In this document: one piece after another, positions 1 through 64,000 of the stretch
Layout: every line of letters begins with the position of its first letter
Position numbering within the stretch: position 1 is the first letter of the stretch
Source of the DNA: Escherichia phage A221
DNA: 64,000 nucleotides
Reading direction: 5' to 3' (one strand)
Sequence record: ON862890.1
Notes under the pieces: model-generated
Told to the model about the DNA's origin: nothing
The model's input: only the letters and a program-made list of their open reading frames with translations
Database searches by the model: none
Translations under genes and position numbers: made by a program

Positions 1-263
1 TGGTAGGGCGTGATCAGGTCGACCTGGCGATTCATCCGGATATGGAGTATGATCAGAACTCCTGTCGTGCCATCCACAACTACGTAGGTGTCATTCTAGA
101 AAACTTGTACTCAGCCATGGAAGAAGTGATGGCAGCAGAACAACAGGAAGAAGTGATTCGTCGTATCCGCGAAGATATCGAAGGGAAGGTGAAACAGGAT
201 GTTCTAGGGGAATATCCACCAGAGTATTTCCCTGAAGTTCCAAACTTCTACTTGTCCAAATAA
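1..263 (+). CDS. hypothetical protein, C-terminal part (gene begins upstream of window)
   Basis: Frame stays open from window edge to TAA at 261-263; track ORF 42-263 is its tail. Confidence 0.35.
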   Translation, partial: VGRDQVDLAIHPDMEYDQNSCRAIHNYVGVILENLYSAMEEVMAAEQQEEVIRRIREDIEGKVKQDVLGEYPPEYFPEVPNFYLSK

Positions 264-283
264 CTCCACTGTGAGAGGTGTGT

Positions 284-559
284 ATGAAACGTTATCTGAA
301 GCTGACGACTGTCCTTGAGTCGATCATAGAGTATTTCATCATGCAACACCTCCGCGCCGACAACATGCATTTAGACGGTTGCCTGACGTATGACCACAAG
401 ATCATTGTCCATTCTGTTGAAGTGGTGGATGATGATCTGATGATTGCAAATGTAGAACACTGTCTGTTTGATGAGTCGGTTGATGCGTACTGTCAACCAC
501 GGTTCGCAAAAGTCGAGCTAACAAATTGTTGGCCGCCGGAAATGGTTTTTCTATATTGA
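284..559 (+). CDS. hypothetical protein
   Basis: ATG 284 with GAGAGGTG Shine-Dalgarno upstream; no recognisable motif. Confidence 0.35.
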   Translation: MKRYLKLTTVLESIIEYFIMQHLRADNMHLDGCLTYDHKIIVHSVEVVDDDLMIANVEHCLFDESVDAYCQPRFAKVELTNCWPPEMVFLY

Positions 560-651
560 CGTAGAAAGTTAATATTCACGCAAGTTCGCGCTCCGCTTGG
601 TCGCGCACCTTATAACACTAAGGTGTTAACTTTCTTTTCAATAAAAAGTAG

Positions 652-680
652 TTTACATCTATGAAAATGCAGTATATTAT
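652..680 (+). promoter_or_regulatory. sigma70-like early promoter candidate
   Basis: TTTACA (652-657) - 17 nt - TATTAT (675-680) in a 190-bp AT-rich gap; GTTTAC -35 resembles T4 early promoters. Confidence 0.4.
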
Positions 681-748
681 GTTCTCACTACACAGTCAGA
701 ACAACAATATGCCGCGGATACGGTCTTAATAACGAAAGGGTTTTTATT

Positions 749-1585
749 ATGTCATATATTCTTCATGTGGAATCTGGAACCAAAATTGAAATTGAAGGCA
801 AAGACGTTGCTGCTATTCAGGCTGAAATCAAAGAAGCAGGTCTGATCATCGGAAACGTTACCCTGCGCCGTATGGTTGAAGGTGTTCTTCAGGCTGCCAA
901 CGGCTTCGAACTGATTGAAGGTCTGAGCGCCGAAGAGAAGGAAGAAACCCAGCAGGCTCTGGCGCAAGCCCAAGAGCAAGCCCAAGCTGAAGTATCCCTG
1001 AAAGTCGCTGAAACCGTTGATACTGAAGCACCGATCTCTGCCGATGCATGTGTAGCCCCAGTGTCCGACGCCCCGGTAGACGCGGTTGAAGATGCCGTCA
1101 ACGCGGCGCTGGAAGAAGGCAATCAGCCGTCCGACGCGAAAATCGGTTCCTTGGCGTCTTCGATGCTGAAAGAAGCATCGAAGGGTAAGACCCTGACCCC
1201 GCAGGCAGCGCTGGTAGAGCGTAAACGCCGTCACACCAAACGTGAGGAAATGGTTGACTTGGCTCGCGCTTCTAATCACGGTCCGGTCTTGGCGGCGATT
1301 GAAGCTGGTGTTGTCCCCGGCGTGTTCCTGAGCTACGTGAACCCAGACATGCGTTGGTTCCAGTTCCCGGTCACCGAACTGGCTAACCCTGAAAACCTTC
1401 ATGCTCGCACCAATACGTATGTCGACGTTGCGCCTATCGTTTCCGGTGGCTGGGGCTTCAGTCTGTACGTGAACGGCAAGTCCTTCACCAAACGTCAGAA
1501 GATCAAAGAGTCTGATGCTGAGTCTCTGGTTAAGGCGATCAATGAATGGCTTCCACAGGCTCTGGCTGAAGCGAAAGCTGTGTAA
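749..1585 (+). CDS. hypothetical early protein
   Basis: 278 codons, first gene after promoter; Ala/Glu-rich acidic linker; no family recognised. Confidence 0.55.
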   Translation: MSYILHVESGTKIEIEGKDVAAIQAEIKEAGLIIGNVTLRRMVEGVLQAANGFELIEGLSAEEKEETQQALAQAQEQAQAEVSLKVAETVDTEAPISADACVAPVSDAPVDAVEDAVNAALEEGNQPSDAKIGSLASSMLKEASKGKTLTPQAALVERKRRHTKREEMVDLARASNHGPVLAAIEAGVVPGVFLSYVNPDMRWFQFPVTELANPENLHARTNTYVDVAPIVSGGWGFSLYVNGKSFTKRQKIKESDAESLVKAINEWLPQALAEAKAV

Positions 1586-1602
1586 ATTTAAGTTCAGAAA
1601 CT

Positions 1603-1630
1603 GTTCAATAGATGAAGGGGTTGCTATAAT
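1603..1630 (+). promoter_or_regulatory. promoter candidate GTTCAAT-N15-TATAAT
   Basis: Box 1603-1609, -10 TATAAT 1625-1630, 30 nt before ATG 1661; motif recurs elsewhere in window. Confidence 0.35.
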
Positions 1631-1660
1631 AGCAGCTCCTTTTGTTTATCGGAGCAGTTT

Positions 1661-2320
1661 ATGTCCTACTCCCTGAAGGGGCTGATGAAGCGCCCCGTCC
1701 ACACATTCTTTAAACCACCCGTCGTAAAGGGGATCTACCCAGCACGAGGGCAAATCTACTACGTCAAAGGCTCCAATGGTAGCGGTAAATCCACTGTGCC
1801 GTCTCAGCTGGCGGAGAGGGATCCTCAGGCGTATGTCGTGACCCATAACGGCAAGGTAATGCTGACTGTCTGTCCTTCGTTCAACGTGGTCTGTATCGGT
1901 AAATATGACAAGTCGAAGTCCAAGGGGGTTGATTCCCTGAAGGACACTGAGCAGATGTTGTTCGCGTTGTCTATTGCTGACCAACCAGAATACTTGAAAT
2001 ATGATGTGATTTTCGAAGGTATCATTCCATCAACATTATTGAGTTCTTGGATCCCCCGCCTGACACGCCCACCACGTGAATTGGTTGTGCTCTTTATGGA
2101 CACTCCCCTTGAAACGTGTATCTCCCGCGTTAAATCACGTAACGGTGGTGTGGACTTCAATGAAGGTCTGGTGGTCGAGAAGTGGGAGAGAGTTCATGAC
2201 CATCGTCAACGACATAAAGACTTGTTCCCTACGGTAGCTGCGGGTATGATGAAGTCTCACGGCCTAACGGTAGACCAGGCTGTGATGGCATTCCTCTGTC
2301 GTGATTTTGGGAGTATCTGA
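1661..2320 (+). CDS. P-loop nucleotide kinase (candidate modified-dNMP kinase)
   Basis: Walker A GSNGSGKST; GGAG RBS; stop overlaps start of downstream TS-family gene. Confidence 0.55.
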   Translation: MSYSLKGLMKRPVHTFFKPPVVKGIYPARGQIYYVKGSNGSGKSTVPSQLAERDPQAYVVTHNGKVMLTVCPSFNVVCIGKYDKSKSKGVDSLKDTEQMLFALSIADQPEYLKYDVIFEGIIPSTLLSSWIPRLTRPPRELVVLFMDTPLETCISRVKSRNGGVDFNEGLVVEKWERVHDHRQRHKDLFPTVAAGMMKSHGLTVDQAVMAFLCRDFGSI

Positions 2321-3366
2321 TGGAAATCAAAGCAATTAACAACAATGACATGCTGAAGCAGGCTGTCTTGGCTATCCGTGAATTCGGGATCGAATCTGAT
2401 CCTGGTAATGCTGAAATAAATACTGATAGCACCCGCTTCCTTGATGGCGTGACCATAACCGTCGCCGACATCCGTGACCGCTGGCTATCCGTTGAAGGTC
2501 GTAACTCATCGGCTATCGCTGCCATCGGCGAGACCTTCTGGGTTCTGTCCGGGCGCGATGACGTTCGCTTCCTGTCCCGCGTGTTGCCCCGCGCCGCCAA
2601 CTTTTCCGACAACGGCCACACATGGCGAGCCGCTTATGGTCCGCGTCTGTACGCCCATGGCCAGCTGGATAGCGTTATCAACCGCCTGCGCAAGAACCCA
2701 AACACTCGCCAGGCGTACCTCACCATCTATGACCCGGCTCTAGATTCGGATGCTGGTCTGGCGAAGTTCAGCGAGAGCGGCGAAGCGAAGACCAAGGACA
2801 TGGTGTGTAACTTGGCTCTGTTGTTCGCCATCGTTGAAGGTCGTCTGAACCTGACGGTCATCAATCGCTCACAGGATGTTCTTTGGGGGATGAGTTCAAT
2901 TAACTTCATTGAGTTCTCTATTCTTCAGGAAGTGATTGCTCGGGTGCTGGATGTTGATGTCGGTCAGTACAAGCTATTCTCTAATAATCTTCATTACTAC
3001 AACAATGAAGTCAGCCAGAAGCAGCTGGGCAAGATCACGAAGGACACCAAAGTAGAAGCTGGGTTCATCAACTCCATGATTCACTTCACGAACGTGACCA
3101 ACCAGAACCATATCCGCAATCTGTTCACTGGTGTGCTTCATCACTGTGATATCGGCAGCCCGTGGGAAACTGTGGTCGCCCACCTGAAGGAATATGATGC
3201 TGATCGTGGCCTGATTGTACAGATGGCGTACTGTCTGCACTGCAAACTGAACGAAAAGCTCATTAACCTGGACCTGATTCAGGATCATGGCTTGAACATC
3301 GCGCTCACCCATTCCCCGGTTGACCGCAAGATCGTTGATCCTAAGTTCCTGGAAGGTGTAGTATGA
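2320..3366 (+). CDS. thymidylate synthase-family pyrimidine hydroxymethylase-like enzyme (T4 gp42-like)
   Basis: TS-fold motifs: NTRQAYLTIYDP, catalytic Cys in DMVCN, NRSQDVLWG (compare T4 dCMP-HMase RSNDVVFG), NNLHYYNN; 348 aa, longer than ThyA. Confidence 0.65.
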   Translation: MEIKAINNNDMLKQAVLAIREFGIESDPGNAEINTDSTRFLDGVTITVADIRDRWLSVEGRNSSAIAAIGETFWVLSGRDDVRFLSRVLPRAANFSDNGHTWRAAYGPRLYAHGQLDSVINRLRKNPNTRQAYLTIYDPALDSDAGLAKFSESGEAKTKDMVCNLALLFAIVEGRLNLTVINRSQDVLWGMSSINFIEFSILQEVIARVLDVDVGQYKLFSNNLHYYNNEVSQKQLGKITKDTKVEAGFINSMIHFTNVTNQNHIRNLFTGVLHHCDIGSPWETVVAHLKEYDADRGLIVQMAYCLHCKLNEKLINLDLIQDHGLNIALTHSPVDRKIVDPKFLEGVV

Positions 3367-3932
3367 TGTACCCAAATCTTGAATTCTTTACGGGGCGCAA
3401 ACGCTCCGGTAAGGACTTCTGTTTGGAGTCCCTCATCAGCTATCACCAACTACAGGGTGATATGGACATACAGCGCCTTTCTTTCTCTGATGAACTGCGC
3501 CGTGTAGCCAACTACATCTACCCATGGCTCCCAGCGGAGGTAGAGGATGCCGTGAAGGACGTTCCTTACGTGCACCCTGATAACCCCAAGGGCTTAACTC
3601 CACGGCAGATCTGGCTTCATCTAGGCAGCGATACGGGCTTGCGTTACGTACAACCCGATCTGTTCCTGGCATTCTTCAAGCGCTTCCAGCTTCCTCTGGT
3701 AGAGCAGAACCCCCACGTCCATTATATCGTGAGCGATCTGCGTACCCCTCAGGAATATGAATGGGCGCTGAGTACGAAATGTCCTATCACCCGTATTTCA
3801 AAGGCCGACCGTGCTGGTATCATAGAGGATGATATAGAGGCTTTCATTGACCAAATGAAAGTGGACTACGAATTCCTCAATCCATTTGATGGTTGGGAAC
3901 CGTTCGTTAAATTCTACGGAGAACGTAAATGA
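3363..3932 (+). CDS. deoxynucleoside monophosphate kinase (T4 gp1 family)
   Basis: TGRKRSGKDF P-loop and YIVSDLRTPQEYEWA match T4 gp1 SGVKRSGKD / YIVPDTRQDHE; ATGA overlap with upstream gene. Confidence 0.7.
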   Translation: MMYPNLEFFTGRKRSGKDFCLESLISYHQLQGDMDIQRLSFSDELRRVANYIYPWLPAEVEDAVKDVPYVHPDNPKGLTPRQIWLHLGSDTGLRYVQPDLFLAFFKRFQLPLVEQNPHVHYIVSDLRTPQEYEWALSTKCPITRISKADRAGIIEDDIEAFIDQMKVDYEFLNPFDGWEPFVKFYGERK

Positions 3933-4483
3933 TCACAGCAGGGCATATCAAAAGCCTGCTCGAACTCCAAAAGGCCACCAACGTGGCCTACTTTGGGGAA
4001 GAGTGGAAGAATGTATGGAGTCAGAACGCAGTCATCAACTCTATCTATCGTGAGTGGGCAGAGTTCCTTGATGAAACCACCCGTGACTGGAAGGTCTATG
4101 GCAACGACATCGGGTTTGACCATACGAACGCAGTTTATGAACTGGTGGACGTGGTACACTTCATGTTGTGCTTCATCCTTGTGGACCGCACCAAAGGTGA
4201 GATCGAAGAAGAATTTGAAGTCCTTAGTAATCGCGAATTCACCCCATCTGCTTTGGGTGTTGTAGGGCATCGCAATGTTACGTACCGCCTTGGGCAATTC
4301 ATGAACGATCCTTGCGTTGAGACTCTCATGTTCTTCCTGTCGTCTGCGTGTTCTTATATGGAGATCGACATTGAGACTTACATACTGGCACACAAACGCA
4401 AGAACGATCGCAATCGCCTGCGTGCTGCTGGTGGCGCGGATTACGATAAGTCCGCAGAAACCCCTCTGACCCTGGAGTTCTAA
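3929..4483 (+). CDS. MazG-like dNTP pyrophosphohydrolase (T4 gp56 dCTPase-type role)
   Basis: ELVDVVHFMLCF motif like T4 gp56 ELVDIFHFVLNMF; coupled to flanking genes by overlapping stop/start. Confidence 0.5.
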   Translation: MITAGHIKSLLELQKATNVAYFGEEWKNVWSQNAVINSIYREWAEFLDETTRDWKVYGNDIGFDHTNAVYELVDVVHFMLCFILVDRTKGEIEEEFEVLSNREFTPSALGVVGHRNVTYRLGQFMNDPCVETLMFFLSSACSYMEIDIETYILAHKRKNDRNRLRAAGGADYDKSAETPLTLEF

Positions 4484-5025
4484 TGTTTACAGTCGTCGTT
4501 TCATATCATGCAGACAACGCGGCGAACGCATCCGCTAATTTCGCCGAGCACATCATCGGCGGCGGTCATAATGTATTCCTTACTGAATACACCAGGCCTG
4601 TTAAACCAGGCGACGGTCTTTCGGCGACTGTTACGCATAAGATCGCCAGCGAGCAACCAGAGTCTCTGTTCAGGATGATCGAAGAGTATGCCGGTGGTGG
4701 CATCAAGATACCAGATGAACTGGTAGACGTCTATTTTGAAGGCTCGATCTATTACATCCACGCTATGCCAAAGGATGTAACCATTGAACAGATGATGTAT
4801 ATCCTGAATATAGCACTGAACACTGCGTGCATCAACCGCACGAACTACAACAATCTGCGCAATATGTACCTAACCGACCGGCATAATGACGCATCGTCAC
4901 TTGTTGAGACAATGTCCCTGAAGAGCATCCAAGAGGCGGTTAACATTTTGTCCCAGAAGGTTATGGGTGTAGAATTATTAACGACGATCAACAATAAAGA
5001 GGAAGTGAAATGGCCAGTTCATTAA
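4483..5025 (+). CDS. hypothetical protein in nucleotide-modification operon
   Basis: 180 codons, TAATG overlap with upstream gene; occupies position taken by beta-glucosyltransferase in T4; no motif recognised. Confidence 0.5.
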   Translation: MFTVVVSYHADNAANASANFAEHIIGGGHNVFLTEYTRPVKPGDGLSATVTHKIASEQPESLFRMIEEYAGGGIKIPDELVDVYFEGSIYYIHAMPKDVTIEQMMYILNIALNTACINRTNYNNLRNMYLTDRHNDASSLVETMSLKSIQEAVNILSQKVMGVELLTTINNKEEVKWPVH

Positions 5026-6095
5026 TGGACCGCATGCTGAAGGTTGCTAAGAAACACGATGACCAGGCTTCAGTGCTGTCCAAATCCGACGCTCTGGAAC
5101 CGTCTATCATCTGTTCTACTGGTATTCCCCTGATCGATATCGCATGGTCTGGGCGTATTGACGGCGGTCTGATCTCCGGTATCAAGATGATGGTGGGTGA
5201 TTCCCGTACCTTCAAAACGATGTTCGGTCTGGTAGACGTCAAGGCGTACATGGACAAGTTCCCTGATGCTATCTGCGTCTTTGCGGACTCAGAAAAGGGT
5301 GCCAACGCCGATTACTGGACCTCTATGGGCATTGACATGGACCGCGTCCTGTACGTACCGATCGACAACGTTGAACAGACCAAGATCCGCTTGCTGCAGA
5401 TCCTACAGGAAGTCAAGAAAGGTGACCATGTTATAATCTTCATCGACTCTATCAGCCAACTTCCCTCCACCAAGGAAGTTGAAGATGCGATCAAAGGGAA
5501 CGACACTCAAGACATGACCCGCGCCCGTGCCCTTAACAGCTTCTGGCGTGTCATGACTCCCGAAATCAACAGCAAAAATCTCGTGTGTGTTTGGATCAAC
5601 TCCTATTACGATGAGATCGGCAACCAATATGCCGAGCCTAACATCAAAGGCGGCAAACAGGGCTTCTTATCCTCCAACTTGATCTGGTTTATCACCCGTT
5701 CTCAGGTGAAGGAAGACAAAGATCTGCTGGGTTGGAACTTCAACATAAGCATCATGAAAGGTCGCCATGTCAAAGAGAAAGCCAAGCTCCCTGTGACGGT
5801 ACTGTACAACGGTGGTATTGATCGCTGGAGCGGCCTGCTTGAGATCGCTCGTGCTCTGGGTTATGTTGATATGCCGTCTTCCGGTTGGTATGTGCGTACA
5901 GCCAAGGGTGGTTTCGATCCTGAGAAGGAAAAGAAATATCAGAAGCGTCAGATGGATGATGATTTCTGGTATCCGCTGCTGGAGAATGTCAACTTCGCCG
6001 ATGACGTGAAGAAAATGTTCGGTGTTTCTAACGGTACTGTTATGCCTGCTAACATGCTGGAGCAAATGGACCATGTTATCAACACAAGCGAATAA
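5010..6095 (+). CDS. uvsX: UvsX RecA-like recombinase
   Basis: Alignable by eye to T4 UvsX over most of length (VIIFIDSISQL, DMTRARALNSFWRVMTP, KGRHVKEKAKL). Confidence 0.9.
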   Translation: MASSLMDRMLKVAKKHDDQASVLSKSDALEPSIICSTGIPLIDIAWSGRIDGGLISGIKMMVGDSRTFKTMFGLVDVKAYMDKFPDAICVFADSEKGANADYWTSMGIDMDRVLYVPIDNVEQTKIRLLQILQEVKKGDHVIIFIDSISQLPSTKEVEDAIKGNDTQDMTRARALNSFWRVMTPEINSKNLVCVWINSYYDEIGNQYAEPNIKGGKQGFLSSNLIWFITRSQVKEDKDLLGWNFNISIMKGRHVKEKAKLPVTVLYNGGIDRWSGLLEIARALGYVDMPSSGWYVRTAKGGFDPEKEKKYQKRQMDDDFWYPLLENVNFADDVKKMFGVSNGTVMPANMLEQMDHVINTSE

Positions 6096-6402
6096 CAGTG
6101 GAGGGGGAGGAGACTCCCCCAATAACTACACAATCATCGACCCTGGTGCTGATCAGCTGGCGATCATCAAGATCACTTCTGGCAAATTCCGTGGTGTTCA
6201 ATTCCGGTTCGGCAAGGTGGCCATCAACGAAGTGGACTGCGAACCCCGCCTGTCTTTCGTGACTGATATATTGAAGAAACCATTGCGTCTGATGTTTGTG
6301 AATTTGAAAGAAAATGACTTGTTCACTGAGGTGTCAGGGGATATCCTTGTAGACCTCATGCAGCGTAATGCTCAGGAATATAATAAATTTTTGGTGGGGT
6401 AA
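6022..6402 (+). CDS. small protein between uvsX and helicase (start uncertain)
   Basis: ORF overlaps uvsX 3' end and contains the hairpin; occupies T4 gene 40 position; no internal ATG after residue 18. Confidence 0.3.
   Translation: MFLTVLLCLLTCWSKWTMLSTQANNSGGGGDSPNNYTIIDPGADQLAIIKITSGKFRGVQFRFGKVAINEVDCEPRLSFVTDILKKPLRLMFVNLKENDLFTEVSGDILVDLMQRNAQEYNKFLVG
6103..6120 (+). other. GC-rich hairpin with GNRA tetraloop after uvsX stop
   Basis: GGGGGAG-GAGA-CTCCCCC, 7-bp stem, no U-run; possible RNA stability or processing element. Confidence 0.35.
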
Positions 6403-6409
6403 GTGGCCA

Positions 6410-7834
6410 ATGTTACTCGAATCTGTCGTGCTTTCACAGTTGATTTACAATGAAGATTACCAAAGAAAGATCCTGCCGTACCTGAAAGCCGATTATTTTG
6501 ACAACGAAGGCGAAAAGGTCATCTTTGGTCTGATTGACAGTTATACCTCAGAGTACAATGCCCGCCCGTCTGTCGAAGCACTATCTATAATTCTTGAACG
6601 GACAAAGCTGAACGAATATGTGTTTGACCAGGCGGTATCTGCCCTGGAGAACATCAACGACAACACCTTCAATGAAGAGTGGCTGGCGAAGGAAACCGAG
6701 GCTTGGGCGCGACAAAAGGCCGTACACAACGCAATCAAGACCGCCGTTAACATCTACGGTGACGAGAAGCGCAAGGACGAGATGAACAACATCCCGACCA
6801 TGTTGCAGGAAGCCCTGGCTATCCGGTTTGATTCATATCTCGGTCACATCTATTGGGAGATGGCGGCAGAGCAGTATGACCACATGAACTCCAACGAGGC
6901 CAAGATCCCGTTCGCAGTTGAGATATTCAATAAGGCGACACGTGGTGGCGTTGGTAAGAAGACACTGAACATCGTAACAGGTGCGATCAACGCAGGTAAG
7001 ACCACAACGCTGATTGACCTGACCGCAGGGTACTCGGAGCAGGGGCTGAACGTCTTTGTCTTCACCCTTGAAGTGGCCGAGAACGTCTGGCGACACCGTC
7101 TTGATGCCCGTATCATGCGACGCGACTTTGAGTCTTTAGAGAAACTCACAAGGCACGAGTATATTGCAACGATAGAGAAGCTCCGCAGTCGCCAAGATGG
7201 TGCGCCCAAGGGTGATATCGTCATCAAGGAATATCCTTCCGGTACTGGACACACAGGTTTATTCCGCCGCGATATCCTTGAGTACATCCAGGCAACAGGT
7301 CGTGCTCCTGATGTTATCGTTATTGACTATCTTGGCGAAGCTGCTTCCTCGCGCCTGCCTGCCCACCTGATGCAGAACACGAACGTCTATTACACGTCTG
7401 TGGCTCGTGAGTTTCGTGCGCTGGGATTTGAGTTTGATGTCCCTGTATGGACTGGTATGCAGTTCAATCGTGAGAATCAGAATAGCACTGATGGCGGAAT
7501 CAGCGATTTGGCAGATGCTATCGGTATTCCGAAGGTGGCCGACTTCATCATGGCATTCTATGCTCCTGACGAACTGGCGGCGGTCAAGAAAGCCCGAGCC
7601 TCAATACTCAAGAACCGTTATGCCAACAAGCAGAAGCTGAAATCATTCCTGTTTGGTATGGACCAAGACAAACAGATCCTGTTTGACCTGGACTGGAATG
7701 AAGTTAAGAAGGACCTGACTGAGGCTGAGGCCAAATATGTCGAAAACGTACACATCAAACATGACCTCAACAAGTCCGGGGCTGCTGCCAGCGATGAGCA
7801 GAAAGCCCAAACGGTCAATAATTGGAAATTCTAG
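6410..7834 (+). CDS. 41: replicative DNA helicase (T4 gp41, DnaB-like)
   Basis: Start trimmed to MLLESVVLSQLIYNEDY matching T4 gp41 N-terminus; Walker A GAINAGKT; C-terminal KNRYANKQK..NNWKF like gp41. Confidence 0.9.
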   Translation: MLLESVVLSQLIYNEDYQRKILPYLKADYFDNEGEKVIFGLIDSYTSEYNARPSVEALSIILERTKLNEYVFDQAVSALENINDNTFNEEWLAKETEAWARQKAVHNAIKTAVNIYGDEKRKDEMNNIPTMLQEALAIRFDSYLGHIYWEMAAEQYDHMNSNEAKIPFAVEIFNKATRGGVGKKTLNIVTGAINAGKTTTLIDLTAGYSEQGLNVFVFTLEVAENVWRHRLDARIMRRDFESLEKLTRHEYIATIEKLRSRQDGAPKGDIVIKEYPSGTGHTGLFRRDILEYIQATGRAPDVIVIDYLGEAASSRLPAHLMQNTNVYYTSVAREFRALGFEFDVPVWTGMQFNRENQNSTDGGISDLADAIGIPKVADFIMAFYAPDELAAVKKARASILKNRYANKQKLKSFLFGMDQDKQILFDLDWNEVKKDLTEAEAKYVENVHIKHDLNKSGAAASDEQKAQTVNNWKF

Positions 7835-7837
7835 GCA

Positions 7838-7866
7838 ATTCAATAAGGCGGGTCATAGGGTATAAT
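7838..7866 (+). promoter_or_regulatory. promoter candidate ATTCAAT-N16-TATAAT
   Basis: Box 7838-7844, TATAAT 7861-7866, upstream of ATG 7899 (AGGAG RBS). Confidence 0.35.
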
Positions 7867-7898
7867 TCTATGATCTGAATGTAAACCAGGAGCACATC

Positions 7899-8234
7899 AT
7901 GTCACACAATGATTTTATGGCTGGCCTGGTGCAGGCCGCCAAACAGGTGTGCCACACCAAACAAGCGATTGAGCTGAGTCCGGAGCAGACTCTGGAGTTC
8001 TTCAACAATCGTAAAATCTGGGAGGAATATGGAATTGGTATGATATGCCAAGAGGGTGAACTCGTACAGCTAGATCTGCCGTCATTCCCCCTTCCAGTGC
8101 GCACCAACACAGTGGAATGGTATACGACGGAAGATGGTGTAGAGATCATCCCGAAGTTCCAGTATCACTCAATCGTAAACTTCTTTTTACGCCGTTGCGG
8201 GACTAATCTGATCCCACAAGGTATGAGATCTTAA
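7899..8234 (+). CDS. hypothetical protein
   Basis: AGGAG RBS; 111 codons. Confidence 0.5.
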   Translation: MSHNDFMAGLVQAAKQVCHTKQAIELSPEQTLEFFNNRKIWEEYGIGMICQEGELVQLDLPSFPLPVRTNTVEWYTTEDGVEIIPKFQYHSIVNFFLRRCGTNLIPQGMRS

Positions 8235-8249
8235 CAAGAGGAACACCAA

Positions 8250-8564
8250 ATGTCTGTAGAACAAATCGGCTTTTATGTACTACCATCTGATCCTGAATCC
8301 CGTCGCAAGCTGATAGGTGCAATTGAAAACTGTCGTGCCGCCCAGGTCCGCATCAAGTCGGAACAGACTTTCATTACTGAGACTCTGGCCGAGCTGGCGA
8401 AAGACACGGGTATCAAGGCCAGCGACTTGCGCAAGGTTGTATCCGACCGCGCCAATGGAACTTACCATAAGACGATCGAAACGAGCGAGAAATATCAAGA
8501 CTTATACGAGTCTCTATTCCCGAACGCCAAGCCCGATCGAGATCCGAATGCCAGTGGCGAATAA
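8250..8564 (+). CDS. hypothetical protein
   Basis: AGAGGA RBS; 104 codons. Confidence 0.5.
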   Translation: MSVEQIGFYVLPSDPESRRKLIGAIENCRAAQVRIKSEQTFITETLAELAKDTGIKASDLRKVVSDRANGTYHKTIETSEKYQDLYESLFPNAKPDRDPNASGE

Positions 8565-8581
8565 GTCAATAGAACACCAAG

Positions 8582-8606
8582 AAGCCCAGTCAAGTACTGG
8601 GCTTTT
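8582..8606 (+). terminator. rho-independent terminator
   Basis: AGCCCAGT-caagt-ACTGGGCT followed by TTTTT, 18 nt after stop at 8564. Confidence 0.6.
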
Positions 8607-8679
8607 TAACTTCAATAACTTTACTTTCAAGAAATAATCGCCTAATATTTAATCTGTATTGAAGAGTTACAACTACATC

Positions 8680-9885
8680 ATGAGGCTGGAAATGAACGTC
8701 AAAACATTCAATATTCCGATCGACAATGGAGGGTTGGTAGTTGAGCGACTGAAGAAGCTCGAGCGCACTGCCGAAAGGCTGGGTGTTCCGTTTCCGACCG
8801 TGACTTATGGTGAACCCTTCAAAACCCACACCCGCGACTTCACTGGTGAGATCCTTACTCACTGGTGGAAACCTGTTACTCTCGAAGGCGAAGGCATTGA
8901 CCGCCCCATCTCTTATGGTGGCTGGAAGATCATCGGTCAGTTCAATCACGAATATCCAAAGGTTATTCTTAACCGCCTGTCCGACAACATCAATCCCGAC
9001 TTCATCCGTCGCTTCGAGGCAGAGAACGTCTCTTGGTGCCAGCATTGCAATCTAGCCATCCGTCGCAAGAACACATATGTGATTGAAAATGAGGAAACAC
9101 ACACCCAGATGCTGATTGGTAGCACCTGTATGCATCATTATGTGCCTCATCAGAAATCGCTTGACGCGATTATGTCTTACTATCTGGAAATCCAAGAGTT
9201 CTTCATGCCAGACGAGGACGATCCAGAGGGTATATATCGCGTCCAAAATGAGCGCTTCACCGACACCCACAGTTTCCTGCGCGCATGCTTCCAGGTGATG
9301 CTGGCAGGCGTGGATATCAAGTCTGAACTGTTTGACAAAGTACTGGGCTATGTCCGGTCTCACCAGAAACCAAAAGCAGGTTCCGATGAAGAGTATTTCG
9401 TAAACAAGGCACACGAATACCGTGAAGATGCCGAGTCGGAAATGTACCATATGAAGCTCTTCATCAGTGCGCTGTCCGAATCTAATGAGTTCAATGTTCG
9501 CCTGAAACGCATGTGTGAACCCGGCTATCACCTCATCAAGGATAACAACACAGTCCGCTGGGGTGCCAAGAAGTATTACGATTACATCCATCGTCCTCGT
9601 ACTGACCGCAAGGTGGAGAACAAATGGGTGGGTGAAGTCGGTGAAATGCTGGAAGTGCAAGTCAGGTTCGACAAGCGCACCTTTCTCTTCTCCAATGAAT
9701 ATGGTGATAGTTACCTGTTTACTTTCAAAACAGCAGAAGGCAATACAATTACCTGGAAGACCTCTTATATGGATACAGAGTTCTTGCAGGGCGATATGAT
9801 CATCCGTGGTCGTGTCAAAGAACTGACTGAGTACAACGGCGTTAAACAAACTCAGGTCACCAGAGCCAAATTGAGGAAATTATGA
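8680..9885 (+). CDS. hypothetical protein with Cys/His cluster
   Basis: Track ORF starts at TTG 8659; first ATG 8680; CQHCN...STCMHHY possible zinc site; no family recognised. Confidence 0.5.
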   Translation: MRLEMNVKTFNIPIDNGGLVVERLKKLERTAERLGVPFPTVTYGEPFKTHTRDFTGEILTHWWKPVTLEGEGIDRPISYGGWKIIGQFNHEYPKVILNRLSDNINPDFIRRFEAENVSWCQHCNLAIRRKNTYVIENEETHTQMLIGSTCMHHYVPHQKSLDAIMSYYLEIQEFFMPDEDDPEGIYRVQNERFTDTHSFLRACFQVMLAGVDIKSELFDKVLGYVRSHQKPKAGSDEEYFVNKAHEYREDAESEMYHMKLFISALSESNEFNVRLKRMCEPGYHLIKDNNTVRWGAKKYYDYIHRPRTDRKVENKWVGEVGEMLEVQVRFDKRTFLFSNEYGDSYLFTFKTAEGNTITWKTSYMDTEFLQGDMIIRGRVKELTEYNGVKQTQVTRAKLRKL

Positions 9886-9998
9886 ATTTGATTGAGTTTG
9901 TTCTGAAGTCGTTCGCCTTTGGTCTGATAGCATGTGGGATGATTACAGCTATGCTTCTCATCATAGCCCTGGTCATCCCCTTTAAGAGGAAACGCTGA
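9882..9998 (+). CDS. small hydrophobic protein (38 aa)
   Basis: ATGA overlap with upstream stop; MNLIEFVLKSFAFGLIACGMITAMLLIIALVIPFKRKR single TM; below track cutoff. Confidence 0.35.
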   Translation: MNLIEFVLKSFAFGLIACGMITAMLLIIALVIPFKRKR

Positions 9999-10210
9999 TG
10001 GAATGTTCATGCGGAGGGCAGGGCACAAGTGCTTACCTGCCATTCACCACTGTGAAGGAAGCCGAAGCCGCTGGATTTGCCGTGGACAAGGCTCCCTGTG
10101 TAATCGCCACGAAGGATTGCCCGTGCTGTAAGAGGCACTCTCAGGACGTCTTCTACGCCCCTGATGCGCGCCCGGCTACGGTCAACCTTCTTTCACTGAT
10201 GAGGAAGTGA
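9998..10210 (+). CDS. hypothetical Cys-containing small protein
   Basis: GAGGAA RBS; CSCGG...CPCCKRH. Confidence 0.4.
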   Translation: MECSCGGQGTSAYLPFTTVKEAEAAGFAVDKAPCVIATKDCPCCKRHSQDVFYAPDARPATVNLLSLMRK

Positions 10211-10211
10211 C

Positions 10212-10586
10212 ATGATCAAGTTTATCAACTGGTTGTTCTGTATACCGCCGCTGAGTGCTGAGATTCGTTGTCTGATTGACGCCATTGACGCTGATGACGT
10301 TGAATGGAACGGAGAGCGGCTGGTCGGGATCGACGCTGTGATCTATAACGGTGTCAAAGTGTATGCTTACACGGTCAACAACAGTTCAGGCTACACAGTC
10401 GATATTGGTTATCACACAGATTGCCTGCCTCGCCATGAAGCCAAGGCTGTGTACAAAGCTCTGGAGCGACACCACAAGCGCCGGATTAATCGCGCAGAGG
10501 CTCAGACCGAAATTAAAATCGTGAAGAAGTCCGCAAGGCTCTGGGTTTCCATAACAAATAATTCAATAAACTATTCACCCATATAA
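10212..10586 (+). CDS. hypothetical protein
   Basis: GAGGAAG RBS; 124 codons. Confidence 0.45.
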   Translation: MIKFINWLFCIPPLSAEIRCLIDAIDADDVEWNGERLVGIDAVIYNGVKVYAYTVNNSSGYTVDIGYHTDCLPRHEAKAVYKALERHHKRRINRAEAQTEIKIVKKSARLWVSITNNSINYSPI

Positions 10587-10587
10587 T
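10561..10587 (+). promoter_or_regulatory. promoter candidate ATTCAATAAAC-N10-TATAAT
   Basis: Box 10561-10567, TATAAT 10582-10587 overlapping upstream stop; near-identical to minus-strand copy at 59616-59642. Confidence 0.4.
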
Positions 10588-10615
10588 ACATCGGAACTTA
10601 CAGAAGGAACAGACC

Positions 10616-10957
10616 ATGACTACACTCGTAGAAACATTATTCCCAGGCTGCGTACTTGGGCGCGGTGGATCCGAAGCCAACGGGCTACCGATTGACGTCG
10701 AACCTCAGAACTGTGTTATTGTTGACAAGTTTCACGACAACCATTATGCCCTGAACAATCGTCGTGACCACTATCTTGTTTCCGTAGGAGATTCTTTGGT
10801 CAGTCTGCGCATCTGCAAGGCTATGCCAGGATCCGGCTATGGAGCATTCGCCTATATTCACAGCGTGTCAAATGACGAGCTGGGTAAAGAAGCTCTGGTT
10901 GAAAAATTCAAGAGTTGGAAGGATTCTTTCACCTCAATTGAACCCCCGAAGAAATAA
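10616..10957 (+). CDS. hypothetical protein
   Basis: AAGGAA RBS; 113 codons. Confidence 0.5.
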   Translation: MTTLVETLFPGCVLGRGGSEANGLPIDVEPQNCVIVDKFHDNHYALNNRRDHYLVSVGDSLVSLRICKAMPGSGYGAFAYIHSVSNDELGKEALVEKFKSWKDSFTSIEPPKK

Positions 10958-11018
10958 CTGAGGACTACACACTGACCTCATTATCGGCCAGGCAAAATCC
11001 CGCACCTGCCAATAATCT

Positions 11019-11041
11019 ATTGAAGTCCCCAGGGTTATAAT
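11019..11041 (+). promoter_or_regulatory. promoter candidate ATTGAAG-N10-TATAAT
   Basis: TATAAT 11036-11041, 29 nt before ligase ATG; same architecture on minus strand upstream of rIIA. Confidence 0.35.
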
Positions 11042-11070
11042 AGCAGCACATATAACCCTGGAGACACCAC

Positions 11071-12501
11071 ATGATCCCTATCCTTGAAACAGTCCACCGA
11101 CTTCGCGAAACCAAAGGCAGCAATGCGAAGAAAGCCGTGCTGACCGAAGCATTCAAGAACAACCCAGACTTGGCAGACTTCCTGCAGTATGTCTATGACC
11201 CAATGACGTCGTTCTATCGGACTGAGTTGAAGCTCAGCGCGTATCCTCGCATGCTCGTCCGTGAGAAGACTGATGACATTAGCGAAGTCTATGAAGTCCT
11301 CGACCAGATGGCACAGCGCCTTGTCGGTGGCCAAAAGGCTGATGCCCTGTTGGCCTCTGTCGCCCTGAAGATGGATCCCCAATACCACGAACTCATTCAG
11401 ATGATCCTAGACCGTGATATCAAGGCGGGTATCGCTGAGAAGGGCATCAACGCTGCATTCAACGCCGCCGGAGGCACTGGACGCCTGATCAACATCCTTC
11501 CATATCATCGTTATGACAACATGACGATTGACCTGCTGAAGAAGATGGACTTCAAGCGCGGCGTCTACAGCCAGCTGAAGTCAGACGGTATGTTCGCCAA
11601 CATCATATGTCGGTACAATAAAGAGCCTGAGATTCGCTCTCGCTCCGGTTCCCTTATCGCAGGTGGTTCGGTTGATAACCTTTCACTGGTGTTCAAAGAC
11701 CTGATCTACGATGCGGGGATTGGTGAGAGTGTGTTCCATGGTGAACTTCTCGTTGTTGACCTCAAGTCGAATACCATCCTGCCTCGTGCTGTCGGTAACG
11801 GTAAACTCAACAGCGTGATTCAGACAGGAGAACCCCTGGAAGATCGTTATCGGGTGATCTACCGGGTGTGGGATGTTGTGCCGTATGAACAATGGTTCAA
11901 CGCCCAGCGCGTGGACACCCCGTATGAGCGCCGCTTCGATATTATCCAGCAACTGTTTGATGAAGACGACGGTCTGGTTCAGGTTCAAGAAACCCGCGTT
12001 GTTCACTCATTTGCCGAAGCCGTCGACCACTTCAAAGACGCGCTGGCTCGCAAAGAAGAAGGCACGATATGTAAGGCCGCAGACATGCCGTGGGAAGATG
12101 GTACTTCTTCTGAAGGTCTGAAGCTGAAGATGGAGGTTGAGTGTGACCTTGAAATCGTGGGCTTCAACGAGGCTGACAAGAAGGGTAAACACGCCAAGAC
12201 TTTTGGCTCACTGATTTGTAAAACTTCCGACAGCCTGCTTGTCGTTGGCGTATCAGGGATCTCAGATGAGCTGAGACGCCATATGTGGGAGAACCAGGGC
12301 GACTACATTGGCAAGATCGCCGCAGTGCTCTCCAATGGCGTACAGGATAAGACCGATGATGCGATGAAGTCTTTGTTCCTACCTCGCCTTGTAGAAGTCC
12401 GCATTGACAAGAAAGTGGCCAACACACTGGATGAAGTCTATGCGATACAGAAAGCGTACATTGAAAACATCGCATTCCTGTTGGAGAAGAGTAATGGGTG
12501 A
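11071..12501 (+). CDS. 30: ATP-dependent DNA ligase (T4 gp30-like)
   Basis: N-terminus, KSDGMF (motif I KxDG), FHGELLV, RVWDVVPY, EGTICK, DLEIVGF and C-terminal LFLPRLVEVRIDKKVANTLDEV all align to T4 ligase. Confidence 0.85.
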   Translation: MIPILETVHRLRETKGSNAKKAVLTEAFKNNPDLADFLQYVYDPMTSFYRTELKLSAYPRMLVREKTDDISEVYEVLDQMAQRLVGGQKADALLASVALKMDPQYHELIQMILDRDIKAGIAEKGINAAFNAAGGTGRLINILPYHRYDNMTIDLLKKMDFKRGVYSQLKSDGMFANIICRYNKEPEIRSRSGSLIAGGSVDNLSLVFKDLIYDAGIGESVFHGELLVVDLKSNTILPRAVGNGKLNSVIQTGEPLEDRYRVIYRVWDVVPYEQWFNAQRVDTPYERRFDIIQQLFDEDDGLVQVQETRVVHSFAEAVDHFKDALARKEEGTICKAADMPWEDGTSSEGLKLKMEVECDLEIVGFNEADKKGKHAKTFGSLICKTSDSLLVVGVSGISDELRRHMWENQGDYIGKIAAVLSNGVQDKTDDAMKSLFLPRLVEVRIDKKVANTLDEVYAIQKAYIENIAFLLEKSNG

Positions 12502-12727
12502 GTATATGAGTTTCTGGTGGGCGAAGTTCTTGGTTGAACTTCAGATATCCGGCATCGTCTTCTTGATCGCCGTGATCCTAGTTGCCCGTTCGGCGTTCAA
12601 GCAATGGCGCTGCAAACACAGCACCTATCGTGAGAACCATGCTTGCCATGCTATCTGCACCCATTGCGGGAAGGATCTTGGGTTTGTAGGCACTGTTCGC
12701 GAGATGAAGAAACACAAAGAGGTGTGA
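12494..12727 (+). CDS. small membrane protein with CxxC pair
   Basis: ATG 12494 overlapping ligase stop; TM ISGIVFLIAVILVA; CHAICTHC. Confidence 0.35.
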   Translation: MGEYMSFWWAKFLVELQISGIVFLIAVILVARSAFKQWRCKHSTYRENHACHAICTHCGKDLGFVGTVREMKKHKEV

Positions 12728-12731
12728 TCTG

Positions 12732-12989
12732 ATGGACGAGCTATTCGCATTGGTGATTGCATTAACGTTCTTACTGTCCTTGATTATCAGCTCGCTTGTG
12801 TTGTTGCTGGTGTGGATAGCTATTCCCGAGATCAATAACCACAAGGCGCTCGTTGTCGTGATTATCCTAGGTCTGAGTGCTTCCCTTACTCTTCACTATT
12901 CCAAACAGGAGTATAATCCTAACAAATATTACAAGACATTAGCGGACAAGTATCATGAGTTTAAGAATGAAAGAGCTTCCGGTAAATGA
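12732..12989 (+). CDS. small membrane protein
   Basis: Two hydrophobic helices in 85 codons. Confidence 0.4.
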   Translation: MDELFALVIALTFLLSLIISSLVLLLVWIAIPEINNHKALVVVIILGLSASLTLHYSKQEYNPNKYYKTLADKYHEFKNERASGK

Positions 12990-13206
12990 CAAGAAGTACA
13001 TGTACAAGGTTCTGCTGAGCCTCGGGGTGTCACAATCTGGGCTGGCTCGTTTATTGGATTGTTCTAATGTTGTGAACTACTGGGCGAAGGGTTATCGTGT
13101 TGTCCCCCGCTCCTTCCGTCGCTTCATCCTGGTGTTACAGTTCATCAAGAAGAAAGGGCTGATGGAAGAGTTATTGCAATTTATTAAAGAAGAGGAACGC
13201 AAATGA
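12955..13206 (+). CDS. small helix-turn-helix-like protein (start uncertain)
   Basis: GVSQSGLARLLDCSNVVNYWAKG HTH-like segment; immediately upstream of HNH endonuclease gene. Confidence 0.35.
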   Translation: MSLRMKELPVNDKKYMYKVLLSLGVSQSGLARLLDCSNVVNYWAKGYRVVPRSFRRFILVLQFIKKKGLMEELLQFIKEEERK

Positions 13207-13898
13207 ACTATACCCGAGCGTTGGTTTCTATCCTTGAAAGGTCTTATTCTCGCAATCTGATTGGGTATTCAGAAAGACACCATAAAGAACCCAGGAGCTT
13301 GGGAGGGACTGATACTGCGGAGAATATTGCTGTTCTAACTGCTCGGGAACATTTCATAGTTCACAAACTTTTGGCCAAGATATTCAGTACGTCTCCTGCA
13401 TACGTGAAAATCTTTTCTTTGATGAGAAATATATCAAAATCACAAACTTCACGTCAATACGAAGAGTTCGCTCTCAGAAAATGGGAAAGGGTGAAGACAG
13501 CCAACAGTACTCCAGAGTTTAAACAAAAATGCAGTGAAAGATTCAAGGGGGTGGCGTTATCCCGTGAACACAGATCGAAAATTTCCGATTCGCTGATGGG
13601 CAGACCCAAATCAGATTCACAACGTTCCAAATTAAAACAAATCCATTCAAAGCCTTGGGAAAGTCCAAATGCGACACATACCCGCAAATATTGGGCTTTG
13701 GCAGGAATATTCTATGATTGGTGGGTAGCCGATGGTGCCAGGTTAGGCATATGTCGAAATGTAACGATGGTCAAGGAATTGGGGGTGGATCGCGCCGAAA
13801 TGACCGCCAAAAGTTGCATACAAAGATTTCAAAAAGGATGGGTGCCGTACAATGATGAGAATTGGGTTAAGTTTTTCGAGGAAATGAAAAATGCGTGA
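13203..13898 (+). CDS. HNH homing endonuclease (free-standing)
   Basis: HHKEPRSLGGTDTAENIAVLTAREHFIVH HNH motif; NUMOD-like EHRSKISDSLMG; paralog of 29335-30166. Confidence 0.8.
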   Translation: MNYTRALVSILERSYSRNLIGYSERHHKEPRSLGGTDTAENIAVLTAREHFIVHKLLAKIFSTSPAYVKIFSLMRNISKSQTSRQYEEFALRKWERVKTANSTPEFKQKCSERFKGVALSREHRSKISDSLMGRPKSDSQRSKLKQIHSKPWESPNATHTRKYWALAGIFYDWWVADGARLGICRNVTMVKELGVDRAEMTAKSCIQRFQKGWVPYNDENWVKFFEEMKNA

Positions 13899-14556
13899 GT
13901 ATACCGATTGGGAAAAAATGCAGTTCGAGCGGGCGTTCAACGTTTACTGTGTCTTCATGGCGATCAAGCTGCACTTCACCACTAAGGACTTCGATTACAG
14001 CTTGTATGGACCGATGAATTACAAGTTCGAGACGTTCTTGGCGAAGGAGGCCGTGTGCAAACAGTTTGCTCGCCTTGCCCGTCGATTCGAGTCATCACAG
14101 GGTGAAGTGGTAGAGAACTACATCATTGCCAACTTCATCAAATCACCCAAGACCTGGGTGACGACATTGCTTACACGCCAGGCTCAGGCCAATTATGATG
14201 AATACCGTAAGCTGTACGAGAACTTCACATATAACTTCCTTGAGGAGTTCGAGCGGGAGATGATCCCTGCCATAAGGGAGCGCAACTGCACCTTCATTGA
14301 GTACATCAAGGGGACGGGTACAGGTCATCCACCGTTGCTAACAGACATCATCATCAAGAAGTTCCCGATTTGGTTCCTTGTCGGTCTGAACAAGATCGTT
14401 GGTTTCATTCATCTATACGATACGATTCTGCGTGATGACATCTACTGGAACTCAGAGGCGTTCTTGCTCAGGAAGACGAATGCTGTGGTTCCGGATGAGG
14501 ATACCACATATTCAAAACAGAGACTCCGTGAGCTAATACAAGCCCACGGAATCTGA
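13891..14556 (+). CDS. hypothetical protein (weak resemblance to T4 gp59 helicase loader)
   Basis: 221 codons; loose pattern similarity to gp59 N-terminal region only. Confidence 0.4.
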   Translation: MREYTDWEKMQFERAFNVYCVFMAIKLHFTTKDFDYSLYGPMNYKFETFLAKEAVCKQFARLARRFESSQGEVVENYIIANFIKSPKTWVTTLLTRQAQANYDEYRKLYENFTYNFLEEFEREMIPAIRERNCTFIEYIKGTGTGHPPLLTDIIIKKFPIWFLVGLNKIVGFIHLYDTILRDDIYWNSEAFLLRKTNAVVPDEDTTYSKQRLRELIQAHGI

Positions 14557-16503
14557 TTACCATTCCCACAGGATGCGGGAATTATCTGTTTTGTTCTCAG
14601 GCTCAAGATATGAGCTGTTGAAGTTATTGGTCGTGTTGATCCTCTTAGAAGCATCCACATTCTGCTGTACTGGCATCACGACGCTGGCCGGAGGCGGTGA
14701 ATAGCCGCCTTGTACTTGCTCAATATTAGACAGCGCCCTCCCTTGTGATGGCATGGCCCCGCCCAGAGTACCACCCCCGATAGAACCATACGCAGCTTTC
14801 AGCTGAGAGGTGCGGTCATTAGTCATATTCTTGTAATCTGAAGACGCACCAGAAGGTATTGGAGTCAGCGTTTGTGGATCGATGTTCGGTTGTGCTGGCG
14901 TCTGTGGCTGCTGGGTCTCTGTCACATCAGGAGACGGATTCTCATCAGTGTCAATCAGCATAGACTGGCGAGCCTCATCCATCTTCTGCTTCGCAGCCTG
15001 TCCACCCAGAGCGTCAGGGATGATGCTGACGAACTTGTCAACGATATCGAACATCGCATTGGTGATTGTGTTCAGCATGTTGAAGAAAGGTTTCTTCACA
15101 TTTTCGGCAAATCCCTTCTTGATATCGTCAATGACCTTGTTGGCCACACCCATGCCCTCGTCGATCACACTACTGATACCCCCTGTGATCCAGTCTACCA
15201 GCTTTATCAACTCGGACTGTAGGTTGTCTGCTAACTTGCCAGGGATATCCGTAAGAGACGTGTCTCTCCCGATCCCTGCAAACAAGTCGTTGCTAATCCA
15301 GTCGATAATACCATTCAGCCAACGAGCGGGAGCCTCAGTGATCATGAGGGTGTATTTGCGCAGGGTTTCACCCGCCTCGGTATCAAAGCCAAAGATCTTG
15401 GACACCCAGTCAAATAGATCACCAAATCCACCAACCAGTTCTGATATCCCCGCCCGTACTCGGTCAACTATCGTGACAGCACCTTTACCTAGGATCTCCT
15501 TCGCATCAATGAAGCCTTTACCGAAGTCCCAGATCATAGACAGGAGAGCCAGTGGGCCGACTTTCAGGAACTTGAACACCTTCCCAAATGGGCCCAGAAG
15601 TTTGGTGATACCTTCTCCCAGTTTGGAGAACATGCCGAGGAAAGTCCCGACAACACCACCGATGATCTTGAACGGCTTGAGCAAGAAGCCCTTCAGTGCA
15701 TTCAGGCCAAGCATGGCCGCCACAGCAGCCCCGATACCGGAGGAATCGTCTTTCTGGTCATCGTCTTTGGGTATAACAGAACCCGCCTGAGGATGACCAC
15801 CCGTTTCTTTGTCGGTTTCCCCACGGCGCATCTCGTCCTTCTCACGCCACTTCTGGTCTTCATCAAAGATGCGTGTCAGCACTCCAACGATATGACCGCC
15901 CGTGCGCCCAATCTTGTTTTCAATGCTAGACAAGCGAGTAAGGGTGTCATCGGAGTTCTTTTTCAGTTCAGCAACATCGTCACGAACCTCGATCATCACT
16001 CCGTCGATCATGTTCAAGAATGATCCCACGCGGACCAGAGACACACTCTGCTCGTCCATGCGCTTGAGGGTGTCATCATTAGCAGACTTCAGCTGGTCTG
16101 AGATCAGGTTAAGATACTCCAGGGACGTGTCATCTGTTGGCATGCGGGTGATCTCACCGAGGCGGTCAATCTTGCCTGCGATATTCTCCAGTTCCCGATT
16201 GCCTTCGTTACCCACATCGACAGTATCCTTCATCCATACGCTGAAGTCGCGGGTGAAGATCGGAGACATGCGAGCGAATCCCATGACGATCTCATTGACT
16301 GTCGGGATACGGATTTCAAATGGCTTGGACTCGGCCTTGGTGCCCTGTTTAGTGGCAGATTCCAGCTTGGCCAGATTCTTGTTCATCCGGTCAAGCTGTT
16401 TGTTGGTTTCATTCTGAGCGCGGAGTTGTTTGCGCTGCATCATCTCCGCCTTGATCTTGTCTAGAACTTTGACAACATCATTGTTCGTTGCTTCCTGTGC
16501 CAT
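14557..16503 (-). CDS. virion structural protein, tape-measure/hub-like
   Basis: Coiled-coil N-terminus, Gly-rich hydrophobic core, Gln/Pro-rich tail; first gene of minus-strand structural block. Confidence 0.4.
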   Translation of the reverse strand: MAQEATNNDVVKVLDKIKAEMMQRKQLRAQNETNKQLDRMNKNLAKLESATKQGTKAESKPFEIRIPTVNEIVMGFARMSPIFTRDFSVWMKDTVDVGNEGNRELENIAGKIDRLGEITRMPTDDTSLEYLNLISDQLKSANDDTLKRMDEQSVSLVRVGSFLNMIDGVMIEVRDDVAELKKNSDDTLTRLSSIENKIGRTGGHIVGVLTRIFDEDQKWREKDEMRRGETDKETGGHPQAGSVIPKDDDQKDDSSGIGAAVAAMLGLNALKGFLLKPFKIIGGVVGTFLGMFSKLGEGITKLLGPFGKVFKFLKVGPLALLSMIWDFGKGFIDAKEILGKGAVTIVDRVRAGISELVGGFGDLFDWVSKIFGFDTEAGETLRKYTLMITEAPARWLNGIIDWISNDLFAGIGRDTSLTDIPGKLADNLQSELIKLVDWITGGISSVIDEGMGVANKVIDDIKKGFAENVKKPFFNMLNTITNAMFDIVDKFVSIIPDALGGQAAKQKMDEARQSMLIDTDENPSPDVTETQQPQTPAQPNIDPQTLTPIPSGASSDYKNMTNDRTSQLKAAYGSIGGGTLGGAMPSQGRALSNIEQVQGGYSPPPASVVMPVQQNVDASKRINTTNNFNSSYLEPENKTDNSRILWEW

Positions 16504-16513
16504 GGGTCACCTC

Positions 16514-17902
16514 TTAAACCTTCTGTGCTTGGCCTTTCTCAATCGCCTGAGGAGTAGTGGTGGAAGCAGTTGTCTGATTGGTCTGAGGTGGAAGCACCTG
16601 CTCCAGCAAACTGTCCTTGGCAATCTCAGCGATGCACTGATAATCTTTGGTCAGGCGGGAAATCTTGTGACGCACTTTGGTCACGATATAGTGGCCTGTA
16701 GATAGCTTACTTAACTCTGCCAGGTTTTCGTTCTTCTTAGGACGGTTGGACTGGTCTTCGACGTAGAACACCTGACCGACGTTCAGGCGGTTATCACCAA
16801 CGAGCAACACGCGCATCACAGTGCTGGCAAGACTGAAGTTGATAACACGACGAGCATAATCAATCTGCTCCGCTCCATCCGGCTGGGCTTCAATGTAACG
16901 GACGTTCTGACGATTGAATTCATCTGAGAACATTGGGAACGGATCAAGGTGAGCCGTCTCTGCAAACCACTCAGTATAGATGCGCTGTGTTGGGGTAACT
17001 GTCTTGGTCTCAAAGTCGTAGACGCGCTCGTTCACCGCCAGGACATCGCGGTAGTTTGCCATGAACTGGTCACGCGCCAGCTTCTTCTCTGCCTTGATGA
17101 TCGTGCGCATAAAGCGCTCAGAGTTGAAGTTGTTATCCTGCATGAGCGGCGCGTCCTGAGGATCACGGAACAACTTGTTCTGCTGAGCTAGTTCCTGCTT
17201 CTCTTCTGCTGTCAATGACTGGCTGCCCTGGTTGAACAACGTCGTCAGGCTCTTGAAGTGATAGCCATTGAAGTCTTCATAGAACACGAATGGCATGAAC
17301 AATTCGTCATAAGAACGGCTCGCCATATAATCAATAGATCGCAGCACGGGCCAGAGCGGGGTGGCGAACCGCTCTTGAATTCCATATGAAGGGTCGATGT
17401 CTTCGAACTTGGTGCGCGACTCCAGCTGATTGAAGATTGTCTTCGCCATGTCAGAATACGAACCGTCAAGACCGAGGGAGCATCGGATCATGCTGTCCTT
17501 ATAGGCATCGGTGGTCACCATGTGCAACCAGAATGCTTTCTTGGACGAGCTGTTGGACTCATCAGCTACACGCCCAACACGCGCTACGCGCAGGGAGAGA
17601 GTGGTGTATTCCGAGGCCGCCGGACTCTTGAATGACACCACAACTTCTTCACCACCCAAGATAGGCATTGTGTCAAGAATGTCCCACCCCTCTTTTATCA
17701 AGACATTGGCTGTAAGTGATGGAGATGACTTCCCTTCAAGACCCAGATCCTGGAAGACGTTGAACTCCTCAAACAACGCCGTCAGGTCATATGGTGTTGG
17801 TGATCCACCCTGGGGTGTATGAGGGAGTATCGCCATATACTTCAGGTCAAATGTTGTTGACGGTGTTACAATACCGTCTTGGGTCTCTCTGTTTTCGATC
17901 AT
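16514..17902 (-). CDS. putative baseplate/tail structural protein
   Basis: 462 codons in structural block; no motif recognised. Confidence 0.35.
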   Translation of the reverse strand: MIENRETQDGIVTPSTTFDLKYMAILPHTPQGGSPTPYDLTALFEEFNVFQDLGLEGKSSPSLTANVLIKEGWDILDTMPILGGEEVVVSFKSPAASEYTTLSLRVARVGRVADESNSSSKKAFWLHMVTTDAYKDSMIRCSLGLDGSYSDMAKTIFNQLESRTKFEDIDPSYGIQERFATPLWPVLRSIDYMASRSYDELFMPFVFYEDFNGYHFKSLTTLFNQGSQSLTAEEKQELAQQNKLFRDPQDAPLMQDNNFNSERFMRTIIKAEKKLARDQFMANYRDVLAVNERVYDFETKTVTPTQRIYTEWFAETAHLDPFPMFSDEFNRQNVRYIEAQPDGAEQIDYARRVINFSLASTVMRVLLVGDNRLNVGQVFYVEDQSNRPKKNENLAELSKLSTGHYIVTKVRHKISRLTKDYQCIAEIAKDSLLEQVLPPQTNQTTASTTTPQAIEKGQAQKV

Positions 17903-18453
17903 TTCGCCAACTCCTGCTCCAGCTGATTGACAAACGAAGACACATAATCTGGGTCGAGTACTTGGATGTTCCGTTTGGCTTCATTCTTACTGATTGCATC
18001 ATCATGGTATGAAACTGCCGTCAGACCATAGTTAGCAATTATGGACGGCTCATCCAGGTCTAGGTTATATGCAAATTTGATAGCACGGGCGTCGGTTACA
18101 TTGTTGAACTGGTCGACATAATAGGCTGTATCCCACATACCATCGATGCCATAATCTGCAGTCAGTTCTTCAATAATACGGCGTTCCGGTTTCGGCCAGT
18201 CCTTATTGATGTCCATGATGCCGTTTATCAGACAAGGTATCCAAAACAACTCGAAGGATCCGTAAACGCGTTCTGCAAAAGACCTTGGGGTTTCCCCCTC
18301 TTGGATCGTATACGGCAGGAGAAGCCCTTCGATGTCCTTAATTTTCTGTAAGATCATCACCCGGCGCGTTAAATTCTGTAACAGCACCTGATCATTCTCT
18401 TGGACATCTTGCAATTGATGCCAAACAAGTGGAAACTTCTCAAAATATTTCAT
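17899..18453 (-). CDS. putative baseplate protein
   Basis: 184 codons, ATGA-coupled to downstream gene. Confidence 0.35.
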   Translation of the reverse strand: MKYFEKFPLVWHQLQDVQENDQVLLQNLTRRVMILQKIKDIEGLLLPYTIQEGETPRSFAERVYGSFELFWIPCLINGIMDINKDWPKPERRIIEELTADYGIDGMWDTAYYVDQFNNVTDARAIKFAYNLDLDEPSIIANYGLTAVSYHDDAISKNEAKRNIQVLDPDYVSSFVNQLEQELAK

Positions 18454-18464
18454 GGCATCCTCTC

Positions 18465-19433
18465 TTAGAAGCTATCGCCTTCGGTTTCAAAGCGCCCTTT
18501 ATGCAGAGGCTCCAGTTCGATGAAGGTCATGTCAACCTGCGTGGACACGATACCATCATCTTTGTGAACCGCGTATGAACTGTCCGGCGTCTCGTTGACG
18601 AACATGTTGGAAAGTACACAAGTGGAGATGCGGTGCAGCCACTGGTTACGCTCCCCATTGACCATGAACGTAATGTCGAATGTTGAAGGATGCAAGTAAA
18701 ACGCGCTGGAATTCTTGTTGTACTTGTACTCTGGGTACATATGCATCTTGAACATGCGGATGATCTCACGGACCATCTTGGCTTCCTTCTGAGATCGCGG
18801 CGTGAATTTGAATGTAAATGGAATCTCACGGTTGCGAACACCCTGGAAGATCATCTCCACATATGGGTTGGTCATGGTGCCTGTGAACAACTCAAGGGTG
18901 TCATGGGCGTTAATGCTCGGCAGGAATGGAATAGCCTCCGACGCAGATTGGATAGCCTTGGTGGCAGCGAATCGCCCCATCTCCTTCCCGACGTTGAGCG
19001 CATCACCCAGTTTAAACTGAGTCATGTCTTGGGCGGCGCGGGAAAGGAACTGTGCCCCCATACCAGCCAACCCCAGCTCGCTACCGTTCCAGCCAACACC
19101 ATAGTTGGTTGTAATGGACTCGGGCATACAAAGTACGATAGACTCGTTTGAACGAACGTGACGCGCCCATGCATATTTGGTGATGGAACCAGACTTGGAC
19201 CCATAGACCACAGGAGTATTCCCCAGAGGGTTCTGTATTGGGTTCTCGATAGTCTGAGTAGCCGTGTTGCCATAAGATGAACCGGAGATACGGTTGATGT
19301 TGAATAGGACATAGTGTCCTAAAGTCTTACCCCCAGTGACGTCTAGGGGATAAGACAATTGCTTCTGAGCCTGGGACAATCCCTTCGTGTTCAGAACCTT
19401 GATCTTATCGATTGTCTTCTTGAAGTCGGCCAT
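18465..19433 (-). CDS. putative baseplate/tail-tube-associated protein
   Basis: 322 codons; position and size comparable to T4 gp48/gp54. Confidence 0.35.
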   Translation of the reverse strand: MADFKKTIDKIKVLNTKGLSQAQKQLSYPLDVTGGKTLGHYVLFNINRISGSSYGNTATQTIENPIQNPLGNTPVVYGSKSGSITKYAWARHVRSNESIVLCMPESITTNYGVGWNGSELGLAGMGAQFLSRAAQDMTQFKLGDALNVGKEMGRFAATKAIQSASEAIPFLPSINAHDTLELFTGTMTNPYVEMIFQGVRNREIPFTFKFTPRSQKEAKMVREIIRMFKMHMYPEYKYNKNSSAFYLHPSTFDITFMVNGERNQWLHRISTCVLSNMFVNETPDSSYAVHKDDGIVSTQVDMTFIELEPLHKGRFETEGDSF

Positions 19434-19483
19434 GGTCTCAGCCCTTAAATAGATAGAGTGTTATGGCTATTTAGGACTAGATT

Positions 19484-20098
19484 ATGAGCAACTATCTTCA
19501 GGGGAAGTACACCCCAGTTAATCCCAAGAAGTATCAGGGGAATGTGAATAACATCATCTTCCGCTCTTCGCTGGAGTTGGTGGCTTTCAAGTTCTGTGAT
19601 ATGAACTCCGCGATAGTGAAGTGGTCTAGTGAGGAGACTGTTATCCCTTACATTTCCCCAGTCGACGGGCGCACCCATCGTTACTTCATGGACCTCAAGG
19701 TCTGGACGCGCCGTGAAGGGCAAGAGGAACTACAGGTCACCCTCATTGAGATCAAGCCCAAAGACCAGATCAAGCAGCCGAAGAAGACTCCGAACATGAA
19801 GGAGTCGACATTCAACAATGCGATGCGAACCTGGTTGGTCAACTCTGCCAAGTGGGAGGCCACCCGCGAACTGTGTGCCAAGAAGAACTGGAAGTTCATT
19901 ATATGGACCGAAGAGCATCTTGTTCCGGGTGAAGATCCGGATGTTCGTAAACAGTTTGAGCTGAAGTCGAAAAAGAAACGGGATATGGAGATGCAAGATC
20001 GCCGACATGCCGAACGTGTCAGGGTGCTGAAGGAACAGATGCGGAAGGAGATTAAACCCGCCCCAACGGAGCGGGATGATGGACTGCTCTTACCTTAA
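19484..20098 (+). CDS. head completion protein (T4 gp4-like)
   Basis: HRYFMDLKVWTRREGQEELQVTLIEIKPK resembles T4 gp4 RYFLDYRYCVRQETSSGEELLFIIEVKP. Confidence 0.45.
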   Translation: MSNYLQGKYTPVNPKKYQGNVNNIIFRSSLELVAFKFCDMNSAIVKWSSEETVIPYISPVDGRTHRYFMDLKVWTRREGQEELQVTLIEIKPKDQIKQPKKTPNMKESTFNNAMRTWLVNSAKWEATRELCAKKNWKFIIWTEEHLVPGEDPDVRKQFELKSKKKRDMEMQDRRHAERVRVLKEQMRKEIKPAPTERDDGLLLP

Positions 20099-20307
20099 CT
20101 TCTCTTGTGGCCAGGGGCGTAACAGGTATGCCTGTCGCGCCCAATTTGCCAGCCGTCTGCTCGCGCCTGTTTGACACACTCACCCCAAGTCTCACCAGTG
20201 TATTGTTTGAACCCGCACTTGGGGTGATGCTCTTCCCAAGCCCAACTGCATGCCTTGCAATCTGAGCATTCACAATAAAGATCGATGGTGTAACCTGAAA
20301 TGATCAT
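20095..20307 (-). CDS. small Cys-rich protein
   Basis: CECSDCKAC...HHPKC...C...C pattern. Confidence 0.4.
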   Translation of the reverse strand: MIISGYTIDLYCECSDCKACSWAWEEHHPKCGFKQYTGETWGECVKQARADGWQIGRDRHTCYAPGHKRS

Positions 20308-20309
20308 GA

Positions 20310-20717
20310 TCAGTCTTCTAGGTGATCGTAGATCTTCTGGCGGAACGCATTACCACCAGCACAACCCTTGGCCAGCAGGTGGGTGCCGCCCGTACCGATC
20401 ACGCTGATTGTTGAGAAGCCCAGGATGCGACCTGTGATGGACTGATCAACCTTCACTGTCTCCACCTTACCAATGCGCAACTCATCAGCATCACGACGGA
20501 TGAAACCACGTTTGACGATGACGCGCTTGTTAGTCACAGCGAATTCAGTTGTCAATACATTTAAAATTGTTGGTATCAGAAATAACAAGCTGAATCCAAA
20601 TGTTGGGATAAACGTTAAAATAACCAGAACGTAAATCCAAAAACCGCTCCACCAAGTCGGGCGGGTGAAGGCAATAACGTGCTCGTCTTTGCCGAGCATA
20701 CGATCTACATAACGCAT
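20310..20717 (-). CDS. membrane protein with bacterial PH-like domain
   Basis: Two N-terminal TM helices then VTNKRVIVKRGFIRR beta-rich domain. Confidence 0.4.
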   Translation of the reverse strand: MRYVDRMLGKDEHVIAFTRPTWWSGFWIYVLVILTFIPTFGFSLLFLIPTILNVLTTEFAVTNKRVIVKRGFIRRDADELRIGKVETVKVDQSITGRILGFSTISVIGTGGTHLLAKGCAGGNAFRQKIYDHLED

Positions 20718-20727
20718 GATAAATTCC

Positions 20728-21237
20728 TTATTTGTCAGGGTTCACTAAAACAGGGGTGGATACCAGTTCGCCGCTCTTCACAGAATGCTGGACTACAACA
20801 ATCTGATCGACCATGCGATATACTTCAATCCCAGCAGCCAGCATTTCAATAATGCCGTCTATGATACGATATGGTCGGTCATAGAACACTTTAGCGATCT
20901 TGCCACTGTCGATAATACGACGGGTGCACTCTGGGCATGGACTATGAGTGACAAACATCACCAGGCCACAACAGTCTTCAGTGTGCTGGGGGAGTTTGCT
21001 CAGAGCATTCTCCTCGGCGTGGATAACACCCACCGATACCAGTTGACCGTCTACTTCCTTCTCACAGACATTAGGAGCGCCAGGAGCAGTCCCGTTCCAA
21101 CCGATAGACAGGGGCTGGTCAACACGCGGGTCAACGATAACACAGCCGACCTTCAGGCGCTGGGCATAGCTGGACAGAGCGTATGCATGAGCCGAGCGCA
21201 TATGCGCAAATAACATACGGGGTTTGATAGCCATCAC
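20728..21237 (-). CDS. cd: dCMP deaminase
   Basis: Zinc deaminase motifs HAEENAL and SPCPEC with preceding CVIVD...GWNGTAPG. Confidence 0.75.
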   Translation of the reverse strand: MMAIKPRMLFAHMRSAHAYALSSYAQRLKVGCVIVDPRVDQPLSIGWNGTAPGAPNVCEKEVDGQLVSVGVIHAEENALSKLPQHTEDCCGLVMFVTHSPCPECTRRIIDSGKIAKVFYDRPYRIIDGIIEMLAAGIEVYRMVDQIVVVQHSVKSGELVSTPVLVNPDK

Positions 21238-21548
21238 ATCACCAGTTTCTTTTCAAGGAGGAAGATCATGTCGTCTTGGTCTGCACGACCAAAGATCTGA
21301 CCCATGGCGACCATCTGGTGGACTTCCCTGACAATGATTTCTTTGCCAGGAGTAACTTCATCCAGGTCCATGATAGTGCTGACGCGGTCTACCATGCGCG
21401 GCGGGTGATTAATGTAGCGCTGCAGGTACTTCTCACGAGTGGCGATCAAAGTGTTCAGCTCGGACAGTTCTGTCTCTTCTTCTGAGAAGCGCTTTTCCTT
21501 CGCCTGTAGTTCAGCCAGACGCTCATACATTTCTTTTAATGGGGTCAT
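21234..21548 (-). CDS. hypothetical protein
   Basis: 104 codons, ATGA-coupled. Confidence 0.45.
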   Translation of the reverse strand: MTPLKEMYERLAELQAKEKRFSEEETELSELNTLIATREKYLQRYINHPPRMVDRVSTIMDLDEVTPGKEIIVREVHQMVAMGQIFGRADQDDMIFLLEKKLVM

Positions 21549-21617
21549 TTCCGGTTCCTCTTAATAAACGAAGGGAAGTATATACTCCCCCTTCTTCAAT
21601 AACCGCTGAATCTTTAT

Positions 21618-21956
21618 TCAGAGATAAGATTTACCGAGTTCGGTCAGGCGATAGAACGTCACCTCAGTGTTCGGCCAGTTCACGTAAGAACCGTCATGAA
21701 CCATTGAGCCAGCTGGTTCGATCAACCCCTTGGCGAGCAGGGAAGCCCCTGTGCGGGTGTCCCATGGGTCGCCTTTGACGGAGGTGAAACCACCAGCGTT
21801 CGGGCATACCTGGAACGTCCAGACGGTGTTGCCCTTGTCATTGGTCCAGGATTTGGGATGCAAGTACCATTGACCATAACGGTAATGACCTTTCTCAAAG
21901 TTCTCTATCCCGTAGAGAACCGAGAGTTGGTGTCCTGTGATGCGCGGCTTTTTCAT
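21618..21956 (-). CDS. hypothetical protein
   Basis: Start trimmed to MKKPRITGHQ to abut upstream gene. Confidence 0.4.
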   Translation of the reverse strand: MKKPRITGHQLSVLYGIENFEKGHYRYGQWYLHPKSWTNDKGNTVWTFQVCPNAGGFTSVKGDPWDTRTGASLLAKGLIEPAGSMVHDGSYVNWPNTEVTFYRLTELGKSYL

Positions 21957-22270
21957 GACAATACTCCTTTCAGAGCCAAAACGGAAAGCACACCAATAAT
22001 CAACCATGTCGGGATAATCGGCTTGCAGTTCATGTGGGTTTCTCCACCTTCGATGTTCGGACTTCCTTGTATAAGAACGTGTTTACAGGAAGCTCTGAAC
22101 GTCATTACACAGCCCATCAACACAATCGGCCTGATATAATAACCCGTTTTAGTTTGCTTCACGATACATGGAGAGGAGAAGCGCAGATATGGATCCCCTT
22201 TCCGGTAGCCTGTGATTGTGACCTTCTGCACTTCAGAAGGCACTTTTTGGCCAGGAAAATAAATTTTCAT
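21953..22270 (-). CDS. membrane-anchored hypothetical protein
   Basis: C-terminal TM IIPTWLIIGVLSVLAL. Confidence 0.4.
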   Translation of the reverse strand: MKIYFPGQKVPSEVQKVTITGYRKGDPYLRFSSPCIVKQTKTGYYIRPIVLMGCVMTFRASCKHVLIQGSPNIEGGETHMNCKPIIPTWLIIGVLSVLALKGVLS

Positions 22271-22845
22271 ATTTCAATCCCCAGATTGGTGTATAACAAC
22301 TCAGACAGGGTTACAGGGCGCTTGAATTGTTCCCAACTACAGTTCAGGTATTCACGTTCTTCACGCATTTCACTGTGAAGATGACCATGGATATTATACG
22401 CCCAGCGGTCTAATTGATAAGGAACGTGAGTGGTCAGCACACGACCAACCGGAGTATCACGCTCATACATCGCACCAAAGGAGCTAATCTATCCCTCTTG
22501 ATATAGCTTCATCAACATCTTGAAGCTGTCATGGTTGCCTTGCGCCACCCTGATGATAAAGTTCGGTCGCCAGTCATCGGGAACCGGGCGGCGCTTGAAC
22601 TCATCAATATTCCGCTTGGCACCCTCGCGCATCAGGCGAATGAACCCCTCAGCCCCGATGAAGCAGATGTCGCCTGCAAGTTCAAGGACGTCTCGTGACT
22701 TCAGCCCCTGAAAGATACTGTCGATAACTGCAGCATCATGCGCCTCTTGGGTATCGAACCCACGGGGCTTGAAGATCTTCTTGTGCCCAAGGTGGGTGTC
22801 TCCCAGATACTTCACAATTCCTGCCATTATGGTCTCCTCAACCAT
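22267..22845 (-). pseudogene. calcineurin-like metallophosphoesterase interrupted by in-frame TAG
   Basis: N-part has GDTHLGH, LAGDI, GNHD; C-part has IHGHLH; joined in same frame through amber at 22489-22491 (...KLYQEG*ISSFGAMYERD...). Confidence 0.6.
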
Positions 22846-23168
22846 TCTAAAATCGGTACGTTCACAAACCCTTTATGCCAGCGATGTGGTTTATGGCCTC
22901 TGTTGTGTTCGAGCAAACACGTATCCGGTGGGACACTGAAGTGGATGCCTTCGATGTCGTAGTAATGCCCATCAATCAGAGTATACACATGACCTTCGGT
23001 CTGACTGTAATGGATCTCTGCTTGAGGGTACACGTGCTTCAACAACAGAGCGACCTGGTAACACTTCCCGTTCTTCCCCACGTACTCGACATCCACCTGT
23101 TGTGGAAACACATCTTTGACAAAGTTTATCAATCTCGTGATGTCATTTACAACAACCGAACGTTTCAT
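22827..23168 (-). CDS. hypothetical protein
   Basis: Start set at internal ATG 23168 with GGGAGAGG RBS. Confidence 0.4.
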
Positions 23169-23221
23169 ATCGCCTCTCCCGAGGATTCGTTGGTGAACCA
23201 ATGATACTCTATACCGGATAT

Positions 23222-23242
23222 AGAAAAGCCCCTCACGGGGCT
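23222..23242 (-). terminator. rho-independent terminator
   Basis: AGCCCC-tcac-GGGGCT with U-run on minus strand; stop codon of upstream gene sits in loop. Confidence 0.45.
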
Positions 23243-23535
23243 TGATCGTCTTCATCAGGGAATATACGCCATCGACCTATTCCATACCACTCACCGATAG
23301 AGTTCCATGTCCTTTCCCCAGGCCAGCCGCCGACCGTGTAGTAATGCGCTACCAGCCGCCAGTAAGGAAGAGAGGCCATGTTCACGCCGCCGTCGGCCTT
23401 TAGGCAGGCCAAGTACCAATTCGTGAGACTGAACGCCTGAAATAACGGATGAAGGAACATGAAGTATAGGTAGCCCAATATGGCTGCGAACACCCCAGCT
23501 GTTACGATCACACCGATGACAGTGAATACAATCAT
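23233..23535 (-). CDS. small membrane protein
   Basis: Two hydrophobic helices in N-terminal half. Confidence 0.4.
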   Translation of the reverse strand: MIVFTVIGVIVTAGVFAAILGYLYFMFLHPLFQAFSLTNWYLACLKADGGVNMASLPYWRLVAHYYTVGGWPGERTWNSIGEWYGIGRWRIFPDEDDQAP

Positions 23536-24164
23536 CCCACAACCTCCAGCCCCATCAGATCTTCCATGGTCTTCTGAATACGCAGCCAGTCAAGCGCAGC
23601 GTCATAACGAGGGTCGTGATAGATCATACCTTCCAGTTCCCATGCCTTGATGCCAGCGTAGCGATCCTGTTGACCAACACCCTTCAGCCAGCTCACGATG
23701 TCGAAGGTGTGGTGGTAATCCCAAGGCTCGTTGGAGTCCTGCTTACATGTCACCTCAATGATGTGCTGAGCCTTGCGCAGATCGAACAAGTTACGGTCAC
23801 ACCAGTCAACCGAGCGCGGGTCTACCCCAAGACGATGACAACCCTTGCGGATTTCATCGGCCAGCTGGAAGATAGAGATGTCCTGCTCAGTCGGGTACAG
23901 ACTGACGGCGCGAGCCGCATCACACGGGTTACGTTTACCCGTCCCCAACCACCATTCTACCGTCCCCTGGTCCTTCACGCGACCGAGTTCGAGCTGCTCT
24001 TTGACATTCAGCTTAATGAACGTCGTGCGCTCCTCAACCAGCTGCTGAAGAGTATAACGCTTGGTCAGGTCGGCGATGGTGTGTGCCCAAGACAGCATGA
24101 CTGCATCATCCCAGCGCCCCAGGGTTTCGCTGTCGGCAACTGCAAGGAAATTAGACTTGTACAT
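23532..24164 (-). CDS. dexA: DnaQ-like 3'-5' exonuclease (T4 DexA-like)
   Basis: NFLAVADSETLG (Exo I DxE) and YHDPRYDAALD (Exo III) align with T4 DexA FIIDFETMG / AHDSIHDCAKD. Confidence 0.6.
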   Translation of the reverse strand: MYKSNFLAVADSETLGRWDDAVMLSWAHTIADLTKRYTLQQLVEERTTFIKLNVKEQLELGRVKDQGTVEWWLGTGKRNPCDAARAVSLYPTEQDISIFQLADEIRKGCHRLGVDPRSVDWCDRNLFDLRKAQHIIEVTCKQDSNEPWDYHHTFDIVSWLKGVGQQDRYAGIKAWELEGMIYHDPRYDAALDWLRIQKTMEDLMGLEVVG

Positions 24165-24764
24165 TTACGCCTCCTCGTCGATGATTTCTTGCTCATCTTC
24201 GACAATCATGATACCTTCTGTGTCCAGATGAGAAAGTTCCATCAGATCATCATCGAATCCGTCTCCTTCCCTGATATAGAAGACTGGGACGACACGACGG
24301 CGGGTCTCTTCATACACGCTTTCAGAGATTCGATTGATATGGCGCACTACACTGTAGAGGTTCAGGCCACCAATGCCACAGCCGATAGCAGGCAGGCCGA
24401 CATAGACAGTTTCGTCTTTAGTTGCTTCCACAATTTCATGCACCTGCTCAAACAGGGTCTGAACAGAACTGATGACTGACGGCATTCGAGCGTTCGGACC
24501 TGGATAAAACTGAGTGTAGAGGTTCGCGCCCCAAACGCCCTTGCTGTGGTCAAATGCATAGGACATACCACCCAGGCGTTGCTCTGGACCACGAGGGTCG
24601 TTCGCATCGACTTCACGCAGGGCTGGGAAGTTGTTACCGATGTGCAGAGCAATGCCCGCGCCCATGGTAGACCAACAGTTGGCACCGTGGGCAAAGATGT
24701 CGATCAGATTGAAGCTACAGGCGGCTTTCAGTAGATCGCCACCATTGATTACATATGTGGTCAT
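24165..24764 (-). CDS. macro-domain protein (ADP-ribose binding/hydrolase-like)
   Basis: VINGGDLL...IFAHGANCWSTMGAGIALHI and LPAIGCGIGGL match macro-domain Gly-rich motifs; start trimmed to ATGA overlap. Confidence 0.65.
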   Translation of the reverse strand: MTTYVINGGDLLKAACSFNLIDIFAHGANCWSTMGAGIALHIGNNFPALREVDANDPRGPEQRLGGMSYAFDHSKGVWGANLYTQFYPGPNARMPSVISSVQTLFEQVHEIVEATKDETVYVGLPAIGCGIGGLNLYSVVRHINRISESVYEETRRRVVPVFYIREGDGFDDDLMELSHLDTEGIMIVEDEQEIIDEEA

Positions 24765-25003
24765 GCGTACTGTCTCCATTCAATAATGCTGTTGTCAACA
24801 CATGACACCTGGATGATGCCTGTGTGGTGGTGATAATCAGTCATCTGCATGATAAAGTTGTTCCCATTGCGGATAATGGTGTTGACAACGATACCCTTGG
24901 CAGCAAGGCGTATTACAATGGCAGTGCAAAGGCGGTCCATGTAACCGGACACAGAACCTGGTTCGAAGCATCGCTCGAACAGATTTTCAAATTCTGGGCT
25001 CAT
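24761..25003 (-). CDS. hypothetical protein
   Basis: 80 codons. Confidence 0.35.
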   Translation of the reverse strand: MSPEFENLFERCFEPGSVSGYMDRLCTAIVIRLAAKGIVVNTIIRNGNNFIMQMTDYHHHTGIIQVSCVDNSIIEWRQYA

Positions 25004-25053
25004 TTGATGTTACCAAACAAGGGGTCGAGGCGGTAATAATACCGCCTTTTTCT

Positions 25054-25464
25054 TCAATAGAGGTCTTCGGAAAAGAGTTCGCGGAAAGGGGTTGTCTTCA
25101 GGCGCACCTGATTGATCTGTCCAGCTTCACGGGCTACGATGCATGCCTCTTCACGAGTGAGGAAGTTGCCCTGGTTGTCGATGAATCCCTGTTCGCGGGT
25201 ATGGGTGGATTTAATGACGCCTGCCTCTTTCAGGATCTTGAGCTGACTGTTCATGAATTTGCTATGGTGACGGTCGGCAACGACGATTACATCACCATAT
25301 TTGTTGGCGGCAGCGACCACACGGCGCTCCCAGGCACCTTCGGCAGGAAGTTCACGAGTGTACAATGGAATCATCGTATCACCGATGTCATCCCCCTTCA
25401 CCTGTGAGAACAACTTGCCTTCAGTTCCCGTTGGGAGTTCACGAAAATATCCCAGTAATTTCAT
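25054..25464 (-). CDS. hypothetical protein
   Basis: 136 codons. Confidence 0.45.
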   Translation of the reverse strand: MKLLGYFRELPTGTEGKLFSQVKGDDIGDTMIPLYTRELPAEGAWERRVVAAANKYGDVIVVADRHHSKFMNSQLKILKEAGVIKSTHTREQGFIDNQGNFLTREEACIVAREAGQINQVRLKTTPFRELFSEDLY

Positions 25465-25467
25465 AAT

Positions 25468-25746
25468 CTATTCAATCCAAATTTCAGGTTCAGAGATGTC
25501 GGCCATATCCACTGTCTGGTTCTTCAGATCATGGAAACAGTCGCCGAGGAATTGTATTTTGCCGTCGGTCAGGAACAGATGGCAAAATAATGCTGGATCG
25601 GTTGCATTCACCAGCAGGCTCGGTGTGAACGTAGGCTCAATAACATTGTTGTTCCACATCCACATCGGACCTTGGGCTTCGCCCTTAATGCGATATAGAT
25701 GAAGTATACCACACCCAGGACAATGAAAATACAAGGAATCATCCAT
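25468..25746 (-). CDS. hypothetical zinc-ribbon protein
   Basis: CPGCG ... CHLF ... C.H. Confidence 0.4.
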   Translation of the reverse strand: MDDSLYFHCPGCGILHLYRIKGEAQGPMWMWNNNVIEPTFTPSLLVNATDPALFCHLFLTDGKIQFLGDCFHDLKNQTVDMADISEPEIWIE

Positions 25747-25781
25747 AGGCAGAAGTTTAGGACTCAGAAGCTATGTTACGA

Positions 25782-26069
25782 TCAACCGTCTACAGTGGCT
25801 TCAGGAACGTAGGGGCGCAGTTCACCAACTAGTTTCGGAAAGAGTGCAATCCCGAACAGGTTGAAAGAACGCATGGTGCCGACCATTGCAACATCTTCCC
25901 CTTCCTCGATATCTTTCAGGGCGCACATTGGGTAATATTCATCGACCTCTGGGTCTTCCGTCTCACCATAGAGACCAAACGCTACCTCTTCTTTGATAAA
26001 GCGAGGAACCAGGAAATCAAATAGGAAAATGATGAATACCATAGGTGCTGCAGAACGGAGATAGAACAT
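25782..26069 (-). CDS. hypothetical membrane protein
   Basis: N-terminal hydrophobic helix. Confidence 0.35.
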   Translation of the reverse strand: MFYLRSAAPMVFIIFLFDFLVPRFIKEEVAFGLYGETEDPEVDEYYPMCALKDIEEGEDVAMVGTMRSFNLFGIALFPKLVGELRPYVPEATVDG

Positions 26070-26110
26070 AGCACAACCCTCCAGGTGAGGAGGGGCGAAC
26101 CCCTCCGATG

Positions 26111-27442
26111 TTATAGGCCAAGAGCCTTTTCAAGGTCATCAAGGTCTTCAGTGTAAAGATCGATGTCCTCTTTCTTACTTAATTCCTTATATTGTGCTTC
26201 AAGGTTCTCAATCTGCTTGAGTAGGCACTCACGGGCGTCCAGAGTAATAGACGACAGAGGCATCTTGAACAACTCGTCAAGATCACCACCAAAGTCCGGG
26301 TAGTCCTGCATGAACAGAGACTTCAGCACGTCAATCTTTTGGCGGAGATCAACACGCGTCGCCCATTCAATGAACACCGCCCGGTCACCCAGCTTGCGGA
26401 TCCTGTCTGCCATGTCCTTCAACAGATACTGGCGACGGTCTTCGTACCGTGACAGGCGATAATTGAAGAACGGCAGCAACATGTCCCGCCAACCAGAATA
26501 ACGATGAATAACACCGTCTTCATCCCACGCTGTCCAAACAGGCTTGGTGGCTGAATACAGCTTGAACATCTGCTCAACCTGCTCGTCACTCAGCTTAGAG
26601 AGTTCGCCGCGCTTAAACACAACCGTGATATCCCAGCCATCTTCGGTCGTGTCGTTGGCGTACTCGGTGAGGATACCTGCCTTGTACAGAGGCAGCAACA
26701 CCTTGGTCTCATAGGTTTTGGCAAACCAGCCCACTGGGACTTCGGTGATATGCAGGGTCGTGGCATTGACCCGACGGAAGATACCACGACTGTATGCTCT
26801 TCCTTCCTCAGTATAGCCTGTCTCTCCTTTGAAGCCGTTCCAGTACGGTTTTAAGTCTTTCGGGTCTTCGCCACGGAGAAGCGCTCTCAGGGCACTGAGC
26901 ACGGACTTAACGCAATGACACGGGGTGTCGGTGGAATATCCGGTGCCGATACCATTGATCCCATTCACCAGGAACATGGGTAGGATGGGCAGAAAGAACT
27001 TCGGCTCCAGCCTTTCTTCACCAAGGTAGTTGTATTCCAAGATACCCTCATCCTCCTTGCGGAAGATCTTACGGATAACGTCAGATACAGCGACGGATAT
27101 GTATCGGGCAGATGAAGCATCACGCCCCATGATAGAACCAAACTGGCCATCGCGGTCAAAGTACGGGATGTTGTTCGTGCCTGGGAACCCCTGAGCCATG
27201 TTCACGATAGTGCCGCTCATGTTCTCACCACCAGACTTGTAGTTGGTCCGGGCGGCGGCGAACATACCAAGGCGGTCAACAATCTCCTCCTTGTTGTACT
27301 CAAGAGCAGCGAAAAGGATCTTGCGCTGGCTTGGCTTGAGGCTGTCAATCAGCTGAGGGATTTGACGGATGCTGTTGACCACAGAAAACTGTTTATGGTC
27401 AGTGTTGACAAAGTCCGTTACAGTAATGCTCTTAGCAACCAT
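26111..27442 (-). CDS. 52: DNA topoisomerase II medium subunit (T4 gp52, GyrA-like)
   Basis: PSQRKILFA and GyrA-like core; start set at ATG 27442 (GAGG RBS) just after gp39 stop rather than overlapping ATG 27523. Confidence 0.8.
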   Translation of the reverse strand: MVAKSITVTDFVNTDHKQFSVVNSIRQIPQLIDSLKPSQRKILFAALEYNKEEIVDRLGMFAAARTNYKSGGENMSGTIVNMAQGFPGTNNIPYFDRDGQFGSIMGRDASSARYISVAVSDVIRKIFRKEDEGILEYNYLGEERLEPKFFLPILPMFLVNGINGIGTGYSTDTPCHCVKSVLSALRALLRGEDPKDLKPYWNGFKGETGYTEEGRAYSRGIFRRVNATTLHITEVPVGWFAKTYETKVLLPLYKAGILTEYANDTTEDGWDITVVFKRGELSKLSDEQVEQMFKLYSATKPVWTAWDEDGVIHRYSGWRDMLLPFFNYRLSRYEDRRQYLLKDMADRIRKLGDRAVFIEWATRVDLRQKIDVLKSLFMQDYPDFGGDLDELFKMPLSSITLDARECLLKQIENLEAQYKELSKKEDIDLYTEDLDDLEKALGL

Positions 27443-27443
27443 C

Positions 27444-29342
27444 TTATTCATCCTCAGTTTCAAATAGGCAAACATCGCTAAACCAGGTTTTGCGGTAATC
27501 GGCGGCCTCATCACCGAAGCCATTCTTCAGTGACTGTTGATAGCCATCGTCCAGCGTGACCGTCGTAGTATACGCATCCAGGTTGTTTAGAATACGTTTG
27601 AAGTCTTCAGTGCTGTTACCGCCAAGACCTTTCAGATATTTCTTCTTCGTGATCTTCTTGGCATCAGGTGTCTTCAGGAACTCCTCATACTCTGCGTTGT
27701 TCATGAACTCATACATCACCTTACCACACCACACACGCATGTAAGGGGTGCGCAGGAGCTTCAGTCTGCCCTGACGGACGTACTCCGGCCAGTAGGTGCA
27801 ATACAGGGTGATCAACAACCCACGGATGTGGATGCCGTCATCGTCCGCATCGGTAGCCACAACAGTCTGTGGGTAACGGGTGATATCAAGGGGCTGGCCT
27901 GGCACTGCGCCGCCATGGATCGTACACAGGTTCTTGAACTCTTCATTGTTCATCACCTTTGAGCGCGGGGCGTTCAGGCAGTTGATGAACTTACCACGAA
28001 GCGGGAACAACCCGATCTTCTTGGTGTCGCGGGCGTTCAGGATAGGATTGGAGGCACTATCACCCTCTGTCAGCAACAGGGAGCATCCGCTGCGGTCACC
28101 ACGGGCGGTCGCCGGGTAATACTTCTCAATCTCACGATAATCCCGCTTGCTGATGTCCTTCTTGGCCTTTTCAAACTCAGCATCGTCCTGCTCATTGCGC
28201 AGGGAAGCCAGTTCTTTGCTCAGACCAGCCGTAACGAACTCAAGCGCCTTGCGGATCAGTTTATCACTGGGCTTGTACGACGTACCGAACTGGCTGACAG
28301 GAGTGGTCATGCGCTCCTTGGTCTGGCTGTCAAAGCGCGGGTTGTTGATGTCGGCGGCGATGAACAAGGACATGTGGTTCTTGATCATTGCTGGCTTCAG
28401 TTCGGTCTTGAACTTCTTCACCAGCTGGGGACGAATCGCTGCCACGATCTGGTCAGCAACATAATCAACGTGAGGACCACCGATGTGGGTGGCAATAGAG
28501 TTCACGTATGATGCGTGCATGAACGTACCGGATGAAGGGGCTACAGCAACAGACCAATCCCCGGTTTCGTCAACAGCCGAACCAGCATGGAAGTAATCAA
28601 CGAAGTGGCCAAAGCGGTCAATCCGGATTTGCTTCCCATTGAGAACAATCTTCAGGCGCGGGTTACACGCAGCCACTTCAAACGCGCGGCGATAGATCAT
28701 CAGCAGGTTGTTCTGGTCAAGTCCTTTGACGCCCAGACGAGCATAGTCAGGGATCCAGGCGATGGATGTGCCGGGACTGTTCACGTTGCTGATGACTGGG
28801 TTAGATTTCTTGCTCATGTTGTCTTCAAACGTCTGAGTATAAGACTTCTTGCCGTCATTAGTCGTGACGCGGAACCATTTGGAGAACACGTTGACGAGGG
28901 ACGCCCCTTCGCCATTCTGACCACCGGACTTCTGGTTGTTGTACTCTTCGTCTTCGTCGTTGAAGTTCGATCCCGCAAACAATTCTGAAAATAACATTTC
29001 TGGCAACCACATACCAGATTCATGCTTGACCACAGGGATACCCCCGTTGTCAGCAACGATGATTTGACCGTTCATCGGGGAAACTGTGACGGTGATTTCC
29101 GTCAGGGATTTACCCTCAGGGGTCTTGCTGTGGTCAACACAGTTGGTGATGATTTCATCAAACTGTTTGATAAGAGCGGGGTTATATTCAAAATTGTCTT
29201 TAAACACAACTTTGTCTTTGCTGAGATCATATACCCAAGCCATCCCGACAGAAGAACGGATACTCCCTAGATGGCGCTCTGGGCGAAGGAGTATATGCTC
29301 GATGTGTGAGAGCTTTTTGTATTTTCTGTTTACATCAACCAT
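27444..29342 (-). CDS. 39: DNA topoisomerase II large subunit (T4 gp39 with gp60-equivalent region fused)
   Basis: GHKL ATPase N-terminus, Toprim-like LLLTEGDSA, KGLGGNSTEDF; 632 aa single ORF. Confidence 0.85.
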   Translation of the reverse strand: MVDVNRKYKKLSHIEHILLRPERHLGSIRSSVGMAWVYDLSKDKVVFKDNFEYNPALIKQFDEIITNCVDHSKTPEGKSLTEITVTVSPMNGQIIVADNGGIPVVKHESGMWLPEMLFSELFAGSNFNDEDEEYNNQKSGGQNGEGASLVNVFSKWFRVTTNDGKKSYTQTFEDNMSKKSNPVISNVNSPGTSIAWIPDYARLGVKGLDQNNLLMIYRRAFEVAACNPRLKIVLNGKQIRIDRFGHFVDYFHAGSAVDETGDWSVAVAPSSGTFMHASYVNSIATHIGGPHVDYVADQIVAAIRPQLVKKFKTELKPAMIKNHMSLFIAADINNPRFDSQTKERMTTPVSQFGTSYKPSDKLIRKALEFVTAGLSKELASLRNEQDDAEFEKAKKDISKRDYREIEKYYPATARGDRSGCSLLLTEGDSASNPILNARDTKKIGLFPLRGKFINCLNAPRSKVMNNEEFKNLCTIHGGAVPGQPLDITRYPQTVVATDADDDGIHIRGLLITLYCTYWPEYVRQGRLKLLRTPYMRVWCGKVMYEFMNNAEYEEFLKTPDAKKITKKKYLKGLGGNSTEDFKRILNNLDAYTTTVTLDDGYQQSLKNGFGDEAADYRKTWFSDVCLFETEDE

Positions 29343-30166
29343 TATTATCTCCGTAAAATTTCAACCAGGCGGGATCTTCTTTTGGTATCCAACCTTTCTG
29401 AAATTTAGATATACAAGTTTGAGCTGTGGCCTTAGAACAAACAGAGCTTAACCCGGTTTCTTTCAACATTAAACAATAACGGTTCTTCACTTTGTCTTCA
29501 CCGTTACTATACCACCATTCAAAGAATTCACCAGCCAAGAGCCATTGTCGGGATTTACCCGTCTTTACGACAGTCGGGTGTTCCCCAAGGTTGTATGTTA
29601 TTCATGGGATTGTTCTGGCGCCACATAGCAGAATACCTCTCCCTTTCTTCTGGTCGCCTCATCCGTTCGGTGACTGATTTGGTAAGATTGGCTTTGTGTG
29701 CTTCGGAGTGTGGTATCCCTTTCCTGGATTTTGACAACCTGCGCCTTGATTCGTCATTCCAAGTGTAACCTCTCAAGCTATCCGCACGTTTCTTCTGTAC
29801 TTCTGGGTTCAATGAGTTTTTCTTGGATTGCTTACGACAACGTTCCTTTTGTTCATCAGATGACATCACTTCTTTCATTCTGGTGGAATTATTTCTCCTC
29901 AATTCCCCAAACTCTTTGTTGTTCCTAGACATGTTGTTCATCCCAGTCCATGCCTTCCTGATACCGGGGTTGAGTGGTTTTGTTCTCCAAAGTAGGTGAT
30001 GTACGACATAATGTTCTTCTGGTGTCAACCATACAAGATTAGAGAAGTGGTTAGTGCCACCCAAGCACACAGGGATTATATGGTGGCGTTCTTGATAAAC
30101 GCCATCCATTTTACCTCTCTGTATTGCTCTCTGTATGAGAGCGTCTAAGATGATTTCGTATTTCAT
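29335..30166 (-). pseudogene. HNH homing endonuclease, frameshifted
   Basis: ERHHIIPVCLGGTNHFSNLVWLTPEEHYVVH plus NUMOD-like repeats; paralog's C-terminal region continues in another frame (track ORF 29335-29538 from TTG); shift near 29555-29580. Confidence 0.7.
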
Positions 30167-30744
30167 AAGCCAAATTTGCTACGCCACTTTTCAACCTTGT
30201 GTTCAATAGCGTGCTCCACTTTAATGCGAGTGGCCATCAAAGAGGATCCACGGATCGCCCCTTCCCCACACCCCATGCGCGCAACATGCTTGATTAGGTC
30301 ATTGACAAGATGATCCAATCTGTCTTGACTGCGATAAGGCTGGTTGCACAATCGGATAATCCGGCCATGATAATGATGAATAAGATTCAGATGCTTTTGA
30401 GGATCACGATCAATCAGACGGAACCAGTCTTCTTCCAACAGATTAGAAGAAATATCGTTCACTGTCGCCATGTGGTTGATGACAGAGTCGATCATTTCGG
30501 CCTTGTTCAGAGAGCCGCGCATTTGGACGTCGTCATAATCCATGACGTACAGAAGGTCAATAGCAGAGATAATGACATCAGCAACTTCGCCATTCAACGG
30601 CTCGGAAGATACTATGCCATGAAACACATCAGACAGTTCACAGATCTCTTCACCTAGTTTGTTCAGAACAAACACAGGCGAACGGTCTGGGGTATGAGCA
30701 GTGCAGTCATAAGAAGCGTCGACGATAGTGTGTAGAAATTTCAT
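30163..30744 (-). CDS. hypothetical protein (possible MazG-like fold)
   Basis: EEICELSDVFHG...EVADVIISAIDLLYVM weakly MazG-like. Confidence 0.4.
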   Translation of the reverse strand: MKFLHTIVDASYDCTAHTPDRSPVFVLNKLGEEICELSDVFHGIVSSEPLNGEVADVIISAIDLLYVMDYDDVQMRGSLNKAEMIDSVINHMATVNDISSNLLEEDWFRLIDRDPQKHLNLIHHYHGRIIRLCNQPYRSQDRLDHLVNDLIKHVARMGCGEGAIRGSSLMATRIKVEHAIEHKVEKWRSKFGL

Positions 30745-31244
30745 TTCAAAGTTCCTTGTATGCGGAGACGATTAATGTGGGCAATGATATAGTCCATAGA
30801 GTTTTGAAAACTGTATTTCCCGTTCTGAACATATGCATGGATCAGGGGTAGGCGACTGTACGCCAATCTGATCTTCAGACGTTCAGGCATTGTCTGGAGT
30901 TTCATGCTAGTTGCAAATAGGATATCGCGCTTGAATTCTTCGGTAGACGGGTCCAGGACAATGAAGCGAGAAGCCGCCAATCCCTGTCCATATTGCTTGG
31001 CCTCATAACCGTCGAGCAGGCGCAGGTTGTCATCCCTATACTTCAGCCAATACCAGTACCCCTCCATGGAGTTAAACACACCATGTTCATGGGTAGTCAT
31101 TGGATGATGGGTAAAATGCGAGAGGAAGCGCCCGAGTTCCGTCTGGCTCCGGCTGTAGATGTTGAAGTGATTCTTGCCCTCTGTTGCAGGGGTCATCTTG
31201 TTCTGTGGAACGCTCATTAACAGCATCATGATGTAGTTTCTCAA
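30741..31244 (-). CDS. hypothetical protein
   Basis: 167 codons, ATGA-coupled. Confidence 0.45.
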   Translation of the reverse strand: MRNYIMMLLMSVPQNKMTPATEGKNHFNIYSRSQTELGRFLSHFTHHPMTTHEHGVFNSMEGYWYWLKYRDDNLRLLDGYEAKQYGQGLAASRFIVLDPSTEEFKRDILFATSMKLQTMPERLKIRLAYSRLPLIHAYVQNGKYSFQNSMDYIIAHINRLRIQGTLK

Positions 31245-31271
31245 ATCAAAGTATTGCTGTGTGTAGTGAAA

Positions 31272-31469
31272 TTACTTCTTCATGCAGCCCATATAACTAC
31301 AGGCCAAGCCGATAGCGGCGAATACGATAGCCAGGACAAATCGGGTTATCTGCATTTGTGGTATTGTGAGCAGCCCGATCACGTTTTCGATCGTCAGGAA
31401 GAAACACACCCCAGCGACGACACCGAATTTGAACGAGTTTCGTTCTTTGTAGATCTTGAACCTGAACAT
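31272..31469 (-). CDS. small membrane protein
   Basis: Two hydrophobic helices in 65 codons. Confidence 0.35.
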   Translation of the reverse strand: MFRFKIYKERNSFKFGVVAGVCFFLTIENVIGLLTIPQMQITRFVLAIVFAAIGLACSYMGCMKK

Positions 31470-31514
31470 ATGCGCCTCCTGATTGAAGCGGGGAGTTTCC
31501 TCCCCTGTAACTAT

Positions 31515-32015
31515 CTAGCCCAGAAACACTACTAAAGTCAAATTAGTGAGGGCGCTGCGACCTTCCCGCAGCATTTCATGCGCAGATGCAAGGCGCTTGG
31601 GGTCATGCAACGTATCAGAGAACACGATGATGTTTGCTTTATCGATGTCCGTGCCCATGTAATGGGAGATGGTTGTCGTGTGCTGTTTCTTGTCTACATC
31701 GGGCAATGATACATCCGCGCCTGCTCGGGAGCGGAAGAAAGAATCGCGTTCACTAACGCTATGGAAGACACCCATGATGTTGAGGTTGTTCTCTGTCTGG
31801 AAATCATAGGACAGAATCTTCTTCAGCGCGGCGGTGTGCCCAGTCTGGCGCAGCATGCGATAGTACAGTATGTTTCCAGGACAGGTGGGGTCCGTCACAC
31901 CTCCCCTCGATTGGCGATCTTTCTGGATTTCATACGCATCCAGGATAAGTTGTTGGACCATTTCAATATGGGTAGTCAGGGAGATTTCGACTTTACGTTT
32001 GACCATGGATTTCAT
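31515..32015 (-). CDS. hypothetical protein
   Basis: 166 codons. Confidence 0.45.
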   Translation of the reverse strand: MKSMVKRKVEISLTTHIEMVQQLILDAYEIQKDRQSRGGVTDPTCPGNILYYRMLRQTGHTAALKKILSYDFQTENNLNIMGVFHSVSERDSFFRSRAGADVSLPDVDKKQHTTTISHYMGTDIDKANIIVFSDTLHDPKRLASAHEMLREGRSALTNLTLVVFLG

Positions 32016-32082
32016 TTGGTGTATCCTCAGTTAGGTTCCGCTCATGGGGAACGGGTCCATTATACACCAAATGCTGGAAATG

Positions 32083-32106
32083 AAAAAGAGGCCGGAGCCT
32101 CTTTTA
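32083..32106 (-). terminator. rho-independent terminator
   Basis: AGAGGC-cgga-GCCTCT flanked by A-run and T-run; shares GAGGCCGGAGCCTC core with terminator at 34161-34182. Confidence 0.55.
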
Positions 32107-32358
32107 GTCTTCATATTTGCCTGTCCTGAAGTTCCACTTTCGCGCATTCTTCAGGTCGAGGTCTTTGAAGATGTTTCCAAAGATCTTTTGGAAGGAGGTC
32201 TGCTCTTGTTCTTCCTCAAGATCCTTGGGCTTCTTGACAGGCTCTTTCACCATACCGCCTTCGGGTTTCCCCACATCGGCGGTCGTGGTTCCAGGGGCTG
32301 CCGAGTCTTCAAGGAAGTCCTGGAAGCCTTTCATGATTAGACCGCAGCCATTTCGCAA
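32104..32358 (-). CDS. hypothetical small protein
   Basis: 84 codons, Glu/Lys-rich. Confidence 0.35.
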   Translation of the reverse strand: MRNGCGLIMKGFQDFLEDSAAPGTTTADVGKPEGGMVKEPVKKPKDLEEEQEQTSFQKIFGNIFKDLDLKNARKWNFRTGKYED

Positions 32359-33146
32359 CGAGTAGAGGTCACAGAGTGGCCGTCAGCGTCTTCAACAACA
32401 CACCAGTACTCACCCTCGTTTTCGGCAGCAACTGCAGTGATAACCAGGCTCGCAGTTGCAGCAGTGGGGTTAGTGCCAGCATCGATCACCTCACCTTCAC
32501 CACCAGGGACATCAGAGAAGTACCAAGTATGTGTGTATGGGGTAGTGCCGCCTGTAGCAGCGATGGTGAAGGTTGCGGATTCACCTGTTGTTACATCCTG
32601 AGAAGCAGCCAGATCGGTAGACAGAGACAGAGCGCCAGCCACTGTGATGACGGTAGAGTCAGTGTGGTCACCTTCGATGGTAACGCCATAGACTGTTACC
32701 GAGCCGGGGGCCAGCAACTTGAATTTACCACCACCGATGTGTACAGCTTTGGTCAGATCGCCAGAGTACCAGTTGACACCCTGGTAGGTCGCGTTCTCCG
32801 GAGCGACGACCGCCTTCAGTTCAACAACCTGACCGACTTCACCATTAGCAGTTTCAGGGGTGATGGTCAGGCCAGTGGTCAGCACAGCGCTTGGGTCGTG
32901 GATTTCATAAGACAGCTGGAAGCCAACGGGCTTGGTTGGATCCACTTTGGTGACGCCATCGGCCTGCAAATTGCTCTTGGTCAGCAGTGCATCCAGACCT
33001 TTACACTCAGTCAGGATCTCGTCTGGGTCTTGGTTAAGACTGGTCTTTTCCCAACCACGAGCAGTACCTGTTACAGTGTGAAGACGCTCAGTTTCCGGTT
33101 TGTTGCGAACAACTTCCGGTGCTACTAATACAGTGATCGTTGGCAT
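32337..33146 (-). CDS. Ig-like domain protein (Hoc-like capsid decoration candidate)
   Basis: Big_2-like NATYQGVNWYSGD...SVTVYGVT and Ig I-set-like C-terminus GEYWCVVEDADGHSVTSTRCEM; start at ATG 33146. Confidence 0.55.
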   Translation of the reverse strand: MPTITVLVAPEVVRNKPETERLHTVTGTARGWEKTSLNQDPDEILTECKGLDALLTKSNLQADGVTKVDPTKPVGFQLSYEIHDPSAVLTTGLTITPETANGEVGQVVELKAVVAPENATYQGVNWYSGDLTKAVHIGGGKFKLLAPGSVTVYGVTIEGDHTDSTVITVAGALSLSTDLAASQDVTTGESATFTIAATGGTTPYTHTWYFSDVPGGEGEVIDAGTNPTAATASLVITAVAAENEGEYWCVVEDADGHSVTSTRCEMAAV

Positions 33147-33517
33147 GGTTTCCTCCACTCATCCAAATCGTTGTTCAGAGCCATCATCAGCTCATTATCT
33201 GGTTCGTATGAACCGGAACATAAATCATCGCGCCATACGCCTAATGTCAACAAAGCAGCCTTGAGGCGTGGCAACTGGGGCTTATCCACCTTCAAAACGA
33301 GCATGCGGCAAGCGGCCTCTGTTTCGAACGTATTGAAGACAGTAATCAATTGATTGAGAATCAACCGAGGACTCTTACCAGGGACAAATCTCTTCAATGA
33401 TTGATTAATTAGCGAAATCCGCTGAATGTCTACCAGCAGTTCATCCCACGAGACAGAATCTACAATATAATGCCTCAGTGCATAATCCATCAAGTTGCTT
33501 TCGTCAACGATAGGCAT
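33125..33517 (-). CDS. hypothetical protein
   Basis: 130 codons. Confidence 0.45.
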   Translation of the reverse strand: MPIVDESNLMDYALRHYIVDSVSWDELLVDIQRISLINQSLKRFVPGKSPRLILNQLITVFNTFETEAACRMLVLKVDKPQLPRLKAALLTLGVWRDDLCSGSYEPDNELMMALNNDLDEWRKPCQRSLY

Positions 33518-33547
33518 ATTGAATAAGTTCAGCTGTTGTACACCGGC

Positions 33548-33973
33548 TTATTTAATCTGCAATTTTTCGATCAGCTTCGCAATCAGCTGAATGCGATCTT
33601 CTTCTGTGATACCCAGCGGCGCAGCCAACAACTTGAGATCGTCAACCCCCAACAGGTTCAGAGTCTCGACTGTGATGTTGGTTTCAATCACAGCCCCGGT
33701 TTCAAACGGCTTGCCGAACTTGTCGCGACCATAACGCTTGAGGGTCGCAGCCAGCCCTGGAAGCTCCTGGAGGAGTTCCTTCGTGCCGTCTTGGTATTCG
33801 CACACCCAACCGTACCCGCCAGCGTAGACGACGCCTCCGTCTCCCCCTGGAGGGATGTTATCGATGGCGCGTTGTAGGTAGGTAGGCAACACACCTTCCT
33901 CCTTCGCCTGGATGTCATCGACTGGGGCTTCGGTTTTAATTTCAACTTTCTTGACTTCAGGTTTCTTCGCCAT
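33548..33973 (-). CDS. hypothetical protein
   Basis: 141 codons. Confidence 0.45.
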   Translation of the reverse strand: MAKKPEVKKVEIKTEAPVDDIQAKEEGVLPTYLQRAIDNIPPGGDGGVVYAGGYGWVCEYQDGTKELLQELPGLAATLKRYGRDKFGKPFETGAVIETNITVETLNLLGVDDLKLLAAPLGITEEDRIQLIAKLIEKLQIK

Positions 33974-34160
33974 GTTTGGTTCTCCTATAGACTGTTACGT
34001 ATTTACCACAGCAATTGCAGCAGTATACGTGCATCACGTATCCTTCGTCTGTGAAGTCGCAACCACCACAGCGACAGAACAATTTCACGAACTGTTGGTC
34101 ATGAACTTCACGGGGAGGAAAGTTCTTGTGGGAGTATTCCCTGGTCTCGCCTTCGAACTG

Positions 34161-34182
34161 AAAAGGAGGCCGGAGCCTCCTT
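34161..34182 (-). terminator. rho-independent terminator downstream of rIIB
   Basis: GGAGGC-cgga-GCCTCC then UUUU on minus strand, about 17 nt after rIIB stop. Confidence 0.55.
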
Positions 34183-34198
34183 GGTGGATGGGGTTTGG

Positions 34199-35764
34199 TT
34201 ACTTGTACAGACCTGTCACGTCAATGGACTTGTGCTGGCGGTTGTACTCAGCAGTGTAGTCATCCAACACCAGGTATTCACAGCAGCGGATCTTGCTGGA
34301 GCCATAGTCGTTGGTAATAGACACGATGTCTTTCGGGTTCAGCTTACAGCGAACAACGCGCTGGCCAACAGAACCGAAGCACTGTTTCAGATAGGCCAGG
34401 GAGCAAACGTGCAAACCGTATGAACACAGGTCAGAGTTGTTGTCGTTCACGAATGAGCGAGCCATCCGCACGATAGTGCCTGGGGCGTTGCTGATCGTGT
34501 TGCTGTGCTTGTCCATGTAGTTGCCGCGCACCGATTTGTAGAGGATGATGTCACCATCGTCGTCAATTTCGATGTCAGAGTACGCCATGAACTCATAGAT
34601 GCGCCCAGACTGAACCAGAGAAGCTGACGGGTTCTGGAACATTTTGTCCATAAACTTCGCCATGCGGTCCAGGTTGTGGAAGTCACCCTTCAGCATCAGC
34701 GCCAGTACACGCTTGGCGATGGATGTGCCTGTGATGTCATGACCGGACCAGCGGACACGGTTGTCAGACACGTCTACTAGACCAGCAGCGTACTTCGCGA
34801 TGGCTTCACGAGGGCGCATCAGCGAGTATGCCAGTTTCACGTCTTTGTCTTTGATCGCCTGTACGATGCGGTCATAGGCCGGGTGTGAAGTGGTGATCGT
34901 TTCCGGCTTGCCGTCAATCGCGATAACAACGCTGTCAGGAAGAATCAGGATCTGGTGTTCGTTCAGGAACACGTCCAGGTCTTTCGCGCCGAAGTCCTGC
35001 TTGGTCTTCTTATCATCAGCCACTTCTTCAACGTCTTTGACAGCGACGGCGAATTCTACAGAAGACAGAGCCAGGCGCAGGGTGCGACCGAGGATGCCAT
35101 CAAAGTAACCAACACGGCGACGGGCATCCAAGGATCCACGAATAGGATAGGTTTCCCCGTCAACCACAACGCTGATTTCAACGTTGCCCGGGACTTTGTC
35201 CACACCTTCTGACAGCGCCACAGAAATTTCTGCCATCTTGCCGATATCTTCAACATCGAAAGCGCGACTATCACCTTCCACAGGAGTCAATTCAGACTTT
35301 TCAAAGAAAGCCCCTTTGAAATTGCCGTCGTTAGTGAGACACAGATACTTGTTGTGGTTCGGCAGATATGCCCCAACATACCATTCTGTGCCATCTTTGT
35401 CTTTAGCCGTGCCGCCCGGTTGGACCTCGAACACTTCTTGTTCTTCCGGCTTGATAGGAGAGATCACAGTTACCTTGTTTTTCTCCTCGGTAATCCGGAC
35501 CAACAGGGCACGGGCGATCGTCTTGGCGGACACACCGTACACCTTAGCCAAGAATGCATTGCTGACATTACCTGCCGCCGAATCCCTTTGGATATTGGCG
35601 ATCTGATCTGTTGTCAGGGATTTCAGCGAAGTAGGGTCAACACCGAGTTCCGTGTCGGAAACACGTTGTACAGTCGAGCGGGGTATGCCCAACAGAGTAG
35701 CAATTGCGCTCTGGCTTTTGCCTTCCTTCAAATATTTCAGGATCTTTTCGTCAATCTTGTTCAT
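34199..35764 (-). CDS. rIIB: rIIB protein
   Basis: C-terminal 100 aa align to T4 rIIB (HSNT..NAPG..VRMAR..YGLHVCS..VGQRVV..NPKDIVSI); start trimmed to MNKIDEK at 35764. Confidence 0.85.
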   Translation of the reverse strand: MNKIDEKILKYLKEGKSQSAIATLLGIPRSTVQRVSDTELGVDPTSLKSLTTDQIANIQRDSAAGNVSNAFLAKVYGVSAKTIARALLVRITEEKNKVTVISPIKPEEQEVFEVQPGGTAKDKDGTEWYVGAYLPNHNKYLCLTNDGNFKGAFFEKSELTPVEGDSRAFDVEDIGKMAEISVALSEGVDKVPGNVEISVVVDGETYPIRGSLDARRRVGYFDGILGRTLRLALSSVEFAVAVKDVEEVADDKKTKQDFGAKDLDVFLNEHQILILPDSVVIAIDGKPETITTSHPAYDRIVQAIKDKDVKLAYSLMRPREAIAKYAAGLVDVSDNRVRWSGHDITGTSIAKRVLALMLKGDFHNLDRMAKFMDKMFQNPSASLVQSGRIYEFMAYSDIEIDDDGDIILYKSVRGNYMDKHSNTISNAPGTIVRMARSFVNDNNSDLCSYGLHVCSLAYLKQCFGSVGQRVVRCKLNPKDIVSITNDYGSSKIRCCEYLVLDDYTAEYNRQHKSIDVTGLYK

Positions 35765-35795
35765 CTTGTAGTTCCCACGTTGGTTAACAGGACTA

Positions 35796-38552
35796 TTATG
35801 CCCTGATAATGGAATTTGAAATAACGTCCAAGTAATCCGAAGAATTTTCAATCGGGTTCAGGGCGCTTGGTTTATAATTCTCTTTCAAGAACCGGACAAC
35901 ACGATGACGCTCGATGGTCATGCGGTTCGCCTTTTTCGCGTTCCGTGTTGGCGTCTTCAGTAAATCAAACGGCACGAATCCATGAATCCTCAGAACTTCC
36001 GATGCGTGACTGAAGATTTGCAACATGCGTTGTTCTGCGCGGAACACCCTTTCATCCCGCTCATTGGTGTACAGATTCAGATTCAGAGTGCTGATCGTAT
36101 CCTGGAAATGTTTGAAGCGGCGAACATCATGAAGGGAAACACTACGCTTCGACATCGCCTGATAATGGCGGATAGTTTGTTCGTCCAAGATATCGTCAAC
36201 ATAATCCAGCATTTGGTTATACCGATTAACCAGCTGATTATAACGCCCGTCTTCCCCTTCACCGAACGCCTGTTTTACCAGATGACACCCGTATTTCAGG
36301 CGATTAGAACCAAGGTGAAGTCTCTGATGAGATTTCAGCAACCGTATCGCGTTGTGGCGTTCCAGCATCGGTCTGGCATTCTCCAACATAATCTTCAGAA
36401 TCTCATCAATCGGTATGAAGACCTCTGGGAACTTCTTCATCATTGGCACGGATTTACGGCGAGCCAAGAAGATTCGGTTGTGAACGTTCAACATATCGCT
36501 GATATACACCGGCTTGCCATCTTCATCCGCGTGAACGGCATGTTTGTAGAGAGACTCGCGAATACCCCGCGCCGCATCTGTGGTCAACGTTCTGCCCATC
36601 ACCTGGTGGATACACTCATAGCCAGACACCTCAATATAGACGATGCGCTCGCCCTTGTTGATGATATCTGAGATCTGGTCGCCCGTCAGTTCTTCATGCT
36701 GGTATATGTCGAAGTTGCTGCGCGTGAACGGAAACAGGCCAGGGTCTTTGGTGACCGGGGGCGTGACATACGACAGTTCGTTCATGAACTTGACTTCAGC
36801 AGGCTCCAACACCGCACTCAGCCAATCGACGAACTTGTCGGCGAAGCACAGATAATCAACCGTCGTTTCTTCTTTACCAATCCAAGTTTCAAAGAAATCA
36901 TAGAGAGCCTGAGAATTCTTGAACGCAGGGTTGTCCTTAGATTGGTTGCGCTTGGTGACATAGGATGTGTTCGGCTTGGCCACGATGACTATCGTCCCTG
37001 TATCTTTCAGCTGCTTGATCTTCAGGTTACGAGCACGAACACTATCTTCGATCACCACAGTAACATGCTGGCCGCGATCAATCCACTTCTGGATTTCTGA
37101 AATGGTCAGGGTACTGGACTCGCCCCAATCATAGAAGATCTCCATAGAGAATGGCGATGACAGATCATTGAACGGCGCGGTATGGTCATAATCGCGATCA
37201 ATCTCAACAGGCAGCGGGTAACGGTAATATGAATCATGAAAGCGCTTGTCTGCCGGGTATTCCTTTTCAACCATCTTGCGGAACCCACTGCCGAACATTT
37301 CACTCAGTTTTACCTTCTCCATATACAGGGCAAGAGGACCGCGCTTACACGCCAGCTCCAGGTCACGCATCTTTTCTTTCAAGATTGCATTGGCGGTCTC
37401 TTTAAACTCCTCAGAGAGCGTCTCACGCGTGAATTCGTCATATGAAAGGTCTTCACGCGACGGTGGTACGTTCAGCGAGCCAAGTTCGAAGAACGTATAG
37501 GACGATGGAAACTTGCTCATGATGGAAGCAGTGTCCGGGTCCAGCTGGTCCAGGTCAATCGGGTACGACACACCACCCATTACAGCGTAGTGGGTGTTCC
37601 CCTGGCCTTTCGGCTGGATGTACGTGTTGTTGACCTTGAATTCATAACTGATATCTTCCCAGCTGAAGCGGTATGAAGCGTTCTCAACAATTGGACGTTG
37701 TTCAGGGCGCATAACACGACCAAGGCGAACCAGCTCATCAGAGAATGCAGAGAAGCGAGCGTTCTTCACCGGGATCTTCACCGTCATGCCGTTGAACTCA
37801 TCGGTGTCTTCCGGCTTAGGATCACGGGTTTCAAGATCTTTGGTGATCAGATCAACAGTCGGGATGCGCTTGGCATTCAGGTACATCAGGAAGCGATGGA
37901 GTTTACCGTCCATGCGGCTTTCCACAGTGAACGAATCCGATACCGCAAATGGTGATTTGGAGCCAAGACCGAATGCCCCAATCTGATCATCATCTTCTTC
38001 CTTCGTACTGTGGAAAAGAGTGGTATACAACCCAGGCGTACGAATGATTTCACCATCTTCGCGACGGAACACTAGACCACCATTATAGAACGCAGGCACG
38101 CCGATGACCTCAGCTGAGTCAGGGATCTCGTCTTCCTTGACCACCATGTTGCCTTCCAGCAACACTTCATCTTCCTGCGCTGGGATAGGCTCGCCAATGA
38201 TCTTCTCTAGTGGCAGACCGATGCCGTAATCACGGATTTCCAGCCATGGTTCAAAGTCGTCAGGCAGATGGACGATGACTGGTGTACCCTTCGGTGCCAG
38301 GAACTTACTATGGCGCTGTGGAGGGGGAGTGAGAGGCGCGTAGTGGGATGCTACCATACGGTGCATACGATCACGCATGCCATGGGAGTCGATGGCGTTA
38401 CAGACGGTTTCGCGCAGGGCTGCAGCCTCTTTGTAACGATACAATGATGAGAACAGAGTCTCAAACATCTTATCGTTCATCTTCACGTTGAACGCCTGCC
38501 CCTGAATGGAAGACGACGAGCGGATAAAGTGCTCGGACTTGCGCATTTTCAT
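35796..38552 (-). CDS. rIIA: rIIA protein
   Basis: N-terminal GHKL-like region FETLFSSLYRYKEAAALRETVCNAIDSH and GAFGLGSKSPFAVSDSFTVES match T4 rIIA. Confidence 0.9.
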   Translation of the reverse strand: MKMRKSEHFIRSSSSIQGQAFNVKMNDKMFETLFSSLYRYKEAAALRETVCNAIDSHGMRDRMHRMVASHYAPLTPPPQRHSKFLAPKGTPVIVHLPDDFEPWLEIRDYGIGLPLEKIIGEPIPAQEDEVLLEGNMVVKEDEIPDSAEVIGVPAFYNGGLVFRREDGEIIRTPGLYTTLFHSTKEEDDDQIGAFGLGSKSPFAVSDSFTVESRMDGKLHRFLMYLNAKRIPTVDLITKDLETRDPKPEDTDEFNGMTVKIPVKNARFSAFSDELVRLGRVMRPEQRPIVENASYRFSWEDISYEFKVNNTYIQPKGQGNTHYAVMGGVSYPIDLDQLDPDTASIMSKFPSSYTFFELGSLNVPPSREDLSYDEFTRETLSEEFKETANAILKEKMRDLELACKRGPLALYMEKVKLSEMFGSGFRKMVEKEYPADKRFHDSYYRYPLPVEIDRDYDHTAPFNDLSSPFSMEIFYDWGESSTLTISEIQKWIDRGQHVTVVIEDSVRARNLKIKQLKDTGTIVIVAKPNTSYVTKRNQSKDNPAFKNSQALYDFFETWIGKEETTVDYLCFADKFVDWLSAVLEPAEVKFMNELSYVTPPVTKDPGLFPFTRSNFDIYQHEELTGDQISDIINKGERIVYIEVSGYECIHQVMGRTLTTDAARGIRESLYKHAVHADEDGKPVYISDMLNVHNRIFLARRKSVPMMKKFPEVFIPIDEILKIMLENARPMLERHNAIRLLKSHQRLHLGSNRLKYGCHLVKQAFGEGEDGRYNQLVNRYNQMLDYVDDILDEQTIRHYQAMSKRSVSLHDVRRFKHFQDTISTLNLNLYTNERDERVFRAEQRMLQIFSHASEVLRIHGFVPFDLLKTPTRNAKKANRMTIERHRVVRFLKENYKPSALNPIENSSDYLDVISNSIIRA

Positions 38553-38602
38553 AGTATAGAAATCCTATCAATGTCAAAGGGGAACATATTGGTTGAGTGG
38601 GT

Positions 38603-38625
38603 ATAATACGGTGGGTGTCTTCAAT
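38603..38625 (-). promoter_or_regulatory. promoter candidate ATTGAAG-N10-TATTAT for rIIA
   Basis: Minus-strand box 38619-38625, -10 38603-38608, about 50 nt upstream of rIIA start. Confidence 0.35.
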
Positions 38626-38627
38626 TG

Positions 38628-38651
38628 AAAAAGCCCTCGGCTGAGGGCTTT
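38628..38651 (-). terminator. rho-independent terminator
   Basis: AGCCCTC-ggct-GAGGGCT with UUUUU on minus strand, 8 nt after stop at 38659. Confidence 0.55.
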
Positions 38652-38658
38652 GTTCAGA

Positions 38659-39087
38659 TCAATCTTCGGTGGCGAATCGCGCCTGGAAGTCGAATGTTGG
38701 GCGCTGGGCACCAGGTTCCAACTTCTCTTCCAGATAGCCGATGATGGTGCGAGTGACCGACACAGGCTCTTTGCGTGGGTTGACTGGAGTAGCCAGCGCG
38801 ATGATAGAGGACTGCTGCTCTTCTACACGCGTGTATTCCACATTAAAGTGATAGCGAGAACCAAAGGCCGCCACTTCGACTTTAACGATTTGTAGATCTT
38901 TCAGGTCAGTGCTGCTCAGGGTTCCCACGTTCAACTGTGAGCGCAGGTGCTCAACAATGTTGGAGTACACATACTGTGGGGTGATCAGCTGTTCAATAGA
39001 ACTCATAACATATCCTCTACTTTTGGGTTCGGTTTTACTTAATCGAGCGACCTCTGCTCGAAGGAAGATTATCTCGTCGGTCATCAA
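38659..39087 (-). CDS. hypothetical protein
   Basis: 142 codons. Confidence 0.45.
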   Translation of the reverse strand: MMTDEIIFLRAEVARLSKTEPKSRGYVMSSIEQLITPQYVYSNIVEHLRSQLNVGTLSSTDLKDLQIVKVEVAAFGSRYHFNVEYTRVEEQQSSIIALATPVNPRKEPVSVTRTIIGYLEEKLEPGAQRPTFDFQARFATED

Positions 39088-39146
39088 ACATCACCCATGA
39101 TCTGGCCAACTTTGGAGTGTCTGTAGAAAGATCCTTCAGACACTCC

Positions 39147-39347
39147 TCACTTACGTTTGCGCTTGTTCTTTCCATGAGTCTTCGCCTTCTTCTTGCGGGT
39201 TACAGATGGACGACCATGTCCCGGTTCGCCGGGTGTGCCACCCTGAGTGTAACGACGCCCCCACATATCATCACCACGATGCGCGGCGACGATTTCCATT
39301 TCTGACAGCGCTAGCATAGCAGCAACAGCCGCAGATGATTTCTTCAT
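39147..39347 (-). CDS. small basic protein
   Basis: Lys/Arg-rich C-terminus. Confidence 0.35.
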   Translation of the reverse strand: MKKSSAAVAAMLALSEMEIVAAHRGDDMWGRRYTQGGTPGEPGHGRPSVTRKKKAKTHGKNKRKRK

Positions 39348-39880
39348 TTCGTTTCCCCCTTGGCAGCATAGGACAGTGCCTGAACAATCATTATAGCCAG
39401 ATCGATCGGCGAGTAGGTGCTGTTCAGATCTTCTCGAACACTCTGCTCGATTTCTTCATCAGACTGGACCACAGGACAGTTCTTTCCCTGGCGACGGCGT
39501 TCTGTGTTGATCATATCACGCAGGAGCAGATTGGTGAAGGAGTACTCATCAAAGTTCTCCAGGTATTTCTGAATCCCAGTGGATACAGGGGTTGGCTCCG
39601 GCTCCTTTGCCCCAGGATCTTTCAGGGCAGCAACAGTGGCATCAATATCCCACAGAGGGTTCATCAGTAACAGAAGATTAACTGTTTCTCCTGACTCTGA
39701 AGTCGGGTTATTTCCCAGCACCTTGTAAAGATTCTTCAGGGTATTGTCAAAGGTCAGAACGGCCTGCGCCAGTTCTTCATAAGTTGGTTTGGTAGTCATC
39801 AGCGTTTGCTCCGGCGTTTGTTCTTCATCTTTCTTGGCTTGTCTGTCATGTTCCTGTCCACGAAAAAGGGGATAGAGCAA
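39344..39880 (-). CDS. hypothetical protein
   Basis: 178 codons. Confidence 0.45.
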   Translation of the reverse strand: MLYPLFRGQEHDRQAKKDEEQTPEQTLMTTKPTYEELAQAVLTFDNTLKNLYKVLGNNPTSESGETVNLLLLMNPLWDIDATVAALKDPGAKEPEPTPVSTGIQKYLENFDEYSFTNLLLRDMINTERRRQGKNCPVVQSDEEIEQSVREDLNSTYSPIDLAIMIVQALSYAAKGETK

Positions 39881-39911
39881 TAATACCCTATCCCCTTTTA
39901 TTGAAGAACGA

Positions 39912-40325
39912 TTAGTCTTCAGATTCTACTTTGCCGCCTCGTAGATCCCGAACTGGTTTACCGTCCGGTGTCATCACATAAATGGTGTTGATTGTCTCAA
40001 ACCAAGACAGCTGGTCAACACCCTCGGTGTATGGGGTCACCGGAACAGAAGTCTTGACCTCTTTGCCTTTCGTGTTCGGATGTTCAACCACATCCAAGAA
40101 CGCACATTTCCCGCTCGGAAGGATCACACCATCAGTAAACAGCACGATCTTCTTGCGAGGGTTGCTGGCCTCACCCAGGCACACCACCAGATGATGGATC
40201 ATCTCGGGGCGGTCAATCAACATGTCGTCTTTGATAATCCCTTGCTTGATAGCAGAGATCACCACTTCATCCAACAGAGCCTGCTGTTGGTCCAGTGTCA
40301 AGGATTCAGTGAGTTTCACGCTCAT
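39912..40325 (-). CDS. hypothetical protein
   Basis: Start trimmed to ATG 40325 (AGGA RBS). Confidence 0.4.
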   Translation of the reverse strand: MSVKLTESLTLDQQQALLDEVVISAIKQGIIKDDMLIDRPEMIHHLVVCLGEASNPRKKIVLFTDGVILPSGKCAFLDVVEHPNTKGKEVKTSVPVTPYTEGVDQLSWFETINTIYVMTPDGKPVRDLRGGKVESED

Positions 40326-40329
40326 GATA

Positions 40330-40899
40330 TCATCCTTTGAAGTTAATCGGTTTCTGAATACCAGCGTCGAACGCGGCCTGGGTACGGGTATCACTCACCA
40401 CCTGGCAGGTCTTGTCAAGGTCGATACGCGGGTAGCCGAACATGCCAGCAATCAACGAACCAGGGAACTGAGCCAGCTTGGTTTCGTATATTGTGCAGAT
40501 ATCCAGCTTCTTGGTCTGGCTGATGCGGAATTCATCACGCCCAGAACTGATCACCACCTGGATCTCTTTGTACAGGCTGGAATCGAACTGAATATTCTGC
40601 TCCTGGATCCACTGCATGACGGCCTTGGAACCATCAGCGCCATAACGCCCTTCGAACGTGCCTTTGATCACTTCCTTCAGGCCGTCTTTATACATGTCAG
40701 GAATCTGCGCCGTCTCCTGAACTTTGAGCGTGTAGTTGCTCAGGTAGTTCTCGGAGTCTTTGTTGAACTTCTTGACCTGCTGCTCAGTGCGGTTGAAGTC
40801 GTTGAAGTAGCTGATGACTGTACCGATGCCGAGAATCACTATACCCAGCAAAGCCAAACCAACTATCCAACCTGTTGCGATACCCTTAGATTGAGACAT
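40330..40899 (-). CDS. membrane-anchored protein (possibly LemA-like)
   Basis: N-terminal TM then soluble domain. Confidence 0.4.
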   Translation of the reverse strand: MSQSKGIATGWIVGLALLGIVILGIGTVISYFNDFNRTEQQVKKFNKDSENYLSNYTLKVQETAQIPDMYKDGLKEVIKGTFEGRYGADGSKAVMQWIQEQNIQFDSSLYKEIQVVISSGRDEFRISQTKKLDICTIYETKLAQFPGSLIAGMFGYPRIDLDKTCQVVSDTRTQAAFDAGIQKPINFKG

Positions 40900-40917
40900 T
40901 CTTACTTCCTCTTTTGA

Positions 40918-42033
40918 TTAAAAATTAAACGGATAACGACGACGGCCACCATTGTACTCCATTCGCTGTAATATGAAAATTGCGGTGAATGGTAAGCAGC
41001 CCAGCAGAACAACAACCACAACTTCCCAGGTCTTGAGTTCCCGCCACTTCAGGTACTCCATTTCCTTCATCTCAACGCGGTTGTAGCCTTTGGTGATGTT
41101 AGCGACAACATCAGCCATGACACCGACGCCCATGTCGTGGCCTGTGAGAGTCATGCCATTGCGAGAGTGTAGTTCACGGTTGTGCATACCATCAGCGAAC
41201 GAAGTGCTCTTACCCCAGTTGATCTTCAGGTCTTTGTTGATGTCGGTCACGACGATAACGTCGTTCTTTTTACCACCATCCCAAGCATAGACCAAGCCCT
41301 GGAAGTATTCAACTGGCTGGCCGGAAGTCACAACCCAGACGATGTTCACCTGCTTGGCTGCGCCCAGCTTCTTCAGGGCATCGTTCAGATAGTCGTTCCA
41401 GTATGTGGTCGGTAACGCCAGACCAGACACATTCAGTACACGAGTGACGCGATAGTAGTCATAGACTTCGGGATACTTCGGAATCTTGTCTTTGAAGCGC
41501 TCAGCAAACTGCTGGTCTGAACGAGAGAACAGAGAGTCCTTGTTACCCAGCACATAGTTCATGTAGGAATGCTCACGGGCTGCGGGTTCGCCGATCTGAA
41601 CCTGCGCCCAGCGCGGGGGCTGACCAAGGCCGCGACGATCAATGCGGTCAATCGTCAGATTACCGACAGTCGTCAACACATCCCAGTCCACGTCATATGA
41701 ATGCTCATAACATGTACTGCAATGGCGAGTGCGGGTACAGGACTTGCTGCTGCCGGAGCCGGAGCATGATGTGGTGTAGTAGCAGTTGCATTCATATGAA
41801 TGCTCACAGCTCACCTTATTCCGCTCCTTTGCAGTGACGTACCCGTTCAGGATCTCAACATCCCCTGAACTGCCAAGGGAGAACGCAGCATAAGCCCCCG
41901 CCTGAATCAGACAGGATAGCACCACTACAATCGCGGTCGCTATCAGAGTCTCTTTCGGCTCATGGGTCTTGCGGTGGTAGATCACAAACAGGATAGCCAG
42001 TACCAATGGCACACCAAACAGGAGGTAGATCAT
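40918..42033 (-). CDS. Cys-rich membrane protein
   Basis: TM helices at both ends; CEHSYECNCYYTTSC...CSTC cluster. Confidence 0.45.
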   Translation of the reverse strand: MIYLLFGVPLVLAILFVIYHRKTHEPKETLIATAIVVVLSCLIQAGAYAAFSLGSSGDVEILNGYVTAKERNKVSCEHSYECNCYYTTSCSGSGSSKSCTRTRHCSTCYEHSYDVDWDVLTTVGNLTIDRIDRRGLGQPPRWAQVQIGEPAAREHSYMNYVLGNKDSLFSRSDQQFAERFKDKIPKYPEVYDYYRVTRVLNVSGLALPTTYWNDYLNDALKKLGAAKQVNIVWVVTSGQPVEYFQGLVYAWDGGKKNDVIVVTDINKDLKINWGKSTSFADGMHNRELHSRNGMTLTGHDMGVGVMADVVANITKGYNRVEMKEMEYLKWRELKTWEVVVVVLLGCLPFTAIFILQRMEYNGGRRRYPFNF

Positions 42034-42248
42034 TTGGATTCACCGACGAGCTGCGCCTTGGTCATCCCAAGGAGTTGATCTTTATGCTCAGGTTTGGCAC
42101 CGTTCTTTAACAACAAATCCCAACGCTCTTCATGGTACTGTGGGTCCAGTGCTTCATCAAATGTGATATGGTGGCGGAACATAATAGTTGCCACTGAATG
42201 GACGCAGTGAGCAGTTGCGCGCCTTAAAGTCCGCGTGGTTTTGATCAT
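42030..42248 (-). CDS. hypothetical small protein
   Basis: Start trimmed to ATG 42248 with GGAGGG RBS. Confidence 0.35.
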   Translation of the reverse strand: MIKTTRTLRRATAHCVHSVATIMFRHHITFDEALDPQYHEERWDLLLKNGAKPEHKDQLLGMTKAQLVGESK

Positions 42249-42469
42249 CTTGTACACCCTCCGACACAAATGATATTCAGTTCGCCACGGGCAAACCCAC
42301 TCTTACCGGAGGATTTGTTGCCGTTCAGCATTTTCCACAGCCCATCAGTGTCGCCCAATTCCGGCATCTGATACTGTACCACAGGGGTCTTGCGGTCTTC
42401 TTCGAGCATTACAGACACCATAGATTCGATATCCAGGGAGTCCATATCTTCAATTCGTTGCATTGCCAT
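42245..42469 (-). CDS. hypothetical small protein
   Basis: 74 codons. Confidence 0.35.
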   Translation of the reverse strand: MAMQRIEDMDSLDIESMVSVMLEEDRKTPVVQYQMPELGDTDGLWKMLNGNKSSGKSGFARGELNIICVGGCTR

Positions 42470-42481
42470 AGTGAAATCCTC

Positions 42482-42679
42482 TTAATAGAGTTTGGTGTAT
42501 GTTTGTTTGACACGCATAAAAGTGCTCATATATTTTTGTGATTCCACCAAATGAGCAAACGCAATTTCTGCCGAACTCTTGTCCTTGAACTCCAGAACGG
42601 AAGTGTCTACTGCAATAGATTGATTCTTCCCGTCGAAGCCAACAGTTGTCACTAAGATCTTATAATCTTGGGTTTCCAT
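42482..42679 (-). CDS. hypothetical small protein
   Basis: 65 codons. Confidence 0.35.
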   Translation of the reverse strand: METQDYKILVTTVGFDGKNQSIAVDTSVLEFKDKSSAEIAFAHLVESQKYMSTFMRVKQTYTKLY

Positions 42680-42694
42680 GATGTATATCCTTGC

Positions 42695-42737
42695 AAAAAG
42701 AAAGGGGAACGGGCTAATAATAACCCATTCCCCTTTA
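42695..42737 (-). terminator. terminator-like hairpin
   Basis: AGGGGAA ... TTCCCCT stem (42703-42734) flanked by A-run and T-run. Confidence 0.4.
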
Positions 42738-42761
42738 TTGAAGGAATCAACCCCAGTCAGA

Positions 42762-42929
42762 TTACTTTTTCTTCAGCTCTTCCAGTTTGGCTTCGATTTG
42801 TTCTAGGATATCTTTACCCTTCTGAACAATCACTTCACCATCTTGCGCGTGTTTACGGAAGACCAGAGCACCAGCAATGAAGCCGACAACCGCGCCAGGA
42901 AGCGCATAAACCAGCAGATCTTGTAACAT
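42762..42929 (-). CDS. small membrane protein (55 aa)
   Basis: Below track cutoff; ATG 42929 with GAGGA RBS; MLQDLLVYALPGAVVGFIAGALVF TM. Confidence 0.4.
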   Translation of the reverse strand: MLQDLLVYALPGAVVGFIAGALVFRKHAQDGEVIVQKGKDILEQIEAKLEELKKK

Positions 42930-42965
42930 GATAATATCCTCGCTTTATAGGCGAGGATATTTATA

Positions 42966-44201
42966 TCAGCGTTTCAAGAGTGCCATGAGGTTGACGCTGC
43001 TGGACTTCGACTTGTCCTCAACCTTACGCACAGGCATCTTCAGGTTCGTATATACTTCGGACGGTTCCCAGCGCGTACCCTTTTGCAGGTGCCAGATATG
43101 CAGAGGAACACCAGTCTCAAAGAACACAGGCATCTTCCACTTCTGGACGCCTGGAACGTGCCCTGCAGGAGCCTTTTCGCACAACAGGGTATCTGGCAGC
43201 CAGAGCGAACGGGCTTCCCAGAGCGCTGCGCAGGAGTATTCAGGCCAGACGCGTTCCATGTAGTCTATCTCATCCCAGGTACGCTCTGCGTCCCACCCGA
43301 TGTAACGAGTATTCTTCAGTCGGAAGAATTTCTTCAGCCAACAAGCACCGGAGGTTTCAAAGTTCAGGCGGTTGATGAACGTCAGGTGCCCGAACTCAGC
43401 CACACAATCCTGGAACGCCTGCTCAAGGTCGGCCTCAAGGATGTCACACTCTTCATCCGTGATAGGGCAACTGTTGATCTTTTTCTTCCCGTGTTTAGTC
43501 ACCCAATCGTCACGGTTGGACAAGAACGCCGCGCCATTACGGTTGGACTCGCTTCCATCACGATCACGCAACATGAAGCCAGGGACGTCAATGGTGTATT
43601 CGTTCCCGAAGACCATGTTCAGGGCTTCCAGGAAGTTCCAGGCGCTCAGGCGACCGAAGTATTTCCAGGACATCGCCGTGTCCCACAGCTGGGTGAATTG
43701 TTCTGTCTTATCGATGCACACCAACATCCCACGGAAAGCGTCATATTGAGTACGGCCAGCCAGCCAGTCAATATAGGACTGAACACACGGAATCATCTTG
43801 GACTTGCGGTAGCGACAGTCGGTATCGAATCGCATGCGATCAAAGTTCAGATTATACCAATCAGAGAAGCGCTGCATCTCTTCCTTAGACTGAGGCGGCA
43901 CAGGGAACTCACTGTAGATCGTCCACGGCCCGACGGCGTTATAGCAACAACCCCACAGGAATGCCATCCAGATCTTGCGCTCGACTTTCTGTTCGAGGCT
44001 GATGCCTTCAGTGACTTCGATCGCATAGTCCATCAGACGCATCTGCTGGTTGTGCTCTTCTGTGTAGGACAGCGCCTCCACCCAAGCCTTGAGCAAGTAC
44101 ATGCGATTCTCAGGCTTGCGATAATCAACAGCCAGGTCAATCGGGTACTTCCATTCAGCCGGAGGCGTATAGCCCGTCGGCATTTTAGATAAATGATGCA
44201 T
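42966..44201 (-). CDS. hypothetical 411-aa protein; candidate DNA base-modification enzyme by context
   Basis: Large soluble protein, Trp/Cys-rich, no motif recognised; same transcription unit as P-loop kinase 44759-45664. Confidence 0.5.
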   Translation of the reverse strand: MHHLSKMPTGYTPPAEWKYPIDLAVDYRKPENRMYLLKAWVEALSYTEEHNQQMRLMDYAIEVTEGISLEQKVERKIWMAFLWGCCYNAVGPWTIYSEFPVPPQSKEEMQRFSDWYNLNFDRMRFDTDCRYRKSKMIPCVQSYIDWLAGRTQYDAFRGMLVCIDKTEQFTQLWDTAMSWKYFGRLSAWNFLEALNMVFGNEYTIDVPGFMLRDRDGSESNRNGAAFLSNRDDWVTKHGKKKINSCPITDEECDILEADLEQAFQDCVAEFGHLTFINRLNFETSGACWLKKFFRLKNTRYIGWDAERTWDEIDYMERVWPEYSCAALWEARSLWLPDTLLCEKAPAGHVPGVQKWKMPVFFETGVPLHIWHLQKGTRWEPSEVYTNLKMPVRKVEDKSKSSSVNLMALLKR

Positions 44202-44564
44202 CTTTCGCTTCCTCTTCAGGAGCCACAGCTTCAGGCTCAGGAGCCAGCTGAATATCTTCCGGCTTCACGAACCCCATCGGACGTTCCCACATATCGACAA
44301 AGCGACGGTCAGCGGTCACGAACCACAGACGGGCTGCGGTGTGGGTCTTACTCGAGATGAACATCTGAGCGTTCGTCTGGGTACGGAACGGAGCAGCCTG
44401 CAACCACTTGCCAAAGTCTTTGGACGACGGATTGGCATTCAGCTGGAACTGAGGGATGACGCAGTTCTTTTCAGGAATCAGGCGCACGGCAGTAATGTGC
44501 TTGGCGTTTCCGGTGTAGTCGATCGCAACAGCCACAGCATCGCGAGGGATTTGAATTTTCATTT
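44185..44564 (-). CDS. hypothetical protein
   Basis: Start trimmed to MKIQIPRD at 44564. Confidence 0.4.
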
Positions 44565-44762
44565 TGGTTCCTTGAATATTTTGTAACCAGCAGCGCCGAT
44601 AGACATCACCGCGCCAATACAGTACATCACAGTCACGTTCAACTTCTCTGAGGTTGTTAAGTCCAGAGGGGTGAAATGATAGGCTAGGGCAGTACACATT
44701 GAAACGGCTGCCATAACCAGACCAATGAACAACAGATAATTAGACAACCGTTTCATGATCAT
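44559..44762 (-). CDS. small membrane protein
   Basis: Two TM helices in 67 codons. Confidence 0.4.
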   Translation of the reverse strand: MIMKRLSNYLLFIGLVMAAVSMCTALAYHFTPLDLTTSEKLNVTVMYCIGAVMSIGAAGYKIFKEPK

Positions 44763-45664
44763 CCCTTCTTCATCAGGTCAAGGAGAGAGCGCGACGCTGC
44801 CTTCGTTGCTTCTGGCTGGGCGCTCGCCTTGGTTTTAGTTTTGGATGCCTTCTGCGGCTTCTCAGGCACTCTGTGCGCCAAAGGATCATCACCGCCGACC
44901 TCACGGGTCATTGGATTGGTTTCACAGTAGGCATAAAAATCTTTGATGTCAAGGTTAACCGCGCCGATATCCATCTGATAAGCGATAGCATCCCCGACAA
45001 CCCAAAGAGGGGCATCAAACGGCATGACTGCCAGTTCGCTACGTGGATCCATTTCCCACTCATTCTGAGAAGGTTTTGTATACTCAACATCCTGCCCACT
45101 GTACACGTCTGCCAAAACGTTCCACCCCAGTGCCAACATTTCGGCCTTCGACTTCTCAAACTCCTTGTAGTAAGATTCGTTGCGCGACCAGCCGGAGTTC
45201 CCTGCTTCTTTACCAGAGCGACCACGGATACGAGCATCGTACTGATAGCGGTCGGGGTACGCAAAGTACAGCAGCGCCAATGATTCAATCGGATAGTTCT
45301 TGAACATCCATTCAGGACGCCATTTGTCCGATAGCATGAGAGGTTCTCCCTCGCACACCAGAGTGTATCCCTGAACCAACCAGCACTTGATTAGATCACG
45401 AGCAATATCGCCTGAGCCTGTAGCAGCATGGATTGCATCCATTGAAGTCCAGGAAGCCAGGCCGGATTTGTTAGACACGGTGTACTGTCCAACGAAGATT
45501 AACTTCAGCTCTCCGAACTTCAAGCCAAACGGGCGAGTCTTGTCACCAACGGTGTAGGTCAGTTCGGTAGGCTCCAGCTTAGTGCGCAGCCATTCGATGA
45601 ACTGGACCACTCTCGTACCCTTACCCACGCCACTTGTTCCCTTCACTACAATTATTTTAGCCAT
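44759..45664 (-). CDS. P-loop kinase (candidate DNA-level 5-hydroxymethyl-pyrimidine kinase)
   Basis: Walker A KGTSGVGKGT; 301 aa with Lys/Ala-rich tail; function inferred from context only. Confidence 0.5.
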   Translation of the reverse strand: MAKIIVVKGTSGVGKGTRVVQFIEWLRTKLEPTELTYTVGDKTRPFGLKFGELKLIFVGQYTVSNKSGLASWTSMDAIHAATGSGDIARDLIKCWLVQGYTLVCEGEPLMLSDKWRPEWMFKNYPIESLALLYFAYPDRYQYDARIRGRSGKEAGNSGWSRNESYYKEFEKSKAEMLALGWNVLADVYSGQDVEYTKPSQNEWEMDPRSELAVMPFDAPLWVVGDAIAYQMDIGAVNLDIKDFYAYCETNPMTREVGGDDPLAHRVPEKPQKASKTKTKASAQPEATKAASRSLLDLMKKG

Positions 45665-46343
45665 TCATTATTCTCCAACCGAGACATGTTTTAGCCCTAC
45701 CTTTCAAGAGATTCGTTATATTACCAGAAGGGAGGCCATATTGAAGTTCCATATCGCATCTTCTTAACTCAACAATGCGATCATCTTTGTGCTGCCATTT
45801 GTAAATCGTTTCATCGCGGCCAGGACCAATGTCTATCAGGCCAAGAGCATGCAACTGTTTCCTTGTCTCACCTGCTCGCCTCTGGGCTTCTGAAGGTGGA
45901 GGTAATGGCTTCTTTATCACTCCCTCGGAAATCAGTTTCCTTCTGGTTTCACCACCCTTTCTTTGTGACTCAGCCGATATGCGGGGAGGTGGCTTGATCT
46001 TACCCTCAGCGATCAAACGTTTGCGGGTTGCAGCACTCTTTGCGGATGAATTAGGCGTGGCCAATGGAGGCTTCCCACCCCCGACGACCATGTTGTAGCA
46101 CCACCCAGAGTCAAGGATCTCCTGGCAGACCAGTTCAGACTCTATCTGAAGGATAACCGAATCTTTCCCTCGGAACAGAACTTCAAACTTGAACTGGTCT
46201 TCACCGTATTTCTTGAACGCTCGTTGTAATGCAATGCTCCCCTGACCACACTTATGCTCAGCCAACCGCCTATCCGGTTCTGAGGTGACACCGATATAGA
46301 ATTTATGATTGACGAGATTCGTGATCAGGTAAAGCGACAGCAT
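45657..46343 (-). CDS. GIY-YIG homing endonuclease (free-standing)
   Basis: LYLITNLVNHKFYIGVTSEPDRRLAEHK GIY-YIG motif; repeated Gly/Lys-rich NUMOD-like linkers. Confidence 0.8.
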   Translation of the reverse strand: MLSLYLITNLVNHKFYIGVTSEPDRRLAEHKCGQGSIALQRAFKKYGEDQFKFEVLFRGKDSVILQIESELVCQEILDSGWCYNMVVGGGKPPLATPNSSAKSAATRKRLIAEGKIKPPPRISAESQRKGGETRRKLISEGVIKKPLPPPSEAQRRAGETRKQLHALGLIDIGPGRDETIYKWQHKDDRIVELRRCDMELQYGLPSGNITNLLKGRAKTCLGWRIMNG

Positions 46344-46648
46344 TACACAGCATCCTCAATACGCCAGCTCACGCCGCCCAGCCAAGGTGCCCAGAACACA
46401 GCAACCTGTGGGCAGCCATTCTCTTCAAACTTAACTTTATACTGGTCGTCGAAGTTATAGAAGATTTCATCCGCTTCAGAGCGCTGGCCGATCTTCACCA
46501 GTACATCATGAAGAGCCTTGGCTGCACCGATAGGAGTTGGAGTCTCCTGCTGGCGAATGAAGTTGTTCACATGGTTAATCACGCTATCCATGTCGCTATC
46601 ACCGGAACGCTTGTCTGGGGTTTCCCCAAACTTGGATTGTTCTTGCAC
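46343..46648 (-). CDS. hypothetical protein
   Basis: 101 codons. Confidence 0.45.
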   Translation of the reverse strand: MQEQSKFGETPDKRSGDSDMDSVINHVNNFIRQQETPTPIGAAKALHDVLVKIGQRSEADEIFYNFDDQYKVKFEENGCPQVAVFWAPWLGGVSWRIEDAV

Positions 46649-46657
46649 GATGTCCTC

Positions 46658-47437
46658 CTATCGGACGTATTGATAATGACTAATCAGGCGGTTAACCACT
46701 TCAACAATATTGTAATTCAGGAAGTCGAAGTGATTCTGGCCTTCTACTGGTTTAATATAAAGCATGTCTTCCGAATTCGAAAGATCCAGTTTTTCATAAT
46801 TGCCCTGAGGAACAAAGATGACAAAGATGTTGTTCAGGCCGCACGGCTCGACATACTTCGGATTGTCATCAATCAGGACATCGCCAGCCAGCAGATGCTT
46901 TTCGTCGGTGCTGACAAATCCGTTGAAGATACCAGGGAACTTGTCGTAGACAAACTGGCGCTTGCTGCGCTCGTGTTCCGGCTCACACTTGGACACTGCG
47001 ATGAATTCAACATTGTCGAAATCTTCGAGCAAGATATCCTTCAGATTTACCAGGAACTCGTAAGCGCCGGGGAGCGGGTTCATCTTGGCGTACAAGTCAG
47101 GGCGACGCCACCAGTCCATAGGATCGTTACCGCTTGGCACACGTTGTTTGTGCATCCCCAATTGGACTTCATGGTATAGCCACGCCGGATGCGCACGTTC
47201 ACGCATCAGAATAGCCAGGTCGCCAGCATGGGACATATAACACTCTTTGGTAATCGGCTGGAACTGGTATGACTTATGTTCCCCCGTAGCGATAGCAGCG
47301 GCGGCGATGTTCTCTTCGTTAAACCACTGCACCCAAGGGGAGAGGCTGTCGACCAACGTCAGGTCAACATCCACGAGGACGCGATACAGGCCACCGACCT
47401 TTGATTTCATATCATAGATACAAACCAGGTTGTTCAT
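46658..47437 (-). CDS. HAD-family 5'(3')-deoxyribonucleotidase-like phosphatase
   Basis: HAD motif I VLVDVDLTLVD (DxDxT); C-terminal GDVLIDDNP like NT5C family. Confidence 0.5.
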   Translation of the reverse strand: MNNLVCIYDMKSKVGGLYRVLVDVDLTLVDSLSPWVQWFNEENIAAAAIATGEHKSYQFQPITKECYMSHAGDLAILMRERAHPAWLYHEVQLGMHKQRVPSGNDPMDWWRRPDLYAKMNPLPGAYEFLVNLKDILLEDFDNVEFIAVSKCEPEHERSKRQFVYDKFPGIFNGFVSTDEKHLLAGDVLIDDNPKYVEPCGLNNIFVIFVPQGNYEKLDLSNSEDMLYIKPVEGQNHFDFLNYNIVEVVNRLISHYQYVR

Positions 47438-47784
47438 TTGTCTTCCTCAACTTTATCGTAGCCTGTAGCAACACACTGTTCTTCGGTACAATCTGCATAC
47501 AGAACGACGGAGGCCTGCTTCACGTAGGTGATGCAGTGGTAAGTTTCGTCTTCCTGGATGGAATCGTCATAATTGCAGACAGTTTGGAGCGGACCCGGAG
47601 TAGTGTTGTCCAGTGCTGCATGCGCCTTGATGGTGTCTTCCATCTTGGACACGGCCTGCTCATTGGTGAACGTCGGCGCGTCAAGGTCTACAGTAGACGC
47701 AACGTCCAGAAGGGTGGAACACGCAGTGGTAGAGAAAGCCAGAGCGCACACCAGAAGAATCTTATTGAGTTTCATTTCAATCAC
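47434..47784 (-). CDS. secreted protein / lipoprotein candidate
   Basis: Signal peptide MKLNKILLVCALAFSTTAC with Cys after hydrophobic core. Confidence 0.45.
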   Translation of the reverse strand: MIEMKLNKILLVCALAFSTTACSTLLDVASTVDLDAPTFTNEQAVSKMEDTIKAHAALDNTTPGPLQTVCNYDDSIQEDETYHCITYVKQASVVLYADCTEEQCVATGYDKVEEDK

Positions 47785-47837
47785 CTGTTTGTCAAAGGGT
47801 TAACAGGGGGAATTATATCCCCCTTTGGTTTATTGAA

Positions 47838-49419
47838 TCAACCTTTCTTCTTTTGCATCATGGCAAGAAGGTTCACACGGCGCTTGTGTGACCAGCCGAC
47901 CACGTCGAGGATAGACTGAATCGGATCAATGAAGGACTTCTCAAAGGCCGCCTGATAATCCACCCATTTGCCCAGACCAAGTTCCTCGGGGAAGAACTCA
48001 GGATATGCAAAGTAGTTCTGCCCAAACGGGTTGCCCGGCTTCAACAACACCATCTGTACCTTATCACCCGACTCGATCATCGGTAGACCCAGATCTTCGT
48101 TCTTCTCAACCAGACGGTTGTAGCCCACACACGCCTTGGCAGCAAAATGAGCACCAGAGATGAACGATCCGTCAGCAGCCACACACTTCTCTACGTCGGA
48201 CACGCCTGACGCCTTGGCGATATCGTCTACAGAGAGTTTCATGTACTCCTCTTTGTACTGGGAGATGAGCGTCTGTACTTCCTCTTCGGTGCCGAGTAGG
48301 ATCTTCTCATAGCACTTGACAAGGCGCTCACGACACCATTCCGGCGTGGTGGACTTGCGGGCTTCCAGACCTTTGAACTTGATCTTCGGCTTCTCGTACT
48401 TGATACCCTCACTGTCGTACACGGCCATGGCATACATCTTCTTGGCTCGCCAGACAGCGGCTGACGCAATGACCTCACGCTCCCACACCATGCGCTGTTC
48501 AAATCCGTTCATGGTGTTACACAGAAGCTGTGCCCACTCATTGGTCTTCGGCTGGTAGTTGTCTTTGATCCATTGGTCGATATTATCAACCATAGCATGA
48601 TGGTCAGTAACATCAGACCACAACTGCTTGACAAGACGCTCAATGCAGATGTAGTTGGAGTCGGTATCCCCTGCGATGACGAAGTCCTGGCCTGTTGTAC
48701 CACACAGCTTGTTCAGATAGTCATCAGTGTAACGCTTGTTCCACTTGTTGATCAGCTGACCGGATGTGGTGATGGCTTCGGCAATGTTGAGGTTGAAGTA
48801 CTCTTTGAACCAGACGTTCGAGATAGCGCCATAACCTGCGTTCATCAAGATCTTCAGACCTTGCTGTAGGGTATCTTGAGCGACGCCCAGGTCTTCCCAC
48901 TTCTTCATCACTTCGGTCAGGGCATCAAGATCAATGTTCTTGTGCTCTTCATACCACTCTGGGTCATAGTAGCGAGACTTCATGGCAGACTCAAGATGGA
49001 AGTCGCCCTTCGACATCTCTTTACACCAGCCAGCCCACTGCTCATACTTCAGACCCTTGGCCTTCTCTACTTTACGGTCGCTGTAGATACCACGCATGAT
49101 TTCAGACAGGAACGACATCTTCTCGTTGCTGAAGAATTGAACGTTCGGCGTGAACGACACGTTGTAGCGGCGCAGGGTTTCAAAGTGGAACTCACCCAGG
49201 GCAACCAACTCATCAACAACCTGCAGGCGTTCGTCAACCGCACGCAACAGCTTGTCGTGAAGGGCTTTCATCAACCGACGTTTGTGCATCGGCGTTGCCA
49301 TGTTATTCATCTGAGCAGCCAGCTCTTCACACATAGCCTCAATAATCTCGCGGCGCTGGTGTTTGTCGCCAACGATAGTCTCTGGACCGAGGTTGTATTG
49401 CTGAATGATGTGTGGATAT
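47838..49419 (-). CDS. 43: DNA polymerase (family B) exon 2
   Basis: Begins inside motif A (YPHIIQQYNLGPETI); KILMNAGYGAISN and VIAGDTDS (motif C); track ORF 47838-49466 includes 47 nt of intron. Confidence 0.85.
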
Positions 49420-49884
49420 CGCTTATGTTCAGGGATGCTCGCTATTTCATCCCCCGTGTTCGTCATTCAGTTTACCGAACACTGCTGTATGTCACCATAC
49501 AGGCCAGACTATATCACAATCTCCAGAACTGTCTAGAGATTCTCTCCATTTCGAGGCGCTTGCCCCTACTCTACTCGCTTCAGATCAGACGCTTAGTCGT
49601 CGGTCTTGCTTTCGATAGTCGTTGAACCTTGTCACCCACTACTTCAAGGAAATCATCTGGGTTTAACCCAGCGTAACCAAAGAGTCGTTTGAAGTTTCTT
49701 GCCAACTTGCCCCACTCATTCTGGCAAACATTTCCTTCATGACCTTACTCCTTCACCGAGGTTACAGAGTATTTAGATCTTCGTGGCCGACCTTGGCTGC
49801 TGATTATCTCTAAAGAGACTTCCCAGCAATTAAGAGAGTTATTCGATGGTTGTCGCCAACCAAAGCCCCTATGCTGCTAACTTA
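49420..49884 (-). ncRNA. group I self-splicing intron (no ORF) in DNA polymerase gene
   Basis: On minus strand: P-like AATTGCTGGGAAG, Q-like AATCAGCAGCC, R-like GGTTCAACGACTA, S-like GATATAGTC (P7 GACTA/TAGTC); exon 1 ends in U, intron ends in G; splice restores DLNSLYPHII. Confidence 0.75.
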
Positions 49885-51302
49885 AGGGAGTTCAAATCTT
49901 CCGAGAAGACCCAGAAGTAGATTCCTGGTGTCACATCCATGACGTATGCACCCTCAAAGTCGGTCGGACCATCGTATACACGCTGGATCTTAGGCACTAT
50001 CCCCTTCTCGTACAGGCGATAGTAGCACATGGCCAGCCACGGAGCCACAGTGCCCAGACCGTCTTCATAGTTGGACTTGGTGCGGTAGGCCAGGACGAAC
50101 ATCAGTTGGAGCAGGCGCAGCTTCTGTTCAAGTCGCCATACCAGCTTAACGTCTTTGATACCATATCGGGTGTGTTTGCAGTAGTCGTTGAAGTACAGAT
50201 CAAAGAGCGACTTGCTCTCACTGTAGTCCATCTTCTTCTCACCCAGCTCACAATACGCAATCCAGTCAAGAGAGTAGCGTTCACGGGTGGTGTACGTGTG
50301 TTTCTTGTAGATCTGCATATAATCGAGCATAGGGCAACCCACGAACTGATACGTCGTGATATCGCCCTTCTTATCGCGAATGATACGCTTCTTAATGATA
50401 CCCCAAGGACTGAGGCGCGACGTTTCAGCCTCACCCAGAACCTGATTCATGCGCTCAACAAGATACGGGCTATCGAACGTTTCAATGTTCCAGCCTGTCC
50501 AGCCATCAAACTGACGCTGTGACCAGAAGTCTAGGAACGAGCGCAGCAGATCTTGTTCGGTGGTGAACTCCTGATAAACAACCTCAAGGCCGCCGATCTC
50601 TTTGTCTTCGGTGTCGTATGCGAATTTGTTACGATCTTTGGCACAGGGCATACCCCAGACCATGAACTTATTGGTCGCCATATCCTGAAGCTGGATCAGG
50701 GTAATGGGGAACGCCGCATTCATGTCTTGGGTGATCTTGCCGTTGCTGTCAATGATAGGGAACTGATCAGTGACGTTGTTGCTGATGAAAGAACCAGGGA
50801 AGTGCTCACGGACAAATTCATGGTTGGCCAGCACTTGTTTATGGAAGCGGCGAATGCGCGCCTCATTCCCTTTGAACGTCTGCTGCTCAATGGTTGGGTG
50901 AGGGAATGGACCTTTGGTCATCTTTCCGTCTTTCCACCCGGCGGAGAACACTTCGATATCGAGGTTAGCAATATGGATGTTGGAATAATCCGGCTCAATC
51001 TTTCCAGGAAAGCTATGGGCGATGAACTGGTATGCATAATCGGTCTGTCCGTAAATGGCAGCACCCTGGACTTCCTTGTACTCTTCAAGATAGTTGTCAG
51101 CGTCACGCATGGAAGGGAACTGCTTGGCTACCAGGGGTTCATTGAGAAGACCGACCTTTTCAACATTTGAATAGTCAGCCGTGGGTAAATAGAGAGTGGG
51201 TTCGAATTTCTTTTTCAACAGACGGCGATTACCCATGTCATCTGCAATTCGAATCAACAGGTCATTGCCCCTTCGGGCAACGTTCGTATAGAAAACGGTC
51301 AT
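49885..51302 (-). CDS. 43: DNA polymerase (family B) exon 1
   Basis: N-terminus aligns to T4 gp43 (MTVFYTNV..); Exo I ANLDIEV, Exo II WNIETFDSPY; ends in motif A DLNSL. Confidence 0.85.
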
Positions 51303-51381
51303 GTAATTCTCCAGGTTATCCGTGCCGTTAGCACGTGGGCATATTTAACCATAGAGCCATTCATTGACCAAGGAGTTTATT

Positions 51382-51954
51382 ATGGCAATCCCCCTCGTTG
51401 GTATGATCCCAGGGGCGCTCAAGCAACTCTGGAACCTCGGGACTGATTTGATCCAATATAAGCGGGAAGTTGTACAGGCCAAACACGACGTCAAGCTGGA
51501 GGCCATCAAGTCCTCCTCAGATTGGGAGCTGTCTAAGATTACCGAAGTCGGCGGGTCTTGGAAAGACGAATTCTGGACTATCGTGTTGGCCATACCCGCC
51601 ATCCTCGTCATGACTGCTCCGGTTGTGGAACTGATTCTGTTCCCTGGTGAGTATCATAAAGGGGATTTCATCAAAGCAGTAATCGGTGGCCTTCAGGCAC
51701 TAGATACCGCACCTGAATGGTATACCTATTCGTTATTGACAGCAATTAGTGCATCATTCGGTATCAAAGGCTACAACCACTACAAAAGCAACAGGCGAAA
51801 AGCCCAAGCTATGGATGCTCTCAAGCAATTTGGGGTTCGGGTCGTACAGAAAGATCCCACTGTTGTTACTCAGTCGGGTTCTCCCGATCTTGAGTCTGCT
51901 CCCCCAGCTGGGTCTACTGCGACCTCTGGTGCGTGGCCTGATCTGAAGAAATAA
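51382..51954 (+). CDS. membrane protein (holin-like candidate)
   Basis: Start at ATG 51382 with AAGGAG RBS; TM FWTIVLAIPAILVMTAPVV. Confidence 0.4.
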   Translation: MAIPLVGMIPGALKQLWNLGTDLIQYKREVVQAKHDVKLEAIKSSSDWELSKITEVGGSWKDEFWTIVLAIPAILVMTAPVVELILFPGEYHKGDFIKAVIGGLQALDTAPEWYTYSLLTAISASFGIKGYNHYKSNRRKAQAMDALKQFGVRVVQKDPTVVTQSGSPDLESAPPAGSTATSGAWPDLKK

Positions 51955-51996
51955 GTTCAAGGGGAGGAAACTCCCCTTTCTTTTGGTGTTTAGGGA

Positions 51997-52209
51997 ATGA
52001 ATGTGGTAAACAAGAGATTGCTCGTCACCCAAGGCGGGGCGACGATAGTGCGCGGAAGGATCTATGAACAAACACAGCTGGGTGATCACAAGACACGCCT
52101 GACTATTAAGGCTCCCGATGGTGGTTGGCCAACAAAGGTGATTGTCCCAGACGGTCTCATAGAACGAGGGTCGGCGGTGTATAAAGGAGCGGAGTTCAAA
52201 ATTTATTAA
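51997..52209 (+). CDS. hypothetical small protein
   Basis: 70 codons. Confidence 0.4.
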   Translation: MNVVNKRLLVTQGGATIVRGRIYEQTQLGDHKTRLTIKAPDGGWPTKVIVPDGLIERGSAVYKGAEFKIY

Positions 52210-52226
52210 AATATTTATTGAATAAA

Positions 52227-52255
52227 GTTTACTTCTTCAATAACTGGCGTATACT
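52227..52255 (+). promoter_or_regulatory. sigma70-like promoter candidate GTTTACT-N16-TATACT
   Basis: Resembles early promoter at 652-680; 50 nt upstream of ATG 52305. Confidence 0.35.
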
Positions 52256-52304
52256 TCTAATTGTAGTACGAACAAACAACAATCTGAAGAGAAGGAAATA
52301 CATC

Positions 52305-52613
52305 ATGGCAATCACAAAAGAACAATTTGAAGCACAACTGGCTAAATCTAACAAAGAAACCGTTGTTGCTACCTTTAAGTTCCACGCAGTGAGAAACGCA
52401 GAAGCACTTATGATTGCCCAGTCTTGTACTCCAGACTCAACTTTCAACTCTGTCGTCTCTTCGGCTTTGTTTGACAACCCAGCGTGTGGGCTGGTTCCGG
52501 CTTCCTTCCTGAAAGCCCTACACAAAGCATTCAACGATTTTATGGTGGTTGACGCGGTTGAAGAAGTTTGCTCCCGCTTGACATTCAAAGATTCTAAATT
52601 CATCTTTGTCTAA
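52305..52613 (+). CDS. hypothetical protein
   Basis: Start at ATG 52305 with GAAGGAAA RBS. Confidence 0.5.
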   Translation: MAITKEQFEAQLAKSNKETVVATFKFHAVRNAEALMIAQSCTPDSTFNSVVSSALFDNPACGLVPASFLKALHKAFNDFMVVDAVEEVCSRLTFKDSKFIFV

Positions 52614-52617
52614 TTAC

Positions 52618-52641
52618 AAAGCCCCTCCGGGGGCTTACTTT
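52618..52641 (+). terminator. rho-independent terminator
   Basis: GCCCC-tccg-GGGGC followed by TTACTTT, 8 nt after stop. Confidence 0.55.
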
Positions 52642-52659
52642 GAACTGAAGGGCTATATC

Positions 52660-53211
52660 ATGACAATACCAAAAACTGCTGTCCGTATCGCTGTTGAGCC
52701 TCTGTTATCACAGGCTGAAGAAGCTGCCGAGCAGTACGCGAACAAAATCATCAAGAACGTGATGGACGACCTGGCCGCCAACGGCTGGGATCTTCAGAAG
52801 TGCGCCCCTTGGCCGTCAACTGTCGGCGTCCGGATGGGTCACCACGATTACCACCGCATGAAGGCAAAACAGTCCTTGTATATGAGCCTGACTACCGACA
52901 ATAACCCGCCAAACCGCTCTTATCAGGTCGGTGCGCCGAACATCGTCAAGGCCGATCCAGAGCGCCAACGTCTGTTCATCAAGGAAGCCCGTCGCAACGC
53001 TGCCTATCAGTATGAGTCTTTCATCTGTAAACTGGAAGACAAGATTGGCGGTCATAGCGCGGCTGTCCTCGACGGTTCCCACATTTGGGGACATTCAATC
53101 CTGACCGTGACTACTCCGGAAGGGGTTCAGCGCTGGAAGACTCAGACGATCATCAATGTGTCTAAGCTGGGCAAACTCTTTAACCAATATCCAACTCGCA
53201 AGGTGAAATAA
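52660..53211 (+). CDS. hypothetical protein
   Basis: Start at ATG 52660 after terminator, GAAGGG RBS. Confidence 0.5.
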   Translation: MTIPKTAVRIAVEPLLSQAEEAAEQYANKIIKNVMDDLAANGWDLQKCAPWPSTVGVRMGHHDYHRMKAKQSLYMSLTTDNNPPNRSYQVGAPNIVKADPERQRLFIKEARRNAAYQYESFICKLEDKIGGHSAAVLDGSHIWGHSILTVTTPEGVQRWKTQTIINVSKLGKLFNQYPTRKVK

Positions 53212-53570
53212 TGGAAAACAAAATCAAATTGACCTGGCGCGTCGCCCCTGAACCAACGGGGCGCTATCGCTCCTTTGAGCGCCGCGCATGGCCGTCAGCC
53301 GAGTACAAGAACGGCGCTTGTGCGGCCTATATGTCTCACGAAGAAAGCTATGAACCATCTGTTCACCGAAACGCGACTGATCTCGTCATTAAACTTCACA
53401 TCGCCAAATGGGATCAGAAAGAAGACGGGCGCTGGGGATTCAAATGGCGTGTGTTGAACAAGCGCGCTTCTTCCATTGCAGAAGCCAAACAAATCGTGGA
53501 AGAGTTCCTGAATGGTCAGGCGAAGAACTCTGTGGTGCACCCGGACTACCGTGGAGGGGAAGTGAAATGA
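53211..53570 (+). CDS. hypothetical protein
   Basis: TAATG-coupled; 119 codons. Confidence 0.5.
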   Translation: MENKIKLTWRVAPEPTGRYRSFERRAWPSAEYKNGACAAYMSHEESYEPSVHRNATDLVIKLHIAKWDQKEDGRWGFKWRVLNKRASSIAEAKQIVEEFLNGQAKNSVVHPDYRGGEVK

Positions 53571-53571
53571 A

Positions 53572-53595
53572 GAAAGGGGCTTAATGCCCCTTTTG
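53572..53595. terminator. bidirectional rho-independent terminator between convergent genes
   Basis: AAAGGGGC-ttaat-GCCCCTTTT between stops at 53570 (+) and 53596 (-). Confidence 0.6.
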
Positions 53596-54054
53596 TTATT
53601 CTTCCCAGAAGTCTTCGTCGTCCCCGACAGCAGCCAGTTCCGTGTCCAGTTCTTCATCGGTAAACGGTGGCAGCACCCCATTCTGGATCAGATAATCCAT
53701 CTCATCGTCTTCCAGCTGCAGGTCAGTGGCAATATACAGCGCTCCACTGCCCTCTTCGTCCGTCTCGATGCTATACGAAGTGTATGGCACCCCATTCACC
53801 GTGATAATGATAGACGTTGGATCCTCGGGATCTACGTGAGCCTCGAACGGTACGCCGTCAATCGGTGCATCTTCCAGGAAGGTGGCAAGGGCTACGGCGG
53901 CGCGGACAACATCAGTGCCTTCAACGCCTGCATAGATCTCTTCCGCGCCCGTCTCTTCACGATCAAACAGCTCAATCGTGATACCGTCTTGAACACCAGT
54001 CCATACAGGGATGTCATTGGTGTATTCTGATTCAAACAATTTGGAGGTTGGCAT
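53596..54054 (-). CDS. acidic hypothetical protein
   Basis: 152 codons, Asp/Glu-rich. Confidence 0.45.
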   Translation of the reverse strand: MPTSKLFESEYTNDIPVWTGVQDGITIELFDREETGAEEIYAGVEGTDVVRAAVALATFLEDAPIDGVPFEAHVDPEDPTSIIITVNGVPYTSYSIETDEEGSGALYIATDLQLEDDEMDYLIQNGVLPPFTDEELDTELAAVGDDEDFWEE

Positions 54055-54198
54055 GTTGGGTTCCTCAGTGGGTTAGCCATATGGGGTATTTAGGCTTCCC
54101 GCTTGGCGAGGCCTGGTTTGTACAGGACGCCTCTCGGAAATATTGGAGGAAGGTTTTCATAGATACCCCACACGGATTGTATGGGGTATTCAAGAGGG

Positions 54199-55473
54199 TC
54201 AGGAAGGGGTGAAGTCGTTTACAGGAACTGTTTCAGGGATAGCCAGCTCAGGGCATGCTGCCTTCATCGGCTCTATGTATGGCTTGCTACCCACAATCCA
54301 GAACAGAGTGTTCTCATTGAGCACCTCTGGCTTGTTCTGCTGGATCCAGGTCATGACCTTGCCTTCATAGCGAGGATGCAATTCGATATCACCCCACTGA
54401 TATTCCATCAGGTCATTGTAACGAACCCAATTAGTGGTGTGAAGATCCCAATGGTGTACCTCAAAGCGAGGAAGCACGACCTCTGGCTCTTCCTTCTGCC
54501 TGATACCACTTAGGAGGCCAGCCAGAGAAACGCTCTTAGAGGCATGCTGAAGCTCCTTCTTGCCGTGTACATAGTCTGGGTTGTCGTGATAGCGACGGGT
54601 GAAGTCGACAATGTGCGGTAGATTGGCATGTTTGCCGATGATACGCAGACGGCTCTCAATGAAGCCCAGGCGGTTCGGACCGATGCCAATCAGATACACA
54701 CGCTTCAGATTAGGCTTCGGATGCATTGCCAGCCCGGTCAGAATGCTTGTGCAAGAGTTGCACGATCCGGCTGGGATAATCAGATCGGTAATATGGTCAG
54801 GGATGTTGGCAACCTGCTCGCCACCCAGCATATGGAAGCCAGCGATGCGCTCAGGAGAATGCGCTGTATGGTCGAGGGTGATACCATATTCCAGATAATA
54901 CGCCTTTGGATTCTGTTGTTCGATCAACTTCTTACAGCGCGGCTGGATCGTGCTGTTGTAACCCGAGCCGACGAAGTTGAACTCACTACCAAACCAGGCT
55001 GACATTGCCACCATGTCGTGGTTCATACAGGTGGTGGGTTTGGTCGCTCCGAGTACAGTGGTTGTCTTGCCGCCGAAGTGCCGAGAGACTGCCGTCGCCA
55101 TAGGGGACTGCGGACTACCAACGACAGTACCATGGATGATGTCAGGGGAGCCTCCGGTCTTCAGGTGCTCAACCATCAACCAGATGGCCTGGCGCAACTT
55201 ACTGCCATTGATGCCCTGCTTGCCATTCATATAACAAGATAGCGGCGCGAAGTAATCTTCACGCTTGAACCAGACCTGCTGGTTAGTTTCGGGGTTGGCG
55301 ACGAGTTCACACGGAGTGTGTTTGTAGAGGTAGTCTTCCCAGTGAATATGTTCACGATGAAGAGAGAGGACATCAAAAATCGTTTTGTATGGACCTTTCC
55401 CTAACGTGTGGAACGGGATATACGTGCGGAACGGGATATATGGAGCGAGGGGTTGTGCAGCGAATTTGTTCAT
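54199..55473 (-). CDS. PLP-dependent enzyme, tryptophan-synthase-beta-like fold (candidate modification enzyme)
   Basis: GINGSKLRQAIWLM resembles fold-type-II PLP Lys motif; later Gly/Ser-rich loop IPAGSCNSCTS; AGGAGA RBS. Confidence 0.45.
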   Translation of the reverse strand: MNKFAAQPLAPYIPFRTYIPFHTLGKGPYKTIFDVLSLHREHIHWEDYLYKHTPCELVANPETNQQVWFKREDYFAPLSCYMNGKQGINGSKLRQAIWLMVEHLKTGGSPDIIHGTVVGSPQSPMATAVSRHFGGKTTTVLGATKPTTCMNHDMVAMSAWFGSEFNFVGSGYNSTIQPRCKKLIEQQNPKAYYLEYGITLDHTAHSPERIAGFHMLGGEQVANIPDHITDLIIPAGSCNSCTSILTGLAMHPKPNLKRVYLIGIGPNRLGFIESRLRIIGKHANLPHIVDFTRRYHDNPDYVHGKKELQHASKSVSLAGLLSGIRQKEEPEVVLPRFEVHHWDLHTTNWVRYNDLMEYQWGDIELHPRYEGKVMTWIQQNKPEVLNENTLFWIVGSKPYIEPMKAACPELAIPETVPVNDFTPS

Positions 55474-55542
55474 TCTATTTCTCCTGTAGACATTGGCTTA
55501 TCATAGCGTATCTACAGGAGTATAGAAAAGGAGAATCTCGGC

Positions 55543-56187
55543 TTATTTCTTGAATAAACGAAGGAACTTCATCATGTTTTCCATGAAAGTCGGCTTCTTG
55601 ACCTTTTGTTTTACCGGAGCGCCCTGATCATTCAGAACACGATTGGCCGGAGGAGTTGGATTCAAAGATTTAATTGCCTGATTCAAATCGGAATTATCCA
55701 CGACACCCACTTCTTCACCGACCGTAACGCATGGTTTGATTAGAACGGATTTCTTAGACTGCTCATACTGATGAGCGATATCCAGATATTTCTTGCGCTC
55801 TGCGTAGAAATCAACAGACTTGACCTTGCGACGACGCCAATTGGCGCTTTCTTCGCCATAGAAATCATATCCGTTTCTGATCAGCCAGTGCACGGCTTGT
55901 TCAAACGAACCGAAGACCATAAGTGGAGCGCCCTGGCCTTTCTCAGATTGTTCCAGGCTACCATAACCCATCAGCACAACCTGGCCTTTGATACTCAAAT
56001 CAAACGTCATACCAAGGTTCGGGATGTTTTTATCGCGGCGGAAGAACCCGCCATCACGGTAGACGTAAACAGGCGACAGGAACTCATTCAGAGTACGCTT
56101 GACACCCTTGTATTGGAAGAGTCTGACAATTGGAGGGGTGTCATGGGAAATCACTTCGTTCAATTCCCAGATAGAAACATTACGCAT
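55543..56187 (-). CDS. hypothetical protein
   Basis: 214 codons. Confidence 0.5.
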   Translation of the reverse strand: MRNVSIWELNEVISHDTPPIVRLFQYKGVKRTLNEFLSPVYVYRDGGFFRRDKNIPNLGMTFDLSIKGQVVLMGYGSLEQSEKGQGAPLMVFGSFEQAVHWLIRNGYDFYGEESANWRRRKVKSVDFYAERKKYLDIAHQYEQSKKSVLIKPCVTVGEEVGVVDNSDLNQAIKSLNPTPPANRVLNDQGAPVKQKVKKPTFMENMMKFLRLFKK

Positions 56188-56227
56188 TAGTGTATCCTCA
56201 AATCTATGATAGGGGGTTAACGGTTAA

Positions 56228-56255
56228 ATTTTAAACCCCCTTTGTATCATTGAAC
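56228..56255 (-). promoter_or_regulatory. promoter candidate GTTCAAT-N15-TAAAAT
   Basis: Minus-strand box 56249-56255, -10 56228-56233, upstream of gene starting 56187. Confidence 0.3.
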
Positions 56256-56309
56256 AAACTATGATAAAGGAGGACATGCTTGGGCCGATAAGAAGATAAT
56301 AAGACAGGG

Positions 56310-56340
56310 ATAAAAAGAAAGCCGGATAGGATATCCGGCT
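56310..56340 (-). terminator. rho-independent terminator ending tRNA transcription unit
   Basis: GCCGGATA-gga-TATCCGGC then UUUCUUUUU on minus strand. Confidence 0.55.
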
Positions 56341-56557
56341 ATACCACATCGATGGGATGGGTTGAAAGACTACACGCTTGCACTGGTACTACCCTATGGG
56401 AGAGCGCGTCAGGAGTCGAACCTGAAGTCGTCGACGTAGAGAAAGCTATTTGCATTTCACTATCCTCGCCTCGATTTTCTTAACTTCCTAAACACCCCGA
56501 TTACGAGAGAGTCGACATGCACATCTTCTAACTCTTCAGGAAGTCACGCCCGTAATT

Positions 56558-56646
56558 TGGCGGAAGGTGAAGGATTCGAACCTTCGGGGGCTAAAAGCCC
56601 CACTCGATTAGCAGTCGAGTCCCTTAAACCTCTCGGGCAACCTTCC
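56558..56646 (-). tRNA. tRNA-Ser (anticodon GCU)
   Basis: Cloverleaf folded by hand: acceptor GGAAGGT/ACCTTCC, anticodon loop CTGCTAA, long variable arm, T-arm GAAGG-TTCGAAT-CCTTC, CCA encoded. Confidence 0.85.
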
Positions 56647-56899
56647 AATTTGGACGGGCTTCACACCCGATTGAGCATTTGATCTGCCGTAGCCCAACTC
56701 CCCGCGCTTCTCAGCGCCGATTGGTTAACTGGCGACCAGTGCCTTCTGGTTCGATCTCCTGGAACTTTACAGGCTTTGCGCCCGACCATTTCTGGAAGTT
56801 GGGGCATCGTTTCCGATGCGGAGTCATCCCCATTTTATACACAGCTGGCTGCAACGCTTACTGTGTTTGTCGGAGTGTTATGTTTCACACCCCTTAACA

Positions 56900-56976
56900 T
56901 GGTGATCCTGATTGGGTTTGAACCAATGACCAATGAATTATGAGTTCACTGCTCTAACCAACTGAGCTACAGGACC
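56900..56976 (-). tRNA. tRNA with CAU anticodon (Met, or Ile if lysidine-modified)
   Basis: Acceptor GGTCCTG/CAGGATC, D-arm GCTC-AGTTGGTTA-GAGC, anticodon loop CTCATAA, T-arm ATTGG-TTCAAAC-CCAAT, CCA encoded. Confidence 0.85.
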
Positions 56977-58990
56977 AAATTATTGTGTACCAACCAAGGA
57001 CTGTCAACCCTTTATCCCGTTTGTGCATGATCAGTTCATGCATGCCTGTTTGTGCGCCTCACGGCATGCGCTTCTGTGGGTCTTTGGCTTGCACCATAGC
57101 CTCGCCACAGGCGTTTATTTTTCCAGGGCTTTCCACTTACAAGTCTTAACCAGACCGGGATACGGGCTTGTAAGATCGGGTTGGACACAACTTTGATAGC
57201 TCTGGTACTAAAGATCCCGCGTCACCCATAGACATGGTTTATAAAATCCAGAGCCATCAAAGTTGCAACCAAATGTTACAACTCGCAGCTTCCATACAGA
57301 AGCAACTTGTCCTCTAACGCTCGGACCAAACTAGGCTGGCTGGCTGGTTGATTCAGAGCCGCTGGTTGCTCCAGCAAGCATGGGTTGATAGCCCGGCAAC
57401 ATAGAATCACCCAAAGATGAAGAACATTCATGACTCACATCACACCACGAATGGTCTGAAAGAGAATCGAACTCTTTAAATGCTCTTCATTTTGTGAACT
57501 TGAGAATACTACGCCTGTCTCGGGTTTCCCCTTAGTTCGGCCTCCCAGTCCTCGCCGCGCCGGGTAGCTAACCCTGATGGCTCGTCTGCTACTGAGTTCT
57601 TCTTGGTGCCCACCAGTGTCCGGAATGTGTAGGCATCGCAATCTGCAAGGCATGGTCTATTTCACCCAATGCTCTCTAAAGTTCACAAATCGAAGTGCCC
57701 TGACTCAACAGTATGGCCCAATATGCTGTTATCGTCCACCGGATTGGCCGCCAAATTTGTAGATCAACCTTTGGGTTTAAGATAAATTGTCAAGGCACTT
57801 CGATTTGTGTGCCCTTCACCTGCCAGGGATCAGGGCTGATGGCAAGACTTCGCTCACATCTTTCAAGATACTCGTGAGAATATCCTCAAAGATGTGGAGC
57901 CGTTTTAGGGAGTCGAACCCAAATGCTTGGCCAGCGCTGACCTTACATCCCATCTGACTTAGGCAACCCACCTCTGCTTACTCAGGAGCTTATCCCCTTT
58001 GGACAGTCAGATATAACGGCATTGTCGACGGGAGATTATTAATCACACCCTCCCGTCTATTTTAGTGCGCCGAATTTGGTGATGAGGAATCGGAAGACCT
58101 CACTGACTTATAGGCTGTTACGCCGCCATCAGAACTTCGGAATCATTAGCAGTTATTTGCTTGGTCAGTTTCTAAAAACCCGCAAAGTCACTCACAACGA
58201 AAACGAAAACCTGTTTGAGCACAAGACACCATGTCCTGGGTTCACATCGAAGTGTTTGTCTAATGCCCAAACAGCTTTTCGCTTCAGTGGGTTAACTATA
58301 CTTTGTAACCCGTTATTGATAAAACCTTTTATTTTTGTTGGCGAGGGTATCACCATCGATTTACCGGAACTTACGCATCCGGCCTCGCCTGTTGGTGCTC
58401 CTTCGAATCCGGGAAGATCAGTAGGAACTATGAATCAAGTTAATTCAACCAACAGGAACCTTGTTGCCCTTTGACGCAACATTATGAACCCTCTATGGAA
58501 GACTCATAATGTTGTCGGCGTGATGGAGATTAGCGCCCCCGACCTCCCCTTGTGTTGGTGTCGACTTGCCAACGGGGTGCTCTCTGATTCTGAGCTAATC
58601 ACGCTACAACAGGGAGTTTCGTTCTCCGACGGTCAAGTGCGTCCACTGACACCATGCAAGGTGGATATTGACTTATGGAGCCGGAGTCCTCGTCCTAGGA
58701 CTGTGCTCGGCCTCAGCCTTTACACCGCTGGTAGCCCGACCCTTTACACCATAAAATTTACTATACTACAGCCCAGCTAATTTGAAAAGTCCTCTCCTCT
58801 TTGAGCTACACTGCCCACAGCAGTGCGGACGAACCTTCACTCAAAACCGGATGCGCCGAAGTGGGCGTCTGTTTACCGGACTGATCGGGTAGACCCAGGA
58901 GAGTAAAGGTAATCCCGATCAGGAGGATGAGGAGTAACATCATGTAAAACATAGTGTTCCCTCCCTTCCATGCAACTAACTTTACTGCAA
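56977..58990 (-). other. ORF-free structured region upstream of tRNA genes (candidate non-coding RNA)
   Basis: About 2 kb without credible ORF on either strand; long complementary segments 57188-57205/57248-57265 and 57684-57699/57794-57809. Confidence 0.3.
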
Positions 58991-59009
58991 TTATTTATTG
59001 AATAAAGCG

Positions 59010-59579
59010 TTATTTTAACACTTCTAACTTCACAATACGACGCAGAAGGTAAACATATTCGCCAGCAGCTTCATGCGTCATATAATGGGTAGAAGGTGTG
59101 GAATGAGTGTTCTGGGTTTCTTTTAATCCAACGCGTTCAGCCCAACCATTAATAGAGTTCCCATAGAAACCGATAATCGCGCCAAAATAAATGCGCCCGC
59201 TTTCTGGCTCTAAAACGTAGTTGACAGTGAAGCAAATGTCAGAACGAATAGACTCCAGTTTCATACCAACACGACCTTCAGAGAATTCGTTACGAACATA
59301 TAAATGACGGAAGCGATTGCGCCGTGCTTGTGATGATTCTTCCAATTCTTGTCGAAGTGAAGAAGTTATGTCAATATTAAATGAAAATGTTGGATTTCGT
59401 AAATCAGAACGGGCCAACTCTAACGCAGATTCAATAACGCGACGGAAATTGATACTTTTACCTGTCAGGCGTTTCACTTCATCGGTGATTATTTCAAAAG
59501 GGATTTTCGTGGCGCGTTCCCCTTCGTATTTTGCTAACAAAGGAACAATGTGTTTCATGATTGCTGTGTTAATGTGCAT
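59010..59579 (-). CDS. hypothetical protein
   Basis: 189 codons. Confidence 0.5.
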   Translation of the reverse strand: MHINTAIMKHIVPLLAKYEGERATKIPFEIITDEVKRLTGKSINFRRVIESALELARSDLRNPTFSFNIDITSSLRQELEESSQARRNRFRHLYVRNEFSEGRVGMKLESIRSDICFTVNYVLEPESGRIYFGAIIGFYGNSINGWAERVGLKETQNTHSTPSTHYMTHEAAGEYVYLLRRIVKLEVLK

Positions 59580-59615
59580 TCCGGAGCCTCACTGGATTGA
59601 TTAAATGTCTCCGTT

Positions 59616-59642
59616 ATTATATTGGGAGTATGTTTATTGAAT
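59616..59642 (-). promoter_or_regulatory. promoter candidate ATTCAATAAAC-N10-TATAAT
   Basis: Minus-strand box 59636-59642, -10 59616-59621, about 37 nt upstream of start at 59579. Confidence 0.4.
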
Positions 59643-59944
59643 ATAAACACAGGAATGACCAATAAAATAATGACAGTGATTATTAATAGGTAAAAACTAC
59701 TTTTCTACAACATCAAGAAACTGTATCCTAACGCAGTGCCCTTCGAGTTGTGAGTGTCAACGAACAACGAGAAGCAGCCTCCATGGCTGTGGAATGGTGC
59801 TGCCCGCACAGGGCGGTGTTACGAGCGAGGGCGTCAGCCCCCTCGCGAGTTATATTCGAATAAATTAAACGCGCGCGAGCGTTTTGATTCCCGTTGGCTA
59901 AATATCTTCAACACCATATTCAAACTTAGGTGATGGAGATTATC

Positions 59945-61723
59945 ATGGCCACGCAAACAGTCCCTTCACTCGATGTCAGGGCTTTCGAGTATCTTATCAA
60001 GAAGCGCATGAAAGCTGATCCAACTTTCAAGGATTATGACTTTGAAGGTTCTGGTCTCAGTGCAATCGTGCGTATCTTGGCCTCGGATGCCAACTCTATC
60101 GGGTTCATGCAGAACATGCTGAATGGCGAAAGCCATCTTCACTCTGCTCAACAGCGTTCTAATGTCGGTCTGGCGGCGGGGTTCTTATCTTACACCCCTC
60201 ACAACTACCAGGCCGCGTACCTGTACGCAAACGTCACAGTCACTCCATATGACGCCAGCACGGCTCCAGAAACGATTGTAATGGATCGCCGCGCGATGTT
60301 CATTGGGGTGAAGGATGGCAAATCCTATAACTTCACGGTTGACCAACCTGTGAGCGCCTCTCTTGTAGACGGCTCTTACAAGTTCGAGAACATCAAACTC
60401 ATACAGGGTAACTGGCTGTACAAGTCCTATGATGTGGAAGGCAGCGCGATCTCTACCTATGTGATCCCATCTTCTTCCGTGGACATCGACCATATGGTGG
60501 TGCAGGTGCAGGAATCTGAGACATCTGACGTGCTGTCTACCTTTTCACGATATGTCAGCCCGTTCGATTTGAGCCAGTATGCGCAACTCTACTTCGTTGA
60601 GCTGGGGTTGGACGGGATGTACACGTTCGAATTCGGTGATGGGTATATCTGTAAGCGAGTAGAAGACGGGAACGTCGTGTACCTCCAGTATCTGGAGACA
60701 GCTGGTGCAGACGGCAATGACATCACTGCCTTGTCCTCCGCGTCTTCCATCGGGGGATTCAACCTTGTAGATGTTGAGCTGGTGTCAGAGCGTTCTTCCG
60801 GTGGTGCGGACCCAGAGAGCATTGAGGACATCAAGCGCCTTGCTCCGCTGGCTTATCAGGCTGAGGGTGCGGCAGTGGCCGAAGTCGATTATGCTGTGTT
60901 GACCGAGCGTCTGTTCTCCAACGTCTCCCGCGCCAAAGCATATGGCGGCGACACGCTCTCTCCGCCCGACTCCGGATACGTTTACATTGCTGTGATACCT
61001 TCTGTTGGTGAGGCGCTCTCGGACGCTGAGAAGGCAGATATCGTGGCGACGTTAGACAAGTACAATGTGGGCACGATCACACCCAAGATTGTCGACGCTG
61101 AACTGACTTATGTTGATGTCACCACCCGCGTGTTCTGGGATCCGACTTCCACGTCCTATACCGAAGAGCAGTTGAAGACAGTCGTGAAGAACGGTGTTGT
61201 CAACTGGGGCTTGGGGAACCTAGAAGGATTCGACGAACTGTTCGATAAAGAGCAGTTACAGTCGGCCATCACCGACATGGACAGATCGATAGTGTCAAAC
61301 ATCACTTCTGTGAAGTACAAGCGCCATTTCAAGCCAGACTATGGGGTACTGGACAGCTTCACGTTCGATTATGGGCGCTCGATTGCGTCTGGTTCTGTGC
61401 GTATCAGTGGGTTTAAGCCGCTTCCGGCCGAGGTCGACTTCACTTACTACATGCGCGACGTCAGTGGTGTCCTGAATATGTACAAGGTGAGTACAACAGA
61501 CACGACCAAGGAATATCTGGTACAAGCTGTTGGAACAGTTGATTATATGACTGGCGTTGTTGAACTCCAGCGTATCATAGTATCCAACTACAACACTGAG
61601 GGTATGACAATAATTGTGTCTCCAGACGGTCTTGACCAGAACATTCAGGCCACACAGAATCAGGTGCTCCGCATCGGTGCTGTAACTGTGGAGCCGGAGG
61701 TGCGTTATGTCCAAAGATCTTAA
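59945..61723 (+). CDS. 6: baseplate wedge protein (T4 gp6 / Baseplate_J family)
   Basis: DYDFEGSGLSAIVRILASDANSIGFMQ... aligns with T4 gp6 DYDFEGSRLNVLCDLLAYNTLYIQQ...; start at ATG 59945 (GGAGA RBS). Confidence 0.7.
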   Translation: MATQTVPSLDVRAFEYLIKKRMKADPTFKDYDFEGSGLSAIVRILASDANSIGFMQNMLNGESHLHSAQQRSNVGLAAGFLSYTPHNYQAAYLYANVTVTPYDASTAPETIVMDRRAMFIGVKDGKSYNFTVDQPVSASLVDGSYKFENIKLIQGNWLYKSYDVEGSAISTYVIPSSSVDIDHMVVQVQESETSDVLSTFSRYVSPFDLSQYAQLYFVELGLDGMYTFEFGDGYICKRVEDGNVVYLQYLETAGADGNDITALSSASSIGGFNLVDVELVSERSSGGADPESIEDIKRLAPLAYQAEGAAVAEVDYAVLTERLFSNVSRAKAYGGDTLSPPDSGYVYIAVIPSVGEALSDAEKADIVATLDKYNVGTITPKIVDAELTYVDVTTRVFWDPTSTSYTEEQLKTVVKNGVVNWGLGNLEGFDELFDKEQLQSAITDMDRSIVSNITSVKYKRHFKPDYGVLDSFTFDYGRSIASGSVRISGFKPLPAEVDFTYYMRDVSGVLNMYKVSTTDTTKEYLVQAVGTVDYMTGVVELQRIIVSNYNTEGMTIIVSPDGLDQNIQATQNQVLRIGAVTVEPEVRYVQRS

Positions 61724-62561
61724 TAACGGACACAATGGGGTGAAATATGAAACCCCATTGTTTTACCAGAATGAATTCCCAGTATTCATCGAGTTTATGG
61801 ATACGTTCTTCAACTGGTTGTATCGCCAGCAGGGATTCACCGAAGAGGAGATCTTGGCGTATCTGGCAGACACTGGTGGTTGGGTGAACCCAAATACGGA
61901 TCAGTCTCCTATTGAGCAGTTGATTGACATCAAGAAGCGCAAGACGCCAGGTACTGAGGCCAAAGACTTCTTGGAAGACAAGTTCCTGACGCGCACGTTT
62001 GAGAACATGATGGCGCTAGATTTCGAAGATTTGCTGGACTTGGACGGTCGGCCATTAATCTCAATGGAAGACAAGAACGAACGCATCGACGATTGGTATG
62101 CTGATTTTGGATTCCAGAGAACGGTTGATAAGTCCTTCCTGGAGTTCGGGAAGTTTGTGCCAGTTGGTTCGGACAGTTTAGTGACTTCAGACGGAGACAC
62201 ACTCTCTGTGTATGTCGAGGGAACTGAACGCCGGACGCTGGACCATGTACGCTGGTTGAAGTTGCTTAAACACATTTATCGCATTCGCGGGACGAAGAAA
62301 GCGATTGAATTGTTCTTCTGGATTTACTTTGGTTGCCCAGTGAGTGTGTATTATCCCAAGGAAGCAATTGGTGGCCTAGATGACAACTTTGAATGTGACG
62401 GCGCGACAGGAATGCGTGACGATTACTACTATGATGAATTCACGTATGTGATAAGAGTTCCTGGCAACGTATCTGATTTTGAAGGTGTGTTTGATCGCGT
62501 CTTCCGTCAGCATTTCCATCCTGCTGGGTTTACTGTATTCCTAGAAAGTTCAAGGAGTTAA
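61707..62561 (+). CDS. baseplate/tail-associated protein (unassigned)
   Basis: GGAGGTG RBS; 284 codons immediately after gp6-like gene. Confidence 0.4.
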   Translation: MSKDLNNGHNGVKYETPLFYQNEFPVFIEFMDTFFNWLYRQQGFTEEEILAYLADTGGWVNPNTDQSPIEQLIDIKKRKTPGTEAKDFLEDKFLTRTFENMMALDFEDLLDLDGRPLISMEDKNERIDDWYADFGFQRTVDKSFLEFGKFVPVGSDSLVTSDGDTLSVYVEGTERRTLDHVRWLKLLKHIYRIRGTKKAIELFFWIYFGCPVSVYYPKEAIGGLDDNFECDGATGMRDDYYYDEFTYVIRVPGNVSDFEGVFDRVFRQHFHPAGFTVFLESSRS

Positions 62562-62563
62562 AA

Positions 62564-63835
62564 ATGGCCGATTTTCTGAGTCGATACACAGGTCAGCAGA
62601 TTGATGCAATCCTTTCTTCTGTTGACGATAAAATAAGCAAAACTGATGTTGTCAACGATTTCGCTGTTGATGATCCGTTGTTCCCTCCTTCGGCTCATTT
62701 GACATACGAGCTGAAGCGTTCTGTGGATAATATCTACGACACACTGGAAAACAAAGTGATCCGTACCGACGGTGGTGAACAAACGATCAACGGGAACAAG
62801 ACTTTTGCTGCGTTGTTGACCGCCAACGGCGGCCTGACTGTTCCGGCTGGAAAGAAACTGTCTATCATGGATGAACCTATGGTAGCGACAGATGGTGTTA
62901 ACCTGAGCATGTTGAGAAAGCATGGTGTCAGTGAAGACACTACCCCACCTGGTTCTGGTTTGGCTGGGGAGTTGTTGGCATCCGGATATTACAAATTCAA
63001 TTTGGATTTCACCAGATTGTCTGCGTATACCGGATCAACGATGCCGACTTCAATTCCAGTACAAACAGATTCTGGAGCGCGTTATTGGACAATGACTGCA
63101 TTTTTTGATGCGTTGTTTGCAGATAACCGATTTAATGGATATGTGACAACGACAGCGTATGACGCAGATATGCTGAGTCTAGAGTCCCAGATTAATAACA
63201 TCAACACGTCGTTGAACGGGAAAGTCAACACATCGACTTACAACACGAAGATGGCGTCGTTGGATTTGAGTATCTCCAATATCAATACGTCTCTGGGTAA
63301 TAAAGTCGAGGTCAGCACGTACAACACGAAGATGGCGTCGTTGGATTTGAGTATCTCCAATATCAATACGTCTCTGGGTAATAAAGTCGAGGTCAGCACG
63401 TACAACACGAAGATGGCATCTCTGGATAACAGCATCAGTTCTCTTTCCAGTGATAAAGTTAATGTATCAACGTATAATGCCAAGATGACCTCTGTCGACA
63501 ATAGTTTAGGGAACGCCGTTTATCGTACCAAAACGAATTTGTCTTCTTACACGGTTTCGGCTTCTGGGACGACGGCTCTTCCAGATTTTGATTTGGTGAA
63601 CCTTTGTCAAATACTGGTGACCGCGCAATGGGGAACAGGTAACGTTGTTGATACATATCGAGTAACCATAACTCGCGACGGAACGATCAAATCGGAGTTG
63701 TTAGTTCAGAAGTCCACTTCTGGTACAGTGACGTTCACAGGGGCTGTGGTGGGTGGTAAATTGAGAATTTCCGTTGTTAATGCGAATACGACGACTGCGT
63801 GCTCCGTTGACTACAATCTAGTCGCTTCTTTCTAA
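62564..63835 (+). CDS. tail fibre protein with 27-aa tandem repeats
   Basis: AGGAG RBS; Ser/Thr/Asn-rich fibre-like composition; repeated VSTYNTKMASLDLSISNINTSLGNKVE modules. Confidence 0.55.
   Translation: MADFLSRYTGQQIDAILSSVDDKISKTDVVNDFAVDDPLFPPSAHLTYELKRSVDNIYDTLENKVIRTDGGEQTINGNKTFAALLTANGGLTVPAGKKLSIMDEPMVATDGVNLSMLRKHGVSEDTTPPGSGLAGELLASGYYKFNLDFTRLSAYTGSTMPTSIPVQTDSGARYWTMTAFFDALFADNRFNGYVTTTAYDADMLSLESQINNINTSLNGKVNTSTYNTKMASLDLSISNINTSLGNKVEVSTYNTKMASLDLSISNINTSLGNKVEVSTYNTKMASLDNSISSLSSDKVNVSTYNAKMTSVDNSLGNAVYRTKTNLSSYTVSASGTTALPDFDLVNLCQILVTAQWGTGNVVDTYRVTITRDGTIKSELLVQKSTSGTVTFTGAVVGGKLRISVVNANTTTACSVDYNLVASF
63239..63417 (+). repeat. perfect 81-bp tandem direct repeat inside tail-fibre gene
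   Basis: Units 63239-63319 and 63320-63400 identical, third copy diverges after 17 nt; in-frame 27-codon modules. Confidence 0.9.
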
Positions 63836-63845
63836 AGTGAAAACT

Positions 63846-63884
63846 AAATACCCCTAGATGAAACGAACACATTTAGGGGTATTT
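63846..63884 (+). other. AT-rich hairpin overlapping RBS of downstream gene
   Basis: AAATACCCCTA (63846-63856) pairs with TAGGGGTATTT (63874-63884); 3' arm contains the Shine-Dalgarno for ATG 63888. Confidence 0.35.
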
Positions 63885-63887
63885 GAA

Positions 63888-64000
63888 ATGGCTAATAAAC
63901 CAACACAGCCTGTTTTCCCTCTCGGTCTGGCGGCTGAAGAGCAGTCTACTTTGGCTGGTGTCCTCAACACGGGTACGATTGAGCATGGACCAGATGCTGT
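63888..64000 (+). CDS. hypothetical structural protein, N-terminal part (continues past window)
   Basis: ATG 63888 then open frame to window end. Confidence 0.4.
   Translation, partial: MANKPTQPVFPLGLAAEEQSTLAGVLNTGTIEHGPDA

Follow-up and report, generated by a model that had tools for sequence, protein, structure and literature searches.

Two minus-strand genes of Escherichia phage A221 (ON862890.1; a stretch of 64,000 nucleotides was analyzed, here called the window) make up, as judged by homology, the post-replicative core of the known 5-NeOmdU pathway of thymidine hypermodification, and their products end in short peptides that resemble the C terminus of the phage DNA polymerase and may dock on the sliding clamp. 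Taken as a whole, we hold this explanation with good confidence. That one gene encodes a 5-hmdU DNA kinase and the other an amino acid:DNA transferase, with the chemistry set out below, is close to certain from their similarity to characterized enzymes. This pathway has already been characterized and named, and the gene identification itself adds little; the polymerase-like tails are the useful part. The window comes from a phage of the Ackermannviridae (Aglimvirinae, Agtrevirus-like), and its features are listed in Table 1.

Table 1. Positions in the window of the modification genes, their neighbors, and the tails
Feature	Position	Strand	Basis
5-hmdU DNA kinase 1 (HMUDK_HMUD1; ViI gp67 type)	1661..2320	+	Pfam PF18748, 362 bits
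Thymidylate-synthase-fold enzyme, putative dUMP hydroxymethylase and 5-hmdU source	2320..3366	+	Pfam Thymidylat_synt, phrog_3676
TVNLLSLMRK, polymerase-like tail ending a 70-aa Cys-rich protein (ORF 9998-10210) encoded upstream of DNA ligase	10178..10207	+	
dCMP deaminase	20728-21237		Pfam search
Strong intrinsic-terminator-like hairpin closing the minus-strand unit	42701..42736	-	16-bp stem and T run
TATAAATA, T4-type late-promoter-like, directly 3' of the transferase stop codon	42958..42965	-	Exact match
Amino acid:DNA transferase (AADT/ADDT, formerly aGPT-Pplase2; ViI gp247 ortholog), 411 aa	42966..44201	-	Pfam PF18724
Transferase polymerase-like C-terminal tail SSVNLMALLKR, residues 401-411	42969..43001	-	Follows low-confidence linker
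Transferase catalytic motif E282-T283-S-G-A-C287	43341..43358	-	Homolog alignment
125-aa protein (ViI orf245 counterpart, 58% identical)	44185..44562	-	phrog_4163
67-aa predicted membrane protein, between kinase and transferase (ViI orf244 counterpart)	44559..44762	-	phrog_4514
5-hmdU DNA kinase 2 (HMUD2; ViI gp243 ortholog), 301 aa	44759..45664	-	Pfam PF18747
Kinase polymerase-like C-terminal tail SRSLLDLMKKG, residues 291-301	44762..44794	-	Predicted terminal helix 294-299
Kinase Lys/Ala/Pro-rich flexible linker, residues 271-290	44795..44854	-	pLDDT 48-60
Kinase Walker A P-loop GTSGVGKGT, residues 9-17	45614..45640	-	Read from sequence
GIY-YIG (SegD-like) homing endonuclease, inserted just upstream of kinase	45657..46343	-	Pfam GIY-YIG, phrog_19446
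NT5C/HAD-type 5'(3')-deoxyribonucleotidase-like protein	46658..47437	-	Pfam NT5C; 76% identical to ViI orf239
DNA polymerase (family B, T4 gp43-like), second exon	47838..49466	-	Pfam DNA_pol_B; RB69 gp43 E 4e-61
Polymerase C-terminal tail RRVNLLAMMQKKKG	47841..47882	-	HMMER alignment with RB69 gp43
PLP-dependent decarboxylase (ViI gp226 ortholog), last pathway step	54199..55473	-	90% identity to ViI gp226
Related tail FMENMMKFLRLFKK of a 214-aa protein (55543-56187) beside the PLP gene	55546..55587	-	

An earlier note on this DNA had tentatively cast the 301-aa and 411-aa proteins, encoded in one minus-strand unit, as a kinase acting on 5-hmdU in DNA and its partner, which replaces the phosphate. 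Both open reading frames are present exactly where it placed them, in one tightly packed run, and the proposal is supported for both enzymes. The 301-aa protein matches Pfam PF18747 (HMUD2) over its full length (residues 1-300 on profile positions 1-298; 500.4 bits, cut-off 25) and is 82% identical to gp243 of Salmonella phage ViI (Vi01), with conserved synteny; ViI gp243 phosphorylates 5-hmdU in DNA (PMC8989533). The Walker A motif that the note had read is there (VKGTSGVGKGT, residues 7-17), and its residues G9, S11, G14, K15, and G16 are invariant among 39 homologs, as are E105-G106-E107, R116, R139, R145, and R149. In the AF2 model (pLDDT 87.5), residues 1-270 are folded. The 411-aa protein is indeed rich in Trp (20 residues, 4.9%) and Cys (11 residues, 2.7%). 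The claim that it has no recognizable family is wrong: it belongs to Pfam PF18724 ADDT (203 bits, cut-off 26.2; residues 49-292 on profile positions 2-228 of 232). It is 89% identical, without gaps, to ViI gp247, which as a purified protein moves serine onto 5-phosphomethyl-dU (PMC8989533). The ViI orthologs, gp243 (5-hmdU DNA kinase, "kinase 2") and gp247 (serine:DNA transferase), were described by Lee et al. 2018 PNAS (PMC5889632) and Lee et al. 2021/22 NAR (PMC8989533); they have the same lengths as the window proteins, and the gene order from polymerase to transferase is alike. The nearest GenBank relative (98.4% identical DNA) names the two proteins "P-loop nucleotide kinase 2" and [quoted passage not shown]

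The catalytic residues of the transferase are conserved across the family. E282 and T283 occur in all 62 aligned homologs and C287 in 61 of them, including the glycine:DNA transferases PaMx11 gp46 (PUGT, PDB 8z2m) and M6 gp51. These residues align with E243/T244/C247 of PUGT, and hhalign pairs the same positions; ViI gp247 requires its active-site Cys and Glu (PMC8989533). C341 (DTLLCE), which a four-sequence MAFFT alignment had offered as the counterpart of PUGT Cys247, was rejected, as the 62-sequence alignment gives C287; C341 is present in only 39 of the 62 homologs. The fold is all-helical and HhH-DNA-glycosylase-like, as in PUGT; a Foldseek search of the transferase against PDB gave no meaningful match. 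Identity to PaMx11 gp46 and M6 gp51 is 17-19% in the 62-sequence alignment, and the window enzyme is about 120 residues longer, with N- and C-terminal elaborations.

A competing assignment would place the kinase among enzymes that act on nucleosides, dNMPs, or polynucleotides and take the 411-aa protein for a virion component or something unrelated. In its favor, "guanylate kinase" is the name that the kinase bears in RefSeq and PHROGs, and Foldseek in PDB finds for it only weak matches to NMP kinases (E about 3e-3); a phmmer search with both proteins against PDB sequences found no match. The label, however, is an automated name without a tested basis, and the full-length HMUD2 match at 500 bits, the 82% identity to an enzyme proven to phosphorylate 5-hmdU in DNA, and the fit of the 411-aa protein to the fold and catalytic motif of PUGT already refute this alternative, to which we give a negligible probability. 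The kinase groups apart from the polynucleotide and nucleoside kinases, and the 411-aa protein is no component of the virion.

The route 5-hmdU to 5-PmdU to O-serinyl-T to 5-NeOmdU has been reconstituted from the ViI orthologs (PMC8989533, PMC5889632). We infer its steps in this phage from 82-90% identity, conserved catalytic residues, fold, and synteny. The thymidylate-synthase-fold hydroxymethylase, together with nucleotide-pool enzymes, would yield 5-hmdUTP, which the phage polymerase would incorporate instead of dTTP; the hydroxymethylase specificity is presumed by analogy with the ViI pathway. In duplex DNA, kinase 2 would then convert 5-hmdU to 5-phosphomethyl-dU by moving the ATP gamma-phosphate onto the 5-hydroxymethyl group. 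The transferase, with its HhH-glycosylase fold, would flip out that base, and Cys287 would attack C6; departure of the phosphate would leave an exocyclic C5 methylene, to which the side-chain hydroxyl of free L-serine would add, giving O-serinyl-thymidine. Decarboxylation of this product by the PLP enzyme would give 5-(2-aminoethoxy)methyl-dU. The PLP enzyme scores 28.7 bits against Pfam PALP, under the 35-bit gathering cut-off. The context genes that the earlier note had cited in support (hydroxymethylase, dCMP deaminase, HAD phosphatase, and PLP enzyme) were all found, and the window also holds a dUTPase gene. Three accessory genes of ViI (HMUD1 kinase, PLP decarboxylase, and the thymidylate-synthase-fold enzyme) are shared with this phage, and a gp160-type paralog is present in the near-identical phage RPN242.

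Serine as the donor is suggested by the identity to gp247 and by the gp226-type decarboxylase. Members of the transferase family use glycine (M6, PaMx11), putrescine (PhiW-14), or serine (ViI), and the 11% divergence from gp247 is concentrated in residues 61-120 and 155-175, so a different donor, and with it a hypermodified thymidine other than that of ViI, deserves consideration. We find this improbable given the ungapped 89% identity to gp247, the cognate PLP decarboxylase at 90% identity to gp226, and the presence of 5-NeOmdU in Kuttervirus and in a Taipeivirus, the latter more distant from ViI than this phage is. Measurements have found 5-NeOmdU in ViI, CBA120, and a Taipeivirus, and reviews describe the pathway as conserved across the Ackermannviridae. 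Serine would be attached here via its O-gamma, in contrast to glycine via N-alpha in PaMx11 and M6.

The minus-strand run reads polymerase exon 2, a 116-aa gene, the NT5C-like gene, a 101-aa gene, the GIY-YIG endonuclease, kinase, 67-aa gene, 125-aa gene, and transferase, with intergenic gaps of -17 to +53 nt. The kinase and transferase genes are therefore not adjacent but separated by the two small ORFs; the 125-aa ORF shares its first 4 nt with the end of the gene upstream and its last 17 nt with the start of the transferase gene. The 67-aa gene is found in enteric genera and is missing from Vibrio and metagenomic lineages, in which the kinase and transferase genes directly adjoin. Because those lineages lack both small ORFs, we rejected them as core parts of the module; the 67-aa membrane protein is a lineage-specific passenger. 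An NT5C gene lies near the kinase and transferase genes also in the distant lineages examined. Compared with ViI, a member of Cvivirinae/Kuttervirus, this phage has the GIY-YIG endonuclease inserted upstream of the kinase, a position at which ViI lacks it, and a group I intron interrupts its polymerase gene. The LIMEstone1 record has a terminator annotated at the position equivalent to the hairpin that closes the unit, and a "putative late promoter" at the position equivalent to TATAAATA; the latter is the sole exact match within the window, a count not above chance (0.71 expected). A sigma-70 promoter scan of the minus-strand unit stayed at background level (12 found versus 10.6 expected).

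The short peptide that ends the polymerase also ends kinase 2, the transferase, the gp160-type paralog, and the small ligase-adjacent protein. In the polymerase it is positioned by a HMMER alignment, in which "krrvnllam" pairs with "ekkaslfdm" of RB69 gp43 (residues 890-900 of 903), and the RB69 gp43 C terminus is clamp-binding (PMC2988020). In the two enzymes, poorly conserved linkers of low pLDDT (in the transferase, below 65 from about residue 386) lead to predicted terminal helices at residues 294-299 (kinase) and 405-410 (transferase). The kinase linker diverges completely between genera, whereas the tail is kept; the last 40 residues of the kinase match the LIMEstone1 tail at 38 positions, unlike the ViI tail. 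Tails of the same type end ViI gp243 (SVSLLGLMRKA) and gp247 (TSVNLMSLLKR), and the relatives of the 214-aa protein end in ...FFRRLLDFLTK (RPN242) and ...FFRRLMDFLTK (ViI). Kinase 1 has no polymerase-like tail (C terminus ...AFLCRDFGSI). A refined tail motif has seven matches in 1819 six-frame ORFs of RPN242, six of them at the extreme C terminus of real genes. A repeated DNA element at gene ends was rejected as the source of the tails because their codons differ and the downstream sequence is unrelated. We found no earlier mention of such tails in the open-access papers covered.

Across at least six lineages, the tail flavor changes jointly in the polymerase and the enzymes, and all 13 enzyme tails score highest against the polymerase tail of their own clade. 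In Vibrio phage K469, seven ORFs end in [KR][KR]L[FW] (0.27 expected), and six of these are real genes: the polymerase, kinase 2, the AADT, HMUDK_hel, the small ligase-adjacent protein (same phrog_4789 as the 70-aa protein here, with the KLW tail of K469), and a gp33-like coactivator ending in ..KTKRLF. The Vibrio polymerase keeps an internal VNLFAL and has added a new KLW end. Polymerase and enzyme flavors also match in lineages L017 (EELSLFDF with VSLEDFFS), L020 (xALW; five of 18 genes end in LW, and all five encode polymerase or modification proteins), L021, and L023; L022 has NVFDIF, NVLDFFG, and SILDLL. Acidic flavors occur only in lineages other than that of this phage (L017, L022), some of them close to the T4 type (EELSLFDF, NVFDIF). 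We saw no polymerase, clamp, or clamp loader of the T4 type in the phages that supply tail-less homologs, as far as the annotated regions of PaMx11 and M6 and the loci L024 and L025 show; no clamp gene is annotated in the PaMx11 and M6 regions examined, and the transferases of these two phages lack a polymerase-like tail. The identical scan on T4 recovers gp55, a known clamp binder.

These patterns make it very likely that the tails are a functional motif for one shared partner. Similarity without shared function, through chance, low-complexity basic ends, or common descent, is conceivable for motifs of six to nine residues, and basic C termini are common among nucleic-acid-binding proteins. 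Yet common descent is excluded because the bearers have unrelated folds (B-family polymerase, P-loop kinase, HhH-like transferase, Zn-ribbon), and the C-terminal concentration of the motif in RPN242, the excess in K469, the restriction of LW ends in L020, the joint switches of flavor, and the retention of tails beside varying linkers leave this alternative a very small probability, lower than that of a non-serine donor.

The sliding clamp is the probable shared partner. We propose that kinase 2, the transferase, and the gp160-type paralog each have a disordered linker and then a short C-terminal helix copying the clamp-binding peptide of the polymerase, and that this peptide would dock them on the phage gp45-type clamp, whose gene lies outside the window, so that modification would be coupled to newly replicated DNA. 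T4/RB69 gp43, gp33, and gp55 peptides are built alike, with a short hydrophobic extreme C terminus after a variable flexible linker, common to the polymerase and unrelated proteins; the clients there are transcription factors (gp33, gp55), and here DNA-hypermodification enzymes. Several observations speak against docking on the clamp. In the window (LLDLMKKG, NLMALLKR), as in Vibrio (KTRKLW), the tails combine hydrophobic with basic residues and lack the acidic composition of the T4 and RB69 peptides; because of this, we do not class the window tails as members of the T4 motif but only as working like it. Enteric gp33-like (..DALKSKKLV) and gp55-like proteins have no clear copy of the tail, though their T4 counterparts bind the clamp C-terminally, and the Vibrio polymerase has two candidate clamp contacts, the internal VNLFAL and the KLW end. 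Purified ViI gp247 and the ViI kinases act in vitro without a clamp, and the tail is therefore not needed for catalysis.

Some of these observations would also suit a different partner: the peptides could bind another hub, or they could be amphipathic helices of the MinD/FtsA kind that place the polymerase and modification enzymes at a membrane-associated replication site. Hydrophobic plus basic tails resemble membrane-targeting sequences, no clear tail is seen on the gp33-like and gp55-like proteins of the enteric phages, and the new KLW end of the Vibrio polymerase, beside an RB69-like VNLFAL, could have a partner of its own. We consider these two versions together unlikely. Acidic and neutral tails (L017, L020, L022), which would not attach to membranes, match between polymerase and enzymes all the same; the polymerase tail is positionally homologous to the clamp-binding peptide of RB69; the tail of the K469 coactivator (KRLF) is on a gp33-like protein, and T4 gp33 is a clamp ligand (PMC2988020); and the acidic clamps (-9 and -24 per monomer) complement basic tails.

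Recruitment of DNA-modifying enzymes by a clamp has been considered elsewhere. Sommer and colleagues reportedly claimed in 2004 that the T4 alpha-glucosyltransferase interacts with gp45, and eukaryotic DNMT1 has a PIP box for PCNA. The concept shared with docking of the tailed enzymes is that a replication clamp recruits a post-replicative DNA-modifying enzyme. The T4 interaction is disputed, with negative pull-downs (NAR 2026, PMC13216743). Our T4 scan found no gp43-like tail on a-gt, b-gt, or dam, in agreement with those pull-downs, in contrast to the Ackermannviridae, in which the tail signature is explicit and covaries with the polymerase; the tails thus bear on this dispute. ParB-dependent phage T-dioxygenase/AADT cassettes (PNAS 2026, PMC13229309) likewise combine an AADT and a P-loop kinase acting on 5-hmU-derived bases and link this machinery to a DNA-loading protein. 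They differ in that a Tet/JBP enzyme oxidizes T in DNA to 5-hmU, without a dUMP hydroxymethylase, and their AADTs are tail-less.

We found no explanation in the papers covered for the targeting of hypermodification, its timing before packaging, or its restriction to part of the thymidines. A polymerase-mimicking tail on three DNA-level enzymes offers a concrete hypothesis that mutation can test, and the tails suggest that gp160-type proteins and the small ligase-adjacent protein act in the same complex. For use of the enzymes as DNA-labeling tools, addition of clamp plus loader is predicted to raise efficiency on primed DNA. We tentatively suggest, at somewhat less than even chances, that the DNA-level enzymes ride the gp45-type clamp and that hypermodification is physically coupled to replication in these phages, an undescribed clamp "tool-belt." If true, such a tool-belt could explain why only about 16-40% of thymidines are modified.

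Both ORFs described in the earlier note are present in the window: the 301-aa protein carries the Walker A sequence VKGTSGVGKGT, and the 411-aa protein is Trp/Cys-rich (20 Trp, 4.9%; 11 Cys, 2.7%). In Pfam, the former matches HMUD2 ("5-hmdU DNA kinase 2") over its full length with 500 bits, and the latter matches ADDT ("amino acid:DNA transferase") with 203 bits; we refer to them as the kinase and the transferase (AADT). They are 82% and 89% (gap-free) identical to gp243 and gp247 of Salmonella phage ViI, in which the gene order from polymerase to transferase is the same. ViI gp243 phosphorylates 5-hmdU in DNA, purified gp247 adds L-serine to 5-phosphomethyl-dU to yield O-serinyl-thymidine, and the PLP enzyme gp226 decarboxylates this product to 5-NeOmdU (PMC8989533; PMC5889632). 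As a nucleoside, 5-NeOmdU has a nominal mass of 301 u ([M+H]+ at m/z 302.135). In the proposed mechanism, a Cys of the transferase would attack C6, phosphate would be lost, and a nucleophile would add to the resulting exocyclic methylene; the basis is mutagenesis of Cys and Glu in gp247 and M6 gp51, trapping experiments, and the crystal structure of PaMx11 gp46/PUGT (Cys247, Glu243, Thr244). All 62 sequences of an alignment have transferase residues E282 and T283, and 61 have C287; the three align with PUGT E243, T244 and C247. The predicted kinase model (pLDDT 87.5) has only distant P-loop NMP-kinases as structural neighbors, and no close homologue of the kinase was found among solved structures.

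Genes for the rest of the pathway are also in the window (see the table). According to reviews, the pathway genes are kept throughout Ackermannviridae, and ViI and CBA120 have 5-NeOmdU in place of ~40% of T; a 2026 preprint gives 16.4% 5-NeOmdU in a Taipeivirus. Given these identities, the ViI orthology, the conserved catalytic residues and the accompanying pathway genes, the proposal that a DNA kinase works with a phosphate-substituting partner enzyme is supported, and the kinase-transferase gene module is real, correctly interpreted and already known. Some database names are misleading: PHROG places the HMUD1 kinase in "terminase small subunit," the name that RefSeq gives to its M6 and PaMx11 orthologues, and both RefSeq and PHROGs call the HMUD2 kinase "guanylate kinase."

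The region is 98.4% identical to that of Escherichia phage vB_EcoM-RPN242 (Ackermannviridae, Aglimvirinae), where the two genes are annotated as "P-loop nucleotide kinase 2" and [quoted passage not shown] and it matches 277 phage records, mostly Ackermannviridae of Salmonella, Klebsiella, Escherichia and Dickeya. The minus-strand run comprises, in order, polymerase exon 2, a 116-aa ORF, the NT5C-like gene, a 101-aa ORF, a GIY-YIG endonuclease gene, the kinase, a 67-aa ORF, a 125-aa ORF and the transferase, with intergenic gaps of −17 to +53 nt. A TATAAATA motif, a single match whose count alone is not above chance, immediately follows the transferase stop codon; a 55-aa ORF and then a terminator close the run. 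Because this run is compact and ends in a terminator, the kinase and transferase belong to one unit, as the earlier note had claimed, but they are not neighbors in the strict sense, as two small ORFs intervene. Enteric Ackermannviridae retain both ORFs, which share 32% and 58% identity with those of ViI; Vibrio and metagenomic relatives lack them, and there the kinase and AADT genes abut.

Coordinates of features in the window
Feature	Coordinates	Strand	Remarks
HMUD1 kinase, ViI gp67 type	1661-2320	+	
TS-fold enzyme	2320-3366		
dNMP kinase	3363-3932		
dUTPase_2	3929-4483		
70-aa Cys-rich ORF upstream of DNA ligase	9998-10210	+	phrog_4789; ends ...ATVNLLSLMRK
dCMP deaminase	20728-21237		
Terminator	42736-42701		16-bp stem
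Transferase, 411 aa	42966-44201	-	ends ...SSSVNLMALLKR
67-aa predicted membrane protein and 125-aa protein	44185-44762	-	
Kinase, 301 aa	44759-45664	-	ends ...AASRSLLDLMKKG
Homing-endonuclease hot spot	44759-46343		5' side of kinase gene
NT5C-like nucleotidase	46658-47437		
DNA polymerase ORF	47838-49466		family B
Group I intron	49485-49872	-	Rfam RF00028, 58.8 bits (gathering score 50)
DNA polymerase ORF	49869-51302		family B
PLP enzyme	54199-55473		90% identity to gp226
214-aa protein	55543-56187	-	phrog_4050; ends ...FMENMMKFLRLFKK
tRNA gene	56561-56646	-	Rfam RF00005, 56 bits
tRNA gene	56903-56976	-	Rfam RF00005, 70.6 bits

A group I intron interrupts the polymerase gene. It contains no endonuclease ORF in the window; RPN242 carries an additional ORF of 879 nt (gp176) there, and the LIMEstone1 polymerase is in three pieces, split by the two intron endonucleases I-LimII and I-LimIII. 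Beside the kinase gene, on its 5' side, the window's GIY-YIG gene shares 8 nt with the kinase start, Vibrio phage D503 has a homing endonuclease at the equivalent position, and LIMEstone1 encodes a 531-aa endonuclease-kinase fusion, F-LimXI. Phage YX22 and similar close relatives are ~98% identical to the window up to about 44885 but carry a Limestone-type kinase allele of only 48.6% identity. The kinase domains of the window and LIMEstone1 are 47% identical, and 38 of their last 40 residues are identical. The pattern looks like endonuclease-driven exchange of kinase alleles, with a junction in the linker and a breakpoint near 44885. Just beyond the PLP/gp168-like pair lie two tRNA genes; tRNA-Ser and tRNA-Met are annotated in the corresponding region of RPN242.

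Separate from the known module is a similarity among C-termini. The polymerase ends in ...KRRVNLLAMMQKKKG, and the tail peptides of the kinase, transferase and polymerase, set side by side, are SRSLLDLMKKG, SSVNLMALLKR and RRVNLLAMMQKKKG. HMMER pairs the polymerase tail (krrvnllam) with residues 890-900 of the 903 of RB69 gp43 (ekkaslfdm), whose C-terminal peptide was co-crystallized with the RB69 clamp; in T4, the similar C-termini of gp43, gp33 and gp55, on divergent linkers, serve interchangeably as clamp ligands (PMC2988020). Among 1819 six-frame ORFs of RPN242, a refined tail motif has seven matches, and six of these lie at the very C-terminal end of the product of a real gene: polymerase, kinase 2, transferase, the 70-aa protein, gp121 (Pfam HMUDK_hel, ViI gp160/aGPT-Pplase1 type) and gp168, which adjoins the PLP gene. 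The gp33-like and gp55-like proteins have no such tail, and neither do HMUD1, the PLP enzyme, ligase and RNase H. AlphaFold models of the kinase and transferase place the tail as a short terminal helix behind a low-confidence linker.

The 70-aa protein is Zn-ribbon-like (CxC...CxxC), and a role as a clamp adaptor for ligase is speculation. The 214-aa protein beside the PLP gene has no Pfam match; its orthologues end in ...FFRRLLDFLTK (RPN242) and ...FFRRLMDFLTK (ViI). It is 94.5% identical to that of RPN242 up to residue 200, beyond which a shorter, unlike linker leads to a similar tail. The PLP enzyme is tail-less, so this neighbor might recruit it; no homologue of the 214-aa protein was found in Vibrio phage K469.

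Across lineages, the tails, carried by proteins of unrelated fold, co-vary with the polymerase C-terminus. In the enteric genera (the window, ViI, LIMEstone1, Menlow and 3M), the polymerase, kinase 2 and transferase keep a [VS][NS]L[LM]x[LM][LM]..[KR] tail, and the linkers ahead of it diverge completely. The three tails have switched jointly in the Vibrio phages K469 and D503, to ...KKARKLW (polymerase), ...AKTKKLW (kinase 2) and ...VKTRKLW (transferase). Only four ORFs in the whole K469 genome end in KLW: these three and the phrog_4789 orthologue, which lies immediately upstream of ligase. The K469 HMUDK_hel orthologue (45% identity) ends in ...TKRLW and its gp33-like coactivator in ...KTKRLF; altogether, [KR][KR]L[FW] forms the C-terminus of seven K469 ORFs, where 0.27 would be expected. 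The polymerase of the Vibrio clade still has an internal, RB69-like KKRVNLFAL element, plus an added Lys-rich extension of 28 residues that terminates in RKLW; the enzymes have the KLW end only.

Further lineages have tail flavors of their own. At locus L020, the polymerase (...ETSALW), HMUD2 kinases (...TNDLW and ...KSSLW), AADT (...ENALW) and HMUDK_hel (...ENSLW) end in LW, as do none of the 13 other genes. AADT and polymerase pair as ...EELSLFDF and ...VSLEDFFS (L017), ...VTARRLF and ...VARRLF (L023), and ...SVNIFNLINK and ...VVNLLNLLNRK (L021), and [NS][VI][FL]D[IFL][FL] is common to three enzymes at L022. With simple BLOSUM scoring, the polymerase tail of its own clade is the best match for 13 of 13 enzyme tails. 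L020, from a metagenomic relative, has its two HMUD2 kinases (238 and 245 aa; 8531-9988) in tandem, both with the clade's xLW tail, and L019 encodes a tail-less 615-aa HMUDK_hel-HMUD1 fusion beside a separate tailed HMUDK_hel.

The tail-encoding codons differ between genes, and the downstream DNA is unrelated. AADTs of PaMx11, M6 and small contigs with ParB-Tet/JBP-kinase-AADT cassettes are tail-less; the annotated PaMx11 and M6 regions and the cassette loci showed neither a T4-type clamp nor a clamp loader. Two such loci, L024 (10001-11077) and L025 (10001-11179), lie on small siphovirus-like contigs, have ParB_N - Tet_JBP - (P-loop kinase) - ADDT cassettes next to genes for terminase or portal, and correspond to the ParB-dependent T-dioxygenase class of PNAS 2026 (PMC13229309). 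When T4 was scanned in the same way, gp55 was the best non-self match to gp43, and a-gt, b-gt and dam had no such tail, which agrees with a recent report of no gp45 binding by these three.

The main rival explanation is that the tail is a membrane-targeting helix or a ligand of another hub protein, a reading that the acidic and neutral tail flavors do not fit. Several observations count against a clamp as the partner: the enteric gp33-like and gp55-like proteins have no clear tail, the tail flavor is basic, not acidic, the Vibrio polymerase retains the internal VNLFAL, and the ViI enzymes are active in vitro without a clamp. The clamps themselves (gp126 in RPN242) are acidic, with a charge per monomer of about −9 for RPN242 and −24 for K469, and are compatible with basic tails. 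Neither the two pathway papers nor full-text searches mention a clamp, and within this incomplete coverage of the literature we found no earlier description of the polymerase-like tails. We regard the covariation as a well-supported lead, and its mechanism as a hypothesis. From the sequence comparisons we infer that the common partner of the tails would be a gp45-type sliding clamp and that hypermodification in these phages may consequently be coupled to replication.

Follow-up and report, generated by a model that had tools for sequence, protein, structure and literature searches.

The window, comprising 64,000 nucleotides of Escherichia phage A221 (sequence record ON862890.1), contains a DNA polymerase gene that is divided by 465 nt into two open reading frames, and all of the features of the window given below lie on the minus strand. 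The N-terminal ORF (49869–51302, 477 aa) terminates in ...SEDLNSLKLAA followed by the stop codon, and the C-terminal ORF (47838–49466, 542 aa; sequence MTNTGDEIASIPEHKRYPHIIQQYN) includes ...EHKRYPHIIQ. According to the preliminary description of this locus, the first ORF stops four codons past DLNSL and the second contains YPHII, and both statements agree with the ORF sequences. The surrounding region is 99.4 % identical to that of the Escherichia phages PC3 and PH4 (Ackermannviridae, Aglimvirinae). PC3, PH4 and many of their relatives are annotated with two or three "DNA polymerase" CDSs, and one record states that the coding spans could not be determined.

When 49885 was joined to 49419, as had been proposed, exactly 465 nt (49420–49884) were removed and an open coding sequence of 3000 nt was obtained, the translation of which is a family-B DNA polymerase of 999 aa with ...DLNSLYPHII... 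in frame. Exon 1 (49885–51302) encodes residues 1–472 and ends two bases into the Leu473 codon (3′ end: GAT TTG AAC TCC CT). Exon 2 (47838–49419) contributes the A of this codon, followed by Y474–G999 and the stop codon, and runs without interruption through motif B (KILMNAGYG) and motif C (GDTDS). The predicted ligated exon junction has the nucleotide sequence AACTCCCTATATCCACAC, and the predicted junction peptide is DLNSL/YPHIIQQYNLGPETIVGDK (here and below, a slash marks the junction or the intron site). In an alignment with RB69 gp43 (PDB 1clq), D469-LNSL-Y474 corresponds to D411-LTSL-Y416. The break lies between the equivalents of L415 and Y416. This puts the intron site within catalytic motif A, as had been claimed, with two bases of the Leu473 codon on its 5′ side.

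The boundaries were fixed with the aid of two intronless alleles, those of AV101 and Ag3, both of which match the spliced sequence in register. Gapless alignment of the spliced 999 aa showed 986 of 999 residues to be identical in AV101 and 967 of 999 in Ag3. At the DNA level the two alleles read ...AACTCCCT/GTATCC (AV101) and ...AACTCCCT/CTACCC (Ag3), and the junction in the DNA is ...CTCCCT/NTAYCC.... A junction shifted by one base (CTT/TAT) would also encode Leu, but the intron would then end in A; this alternative is excluded by the terminal-G rule, and the junction 49885/49420 was chosen for that reason. The last base of exon 1 (49885) is indeed U and the last base of the intron (49420) is G. 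A query made of the spliced junction matched uninterrupted polymerases in one piece (AV101, 98 %; Ag3, 94.8 %; P46FS4, 94.3 %), and about 230 phage records cover at least 80 % of the uninterrupted spliced junction. In approximately 30 phage records, by contrast, the matches to a 701-nt query region around the site fall into two pieces spread over about 1.4 kb, with an ORF between the polymerase halves.

The nature of the 465-nt segment was assessed with the Rfam model RF00028 (Intron_gpI), the check named in the preliminary description. A match of 58.8 bits (gathering score 50, E=2.4e-12) was obtained at 49485–49872, spanning model positions 1–253 of 253. Apart from two tRNAs, this was the only significant RNA match to Rfam in the window; when the entire window was scanned against Rfam under permissive settings, neither a second intron nor any other ribozyme was detected, and the matches consisted of the two tRNAs and of sub-threshold chance matches on or adjoining them. 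The tRNA genes are situated at 56561–56646 (56 bits, long variable arm) and 56903–56976 (70.6 bits). The predicted fold of the intron has a z-score of −3.3, and none of 100 dinucleotide shuffles was as stable. The unconstrained MFE fold recovers P2, P3, P4, P5, P6, P6a, P7.2, P8, P9.1, and P9.2. The conserved elements previously assigned from the sequence were found in their places: the R-like element GGTTCAACGACTA (49628–49616) holds the 5′ strand of P7, the S-like element GATATAGTC (49515–49507) holds its 3′ strand, and the P-like (49830–49818) and Q-like (49805–49795) elements fall in the region of the P3 5′ strand, P4, and P5. The gap had also been described as free of ORFs; this stands inasmuch as no intact ORF is present, and needs amendment inasmuch as remnants of an endonuclease gene are.

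A complete secondary-structure model from P1 to P9.2 was built (83 pairs, 13 helices; intron position n equals window coordinate 49885 − n). By inspection of the sequence, the internal guide sequence UAGGGG was located at nt 14–19 (49866–49871); it pairs with exon CCCU and intron UA to form P1, in which U49885 stands opposite G49869 as a wobble pair at the 5′ splice site. P2 is a 6-bp hairpin (nt 23–28/33–38, 49847–49862) closed by a GCGA loop of the GNRA type and backed by compensatory pairs relative to a Vibrio-phage copy. It is followed by the 5′ strand of P3 (nt 47–52), P4 (nt 57–62/82–87), and P5 (nt 66–70/75–79), which together occupy 49798–49838 and contain the P and Q elements; P5 is a simple 5-bp hairpin with no P5abc extension. 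The 5′ strands of P6 and P6a (nt 89–90 and 94–102, 49783–49796), the latter showing covariation, lead into a P6a loop of nt 103–245 (49640–49782) that alignment to the HEG-bearing copies identifies as an endonuclease-gene remnant, and the 3′ strands of P6a and P6 (nt 246–254 and 257–258, 49627–49639) were assigned from the model and from covariation. One G-G or A-G mismatch occurs in P6a of every copy.

The 5′ strand of P7, GACUAU (nt 265–270, 49615–49620), lies in the R element and is invariant, and its 3′ strand, AUAGUC (nt 373–378, 49507–49512), lies in the S element. Between them are P7.1 (nt 279–303) and P7.2 (nt 319–332), together at 49553–49606 and with two compensatory pairs in P7.1, followed by the 3′ strand of P3 (nt 338–343) and P8 (nt 345–366) at 49519–49547, a stretch that shares about 80 % of its positions with the T4 nrdB intron. 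P9 (nt 383–400, GUGA loop), P9.1 (nt 403–429), and P9.2 (nt 431–454) make up 49431–49502, and compensatory changes were seen in all three. The terminal guanosine (omega-G, nt 465, 49420) marks the 3′ splice site and is kept in 9/9 copies examined. A convincing P10 was looked for by sequence inspection, and at most 3 bp (UAU/AUA) were found.

The model was examined against other copies of the intron in an alignment (A1) of eight ribozymes, from which the P6a loop had been trimmed and in which a diverged copy was included. The latter derives from Vibrio phage 1.244.A (Ackermannviridae), which carries a homologous intron of 1171 nt in the same codon (junctions ...GATTTGAACTCCCT/AGAGTG...CAATTG/GTACCCTCAT) with much more diverged helices; it likewise has GGGG in the guide sequence and the U-G pair at the splice site. 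Across the eight copies, standard pairs occupy 97.6 % of the cells, as against 34–46 % when the partners were slid by 1–3 columns, and the few unpaired cells are partly accounted for by the MAFFT register of the Vibrio copy, which is imperfect in P6a, P9.1, and P9.2. Compensatory double changes were found in 26 of 83 pairs (1–4 in the slid controls), and none of 500 shuffles reached the observed covariation values. Relative to the Vibrio copy, five of the six P2 pairs have changed in a compensatory manner with retention of the GNRA loop. Further compensatory changes occur in P6a, P8, P9, P9.1, and P9.2; in P6a a C-G pair is replaced by U-A, and one pair appears as G-U, G-C, and A-U. The P6a of the Vibrio copy forms, in its own register, a perfect 12-bp helix of unrelated sequence, and in XF4 the entire P9.1 hairpin has been exchanged for an unrelated 7-bp hairpin. 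P4 and P7 are invariant across the copies and are therefore uninformative with regard to covariation; the ribozyme core (nt 254–350) is invariant among the eight close copies.

The covariance model, the covariation, the in-frame junction, the U-G pair, and the terminal G thus agree on a group I intron of 465 nt at 49420–49884, precisely where the preliminary description had put it. Very probably, the segment is a group I intron of the T4 type, with self-splicing predicted from its structure. The pre-mRNA would fold into the P1–P9.2 ribozyme, and an external guanosine would attack after U49885, held in P1 by its U-G wobble with UAGGGG. The freed exon 1 would then attack after the terminal G49420, so that ...AAC TCC CT would be ligated to A TAT CCA CAC..., with restoration of motif A (DLNSLYPHII) and of one 999-aa polymerase. 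Some phage group I introns require host or phage factors in vivo, so that a transcript need not splice by itself in vitro. Neither RNA nor biochemical evidence that this intron or its relatives are spliced was found in the literature searched.

Alternatively, the polymerase might be truly split: the 465 nt would then be an untranslated spacer, and polypeptides of 477 and 542 aa would assemble without any RNA splicing. In PC3, PH4, and other records each half is annotated as a CDS of its own, and the C-terminal ORF has an in-frame ATG at 49466; both could be read in this way, and Petrov, Ratnayaka and Karam reportedly described, in 2010, split gp43A/gp43B polymerases together with a gene 43 intron in Aeromonas T4-like phages. 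The Aeromonas genes share with the present one the fragmentation of a T4-type PolB gene by mobile insertions; one class of insertion there leads to two polypeptides translated separately, whereas RNA splicing is favoured here because motif A itself is interrupted (between the residues corresponding to RB69 L415 and Y416) and a restart codon is not conserved. The ATG at 49466 belongs to the loop of P9.1, with a TGA before it in the same frame; XF4, which has a different P9.1, lacks this ATG, and its CDS is annotated as beginning another 128 nt downstream. In the Vibrio copy, YPHIIQQYN precedes the first ATG, although these codons, directly after the terminal G, are conserved in frame. Moreover, a spacer would not be expected to keep 26 compensatory pair changes or to exceed the Rfam gathering threshold. 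Separate translation is judged to be unlikely in view of the lack of a conserved start codon, the break in motif A, and the covariation, and a genuinely split enzyme is considered exceedingly improbable.

The element has known relatives at the same site: about 30 Ackermannviridae records contain it as an intron of 1183 nt with a gene for a 292-aa HNH endonuclease. An entry "I-LimII: putative intron" was annotated in Dickeya phage LIMEstone1 (Adriaenssens et al. 2012, PMC3296691) as one of three putative introns, which had been deduced from the arrangement of ORFs only, with no RNA model or splicing test. Table 1 of that paper classes I-LimII as GIY-YIG, in conflict with the HNH assignment by PHROGs and RefSeq, and its text and table disagree as to which introns belong to the polymerase and which to uvsW (PMC3296691). 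In our analysis the I-LimII-type endonuclease was identified as HNH by PHROGs (phrog_12434, E=1.3e-159). RefSeq also names it HNH, its sequence shows an HH...N...H pattern, and sequence searches of Pfam, NCBIfam, and the PDB returned no match. No later paper on the ribozyme, the splicing, or the ORF-less form of the I-LimII intron was found in the literature searched. The LIMEstone1 intron and those of, among others, RPN242, ZQ1, LPST94, allotria, maane, KE30, and XF4 occupy the same site as that of the window (CT/A in the Leu codon). Copies of the LIMEstone1 type are 1179–1183 nt long and bear in the P6a loop an intact ORF for a 292-aa HNH endonuclease, whereas the intron of the window measures 465 nt and its ORF is destroyed. 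The ribozyme differs from that of LIMEstone1 at 36 of 465 shared positions and from that of RPN242 at two of 465.

Introns were compared by pairwise global alignment with cheap gap extension; in a mixed-length MAFFT alignment the 5′-terminal 150 nt had been matched wrongly to endonuclease sequence. Relative to the 1183-nt RPN242 copy, the intron of the window shows two substitutions over 465 shared nt, at nt 108 and 126 and thus both within the P6a loop, in addition to deletions of 657 and 61 nt. The first deletion (657 nt, corresponding to 219 codons) is in frame, and its junction holds the surviving copy of a 9-nt direct repeat, GAAGGAAAT (49730–49738), of which RPN242 has two copies. The second (61 nt) shifts the frame and holds at its junction the surviving copy of an 8-nt direct repeat, GAGTGGGG (49710–49717), which is likewise present twice in RPN242. 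The deletions probably arose by slippage or through microhomology. Still present in the P6a loop are a late-promoter-like CTAAATAC, the SD GAAGGAG, and the endonuclease ATG at 49740, from which a frame-shifted stub of 25 codons extends (49740–49663). A 21-nt island of the endonuclease ORF survives between the two deletions, and alignment to the HEG-bearing copies shows that the last 41 codons and the stop codon are retained in the original frame (49580–49705).

The final ~60 nt of the endonuclease ORF also serve as part of the ribozyme core (P6a′, P6′, the 5′ strand of P7, and P7.1), which in intact copies the ORF traverses before its stop codon at intron nt 303–305. The 3′ end of the ORF would have been spared because its overlap with P6a′, P6′, P7, and P7.1 makes its loss fatal to splicing of an essential gene; the overlap would thereby determine how large a part of the endonuclease gene deletions can remove. 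Both deletions lie wholly within the P6a loop, and every paired position is the same as in RPN242.

Two gaps separated by an island, each with its repeat signature, point to deletion from a HEG-bearing ancestor and not to insertion into an ORF-less one; the comparison indicates that the copy in the window is a deletion derivative of the known HEG-bearing intron, which the preliminary description had not recognised. The opposite order of events, in which the ORF-less form would be ancestral and the 1183-nt forms would have arisen by entry of an HNH endonuclease gene into the P6a loop, would follow an accepted route to mobile introns, namely the invasion of ORF-less introns by free-standing endonuclease genes (PMC3984707). 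A single insertion cannot yield the observed pattern of two separate, repeat-bounded gaps, and the ORF-less copy holds the SD and ATG of the endonuclease gene, the 21-nt mid-ORF island, and the last 41 codons. In addition, HEG-bearing copies are spread over Limestonevirus, Kuttervirus, Escherichia Aglimvirinae, and the Vibrio phage, whereas the ORF-less form was seen only in the clade of PC3, PH4, and the window, and is two substitutions away from the RPN242 copy. An ancestral ORF-less intron is accordingly held to be very improbable.

The deletions raise the further question of whether the intron is a decaying relic with impaired splicing, polymerase expression being reduced or dependent on a trans-acting factor. 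The P6a loop comprises 143 nt of non-ribozyme sequence, which pairs internally in the MFE fold and could affect folding; the P10 is weak, and splicing itself is a prediction. However, the deletions are confined to that loop and the paired core positions are identical to those of RPN242, and shortening of the loop from 861 to 143 nt should, if anything, aid folding. PC3 and PH4, deposited as complete phage genomes, carry the same ORF-less intron in this essential gene. Decay of this kind is regarded as unlikely to a high degree.

The deletion-derived intron belongs with the T-even introns. A stretch of 89 nt (nt 316–404; P7.2, P3′, P8, P7′, P9) shows 79.8 % identity to the T4 nrdB intron (E=2e-12), which we take to be IA2. 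On the grounds of P7.1 together with P7.2, the simple P5, and the identity of the core to that of T4 nrdB, it was placed in the T-even subgroup IA; P7.1, P7.2, and the relationship to T4 nrdB represent two of the features by which subgroup IA2 is recognised. The T4 nrdB intron has an HNH-family endonuclease ORF in its P6a region. Both introns possess P7.1/P7.2, and in both deletion has disabled the endonuclease, the intron itself being kept in an essential gene of nucleotide metabolism or replication; the defective I-TevIII of the T4 intron contrasts with the full-length, mobile nrdB intron of RB3 (PMC1865063). They differ in the host gene (nrdB versus polB) and in what is left of the endonuclease (a 97-aa C-terminal ORF versus frame-broken fragments only). 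Splicing has been proven experimentally for T4 nrdB, whereas it is predicted here. No sequence similarity between I-LimII and the I-TevIII remnant of T4 was detectable. The intron of the window is a close parallel to T4 nrdB/I-TevIII. Taken together, we consider with considerable confidence that it is a subgroup-IA (T4 nrdB-like) intron with predicted splicing, derived from the I-LimII intron by deletions in the HEG.

In an Rfam scan at the gathering score, no group I match was obtained for the LIMEstone1 copy or even for the classic T4 nrdB intron; a missing match is no argument against either. Group I introns with long ORF insertions escape routine annotation, and the ORF-less copy is the form that is visible to standard Rfam scanning.

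Group I introns in conserved motifs of the polymerase genes of lytic phages are also known from SPO1/SP82 (I-HmuI), Bastille (I-BasI), T7-like phages, and cyanophage Pf-WMP3 (I-PfoP3I, PMC3428280), and several of these are IA2 introns with HNH endonucleases. They differ from the present intron in that they mostly interrupt family A polymerases, at other sites, and in that self-splicing has been shown.

The copy in the window holds no intact homing endonuclease, only the 25-codon stub and the last 41 codons, and has presumably lost autonomous mobility: such an ORF-less copy would still splice and would no longer home by itself. A possible stage of endonuclease decay was noted in Vibrio phage 1.244.A, in which the I-LimII-like gene of the motif-A intron is broken into ORFs of 133 and 156 aa (locus L010, 1672–2073 and 2081–2551); this looks like an intermediate.

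Traces of past mobility of the lineage were found in the exons of other phages. In the Kuttervirus (Cvivirinae) phages allotria and KE30, the exons are 95–99 % identical to those of intronless Det7 up to the intron site, and their introns differ from that of the window at only 8 and 27 of 465 positions, respectively, whereas the polymerase exons of Aglimvirinae and Kuttervirus are otherwise 74–83 % identical. Exon 2 of LPST94 is 97–98 % window-like for about 180 nt and then 96–98 % Det7-like, and thus contains a co-conversion tract. Exon 2 opens with ATATCC in all intron-bearing alleles, and with GTATCC or CTACCC in the three intronless alleles. These patterns of exon and intron are what homing predicts and are evidence of lateral spread of the lineage; as the co-conversion tracts show, the intron has moved between phage subfamilies. 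Exon 1 of LPST94 (Kuttervirus) was observed to be 95–100 % identical to the window 180–660 nt upstream of the intron, and in the 180 nt nearest to the intron no compared lineage exceeds 85 % identity. This more complex mosaic suggests that recombination has occurred repeatedly around the intron.

The interrupted target site of the window copy should resist cleavage by I-LimII. It is conceivable, though doubtful, that the ORF-less intron has been kept because it blocks the I-LimII target in motif A and so makes the polymerase gene immune to the endonuclease of HEG-bearing relatives that infect the same cell, without the cost of an endonuclease of its own; it would then be more than a decaying parasite. 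If this were true, precise loss of the intron would restore a cleavable site, and the intron would be a stable form within the homing cycle, "immune, non-mobile", with its shape set by the overlap of the ORF with P6a′–P7.1.

The original observation and its interpretation were correct, and the element is of an ordinary kind: it belongs to a known intron lineage, has lost its endonuclease gene by deletion, and occupies a site that had been annotated before. What is known of group I introns in general is not changed. For annotation, the gain is that the two halves should be given as one enzyme of 999 aa, with the join at 49885/49419. One site in one phage family is now seen in four states (empty, mobile, with a broken endonuclease gene in the Vibrio phage, and endonuclease-deleted), which makes it a tidy example of the homing cycle and possibly a system in which intron-mediated competition between phages could be tested.

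Several minor observations were made in the course of the analysis. Archaeal PolB classically harbours inteins at motifs A and B, and the polymerase genes of relatives carry a second insertion at motif B (KxxxNSxYG); the window is uninterrupted there (KILMNAGYG, near 48730–48760). In LIMEstone1 the motif-B insertion (locus L002, 4219–5061) contains the endonuclease gene I-LimIII on the strand opposite to the polymerase, and the motif-B site of Vibrio phage 1.244.A (locus L010, 4213–4472) holds a group I intron that scores 80 bits in Rfam. The record OR844942.1, "Enterococcus phage Efm 3-10", contains a polymerase of the Kuttervirus type that is 79 % identical to that of the window, and is probably mislabelled or contaminated. 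Parts of the ribozyme core match (~70–78 %) insertions in Pseudomonas phage KIL3 and Escherichia phage nepoznato, both of them under an annotated large-terminase gene; further matches to the core in the same range were obtained in Pectobacterium phage phiTE, Dickeya phage JA29, Pseudomonas phages of about 280 kb, and Campylobacter phages. These similarities suggest that there may be a wide family of related IA introns, most of them unannotated.

Follow-up and report, generated by a model that had tools for sequence, protein, structure and literature searches.

An open reading frame encoding 424 amino acids, at positions 54,199 to 55,473 of the 64,000 nt of Escherichia phage A221 analysed here (sequence record ON862890.1; this whole stretch is referred to below as the window), raises the question of what a PLP enzyme does in a phage. 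A preliminary description of the locus, made from the letters of the DNA, had proposed a decarboxylase or lyase that trims an amino-acid-derived group on a hypermodified base. Trimming of this kind, by decarboxylation, is the published function of gp226 of phage ViI, to which the window protein is 90% identical (PMC8989533). By analogy with ViI, the window gene very probably encodes the last enzyme of the thymidine hypermodification pathway of the Ackermannviridae, a PLP-dependent decarboxylase acting on DNA. The window protein is expected to do as gp226 does because of this level of identity and because the set of pathway partners is found in the window.

The gene and its reading frame

The gene, whose strand had been left unstated, lies on the minus strand and has the following features.

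54199..55473, minus strand: gene of the putative decarboxylase, orthologue of ViI gp226 / Vi01_182; uninterrupted open reading frame, 424 aa including Met1
55473-55471, minus strand: start codon ATG
54199-54201, minus strand: stop codon
55481..55484, minus strand: Shine-Dalgarno sequence GGAG, 7 nt upstream of the ATG, read from the sequence
55405..55440, minus strand: tandem duplication of 18 nt (YIPFRT/YIPFHT) with a perfect seed, at the 5' end of the gene

This is clearly a genuine gene, far beyond chance, because the protein matches PHROG 3650 (listed function: unknown) with E=1.5e-237 over residues 29 to 424, is matched by tblastn in 347 phage records and has 710 homologues in a large protein collection. 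The N-terminal extension of residues 1 to 28 is basic, with a net charge of +3, and poorly conserved, being absent or unalignable in most homologues. Since the conserved part begins near residue 29, the true start codon may vary between phages.

Escherichia phages PC3 and PH4 match the window region at 99.5% identity; both are classified in the Ackermannviridae, subfamily Aglimvirinae. ViI, a Kuttervirus, belongs to the subfamily Cvivirinae.

Orthology with gp226 of phage ViI

The equivalence of gp226, Vi01_182 and YP_004327553 was taken from the record note 'orf00226' together with Table 1 of PMC8989533. Between YP_004327553 and the window protein, 380 of 421 aligned residues (90%) are identical. 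The ViI protein likewise has 424 residues, and its lysine is numbered K92 as in the window protein. The differences are substitutions at about 10% of the residues and a sole indel of 6 aa in the disordered N-terminus, which results from the 18 nt tandem duplication. The gene neighbours in ViI are common to the window, with gp224-like and gp227-like open reading frames and a DNA polymerase gene nearby, and the ViI pathway partners also have counterparts in the window. The two phages differ in subfamily, the window phage being of the Aglimvirinae and ViI of the Cvivirinae, and the function is assigned by homology in the window but by biochemistry in ViI.

That biochemistry is direct. Purified gp226 is yellow and absorbs at 410-425 nm, as a PLP chromophore does, and it is labelled 'PLP-dependent decarboxylase' in Table 1 of the study concerned (Lee et al. 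2021/22, NAR; PMC8989533). When gp226 is left out, the nucleoside obtained exceeds the native base by 44 u, and pure gp226 turns DNA containing 5-O-serinylthymidine (O-SerT) into the native nucleoside of 301 u. When the O-SerT carries 13C3/15N label, exactly one carbon is lost. The product is 5-(2-aminoethoxy)methyl-dU (5-NeOmdU), generated by decarboxylation of O-SerT in DNA. In the same study, a Phyre2 model on PDB 1J0A led to the prediction of K92 as the internal-aldimine (Schiff-base) lysine. In earlier work, 5-NeOmdU was rebuilt from five lysates, those of gp67, gp160, gp226, gp243 and gp247 (Lee et al. 2018, PNAS; PMC5889632).

The base has been detected by mass spectrometry in ViI, CBA120 and phiHS2 (PMC5889632, PMC8989533, phiHS2 preprint). 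The last of these is another E. coli phage of the Ackermannviridae, for which the preprint (2026) reports 5-NeOmdU by LC-MS and lists a PLP decarboxylase homologue. A 2024 review states that conservation of the modification genes extends throughout the Ackermannviridae (PMC11721090). The gene family is also combinatorially diverse in metaviromes (PMC8989533).

Fold and database matches

A resemblance to ACC deaminase, D-cysteine desulfhydrase and the beta subunit of Trp synthase had been suggested for the protein, and it is real but remote. Pfam PALP (PF00291) matches residues 51 to 267 with E=1e-6, although its score of 28.7 bits is below the gathering score of 35 bits. The anticipated membership of this family is thus supported by the E-value, by the profile comparison given below and by the fold, and falls short on the Pfam score. 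A precomputed PF00291 assignment is present on several close homologues. No NCBIfam family was matched at E<=1, and a single-sequence phmmer search of the PDB found nothing at E<=10. A match to Pfam 'AID' (E=0.42) was dismissed as noise.

An AlphaFold2 model made from the alignment of 53 homologues has a mean pLDDT of 88.9 and a pTM of 0.87. Low confidence is limited to residues 1-28 and roughly 300-335, with pLDDT below 50 over much of residues 1-26 (1-7, 12-17 and 22-26). In a Foldseek search of the PDB with this model, the best 50 matches listed are all fold type II PLP enzymes with a probability of 1.00. They are led by D-cysteine desulfhydrase (best E=1e-11) and ACC deaminase, at 14-16% identity. 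The model has the two alpha/beta domains of the TrpB-like fold. From the sequence profile and the model together, the scaffold appears to be that of the ACC-deaminase-like branch of fold type II. The fold is held in common with ACC deaminase and D-cysteine desulfhydrase (1F2D, 1J0A, 1TZK, 4D8T) at TM scores of 0.65-0.70 normalised on the target, and the Gly/Ser loop aligns at an equivalent place. Compared with the enzymes of this branch, the window protein is longer by 28 aa at its N-terminus and by a variable insertion at 283-337, which comprises about 55 aa. It also differs in that, by analogy with gp226, its substrate would be the DNA polymer and its reaction decarboxylation, not ring-opening deamination or beta-elimination.

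A second point of comparison is gp52 of Pseudomonas phage M6 (YP_001294560), which is PLP-dependent and is, alongside gp226, the other characterised decarboxylase of amino acids borne on thymine in DNA. Both proteins carry the lysine motif S-K-[LI]-R, and the predicted lysine of gp52, K36, aligns with K92. The homology is remote (hhalign E=9e-5, 59% probability), and only profile comparison relates the two proteins, a BLASTP comparison of the window protein with gp52 being not significant. The M6 protein has 278 aa against 424 aa in the window. Its substrate is C-alpha-glycinylthymidine, of the 5-NedU pathway, in which the C-linked glycine is made by a radical-SAM isomerase that is missing in the Ackermannviridae (PMC8989533).

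Predicted active-site residues

Three groups of codons in the gene correspond to predicted active-site residues.

55198..55200, minus strand: codon of K92, predicted PLP Schiff-base lysine in GINGS-K-LRQ; from alignment and PMC8989533
54754..54768, minus strand: codons of G236-S237-C238-N239-S240, predicted PLP-phosphate loop; from alignment and model secondary structure
54358..54369, minus strand: codons of Y369-E370-G371-K372, the 'YEGK' motif of the ACC-deaminase/D-cysteine-desulfhydrase branch; from alignment

Both of the sequence signals named in the preliminary description were found again. The candidate PLP-lysine motif is GINGSKLRQAIWLM, with its lysine at K92, and the Gly/Ser-rich loop is PAGSCNSCTS at residues 233-242. 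Conservation was assessed in the alignment of 53 homologues, which extends down to about 41% identity. There are 31 invariant positions, including N89, G90, K92, R94, S120, Q122, G236, Y369, E370 and K372. In the loop, where G236 is invariant, S237, N239 and S240 are conserved in at least 90% of the homologues. The variable segments are the N-terminal 28 aa and residues 283-337.

The profile of the 53 sequences reaches ACC deaminase 1F2D (E=3.4e-6) and also D-cysteine desulfhydrase. In the alignment with 1F2D, K92 is paired with K51, the lysine to which PLP is bound in ACC deaminase. S120-P121-Q122 is paired with S78-N79-Q80, and T-G-S-T-T is the counterpart of the G236-S-C-N-S240 loop. A second short stretch, which alone is not significant, places HP-x-Y369-E370-G-K on DPV-Y295-E296-G-K, so that Y369 and E370 correspond to Y295 and E296. 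If the catalytic set of ACC deaminase is taken to be K51, S78, N79, Y295 and E296, the window protein keeps the equivalents of the lysine, the serine and, within the stretch that alone is not significant, the tyrosine and the glutamate; the equivalent of N79 is P121. To our knowledge, decarboxylation is unusual on a fold type II scaffold and not a typical reaction there. With this and the proline at position 121, the details of the active site are uncertain.

On the evidence of the alignments, K92 probably carries PLP as an internal aldimine. In the model it is at the N-terminus of the helix 90-105, and the G236 loop lies between the strand 230-235 and the helix 238-250. The segment G236-S240 would bind the PLP phosphate, as suggested by alignment and model. 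A structure prediction had been named as the check on the placement of the lysine. The model returned a confident fold type II structure with K92 at a helix N-terminus, and the position of K92 within a PLP pocket is a prediction from alignment and topology.

Pathway partners

The preliminary description had linked the enzyme to kinases elsewhere in the window. This link holds, in that two of the pathway enzymes encoded in the window are 5-hmdU DNA kinases. The partners were located within the window by tblastn with the ViI proteins and by Pfam; percentages are identities to ViI.

1661..2320, plus strand: gp67-like 5-hmdU DNA kinase; 88%; Pfam HMUDK PF18748, E=1e-108
2320..3366, plus strand: ThyA-family putative dUMP hydroxymethylase, orthologue of ViI orf00066; 76%; Thymidylat_synt, E=1.4e-15
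42966..44201, minus strand: serine:DNA transferase (aGPT-Pplase2), orthologue of ViI gp247; 89%; ADDT PF18724, E=7e-60
44759..45664, minus strand: 5-hmdU DNA kinase 2, orthologue of ViI gp243; 82%; HMUD2 PF18747, E=2e-150

The orthologue of gp160 (aGPT-Pplase1) maps outside the window. The role of the ThyA-family enzyme as a dUMP hydroxymethylase that supplies 5-hmdU is taken from the literature (PMC8989533, phiHS2 preprint), as is the production of the O-SerT substrate by the gp247 type of amino acid:DNA transferase (PMC8989533).

The association of kinase and PLP enzyme is also seen in the metagenomic homologue P0114 (620 aa), in which an N-terminal HMUD2 kinase (PF18747, E=2e-27) is fused to a PLP domain of the gp226 type that has 40% identity to the window protein. 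This fusion is independent genomic evidence for a functional link between the two enzymes, and the same kind of kinase-PLP fusion has been reported (PMC8989533).

Two genes that abut in ViI, the gp240-like gene and the gp243-like kinase gene, have an open reading frame of 228 aa for a GIY-YIG endonuclease between them in the window (45657-46343, minus strand; Pfam E=5e-8). It is probably a free-standing homing endonuclease that has inserted in the hypermodification gene neighbourhood.

Gene neighbourhood

The decarboxylase gene appears to be the middle one of a minus strand unit of three genes, consisting of a gp224-like gene, the PLP enzyme gene and a gp227-like gene.

55543-56187, minus strand: gp224-like open reading frame, 214 aa; no Pfam match
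53596-54054, minus strand: gp227-like open reading frame, acidic, 152 aa; no Pfam match
53573..53593, minus strand: terminator-like hairpin ending the three-gene unit; match of a consensus scan only, which is no proof of function

The two flanking open reading frames have 63-65% identity to ViI, compared with 90% for the decarboxylase. Having no Pfam match and not being known pathway members, they were left out as pathway partners.

The description of the surroundings as a replication region is fair, since about 3 kb separate the PLP gene from the end of the DNA polymerase gene. This family B polymerase gene (47847-51302, minus strand) is split, with an interruption at 49419-49883; residues 1-473 of ViI PolA map to 51302-49884 and residues 474-997 to 49418-47847. 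A group I intron is present at 49485-49872 (Rfam RF00028, 58.8 bits against a gathering score of 50). The ViI polymerase gene is uninterrupted, unlike that of the window. In other Ackermannviridae, the same intron is about 1.18 kb and contains an HNH endonuclease, which is annotated as I-LimII in Dickeya phage LIMEstone1. The window, PC3 and PH4 have a 465 nt version without the HNH endonuclease open reading frame, and in the PC3 annotation the two halves of the polymerase are separate CDSs.

On the other side of the gene, about 2.8 kb of the window (56200-59000) contains no open reading frame with homologue support. The only tRNAs detected in this segment are the following two; related phages annotate further tRNAs (Tyr, Asn) there. 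Roughly 2 kb of it (57000-59000) has no assigned feature.

56558-56646, minus strand: tRNA-Ser(gct)
56900-56976, minus strand: tRNA-Met(cat)

Rfam matches at 56.2-59 kb to plastid UTR models antisense to the tRNAs, to mir-3119 and to permuted tmRNA are far below their gathering scores and were taken as chance.

Alternative functions

The resemblance to enzymes of amino acid metabolism raises the possibility of an auxiliary metabolic enzyme that works on free amino acids as an ACC deaminase, a D-cysteine desulfhydrase or a threonine ammonia-lyase. ACC deaminase and D-cysteine desulfhydrase are indeed the nearest solved structures by both profile and fold, and names for homologues in UniRef and GenBank include 'threonine ammonia lyase', 'threonine dehydratase' and 'carboxylate deaminase'. 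However, identity to these enzymes is no higher than 14-16%, their NCBIfam families are among those that gave no match, and a proline is present at the position aligned with N79 of ACC deaminase. Moreover, the 90% identical orthologue decarboxylates serine borne by DNA, as determined by direct biochemistry (PMC8989533), and the gene is found alongside that of a 5-hmdU DNA kinase, in some cases as a fusion with it. A role in free amino acid metabolism is therefore highly improbable. Identity as ACC deaminase, D-cysteine desulfhydrase or threonine dehydratase was rejected because no curated model matched, the equivalent of N79 is proline and the orthologue decarboxylates. A protein with the PLP fold that is catalytically inactive and has a structural or regulatory role would agree with the sub-threshold Pfam score. 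It is the least probable of the explanations, close to negligible, given that 31 positions, the lysine among them, are unchanged in all 53 homologues and that the orthologue gp226 binds PLP and is catalytically active (PMC8989533).

It could also be that the enzyme is of the same family but that in the Aglimvirinae it acts on another tethered group or by another PLP chemistry, with the resulting base being other than 5-NeOmdU. The phage subfamily does differ from that of ViI, the family shows combinatorial diversity in metaviromes (PMC8989533), and the N-terminal 28 aa and residues 283-337 are variable. Against this, the decarboxylase and the serine transferase are 90% and 89% identical to the ViI enzymes, every invariant residue is retained, the modification genes are conserved family-wide according to the review (PMC11721090), and 5-NeOmdU has been found by mass spectrometry in ViI, CBA120 and phiHS2. 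Any novelty would be mechanistic, in that an ACC-deaminase-like fold type II scaffold would have become a decarboxylase whose target amino acid is attached to double-stranded DNA in the major groove. That the gene is novel on this ground is very unlikely, and an Aglimvirinae copy that gives a product other than 5-NeOmdU is less likely than that.

Proposed reaction

As a decarboxylase of serine tethered to DNA, the window enzyme would act at the end of the following series of steps. The ThyA-like hydroxymethylase would supply 5-hmdU, which would then be built into the phage DNA, and the 5-hmdU DNA kinases would add phosphate to the 5-hydroxymethyl group. The gp247-like transferase would swap this phosphate for the side-chain oxygen of free serine, giving O-SerT. 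In the resting decarboxylase, an internal aldimine would link PLP to K92. Transaldimination by the free alpha-amine of the serine on the DNA, which projects from C5 of the pyrimidine into the major groove, would then give an external aldimine with PLP. The carboxylate would be released as CO2 while PLP takes up the electrons, and C-alpha would then be reprotonated and the internal aldimine restored by K92. The product would be 5-NeOmdU, a base with a positive charge that is inhibitory to many nucleases. Unlike in M6, an isomerase is not needed, because the O-linkage keeps the amine of the serine free (PMC8989533). It may be speculated that contacts with the DNA are made through the 283-337 insertion or the basic N-terminus.

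Annotation and significance

Publications already cover the enzyme, the pathway to which it belongs and its conservation in the Ackermannviridae. The window gene is a member of the gp226 family with a published function, thus the finding is already known and the useful outcome is a corrected annotation. In PC3 the gene is annotated as 'hypothetical protein', and in other records it is a 'threonine dehydratase', a 'putative threonine ammonia lyase' or a 'pyridoxal-phosphate dependent enzyme'. In most of the 347 phage records the gene is labelled either 'hypothetical protein' or misleadingly, for example as 'threonine ammonia-lyase'. An apt name would be PLP-dependent 5-O-serinylthymidine (DNA) decarboxylase, and the practical value of the assignment lies in this annotation.

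The preliminary description reached a correct and non-obvious function, for which the sequence alone sufficed. The interest that remains is structural, in a fold type II PLP enzyme that would decarboxylate a substrate within the DNA polymer.

Follow-up and report, generated by a model that had tools for sequence, protein, structure and literature searches.

Escherichia phage A221 (ON862890.1) carries on its minus strand an RNA gene (58286-58027) which, judged from its sequence, is derived from the messenger part of enterobacterial tmRNA. It lies in a tract which is very probably a cluster of real RNA genes. The window, i.e., the whole stretch of DNA that was analyzed, is 64,000 nucleotides long. 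The RNA has a 10-codon tag, an AUA resume context, a helix-5-like hairpin, and two pseudoknots, and it is a tmRNA-derived RNA without the canonical alanine-accepting tRNA-like domain. Its structure, its tag frame, its complementarity to the host tmRNA, and its distribution are demonstrated below. The sequence-only reading that this analysis followed up contains nothing on this main feature: neither the tmRNA-type tag frame nor the pseudoknots nor the antisense arm.

No conserved ORF is present in 56977-58805 (~1.8 kb), and for this part the earlier claim that the region has no credible ORF was right. It was wrong for the 48-aa ORF at 58806-58952 on the minus strand (MFYMMLLLILLIGITFTLLGLPDQ...), which lies outside the RNA cluster proper. 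The claim that RBSs are absent was also wrong for this ORF, as GGGAGGG, a strong RBS, is found seven bases before its ATG. The ORF is intact in three relatives (L002, L003, and L092; 94-96% amino acid identity), is an annotated CDS in two GenBank relatives, and is, from its sequence, probably a real small membrane peptide gene. It had been considered that homologous regions might encode proteins. The 132-aa and 98-aa plus-strand ORFs carry stops or frameshifts in relatives, and their protein-coding reading was rejected. The 72-aa minus-strand ORF (57435-57653) is open in relatives, but its ~57% identity was judged compatible with neutral drift, and a clear RBS is lacking. In some relatives, small ORFs are placed in the tract by gene callers. 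The Pfam search of the flanking ORFs gave nothing informative. The ORF-poor tract extends beyond the originally noted region, to about 56190-59010, and its GC content is 45-50% throughout.

The tract is conserved in 417-516 phage records. Between distant genera, its non-coding DNA aligns equally well as, or better than, the flanking genes, and intergenus blocks in the tract are 78-91% identical although the flanking genes no longer align. Modules of the tract are found independently of one another in unrelated phages. The comparative alignment that had been recommended revealed conserved hairpins and compensatory changes in relatives; 39 pairs are kept by such changes in two RNAs, the tmRNA-derived RNA and B1 with its upstream hairpins. 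The sense strand of the ~1.8 kb tract, with its many conserved hairpins, is the minus strand, shared with the two tRNAs. The strand was assigned from the minus-strand position of the promoters and the terminator, from the G-U pair 165-193 in the tmRNA-derived RNA, and from a prophage copy in the late-operon sense. The tract is best read as a non-coding transcription unit on the minus strand of an Ackermannviridae phage. The unit would have several promoters and a single terminator, and would contain two tRNAs together with several tRNA-like elements and at least two structured RNAs that are conserved.

The suggestion of a large structured RNA is half correct. Structured RNA is present, but three to four minus-strand promoter-like sites (consensus scan) and separable modules speak against one large RNA. 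The Rfam search of the tract hit no large-RNA family; GOLLD, ROOL, and other Rfam large RNAs gave no covariance-model match even at E up to 10. An origin-type element, the other proposal, was rejected: there are no iterons, only five direct repeats of 12-17 nt in two or three copies in the tract, and at its GC content of 45-50% no AT-rich unwinding element is seen.

The tag frame of the tmRNA-derived RNA (58118-58150) reads GCU AAU GAU UCC GAA GUU CUG AUG GCG GCG UAA, corresponding to ANDSEVLMAA*, a tag of the tmRNA type. It is preceded by AUAACU, which puts AUA at -6 to -4 like A84 U85 A86 in the host. The tag length is exactly 10 codons in 45 of 45 homologs, which share the GCN AAY GA start and the stop at the end. 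The homolog tags comprise 22 nucleotide versions and 15 peptides, and variation is at every third codon position. The peptides open with AN(D/E) and close with (A/V/S)A; the ends include MAA, AVA, and VAA, and no tag ends in LAA. Of the 45 sequences found by regular expression, 43 have AUAAAU or AUAACU ahead of the resume codon. The Serratia copy retains the A at -4.

Downstream of the coding part, the structure is supported by covariation. The helix-5-like hairpin (58103-58132) has the stop codon in its loop, and compensatory changes are seen in all four of its four pairs. In pseudoknot a (58070-58102), the stem is UGAGG/CCUCA and the loop CCGA pairs with the downstream UCGG; CCAG:CUGG substitutes for CCGA:UCGG in seven sequences. 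Pseudoknot b (58027-58069) consists of CGCAC with the loop GUGUG, the stem GACGGGAG/CUCCCGUC, and the near-invariant loop GGUGUGAUUAAUAAU. Over the 22 pairs in five helices, with the two pseudoknots, 97.7% of the positions are paired across the homologs, and 19 of the 22 pairs show compensatory changes. None of 500 shuffles was as good, and slid controls reached 34-48%. The pair 165-193 is G-U in 41 of 43 sequences.

At its 5' end, the RNA forms hairpin A (58204-58281; -34.5 kcal/mol, z -5.2), which recurs in every genus of the Ackermannviridae, where the stem sequences differ. The hairpin leader CGAAAAG base-pairs with the first GUUUUCG in the antisense arm, and this seed is masked in Ackermannviridae. 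The consensus scan placed a promoter, TTATCA-16-TATAGT, at 58295-58322. TTGTCA...TATAGT is found at the same place in Ackermannviridae of Klebsiella, Serratia, and Erwinia, and in the siphovirus C1, the module is immediately preceded by a consensus promoter of its own, TTGACA-17-TAGATT, which supports an independent gene. The RNA is predicted to start at GAUAGUUUUCG in the C1 module and near 58286 in phage A221.

Standard searches do not recognize this RNA. ARAGORN found no tmRNA in 50 homologs at default or 95% thresholds, and none in the window at default. The best Rfam match was tmRNA_permuted with 24.1 bits, followed by tmRNA with 10.5 bits, both below the cut-off of 47 for each. A canonical one-piece or permuted tmRNA was rejected on the failure of default ARAGORN and Rfam. 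Finders that demand a tRNA-like domain overlook this class of RNA.

The arm upstream of the tag (58163-58211) sits where tmRNA has pseudoknot 1 (PK1), and RNAalifold shows only a 3-bp hairpin at this place. The arm is antisense to about nt 57-106 of host ssrA, that is, to the 3' half of PK1, A86, the resume codon, and codons 1-6. Against K-12 ssrA, there are three collinear reverse-complement blocks of 11/11, 9/10, and 13/14, about 33 bp in sum; the 9/10 block was read by eye, and blast reports only GCGACT (ssrA 86-91) there. The RNAduplex energy of the arm and ssrA is -53.6 kcal/mol, versus a shuffle mean of -34.6. For the homologs, the median duplex is -47.4 kcal/mol and the median z is -3.4; these z-scores are moderate, are based on mononucleotide shuffles, and come from RNAduplex, which ignores intramolecular structure. 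Of 43 homologs, 38 have their predicted duplex at this same ssrA site, and for 39 of them ssrA is a better target than rnpB, ssrS, and reversed ssrA.

The arm fits the host codons GAC GAA AAC U; at these positions, the codons of the phage itself vary freely. The spacing from the arm to the tag is constant at 22-23 nt. The target is almost invariant among the Serratia and Erwinia ssrA sequences listed, and 120 host ssrA genes have 55 versions of nt 45-125. The host target segment is too conserved for covariation with the arm to show. An intramolecular partner of the arm, AGUUUU/GAAACU, was rejected as there is no compensating change where GAAACU varies (alignment A3).

Homologs with 10-codon tags were found in 491 phage records (T1-like, N4-like, HK620, Felix-O1-like, and P1) and in 144 of 5426 E. 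coli genomes. The tag module is spread across at least six unrelated phage groups or families. In P1, it adjoins tRNA genes, and in the E. coli prophage, the copy is in the late-operon sense. The module is unannotated in nearly every record among those listed. The literature search, tag peptides included, found no description, which does not prove absence from the literature.

Downstream of the tmRNA-derived RNA is the 126-nt tRNA-like element X (57895-58020; fold z -0.9). X has a 6-bp acceptor GCCGUU/AACGGC, two long arms, a T-arm GGG-UUCGACU-CCC, and then U73 and an encoded CCA; its position 3:70 is C-G, not G-U. Its T-loop belongs to GGTTCGACTCC, which is present at 56422 and 57919 in minus sense. 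The 56422 site is in a second T-arm-like element (56397-56429), CAGG-UUCGACU-CCUG followed by ...CUCCCA, within the conserved block 56397-56547; for ARAGORN to call it, the intron option and the 85% threshold were needed. The third element (58518-58604) has the 7-bp closing stem GCGUGAU/AUCACGC and a D-arm-like GCUCAGAAUCAGAGAGC, and its remaining arms are aberrant. Its single-sequence fold is not significant (z 0.28), and its core (58525-58597) belongs to the small number of blocks that can still be aligned with Serratia and Erwinia phages.

As had been noted, the T-loop-like elements are not canonical cloverleafs: neither GGTTCGACTCC site was called a tRNA at default ARAGORN thresholds. In the relaxed mode that had been proposed, X, the 58518-58604 element, and the 56410 unit were called only at 80-85% thresholds; Rfam tRNA and default ARAGORN call none of the three. 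The interpretation as degenerate tRNAs is correct as far as tRNA-like elements are present, but the T-loop at 57919 is in a 126-nt element with an encoded CCA and is not simply a decaying tRNA. The tRNA-like elements of the tract are probably RNase P/E processing signals, and for X, the predicted fold suggests that it is probably a processing signal or a decoy.

Further upstream, a small element (58340-58389; z -1.5) is closed by GGCGAGG/CCUCGCC. In Kuttervirus SJ3, a fuller tRNA-like version with a T-arm is at this place. The consensus scan found another promoter-like site, TTTTCA-17-TATAGT (58760-58788, 9/12 matches).

On the other side of X, a very stable hairpin (57855-57896, inverted repeat I4; -23.7 kcal/mol, z -6.95) follows immediately past the CCA, formed by the additional complementary pair 57855-57873 and 57878-57896. 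A long hairpin closed by a 21-bp stem (57681-57814, inverted repeat I3) appears in the alifold consensus of four relatives. The two complementary segments described earlier are real and longer than reported. The second spans 57684-57704 with 57789-57809 (21 nt, 95%). The first, reported as 18 bp, spans 57181-57205 with 57248-57272 (25 nt, 84%); it belongs to two hairpins (57194-57284) that are helices 1 and 2 of the B1-region alignment, and seven pairs of helix 2 are maintained by compensatory changes in relatives.

B1 is a 206-nt multi-helix RNA (56984-57189) just upstream of tRNA(CAU), supported by conservation and covariation. Its identity is 91% to the copy in a Dickeya phage and 78% to that in a Serratia phage, with diverged flanks. 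B1 and the two hairpins just upstream have 79 pairs, 96.7% of which are paired in the alignment versus 29-39% in slid controls, and 20 show compensatory changes. The Rfam search of B1 (241 nt) gave no match, and blast against E. coli rnpB, ssrS, and ssrA gave nothing at E <=0.5. The interpretation as a miniature RNase P RNA, based on GGAAAGCCCUGG and ACAAACGGGAUAA seen by eye, was rejected as this 241-nt search matched neither RNase P nor another Rfam family.

A promoter-like TTGACA-17-AATAAT (56979-57007; 11/12 consensus matches) before tRNA(CAU) overlaps the 3' strand of the B1 closing stem. ARAGORN and Rfam confirmed the two tRNAs reported earlier and found no others: the tRNA with the anticodon CAU at 56900-56976 (Rfam 70.6 bits) and tRNA-Ser(GCU) at 56558-56646, both on the minus strand. 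The spacer between them (56647-56899) is 92-96% identical across genera; relatives have extra tRNAs (Tyr, Asn, and Trp) within the corresponding interval. The intrinsic terminator that ends the unit (56340-56320), a 9-bp stem followed by TTCTTTTTAT, is the sole minus-strand terminator-like site, in agreement with the earlier reading.

Trans-translation is the main bacterial ribosome-rescue pathway and a drug target. It has been tied to phage growth (lambda-P22 hybrids and Mu) for decades. The host tag is ANDENYALAA, in which LAA is the ClpX signal. We infer that the tmRNA-derived RNA is expressed, anneals to host tmRNA, and is used by ribosomes. After infection, the arm would anneal to the single-stranded tag template of host tmRNA and invade PK1. 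The duplex would mask the host resume codon, and the phage tag template would be held about 22 nt from the duplex, beside the host tRNA-like domain and SmpB. Rescued ribosomes would then fail to tag, or add the phage tag with its MAA, AVA, or VAA end in place of ANDENYALAA. The chance that the RNA acts on host tmRNA by pairing, either by blocking or by template swap, is considered to be about even. The specific version, in which the phage RNA re-programs host ribosome rescue in trans and replaces the host tag template by base-pairing, is offered tentatively and may well be incorrect. To our knowledge, there is no precedent for a template supplied in trans by base pairing. The masked GUUUUCG seed in Ackermannviridae and the moderate duplex z-scores count against the pairing model. 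In addition, a 50-bp intermolecular duplex could just trigger RNase III cleavage, leading to inhibition, not tag swap. Also, tRNA-like elements with a T-arm and CCA lie downstream, both in the window and in the E. coli prophage.

The latter point leads to a self-sufficient, unconventional phage tmRNA, in which the tag module would work with its own charged, SmpB-binding tRNA-like element and the arm would only remove the host competitor. The tRNA-like element could be X in the window or, in lambdoid prophages, the GUUGUGGUG...T-arm...CGCCACAAC-CCA module. X has the T-arm loop UUCGACU, the 6-bp acceptor stem, and the encoded CCA, with scattered short sense-strand matches to the 3' end of ssrA. 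Downstream of the prophage copy there are a D-arm-like AGCUCAAUGGCGAGCU, a T-arm of canonical form (GCCGG-UUCGAUU-CCGGC), and CCA. AlaRS needs G3-U70, but 3:70 is C-G in X and U-A in the prophage module. The tRNA-like element is entirely downstream of the tag, the 5'/3' topology of tmRNA is absent, and RNase P would therefore cut the element off. The downstream modules are non-homologous between lineages, and C1 has neither T-loop nor CCA. ARAGORN at 80-85% does call a tmRNA with the right tag in the window and five homologs, but it makes no call in 45 of 50 homologs even at 85%. This low-threshold model was rejected, as its 5' strand GCUGUUU is locked in the covarying hairpin A. A self-sufficient tmRNA is considered unlikely.

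It is rather improbable that the RNA is a pure inhibitor, switching off trans-translation of the host as an antisense or decoy RNA, with a tag frame that is a relic of the ancestral tmRNA fragment or a decoy for SmpB or the ribosome. The complementarity spans exactly the resume codon and A86, as expected for an inhibitor, and the phage DS6A has the tRNA-like domain of tmRNA alone, a molecule reported to be tmRNA-inhibiting (PMC4131195). However, across 22 nucleotide versions from at least six unrelated phage groups, a relic would not retain exactly 10 sense codons, the stop, the AN(D/E) start, and the (A/V/S)A end. It would also leave the AUA resume context unexplained, as well as the spacing, which is constant at 22-23 nt. 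A graveyard of decaying tRNA/tmRNA pseudogenes, a coding region broken by sequencing errors, or a replication origin is very improbable: several elements resemble damaged tRNAs, relatives carry more intact tRNAs in the same tract, and some have the small ORFs annotated by gene callers, but the 39 pairs maintained by compensatory changes in two RNAs, the 78-91% identical blocks between genera with flanking genes beyond alignment, the dispersal of the tag module among unrelated phage families, the broken plus-strand ORFs, and the lack of iterons all contradict it.

If the template swap is true, the host tRNA-like domain and SmpB would append a phage tag without the ClpX signal LAA, and the system would be a naturally split, inter-genomic tmRNA, common in enterobacterial phages (P1, HK620-like, T1-like, N4-like, Felix-O1-like, and Vi1-like). 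We know of no phage-encoded trans-translation effector in enterobacteria. A conserved RNA with a tag template and complementarity to the host template would be that effector, and it would represent either a novel mode of tmRNA inhibition or the first exchange of a template between two genomes. In hundreds of phage genomes, P1 among them, and in many E. coli prophages, this RNA gene is unannotated or overlaid by spurious small ORFs.

Among known systems, GOLLD and ROOL are likewise large, ORF-free, conserved RNA regions beside phage tRNAs, but the tract has no Rfam match to them and is an array of separable small modules. The species 1 and 2 RNAs of T4 and the c4 RNA of P1 are stable RNAs in phage tRNA clusters, and c4 is released by RNase P. 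The RNAs of the tract resemble them as small structured RNAs that would be co-transcribed with tRNAs and released by tRNA-processing enzymes. There is no sequence relation; the T4 RNAs are without known function, and c4 acts on phage mRNA. Phage-encoded tmRNAs (mycobacteriophage cluster C, e.g., Bxz1, and Bacillus phage G) are also trans-translation RNAs beside a tRNA cluster. They are complete and canonical, whereas the A221 RNA is a messenger half with an antisense arm in phages of Enterobacterales. A precedent for a partial tmRNA with a proposed disturbing effect on the host system comes from mycobacteriophage DS6A, whose gene comprises the tRNA-like domain alone (PMC4131195); only the tRNA-like half is present there, and only the messenger half here.

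With bacterial tmRNA (SsrA, RF00023), the phage RNA shares the Ala resume codon after AUA, the ~10-codon AND... tag with an Ala-Ala-type end, the stop codon in the helix 5 loop, and the H-type pseudoknots after it. In contrast to bacterial tmRNA, it has no end-to-end acceptor stem, no G3-U70, and probably no PK1, its region upstream of the tag is antisense to host tmRNA, and it scores far below ARAGORN and Rfam thresholds. In the two-piece (circularly permuted) tmRNA (RF04321 and relatives) of alpha-proteobacteria, cyanobacteria, and beta-proteobacteria, the family of the best Rfam match (24.1 bits), the tag template is on another chain than the 3' half of the tRNA-like domain and is held by base pairs. 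Those two pieces come from one gene, and the coding piece keeps the 5' acceptor strand. The partner of the phage RNA would instead be the complete tmRNA of the host, contacted via its tag template.

When the ORF-poor tract was compared with 50,697 phage records, a segment of ~170 nt (58035-58204) was found to recur in unrelated siphoviruses (~46-58 kb) and in an N4-like phage, at 70-82% identity. The matching DNA is unannotated in most of these records, and the copy in the N4-like phage adjoins a tRNA array. Alignment of seven copies in the minus sense revealed a reading frame, which in the window is GCU AAU GAU UCC GAA GUU CUG AUG GCG GCG UAA and encodes ANDSEVLMAA. The siphovirus tag is ANDDVVLMAA, and the tag of E. 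coli tmRNA is ANDENYALAA. In Rfam, the region gives weak matches to tmRNA_permuted (24.1 bits), spanning the tag, and to the tmRNA T-arm.

An exact-pattern scan of IMG/VR and GenBank loci yielded 46 distinct homologs. The 45 caught by a strict regular expression all have exactly 10 codons, in 22 nucleotide versions and 15 peptides such as ANDEQFLAVA, ANDDLMLMAA, ANEEMYLAVA, ANDNTFLAVA, and ANDNEFKVAA. All third codon positions are variable across these frames, and the stop codon is UAA in 44 and UAG in one. Further tags are ANDNAYLMVA (Serratia), ANDNEFKVAA (Erwinia), and ANDDLMMVAA (P1); none of the homologs compared has a tag ending in LAA. Immediately before the frame, 43 of the 45 homologs have AUAAAU or AUAACU; thus, AUA sits at the position of A84-U85-A86 of E. 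coli tmRNA. These are the known frame-setting bases, and the role of U85 and A86 is established. Judged from this comparison, the tag frame is kept in evolution.

The structure of the tag module (58286-58027, minus strand) was tested with five helices on a 43-sequence alignment, using 500 shuffles and, as a control, partners slid by 1-3 columns. The features tested include a helix-5-like hairpin with the stop codon within its loop, a pseudoknot in which the hairpin loop CCGA pairs with UCGG downstream, and a second pseudoknot between CGCAC and the initial loop bases of the following hairpin. The five helices are paired in 97.7% of cells, with compensatory changes in 19 of 22 pairs. No shuffle matched this pairing (0/500), and the slid controls were 34-48% paired. 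One pair is G-U in 41 of the 43 sequences and therefore fixes the strand of the RNA. A promoter, TTGTCA/TTATCA-N16-17-TATAGT, lies at an equal distance upstream of the module in four Ackermannviridae genera, and the consensus TTGACA-17-TAGATT immediately precedes the module in siphovirus C1. These analyses show that the module is a conserved RNA gene with its own promoter, a maintained structure that includes two pseudoknots, and a tag template of the tmRNA type. There is little doubt that the gene is genuine and derived from tmRNA.

At the default and 95% thresholds, ARAGORN called a tmRNA neither in the window nor in any of 50 extended homologs. Lower thresholds gave one tmRNA at 90% and five at 85% among the homologs. 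In the window, a tmRNA is called only at 80%, by pairing 5' GCUGUUU with 3' AAACGGC-U-CCA. This call was rejected because the 5' strand is part of a hairpin (58204-58281, minus strand; z -5.2), which is found in every genus with differing stem sequences. The T-arm at 57919 is part of a self-contained element of 126 nt that resembles a cloverleaf (58020-57895, minus strand), encodes CCA, and has C3-G70 in place of G3-U70. The results show that the tag module is devoid of an alanine-type tRNA-like domain. Its RNA is not assigned to the tmRNA class because it has no tRNA-like domain. In other lineages, hairpin units GGUAAGRGCAUU...AGUGCYCUUUCC, some enclosing a T-arm, flank the tag module, and a stem-closed tRNA-like module follows. 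These flanking elements show no homology between lineages, and it is unlikely that the module uses an unconventional tRNA-like domain of its own; we infer that the elements are tRNA-like processing signals. Conserved tRNA-like fragments are also present in the tract at 58604-58518, 58389-58340, and 56429-56397.

Siphovirus, prophage, and P1 loci (e.g., L016 13170-13650 and L024 1350-1710) carry repeated hairpin units, ACAGGUAAGAGCAUU...variable 26-170 nt...AGUGCUCUUUCCGUUGU, around the tag module. Their outer stem covaries (CUAUC/GAUAG versus CACAAC/GUUGUG), and a T-arm is sometimes found inside. They may serve as processing signals, or they may be small mobile elements derived from tRNAs.

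Upstream of the tag, the module has a conserved sequence that is the reverse complement of host tmRNA, as shown by comparing E. coli K-12 ssrA with the prophage copy of the module. In this copy, UAGUUUUCGUC complements ssrA 96-106 (11/11), UUUGCGGGUUUUUA complements ssrA 68-81 (13/14), and GUUGGCGACU complements ssrA 86-95 (9/10 by eye; blast gives only GCGACT, ssrA 86-91). The three blocks are collinear with ssrA, and the GUUGGCGACU block spans A86 and the resume codon of the host. The window counterpart of this arm is GGUUUUCGUUUUCGUUGUGAGUGACUUUGCGGGUUUUUA at 58211-58173. With RNAduplex, the best duplex site is around ssrA 54-117 in 38 of 43 homologs, with a median energy of -47.4 kcal/mol and a median z of -3.4; the duplex beats all 40 shuffles in 34 of 43. 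As a target, ssrA outscores rnpB, 6S RNA, and reversed ssrA in 39 of 43. The arm matches the host codons GAC GAA AAC U, while the phage's own codons there differ and vary; therefore, it is the host RNA, and not the phage RNA, that the arm complements. The host target hardly differs among the Serratia and Erwinia ssrA sequences inspected, although 120 Enterobacterales ssrA sequences have 55 distinct versions of nt 45-125. Such conservation of the target would account for a conserved arm in phages that infect different hosts. In every lineage, 22-23 nt separate the arm from the resume codon. In all Ackermannviridae (window 58281-58204), the first GUUUUCG of the arm is paired with a 5' leader (CGAAAAG, CGGCAAG, or CGGUAAG), which thus resembles the host target ACGAAAAC; the leader may mask the seed of the arm.

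It is very probable, from sequence and predicted pairing, that the tmRNA-derived RNA acts on trans-translation, and it probably pairs with host tmRNA. The arm would anneal to the single-stranded tag template of host tmRNA, opening its pseudoknot 1 (PK1) and hiding the host resume codon. The phage template, with its own AUA context, would then be held ~22 nt from the duplex beside the host tRNA-like domain, and ribosome rescue would either add the phage tag or fail to tag. PK1 is replaceable by other helices, and natural two-piece tmRNAs exist; this geometry is therefore conceivable. Substitution of the phage template for the host template is a tentative proposal. That the RNA, with its maintained tag frame, is an inhibitor only is doubtful. 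Two internal loops that break the duplex between the arm and ssrA might protect it against RNase III.

Sequence matches place the tract and its flanks among Ackermannviridae phages. Identity is highest, at 95-97%, to Escherichia phage vB_EcoM-ZQ1, PC3/PH4, and Salmonella phage vB_CECAV_050 (Agtrevirus); to Kuttervirus and Klebsiella Taipeivirus-like phages, ~80% is retained. Dickeya, Serratia, and Erwinia members share the gene order of the window (PLP enzyme, small ORF, tRNAs, long unannotated stretch, ~190-aa gene, and baseplate wedge), and their unannotated stretch is also 1.5-3 kb. The ORF-poor tract (~56190-59010) is bounded by 214-aa and 189-aa ORFs, each on the minus strand. The sequence-only reading had found no credible ORF on either strand up to 58990. 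This holds for the plus-strand 132-aa and 98-aa ORFs, which are cut by stops or frameshifts in relatives, and fails for a 48-aa ORF at 58806-58952 (minus strand). Its ATG is preceded by GGGAGGG, contrary to the claim that no RBS is present, and it is intact in three relatives at 94-96% amino acid identity and annotated as a CDS in two GenBank relatives. The part wholly without ORFs therefore ends around 58805 (~56977-58805). The tract is a cluster of small RNA genes. At its upstream margin, the 48-aa ORF is conserved, has a strong Shine-Dalgarno sequence, and encodes a hydrophobic product; a Pfam search gave no family match. A 72-aa Arg-rich ORF (57435-57653, minus strand) has no stops over 58 codons in four relatives (57-100% identity) and lacks a clear RBS.

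Other features proposed in that reading were borne out. ARAGORN and Rfam call only two minus-strand tRNAs, tRNA-Ser(GCU) (56558-56646) and one with the anticodon CAU (56900-56976), and 56340-56320 is the sole minus-strand terminator-like site. Both long complementary pairs are genuine and longer than described, and a third was found. Both T-loop-like GGTTCGACTCC motifs exist, and ARAGORN at default thresholds calls neither as a tRNA. Promoter-like sites on the minus strand are at 59018-58990, 58788-58760, 58322-58295, and 57007-56979. Additional intact tRNAs (Tyr, Asn, Trp, Ile, Gln, Pro, Cys, and Lys) occur within the homologous tract of relatives, and HNH endonuclease genes are inserted there in some, including Salmonella phage Se-G and Klebsiella phage HMGUkp5. 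Outside the tract, a phage gene is presumably interrupted by a group I intron at 49485-49872 (minus strand; full-length match to Rfam Intron_gpI at 58.8 bits against a gathering score of 50, including a 160-nt insertion).

Upstream of the CAU tRNA is a 206-nt multi-helix RNA, B1 (57189-56984, minus strand), which retains 91% identity to a Dickeya phage and 78% to a Serratia phage, where most of the remaining tract is unalignable. The alifold model of B1 and the two hairpins directly upstream has 79 pairs, 96.7% paired, with 20 compensatory pairs (slid controls 29-39%), figures flattered by building and scoring the model on the same seven sequences. A search of Rfam with B1 gave no match, and a by-eye resemblance to conserved regions of RNase P was not supported by sequence or Rfam comparison. 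A 49-nt part of B1 (57130-57178) recurs at 96% identity in Klebsiella phage KP13-26 (144 kb), which is unrelated. At 57290-57900, helices are retained in four relatives, with weaker evidence of 7 and 9 compensatory pairs. Between the two tRNAs, the spacer (56647-56899) is 92-96% identical across genera, above the surrounding tract, and has a T-arm-like CUGGUUCGAUCUCC on the plus strand. SJ3 has an annotated tRNA-Asn on the opposite strand in another part of the tract.

The tmRNA-derived RNA is widespread and unannotated. The tag module is present in 491 phage records, from Ackermannviridae, T1-like and other siphoviruses, N4-like podoviruses, HK620, Felix-O1-like myoviruses, an Aeromonas phage, and P1/P7. 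Among the matches listed, most records have no annotation under the module and a few have a hypothetical protein. It is also found in 144 of 5426 complete E. coli genomes. In the lambdoid prophage of E. coli 55989 (L131, 3900-4360), the module lies between the Q antiterminator and holin genes in the late-operon sense. In Stx phages, tRNAs and toxin genes occupy this interval, the late-operon leader. The tag module of the 55989 prophage is followed by a 150-nt tRNA-like module with the 3' end ...CGCCACAAC-CCA. In P1, the module lies after the dmt terminator, ~350 nt upstream of tRNA-Asn and tRNA-Thr. The P1 record MH422554.1 contains the full module, with the tag ANDDLMMVAA, unannotated at 1480-1760. 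Past the tRNAs, at 2110-2195, it has an unannotated D-arm-less tRNA-like unit with a GGUAAGG/CCUUACC acceptor and a canonical T-arm.

A search of mostly open-access literature, including for the tag peptides, revealed no description of the module, although one may exist elsewhere. Phage tmRNAs described so far come from cluster C mycobacteriophages and Bacillus phage G, and the DS6A gene consists of the tRNA-like domain only (PMC4131195).
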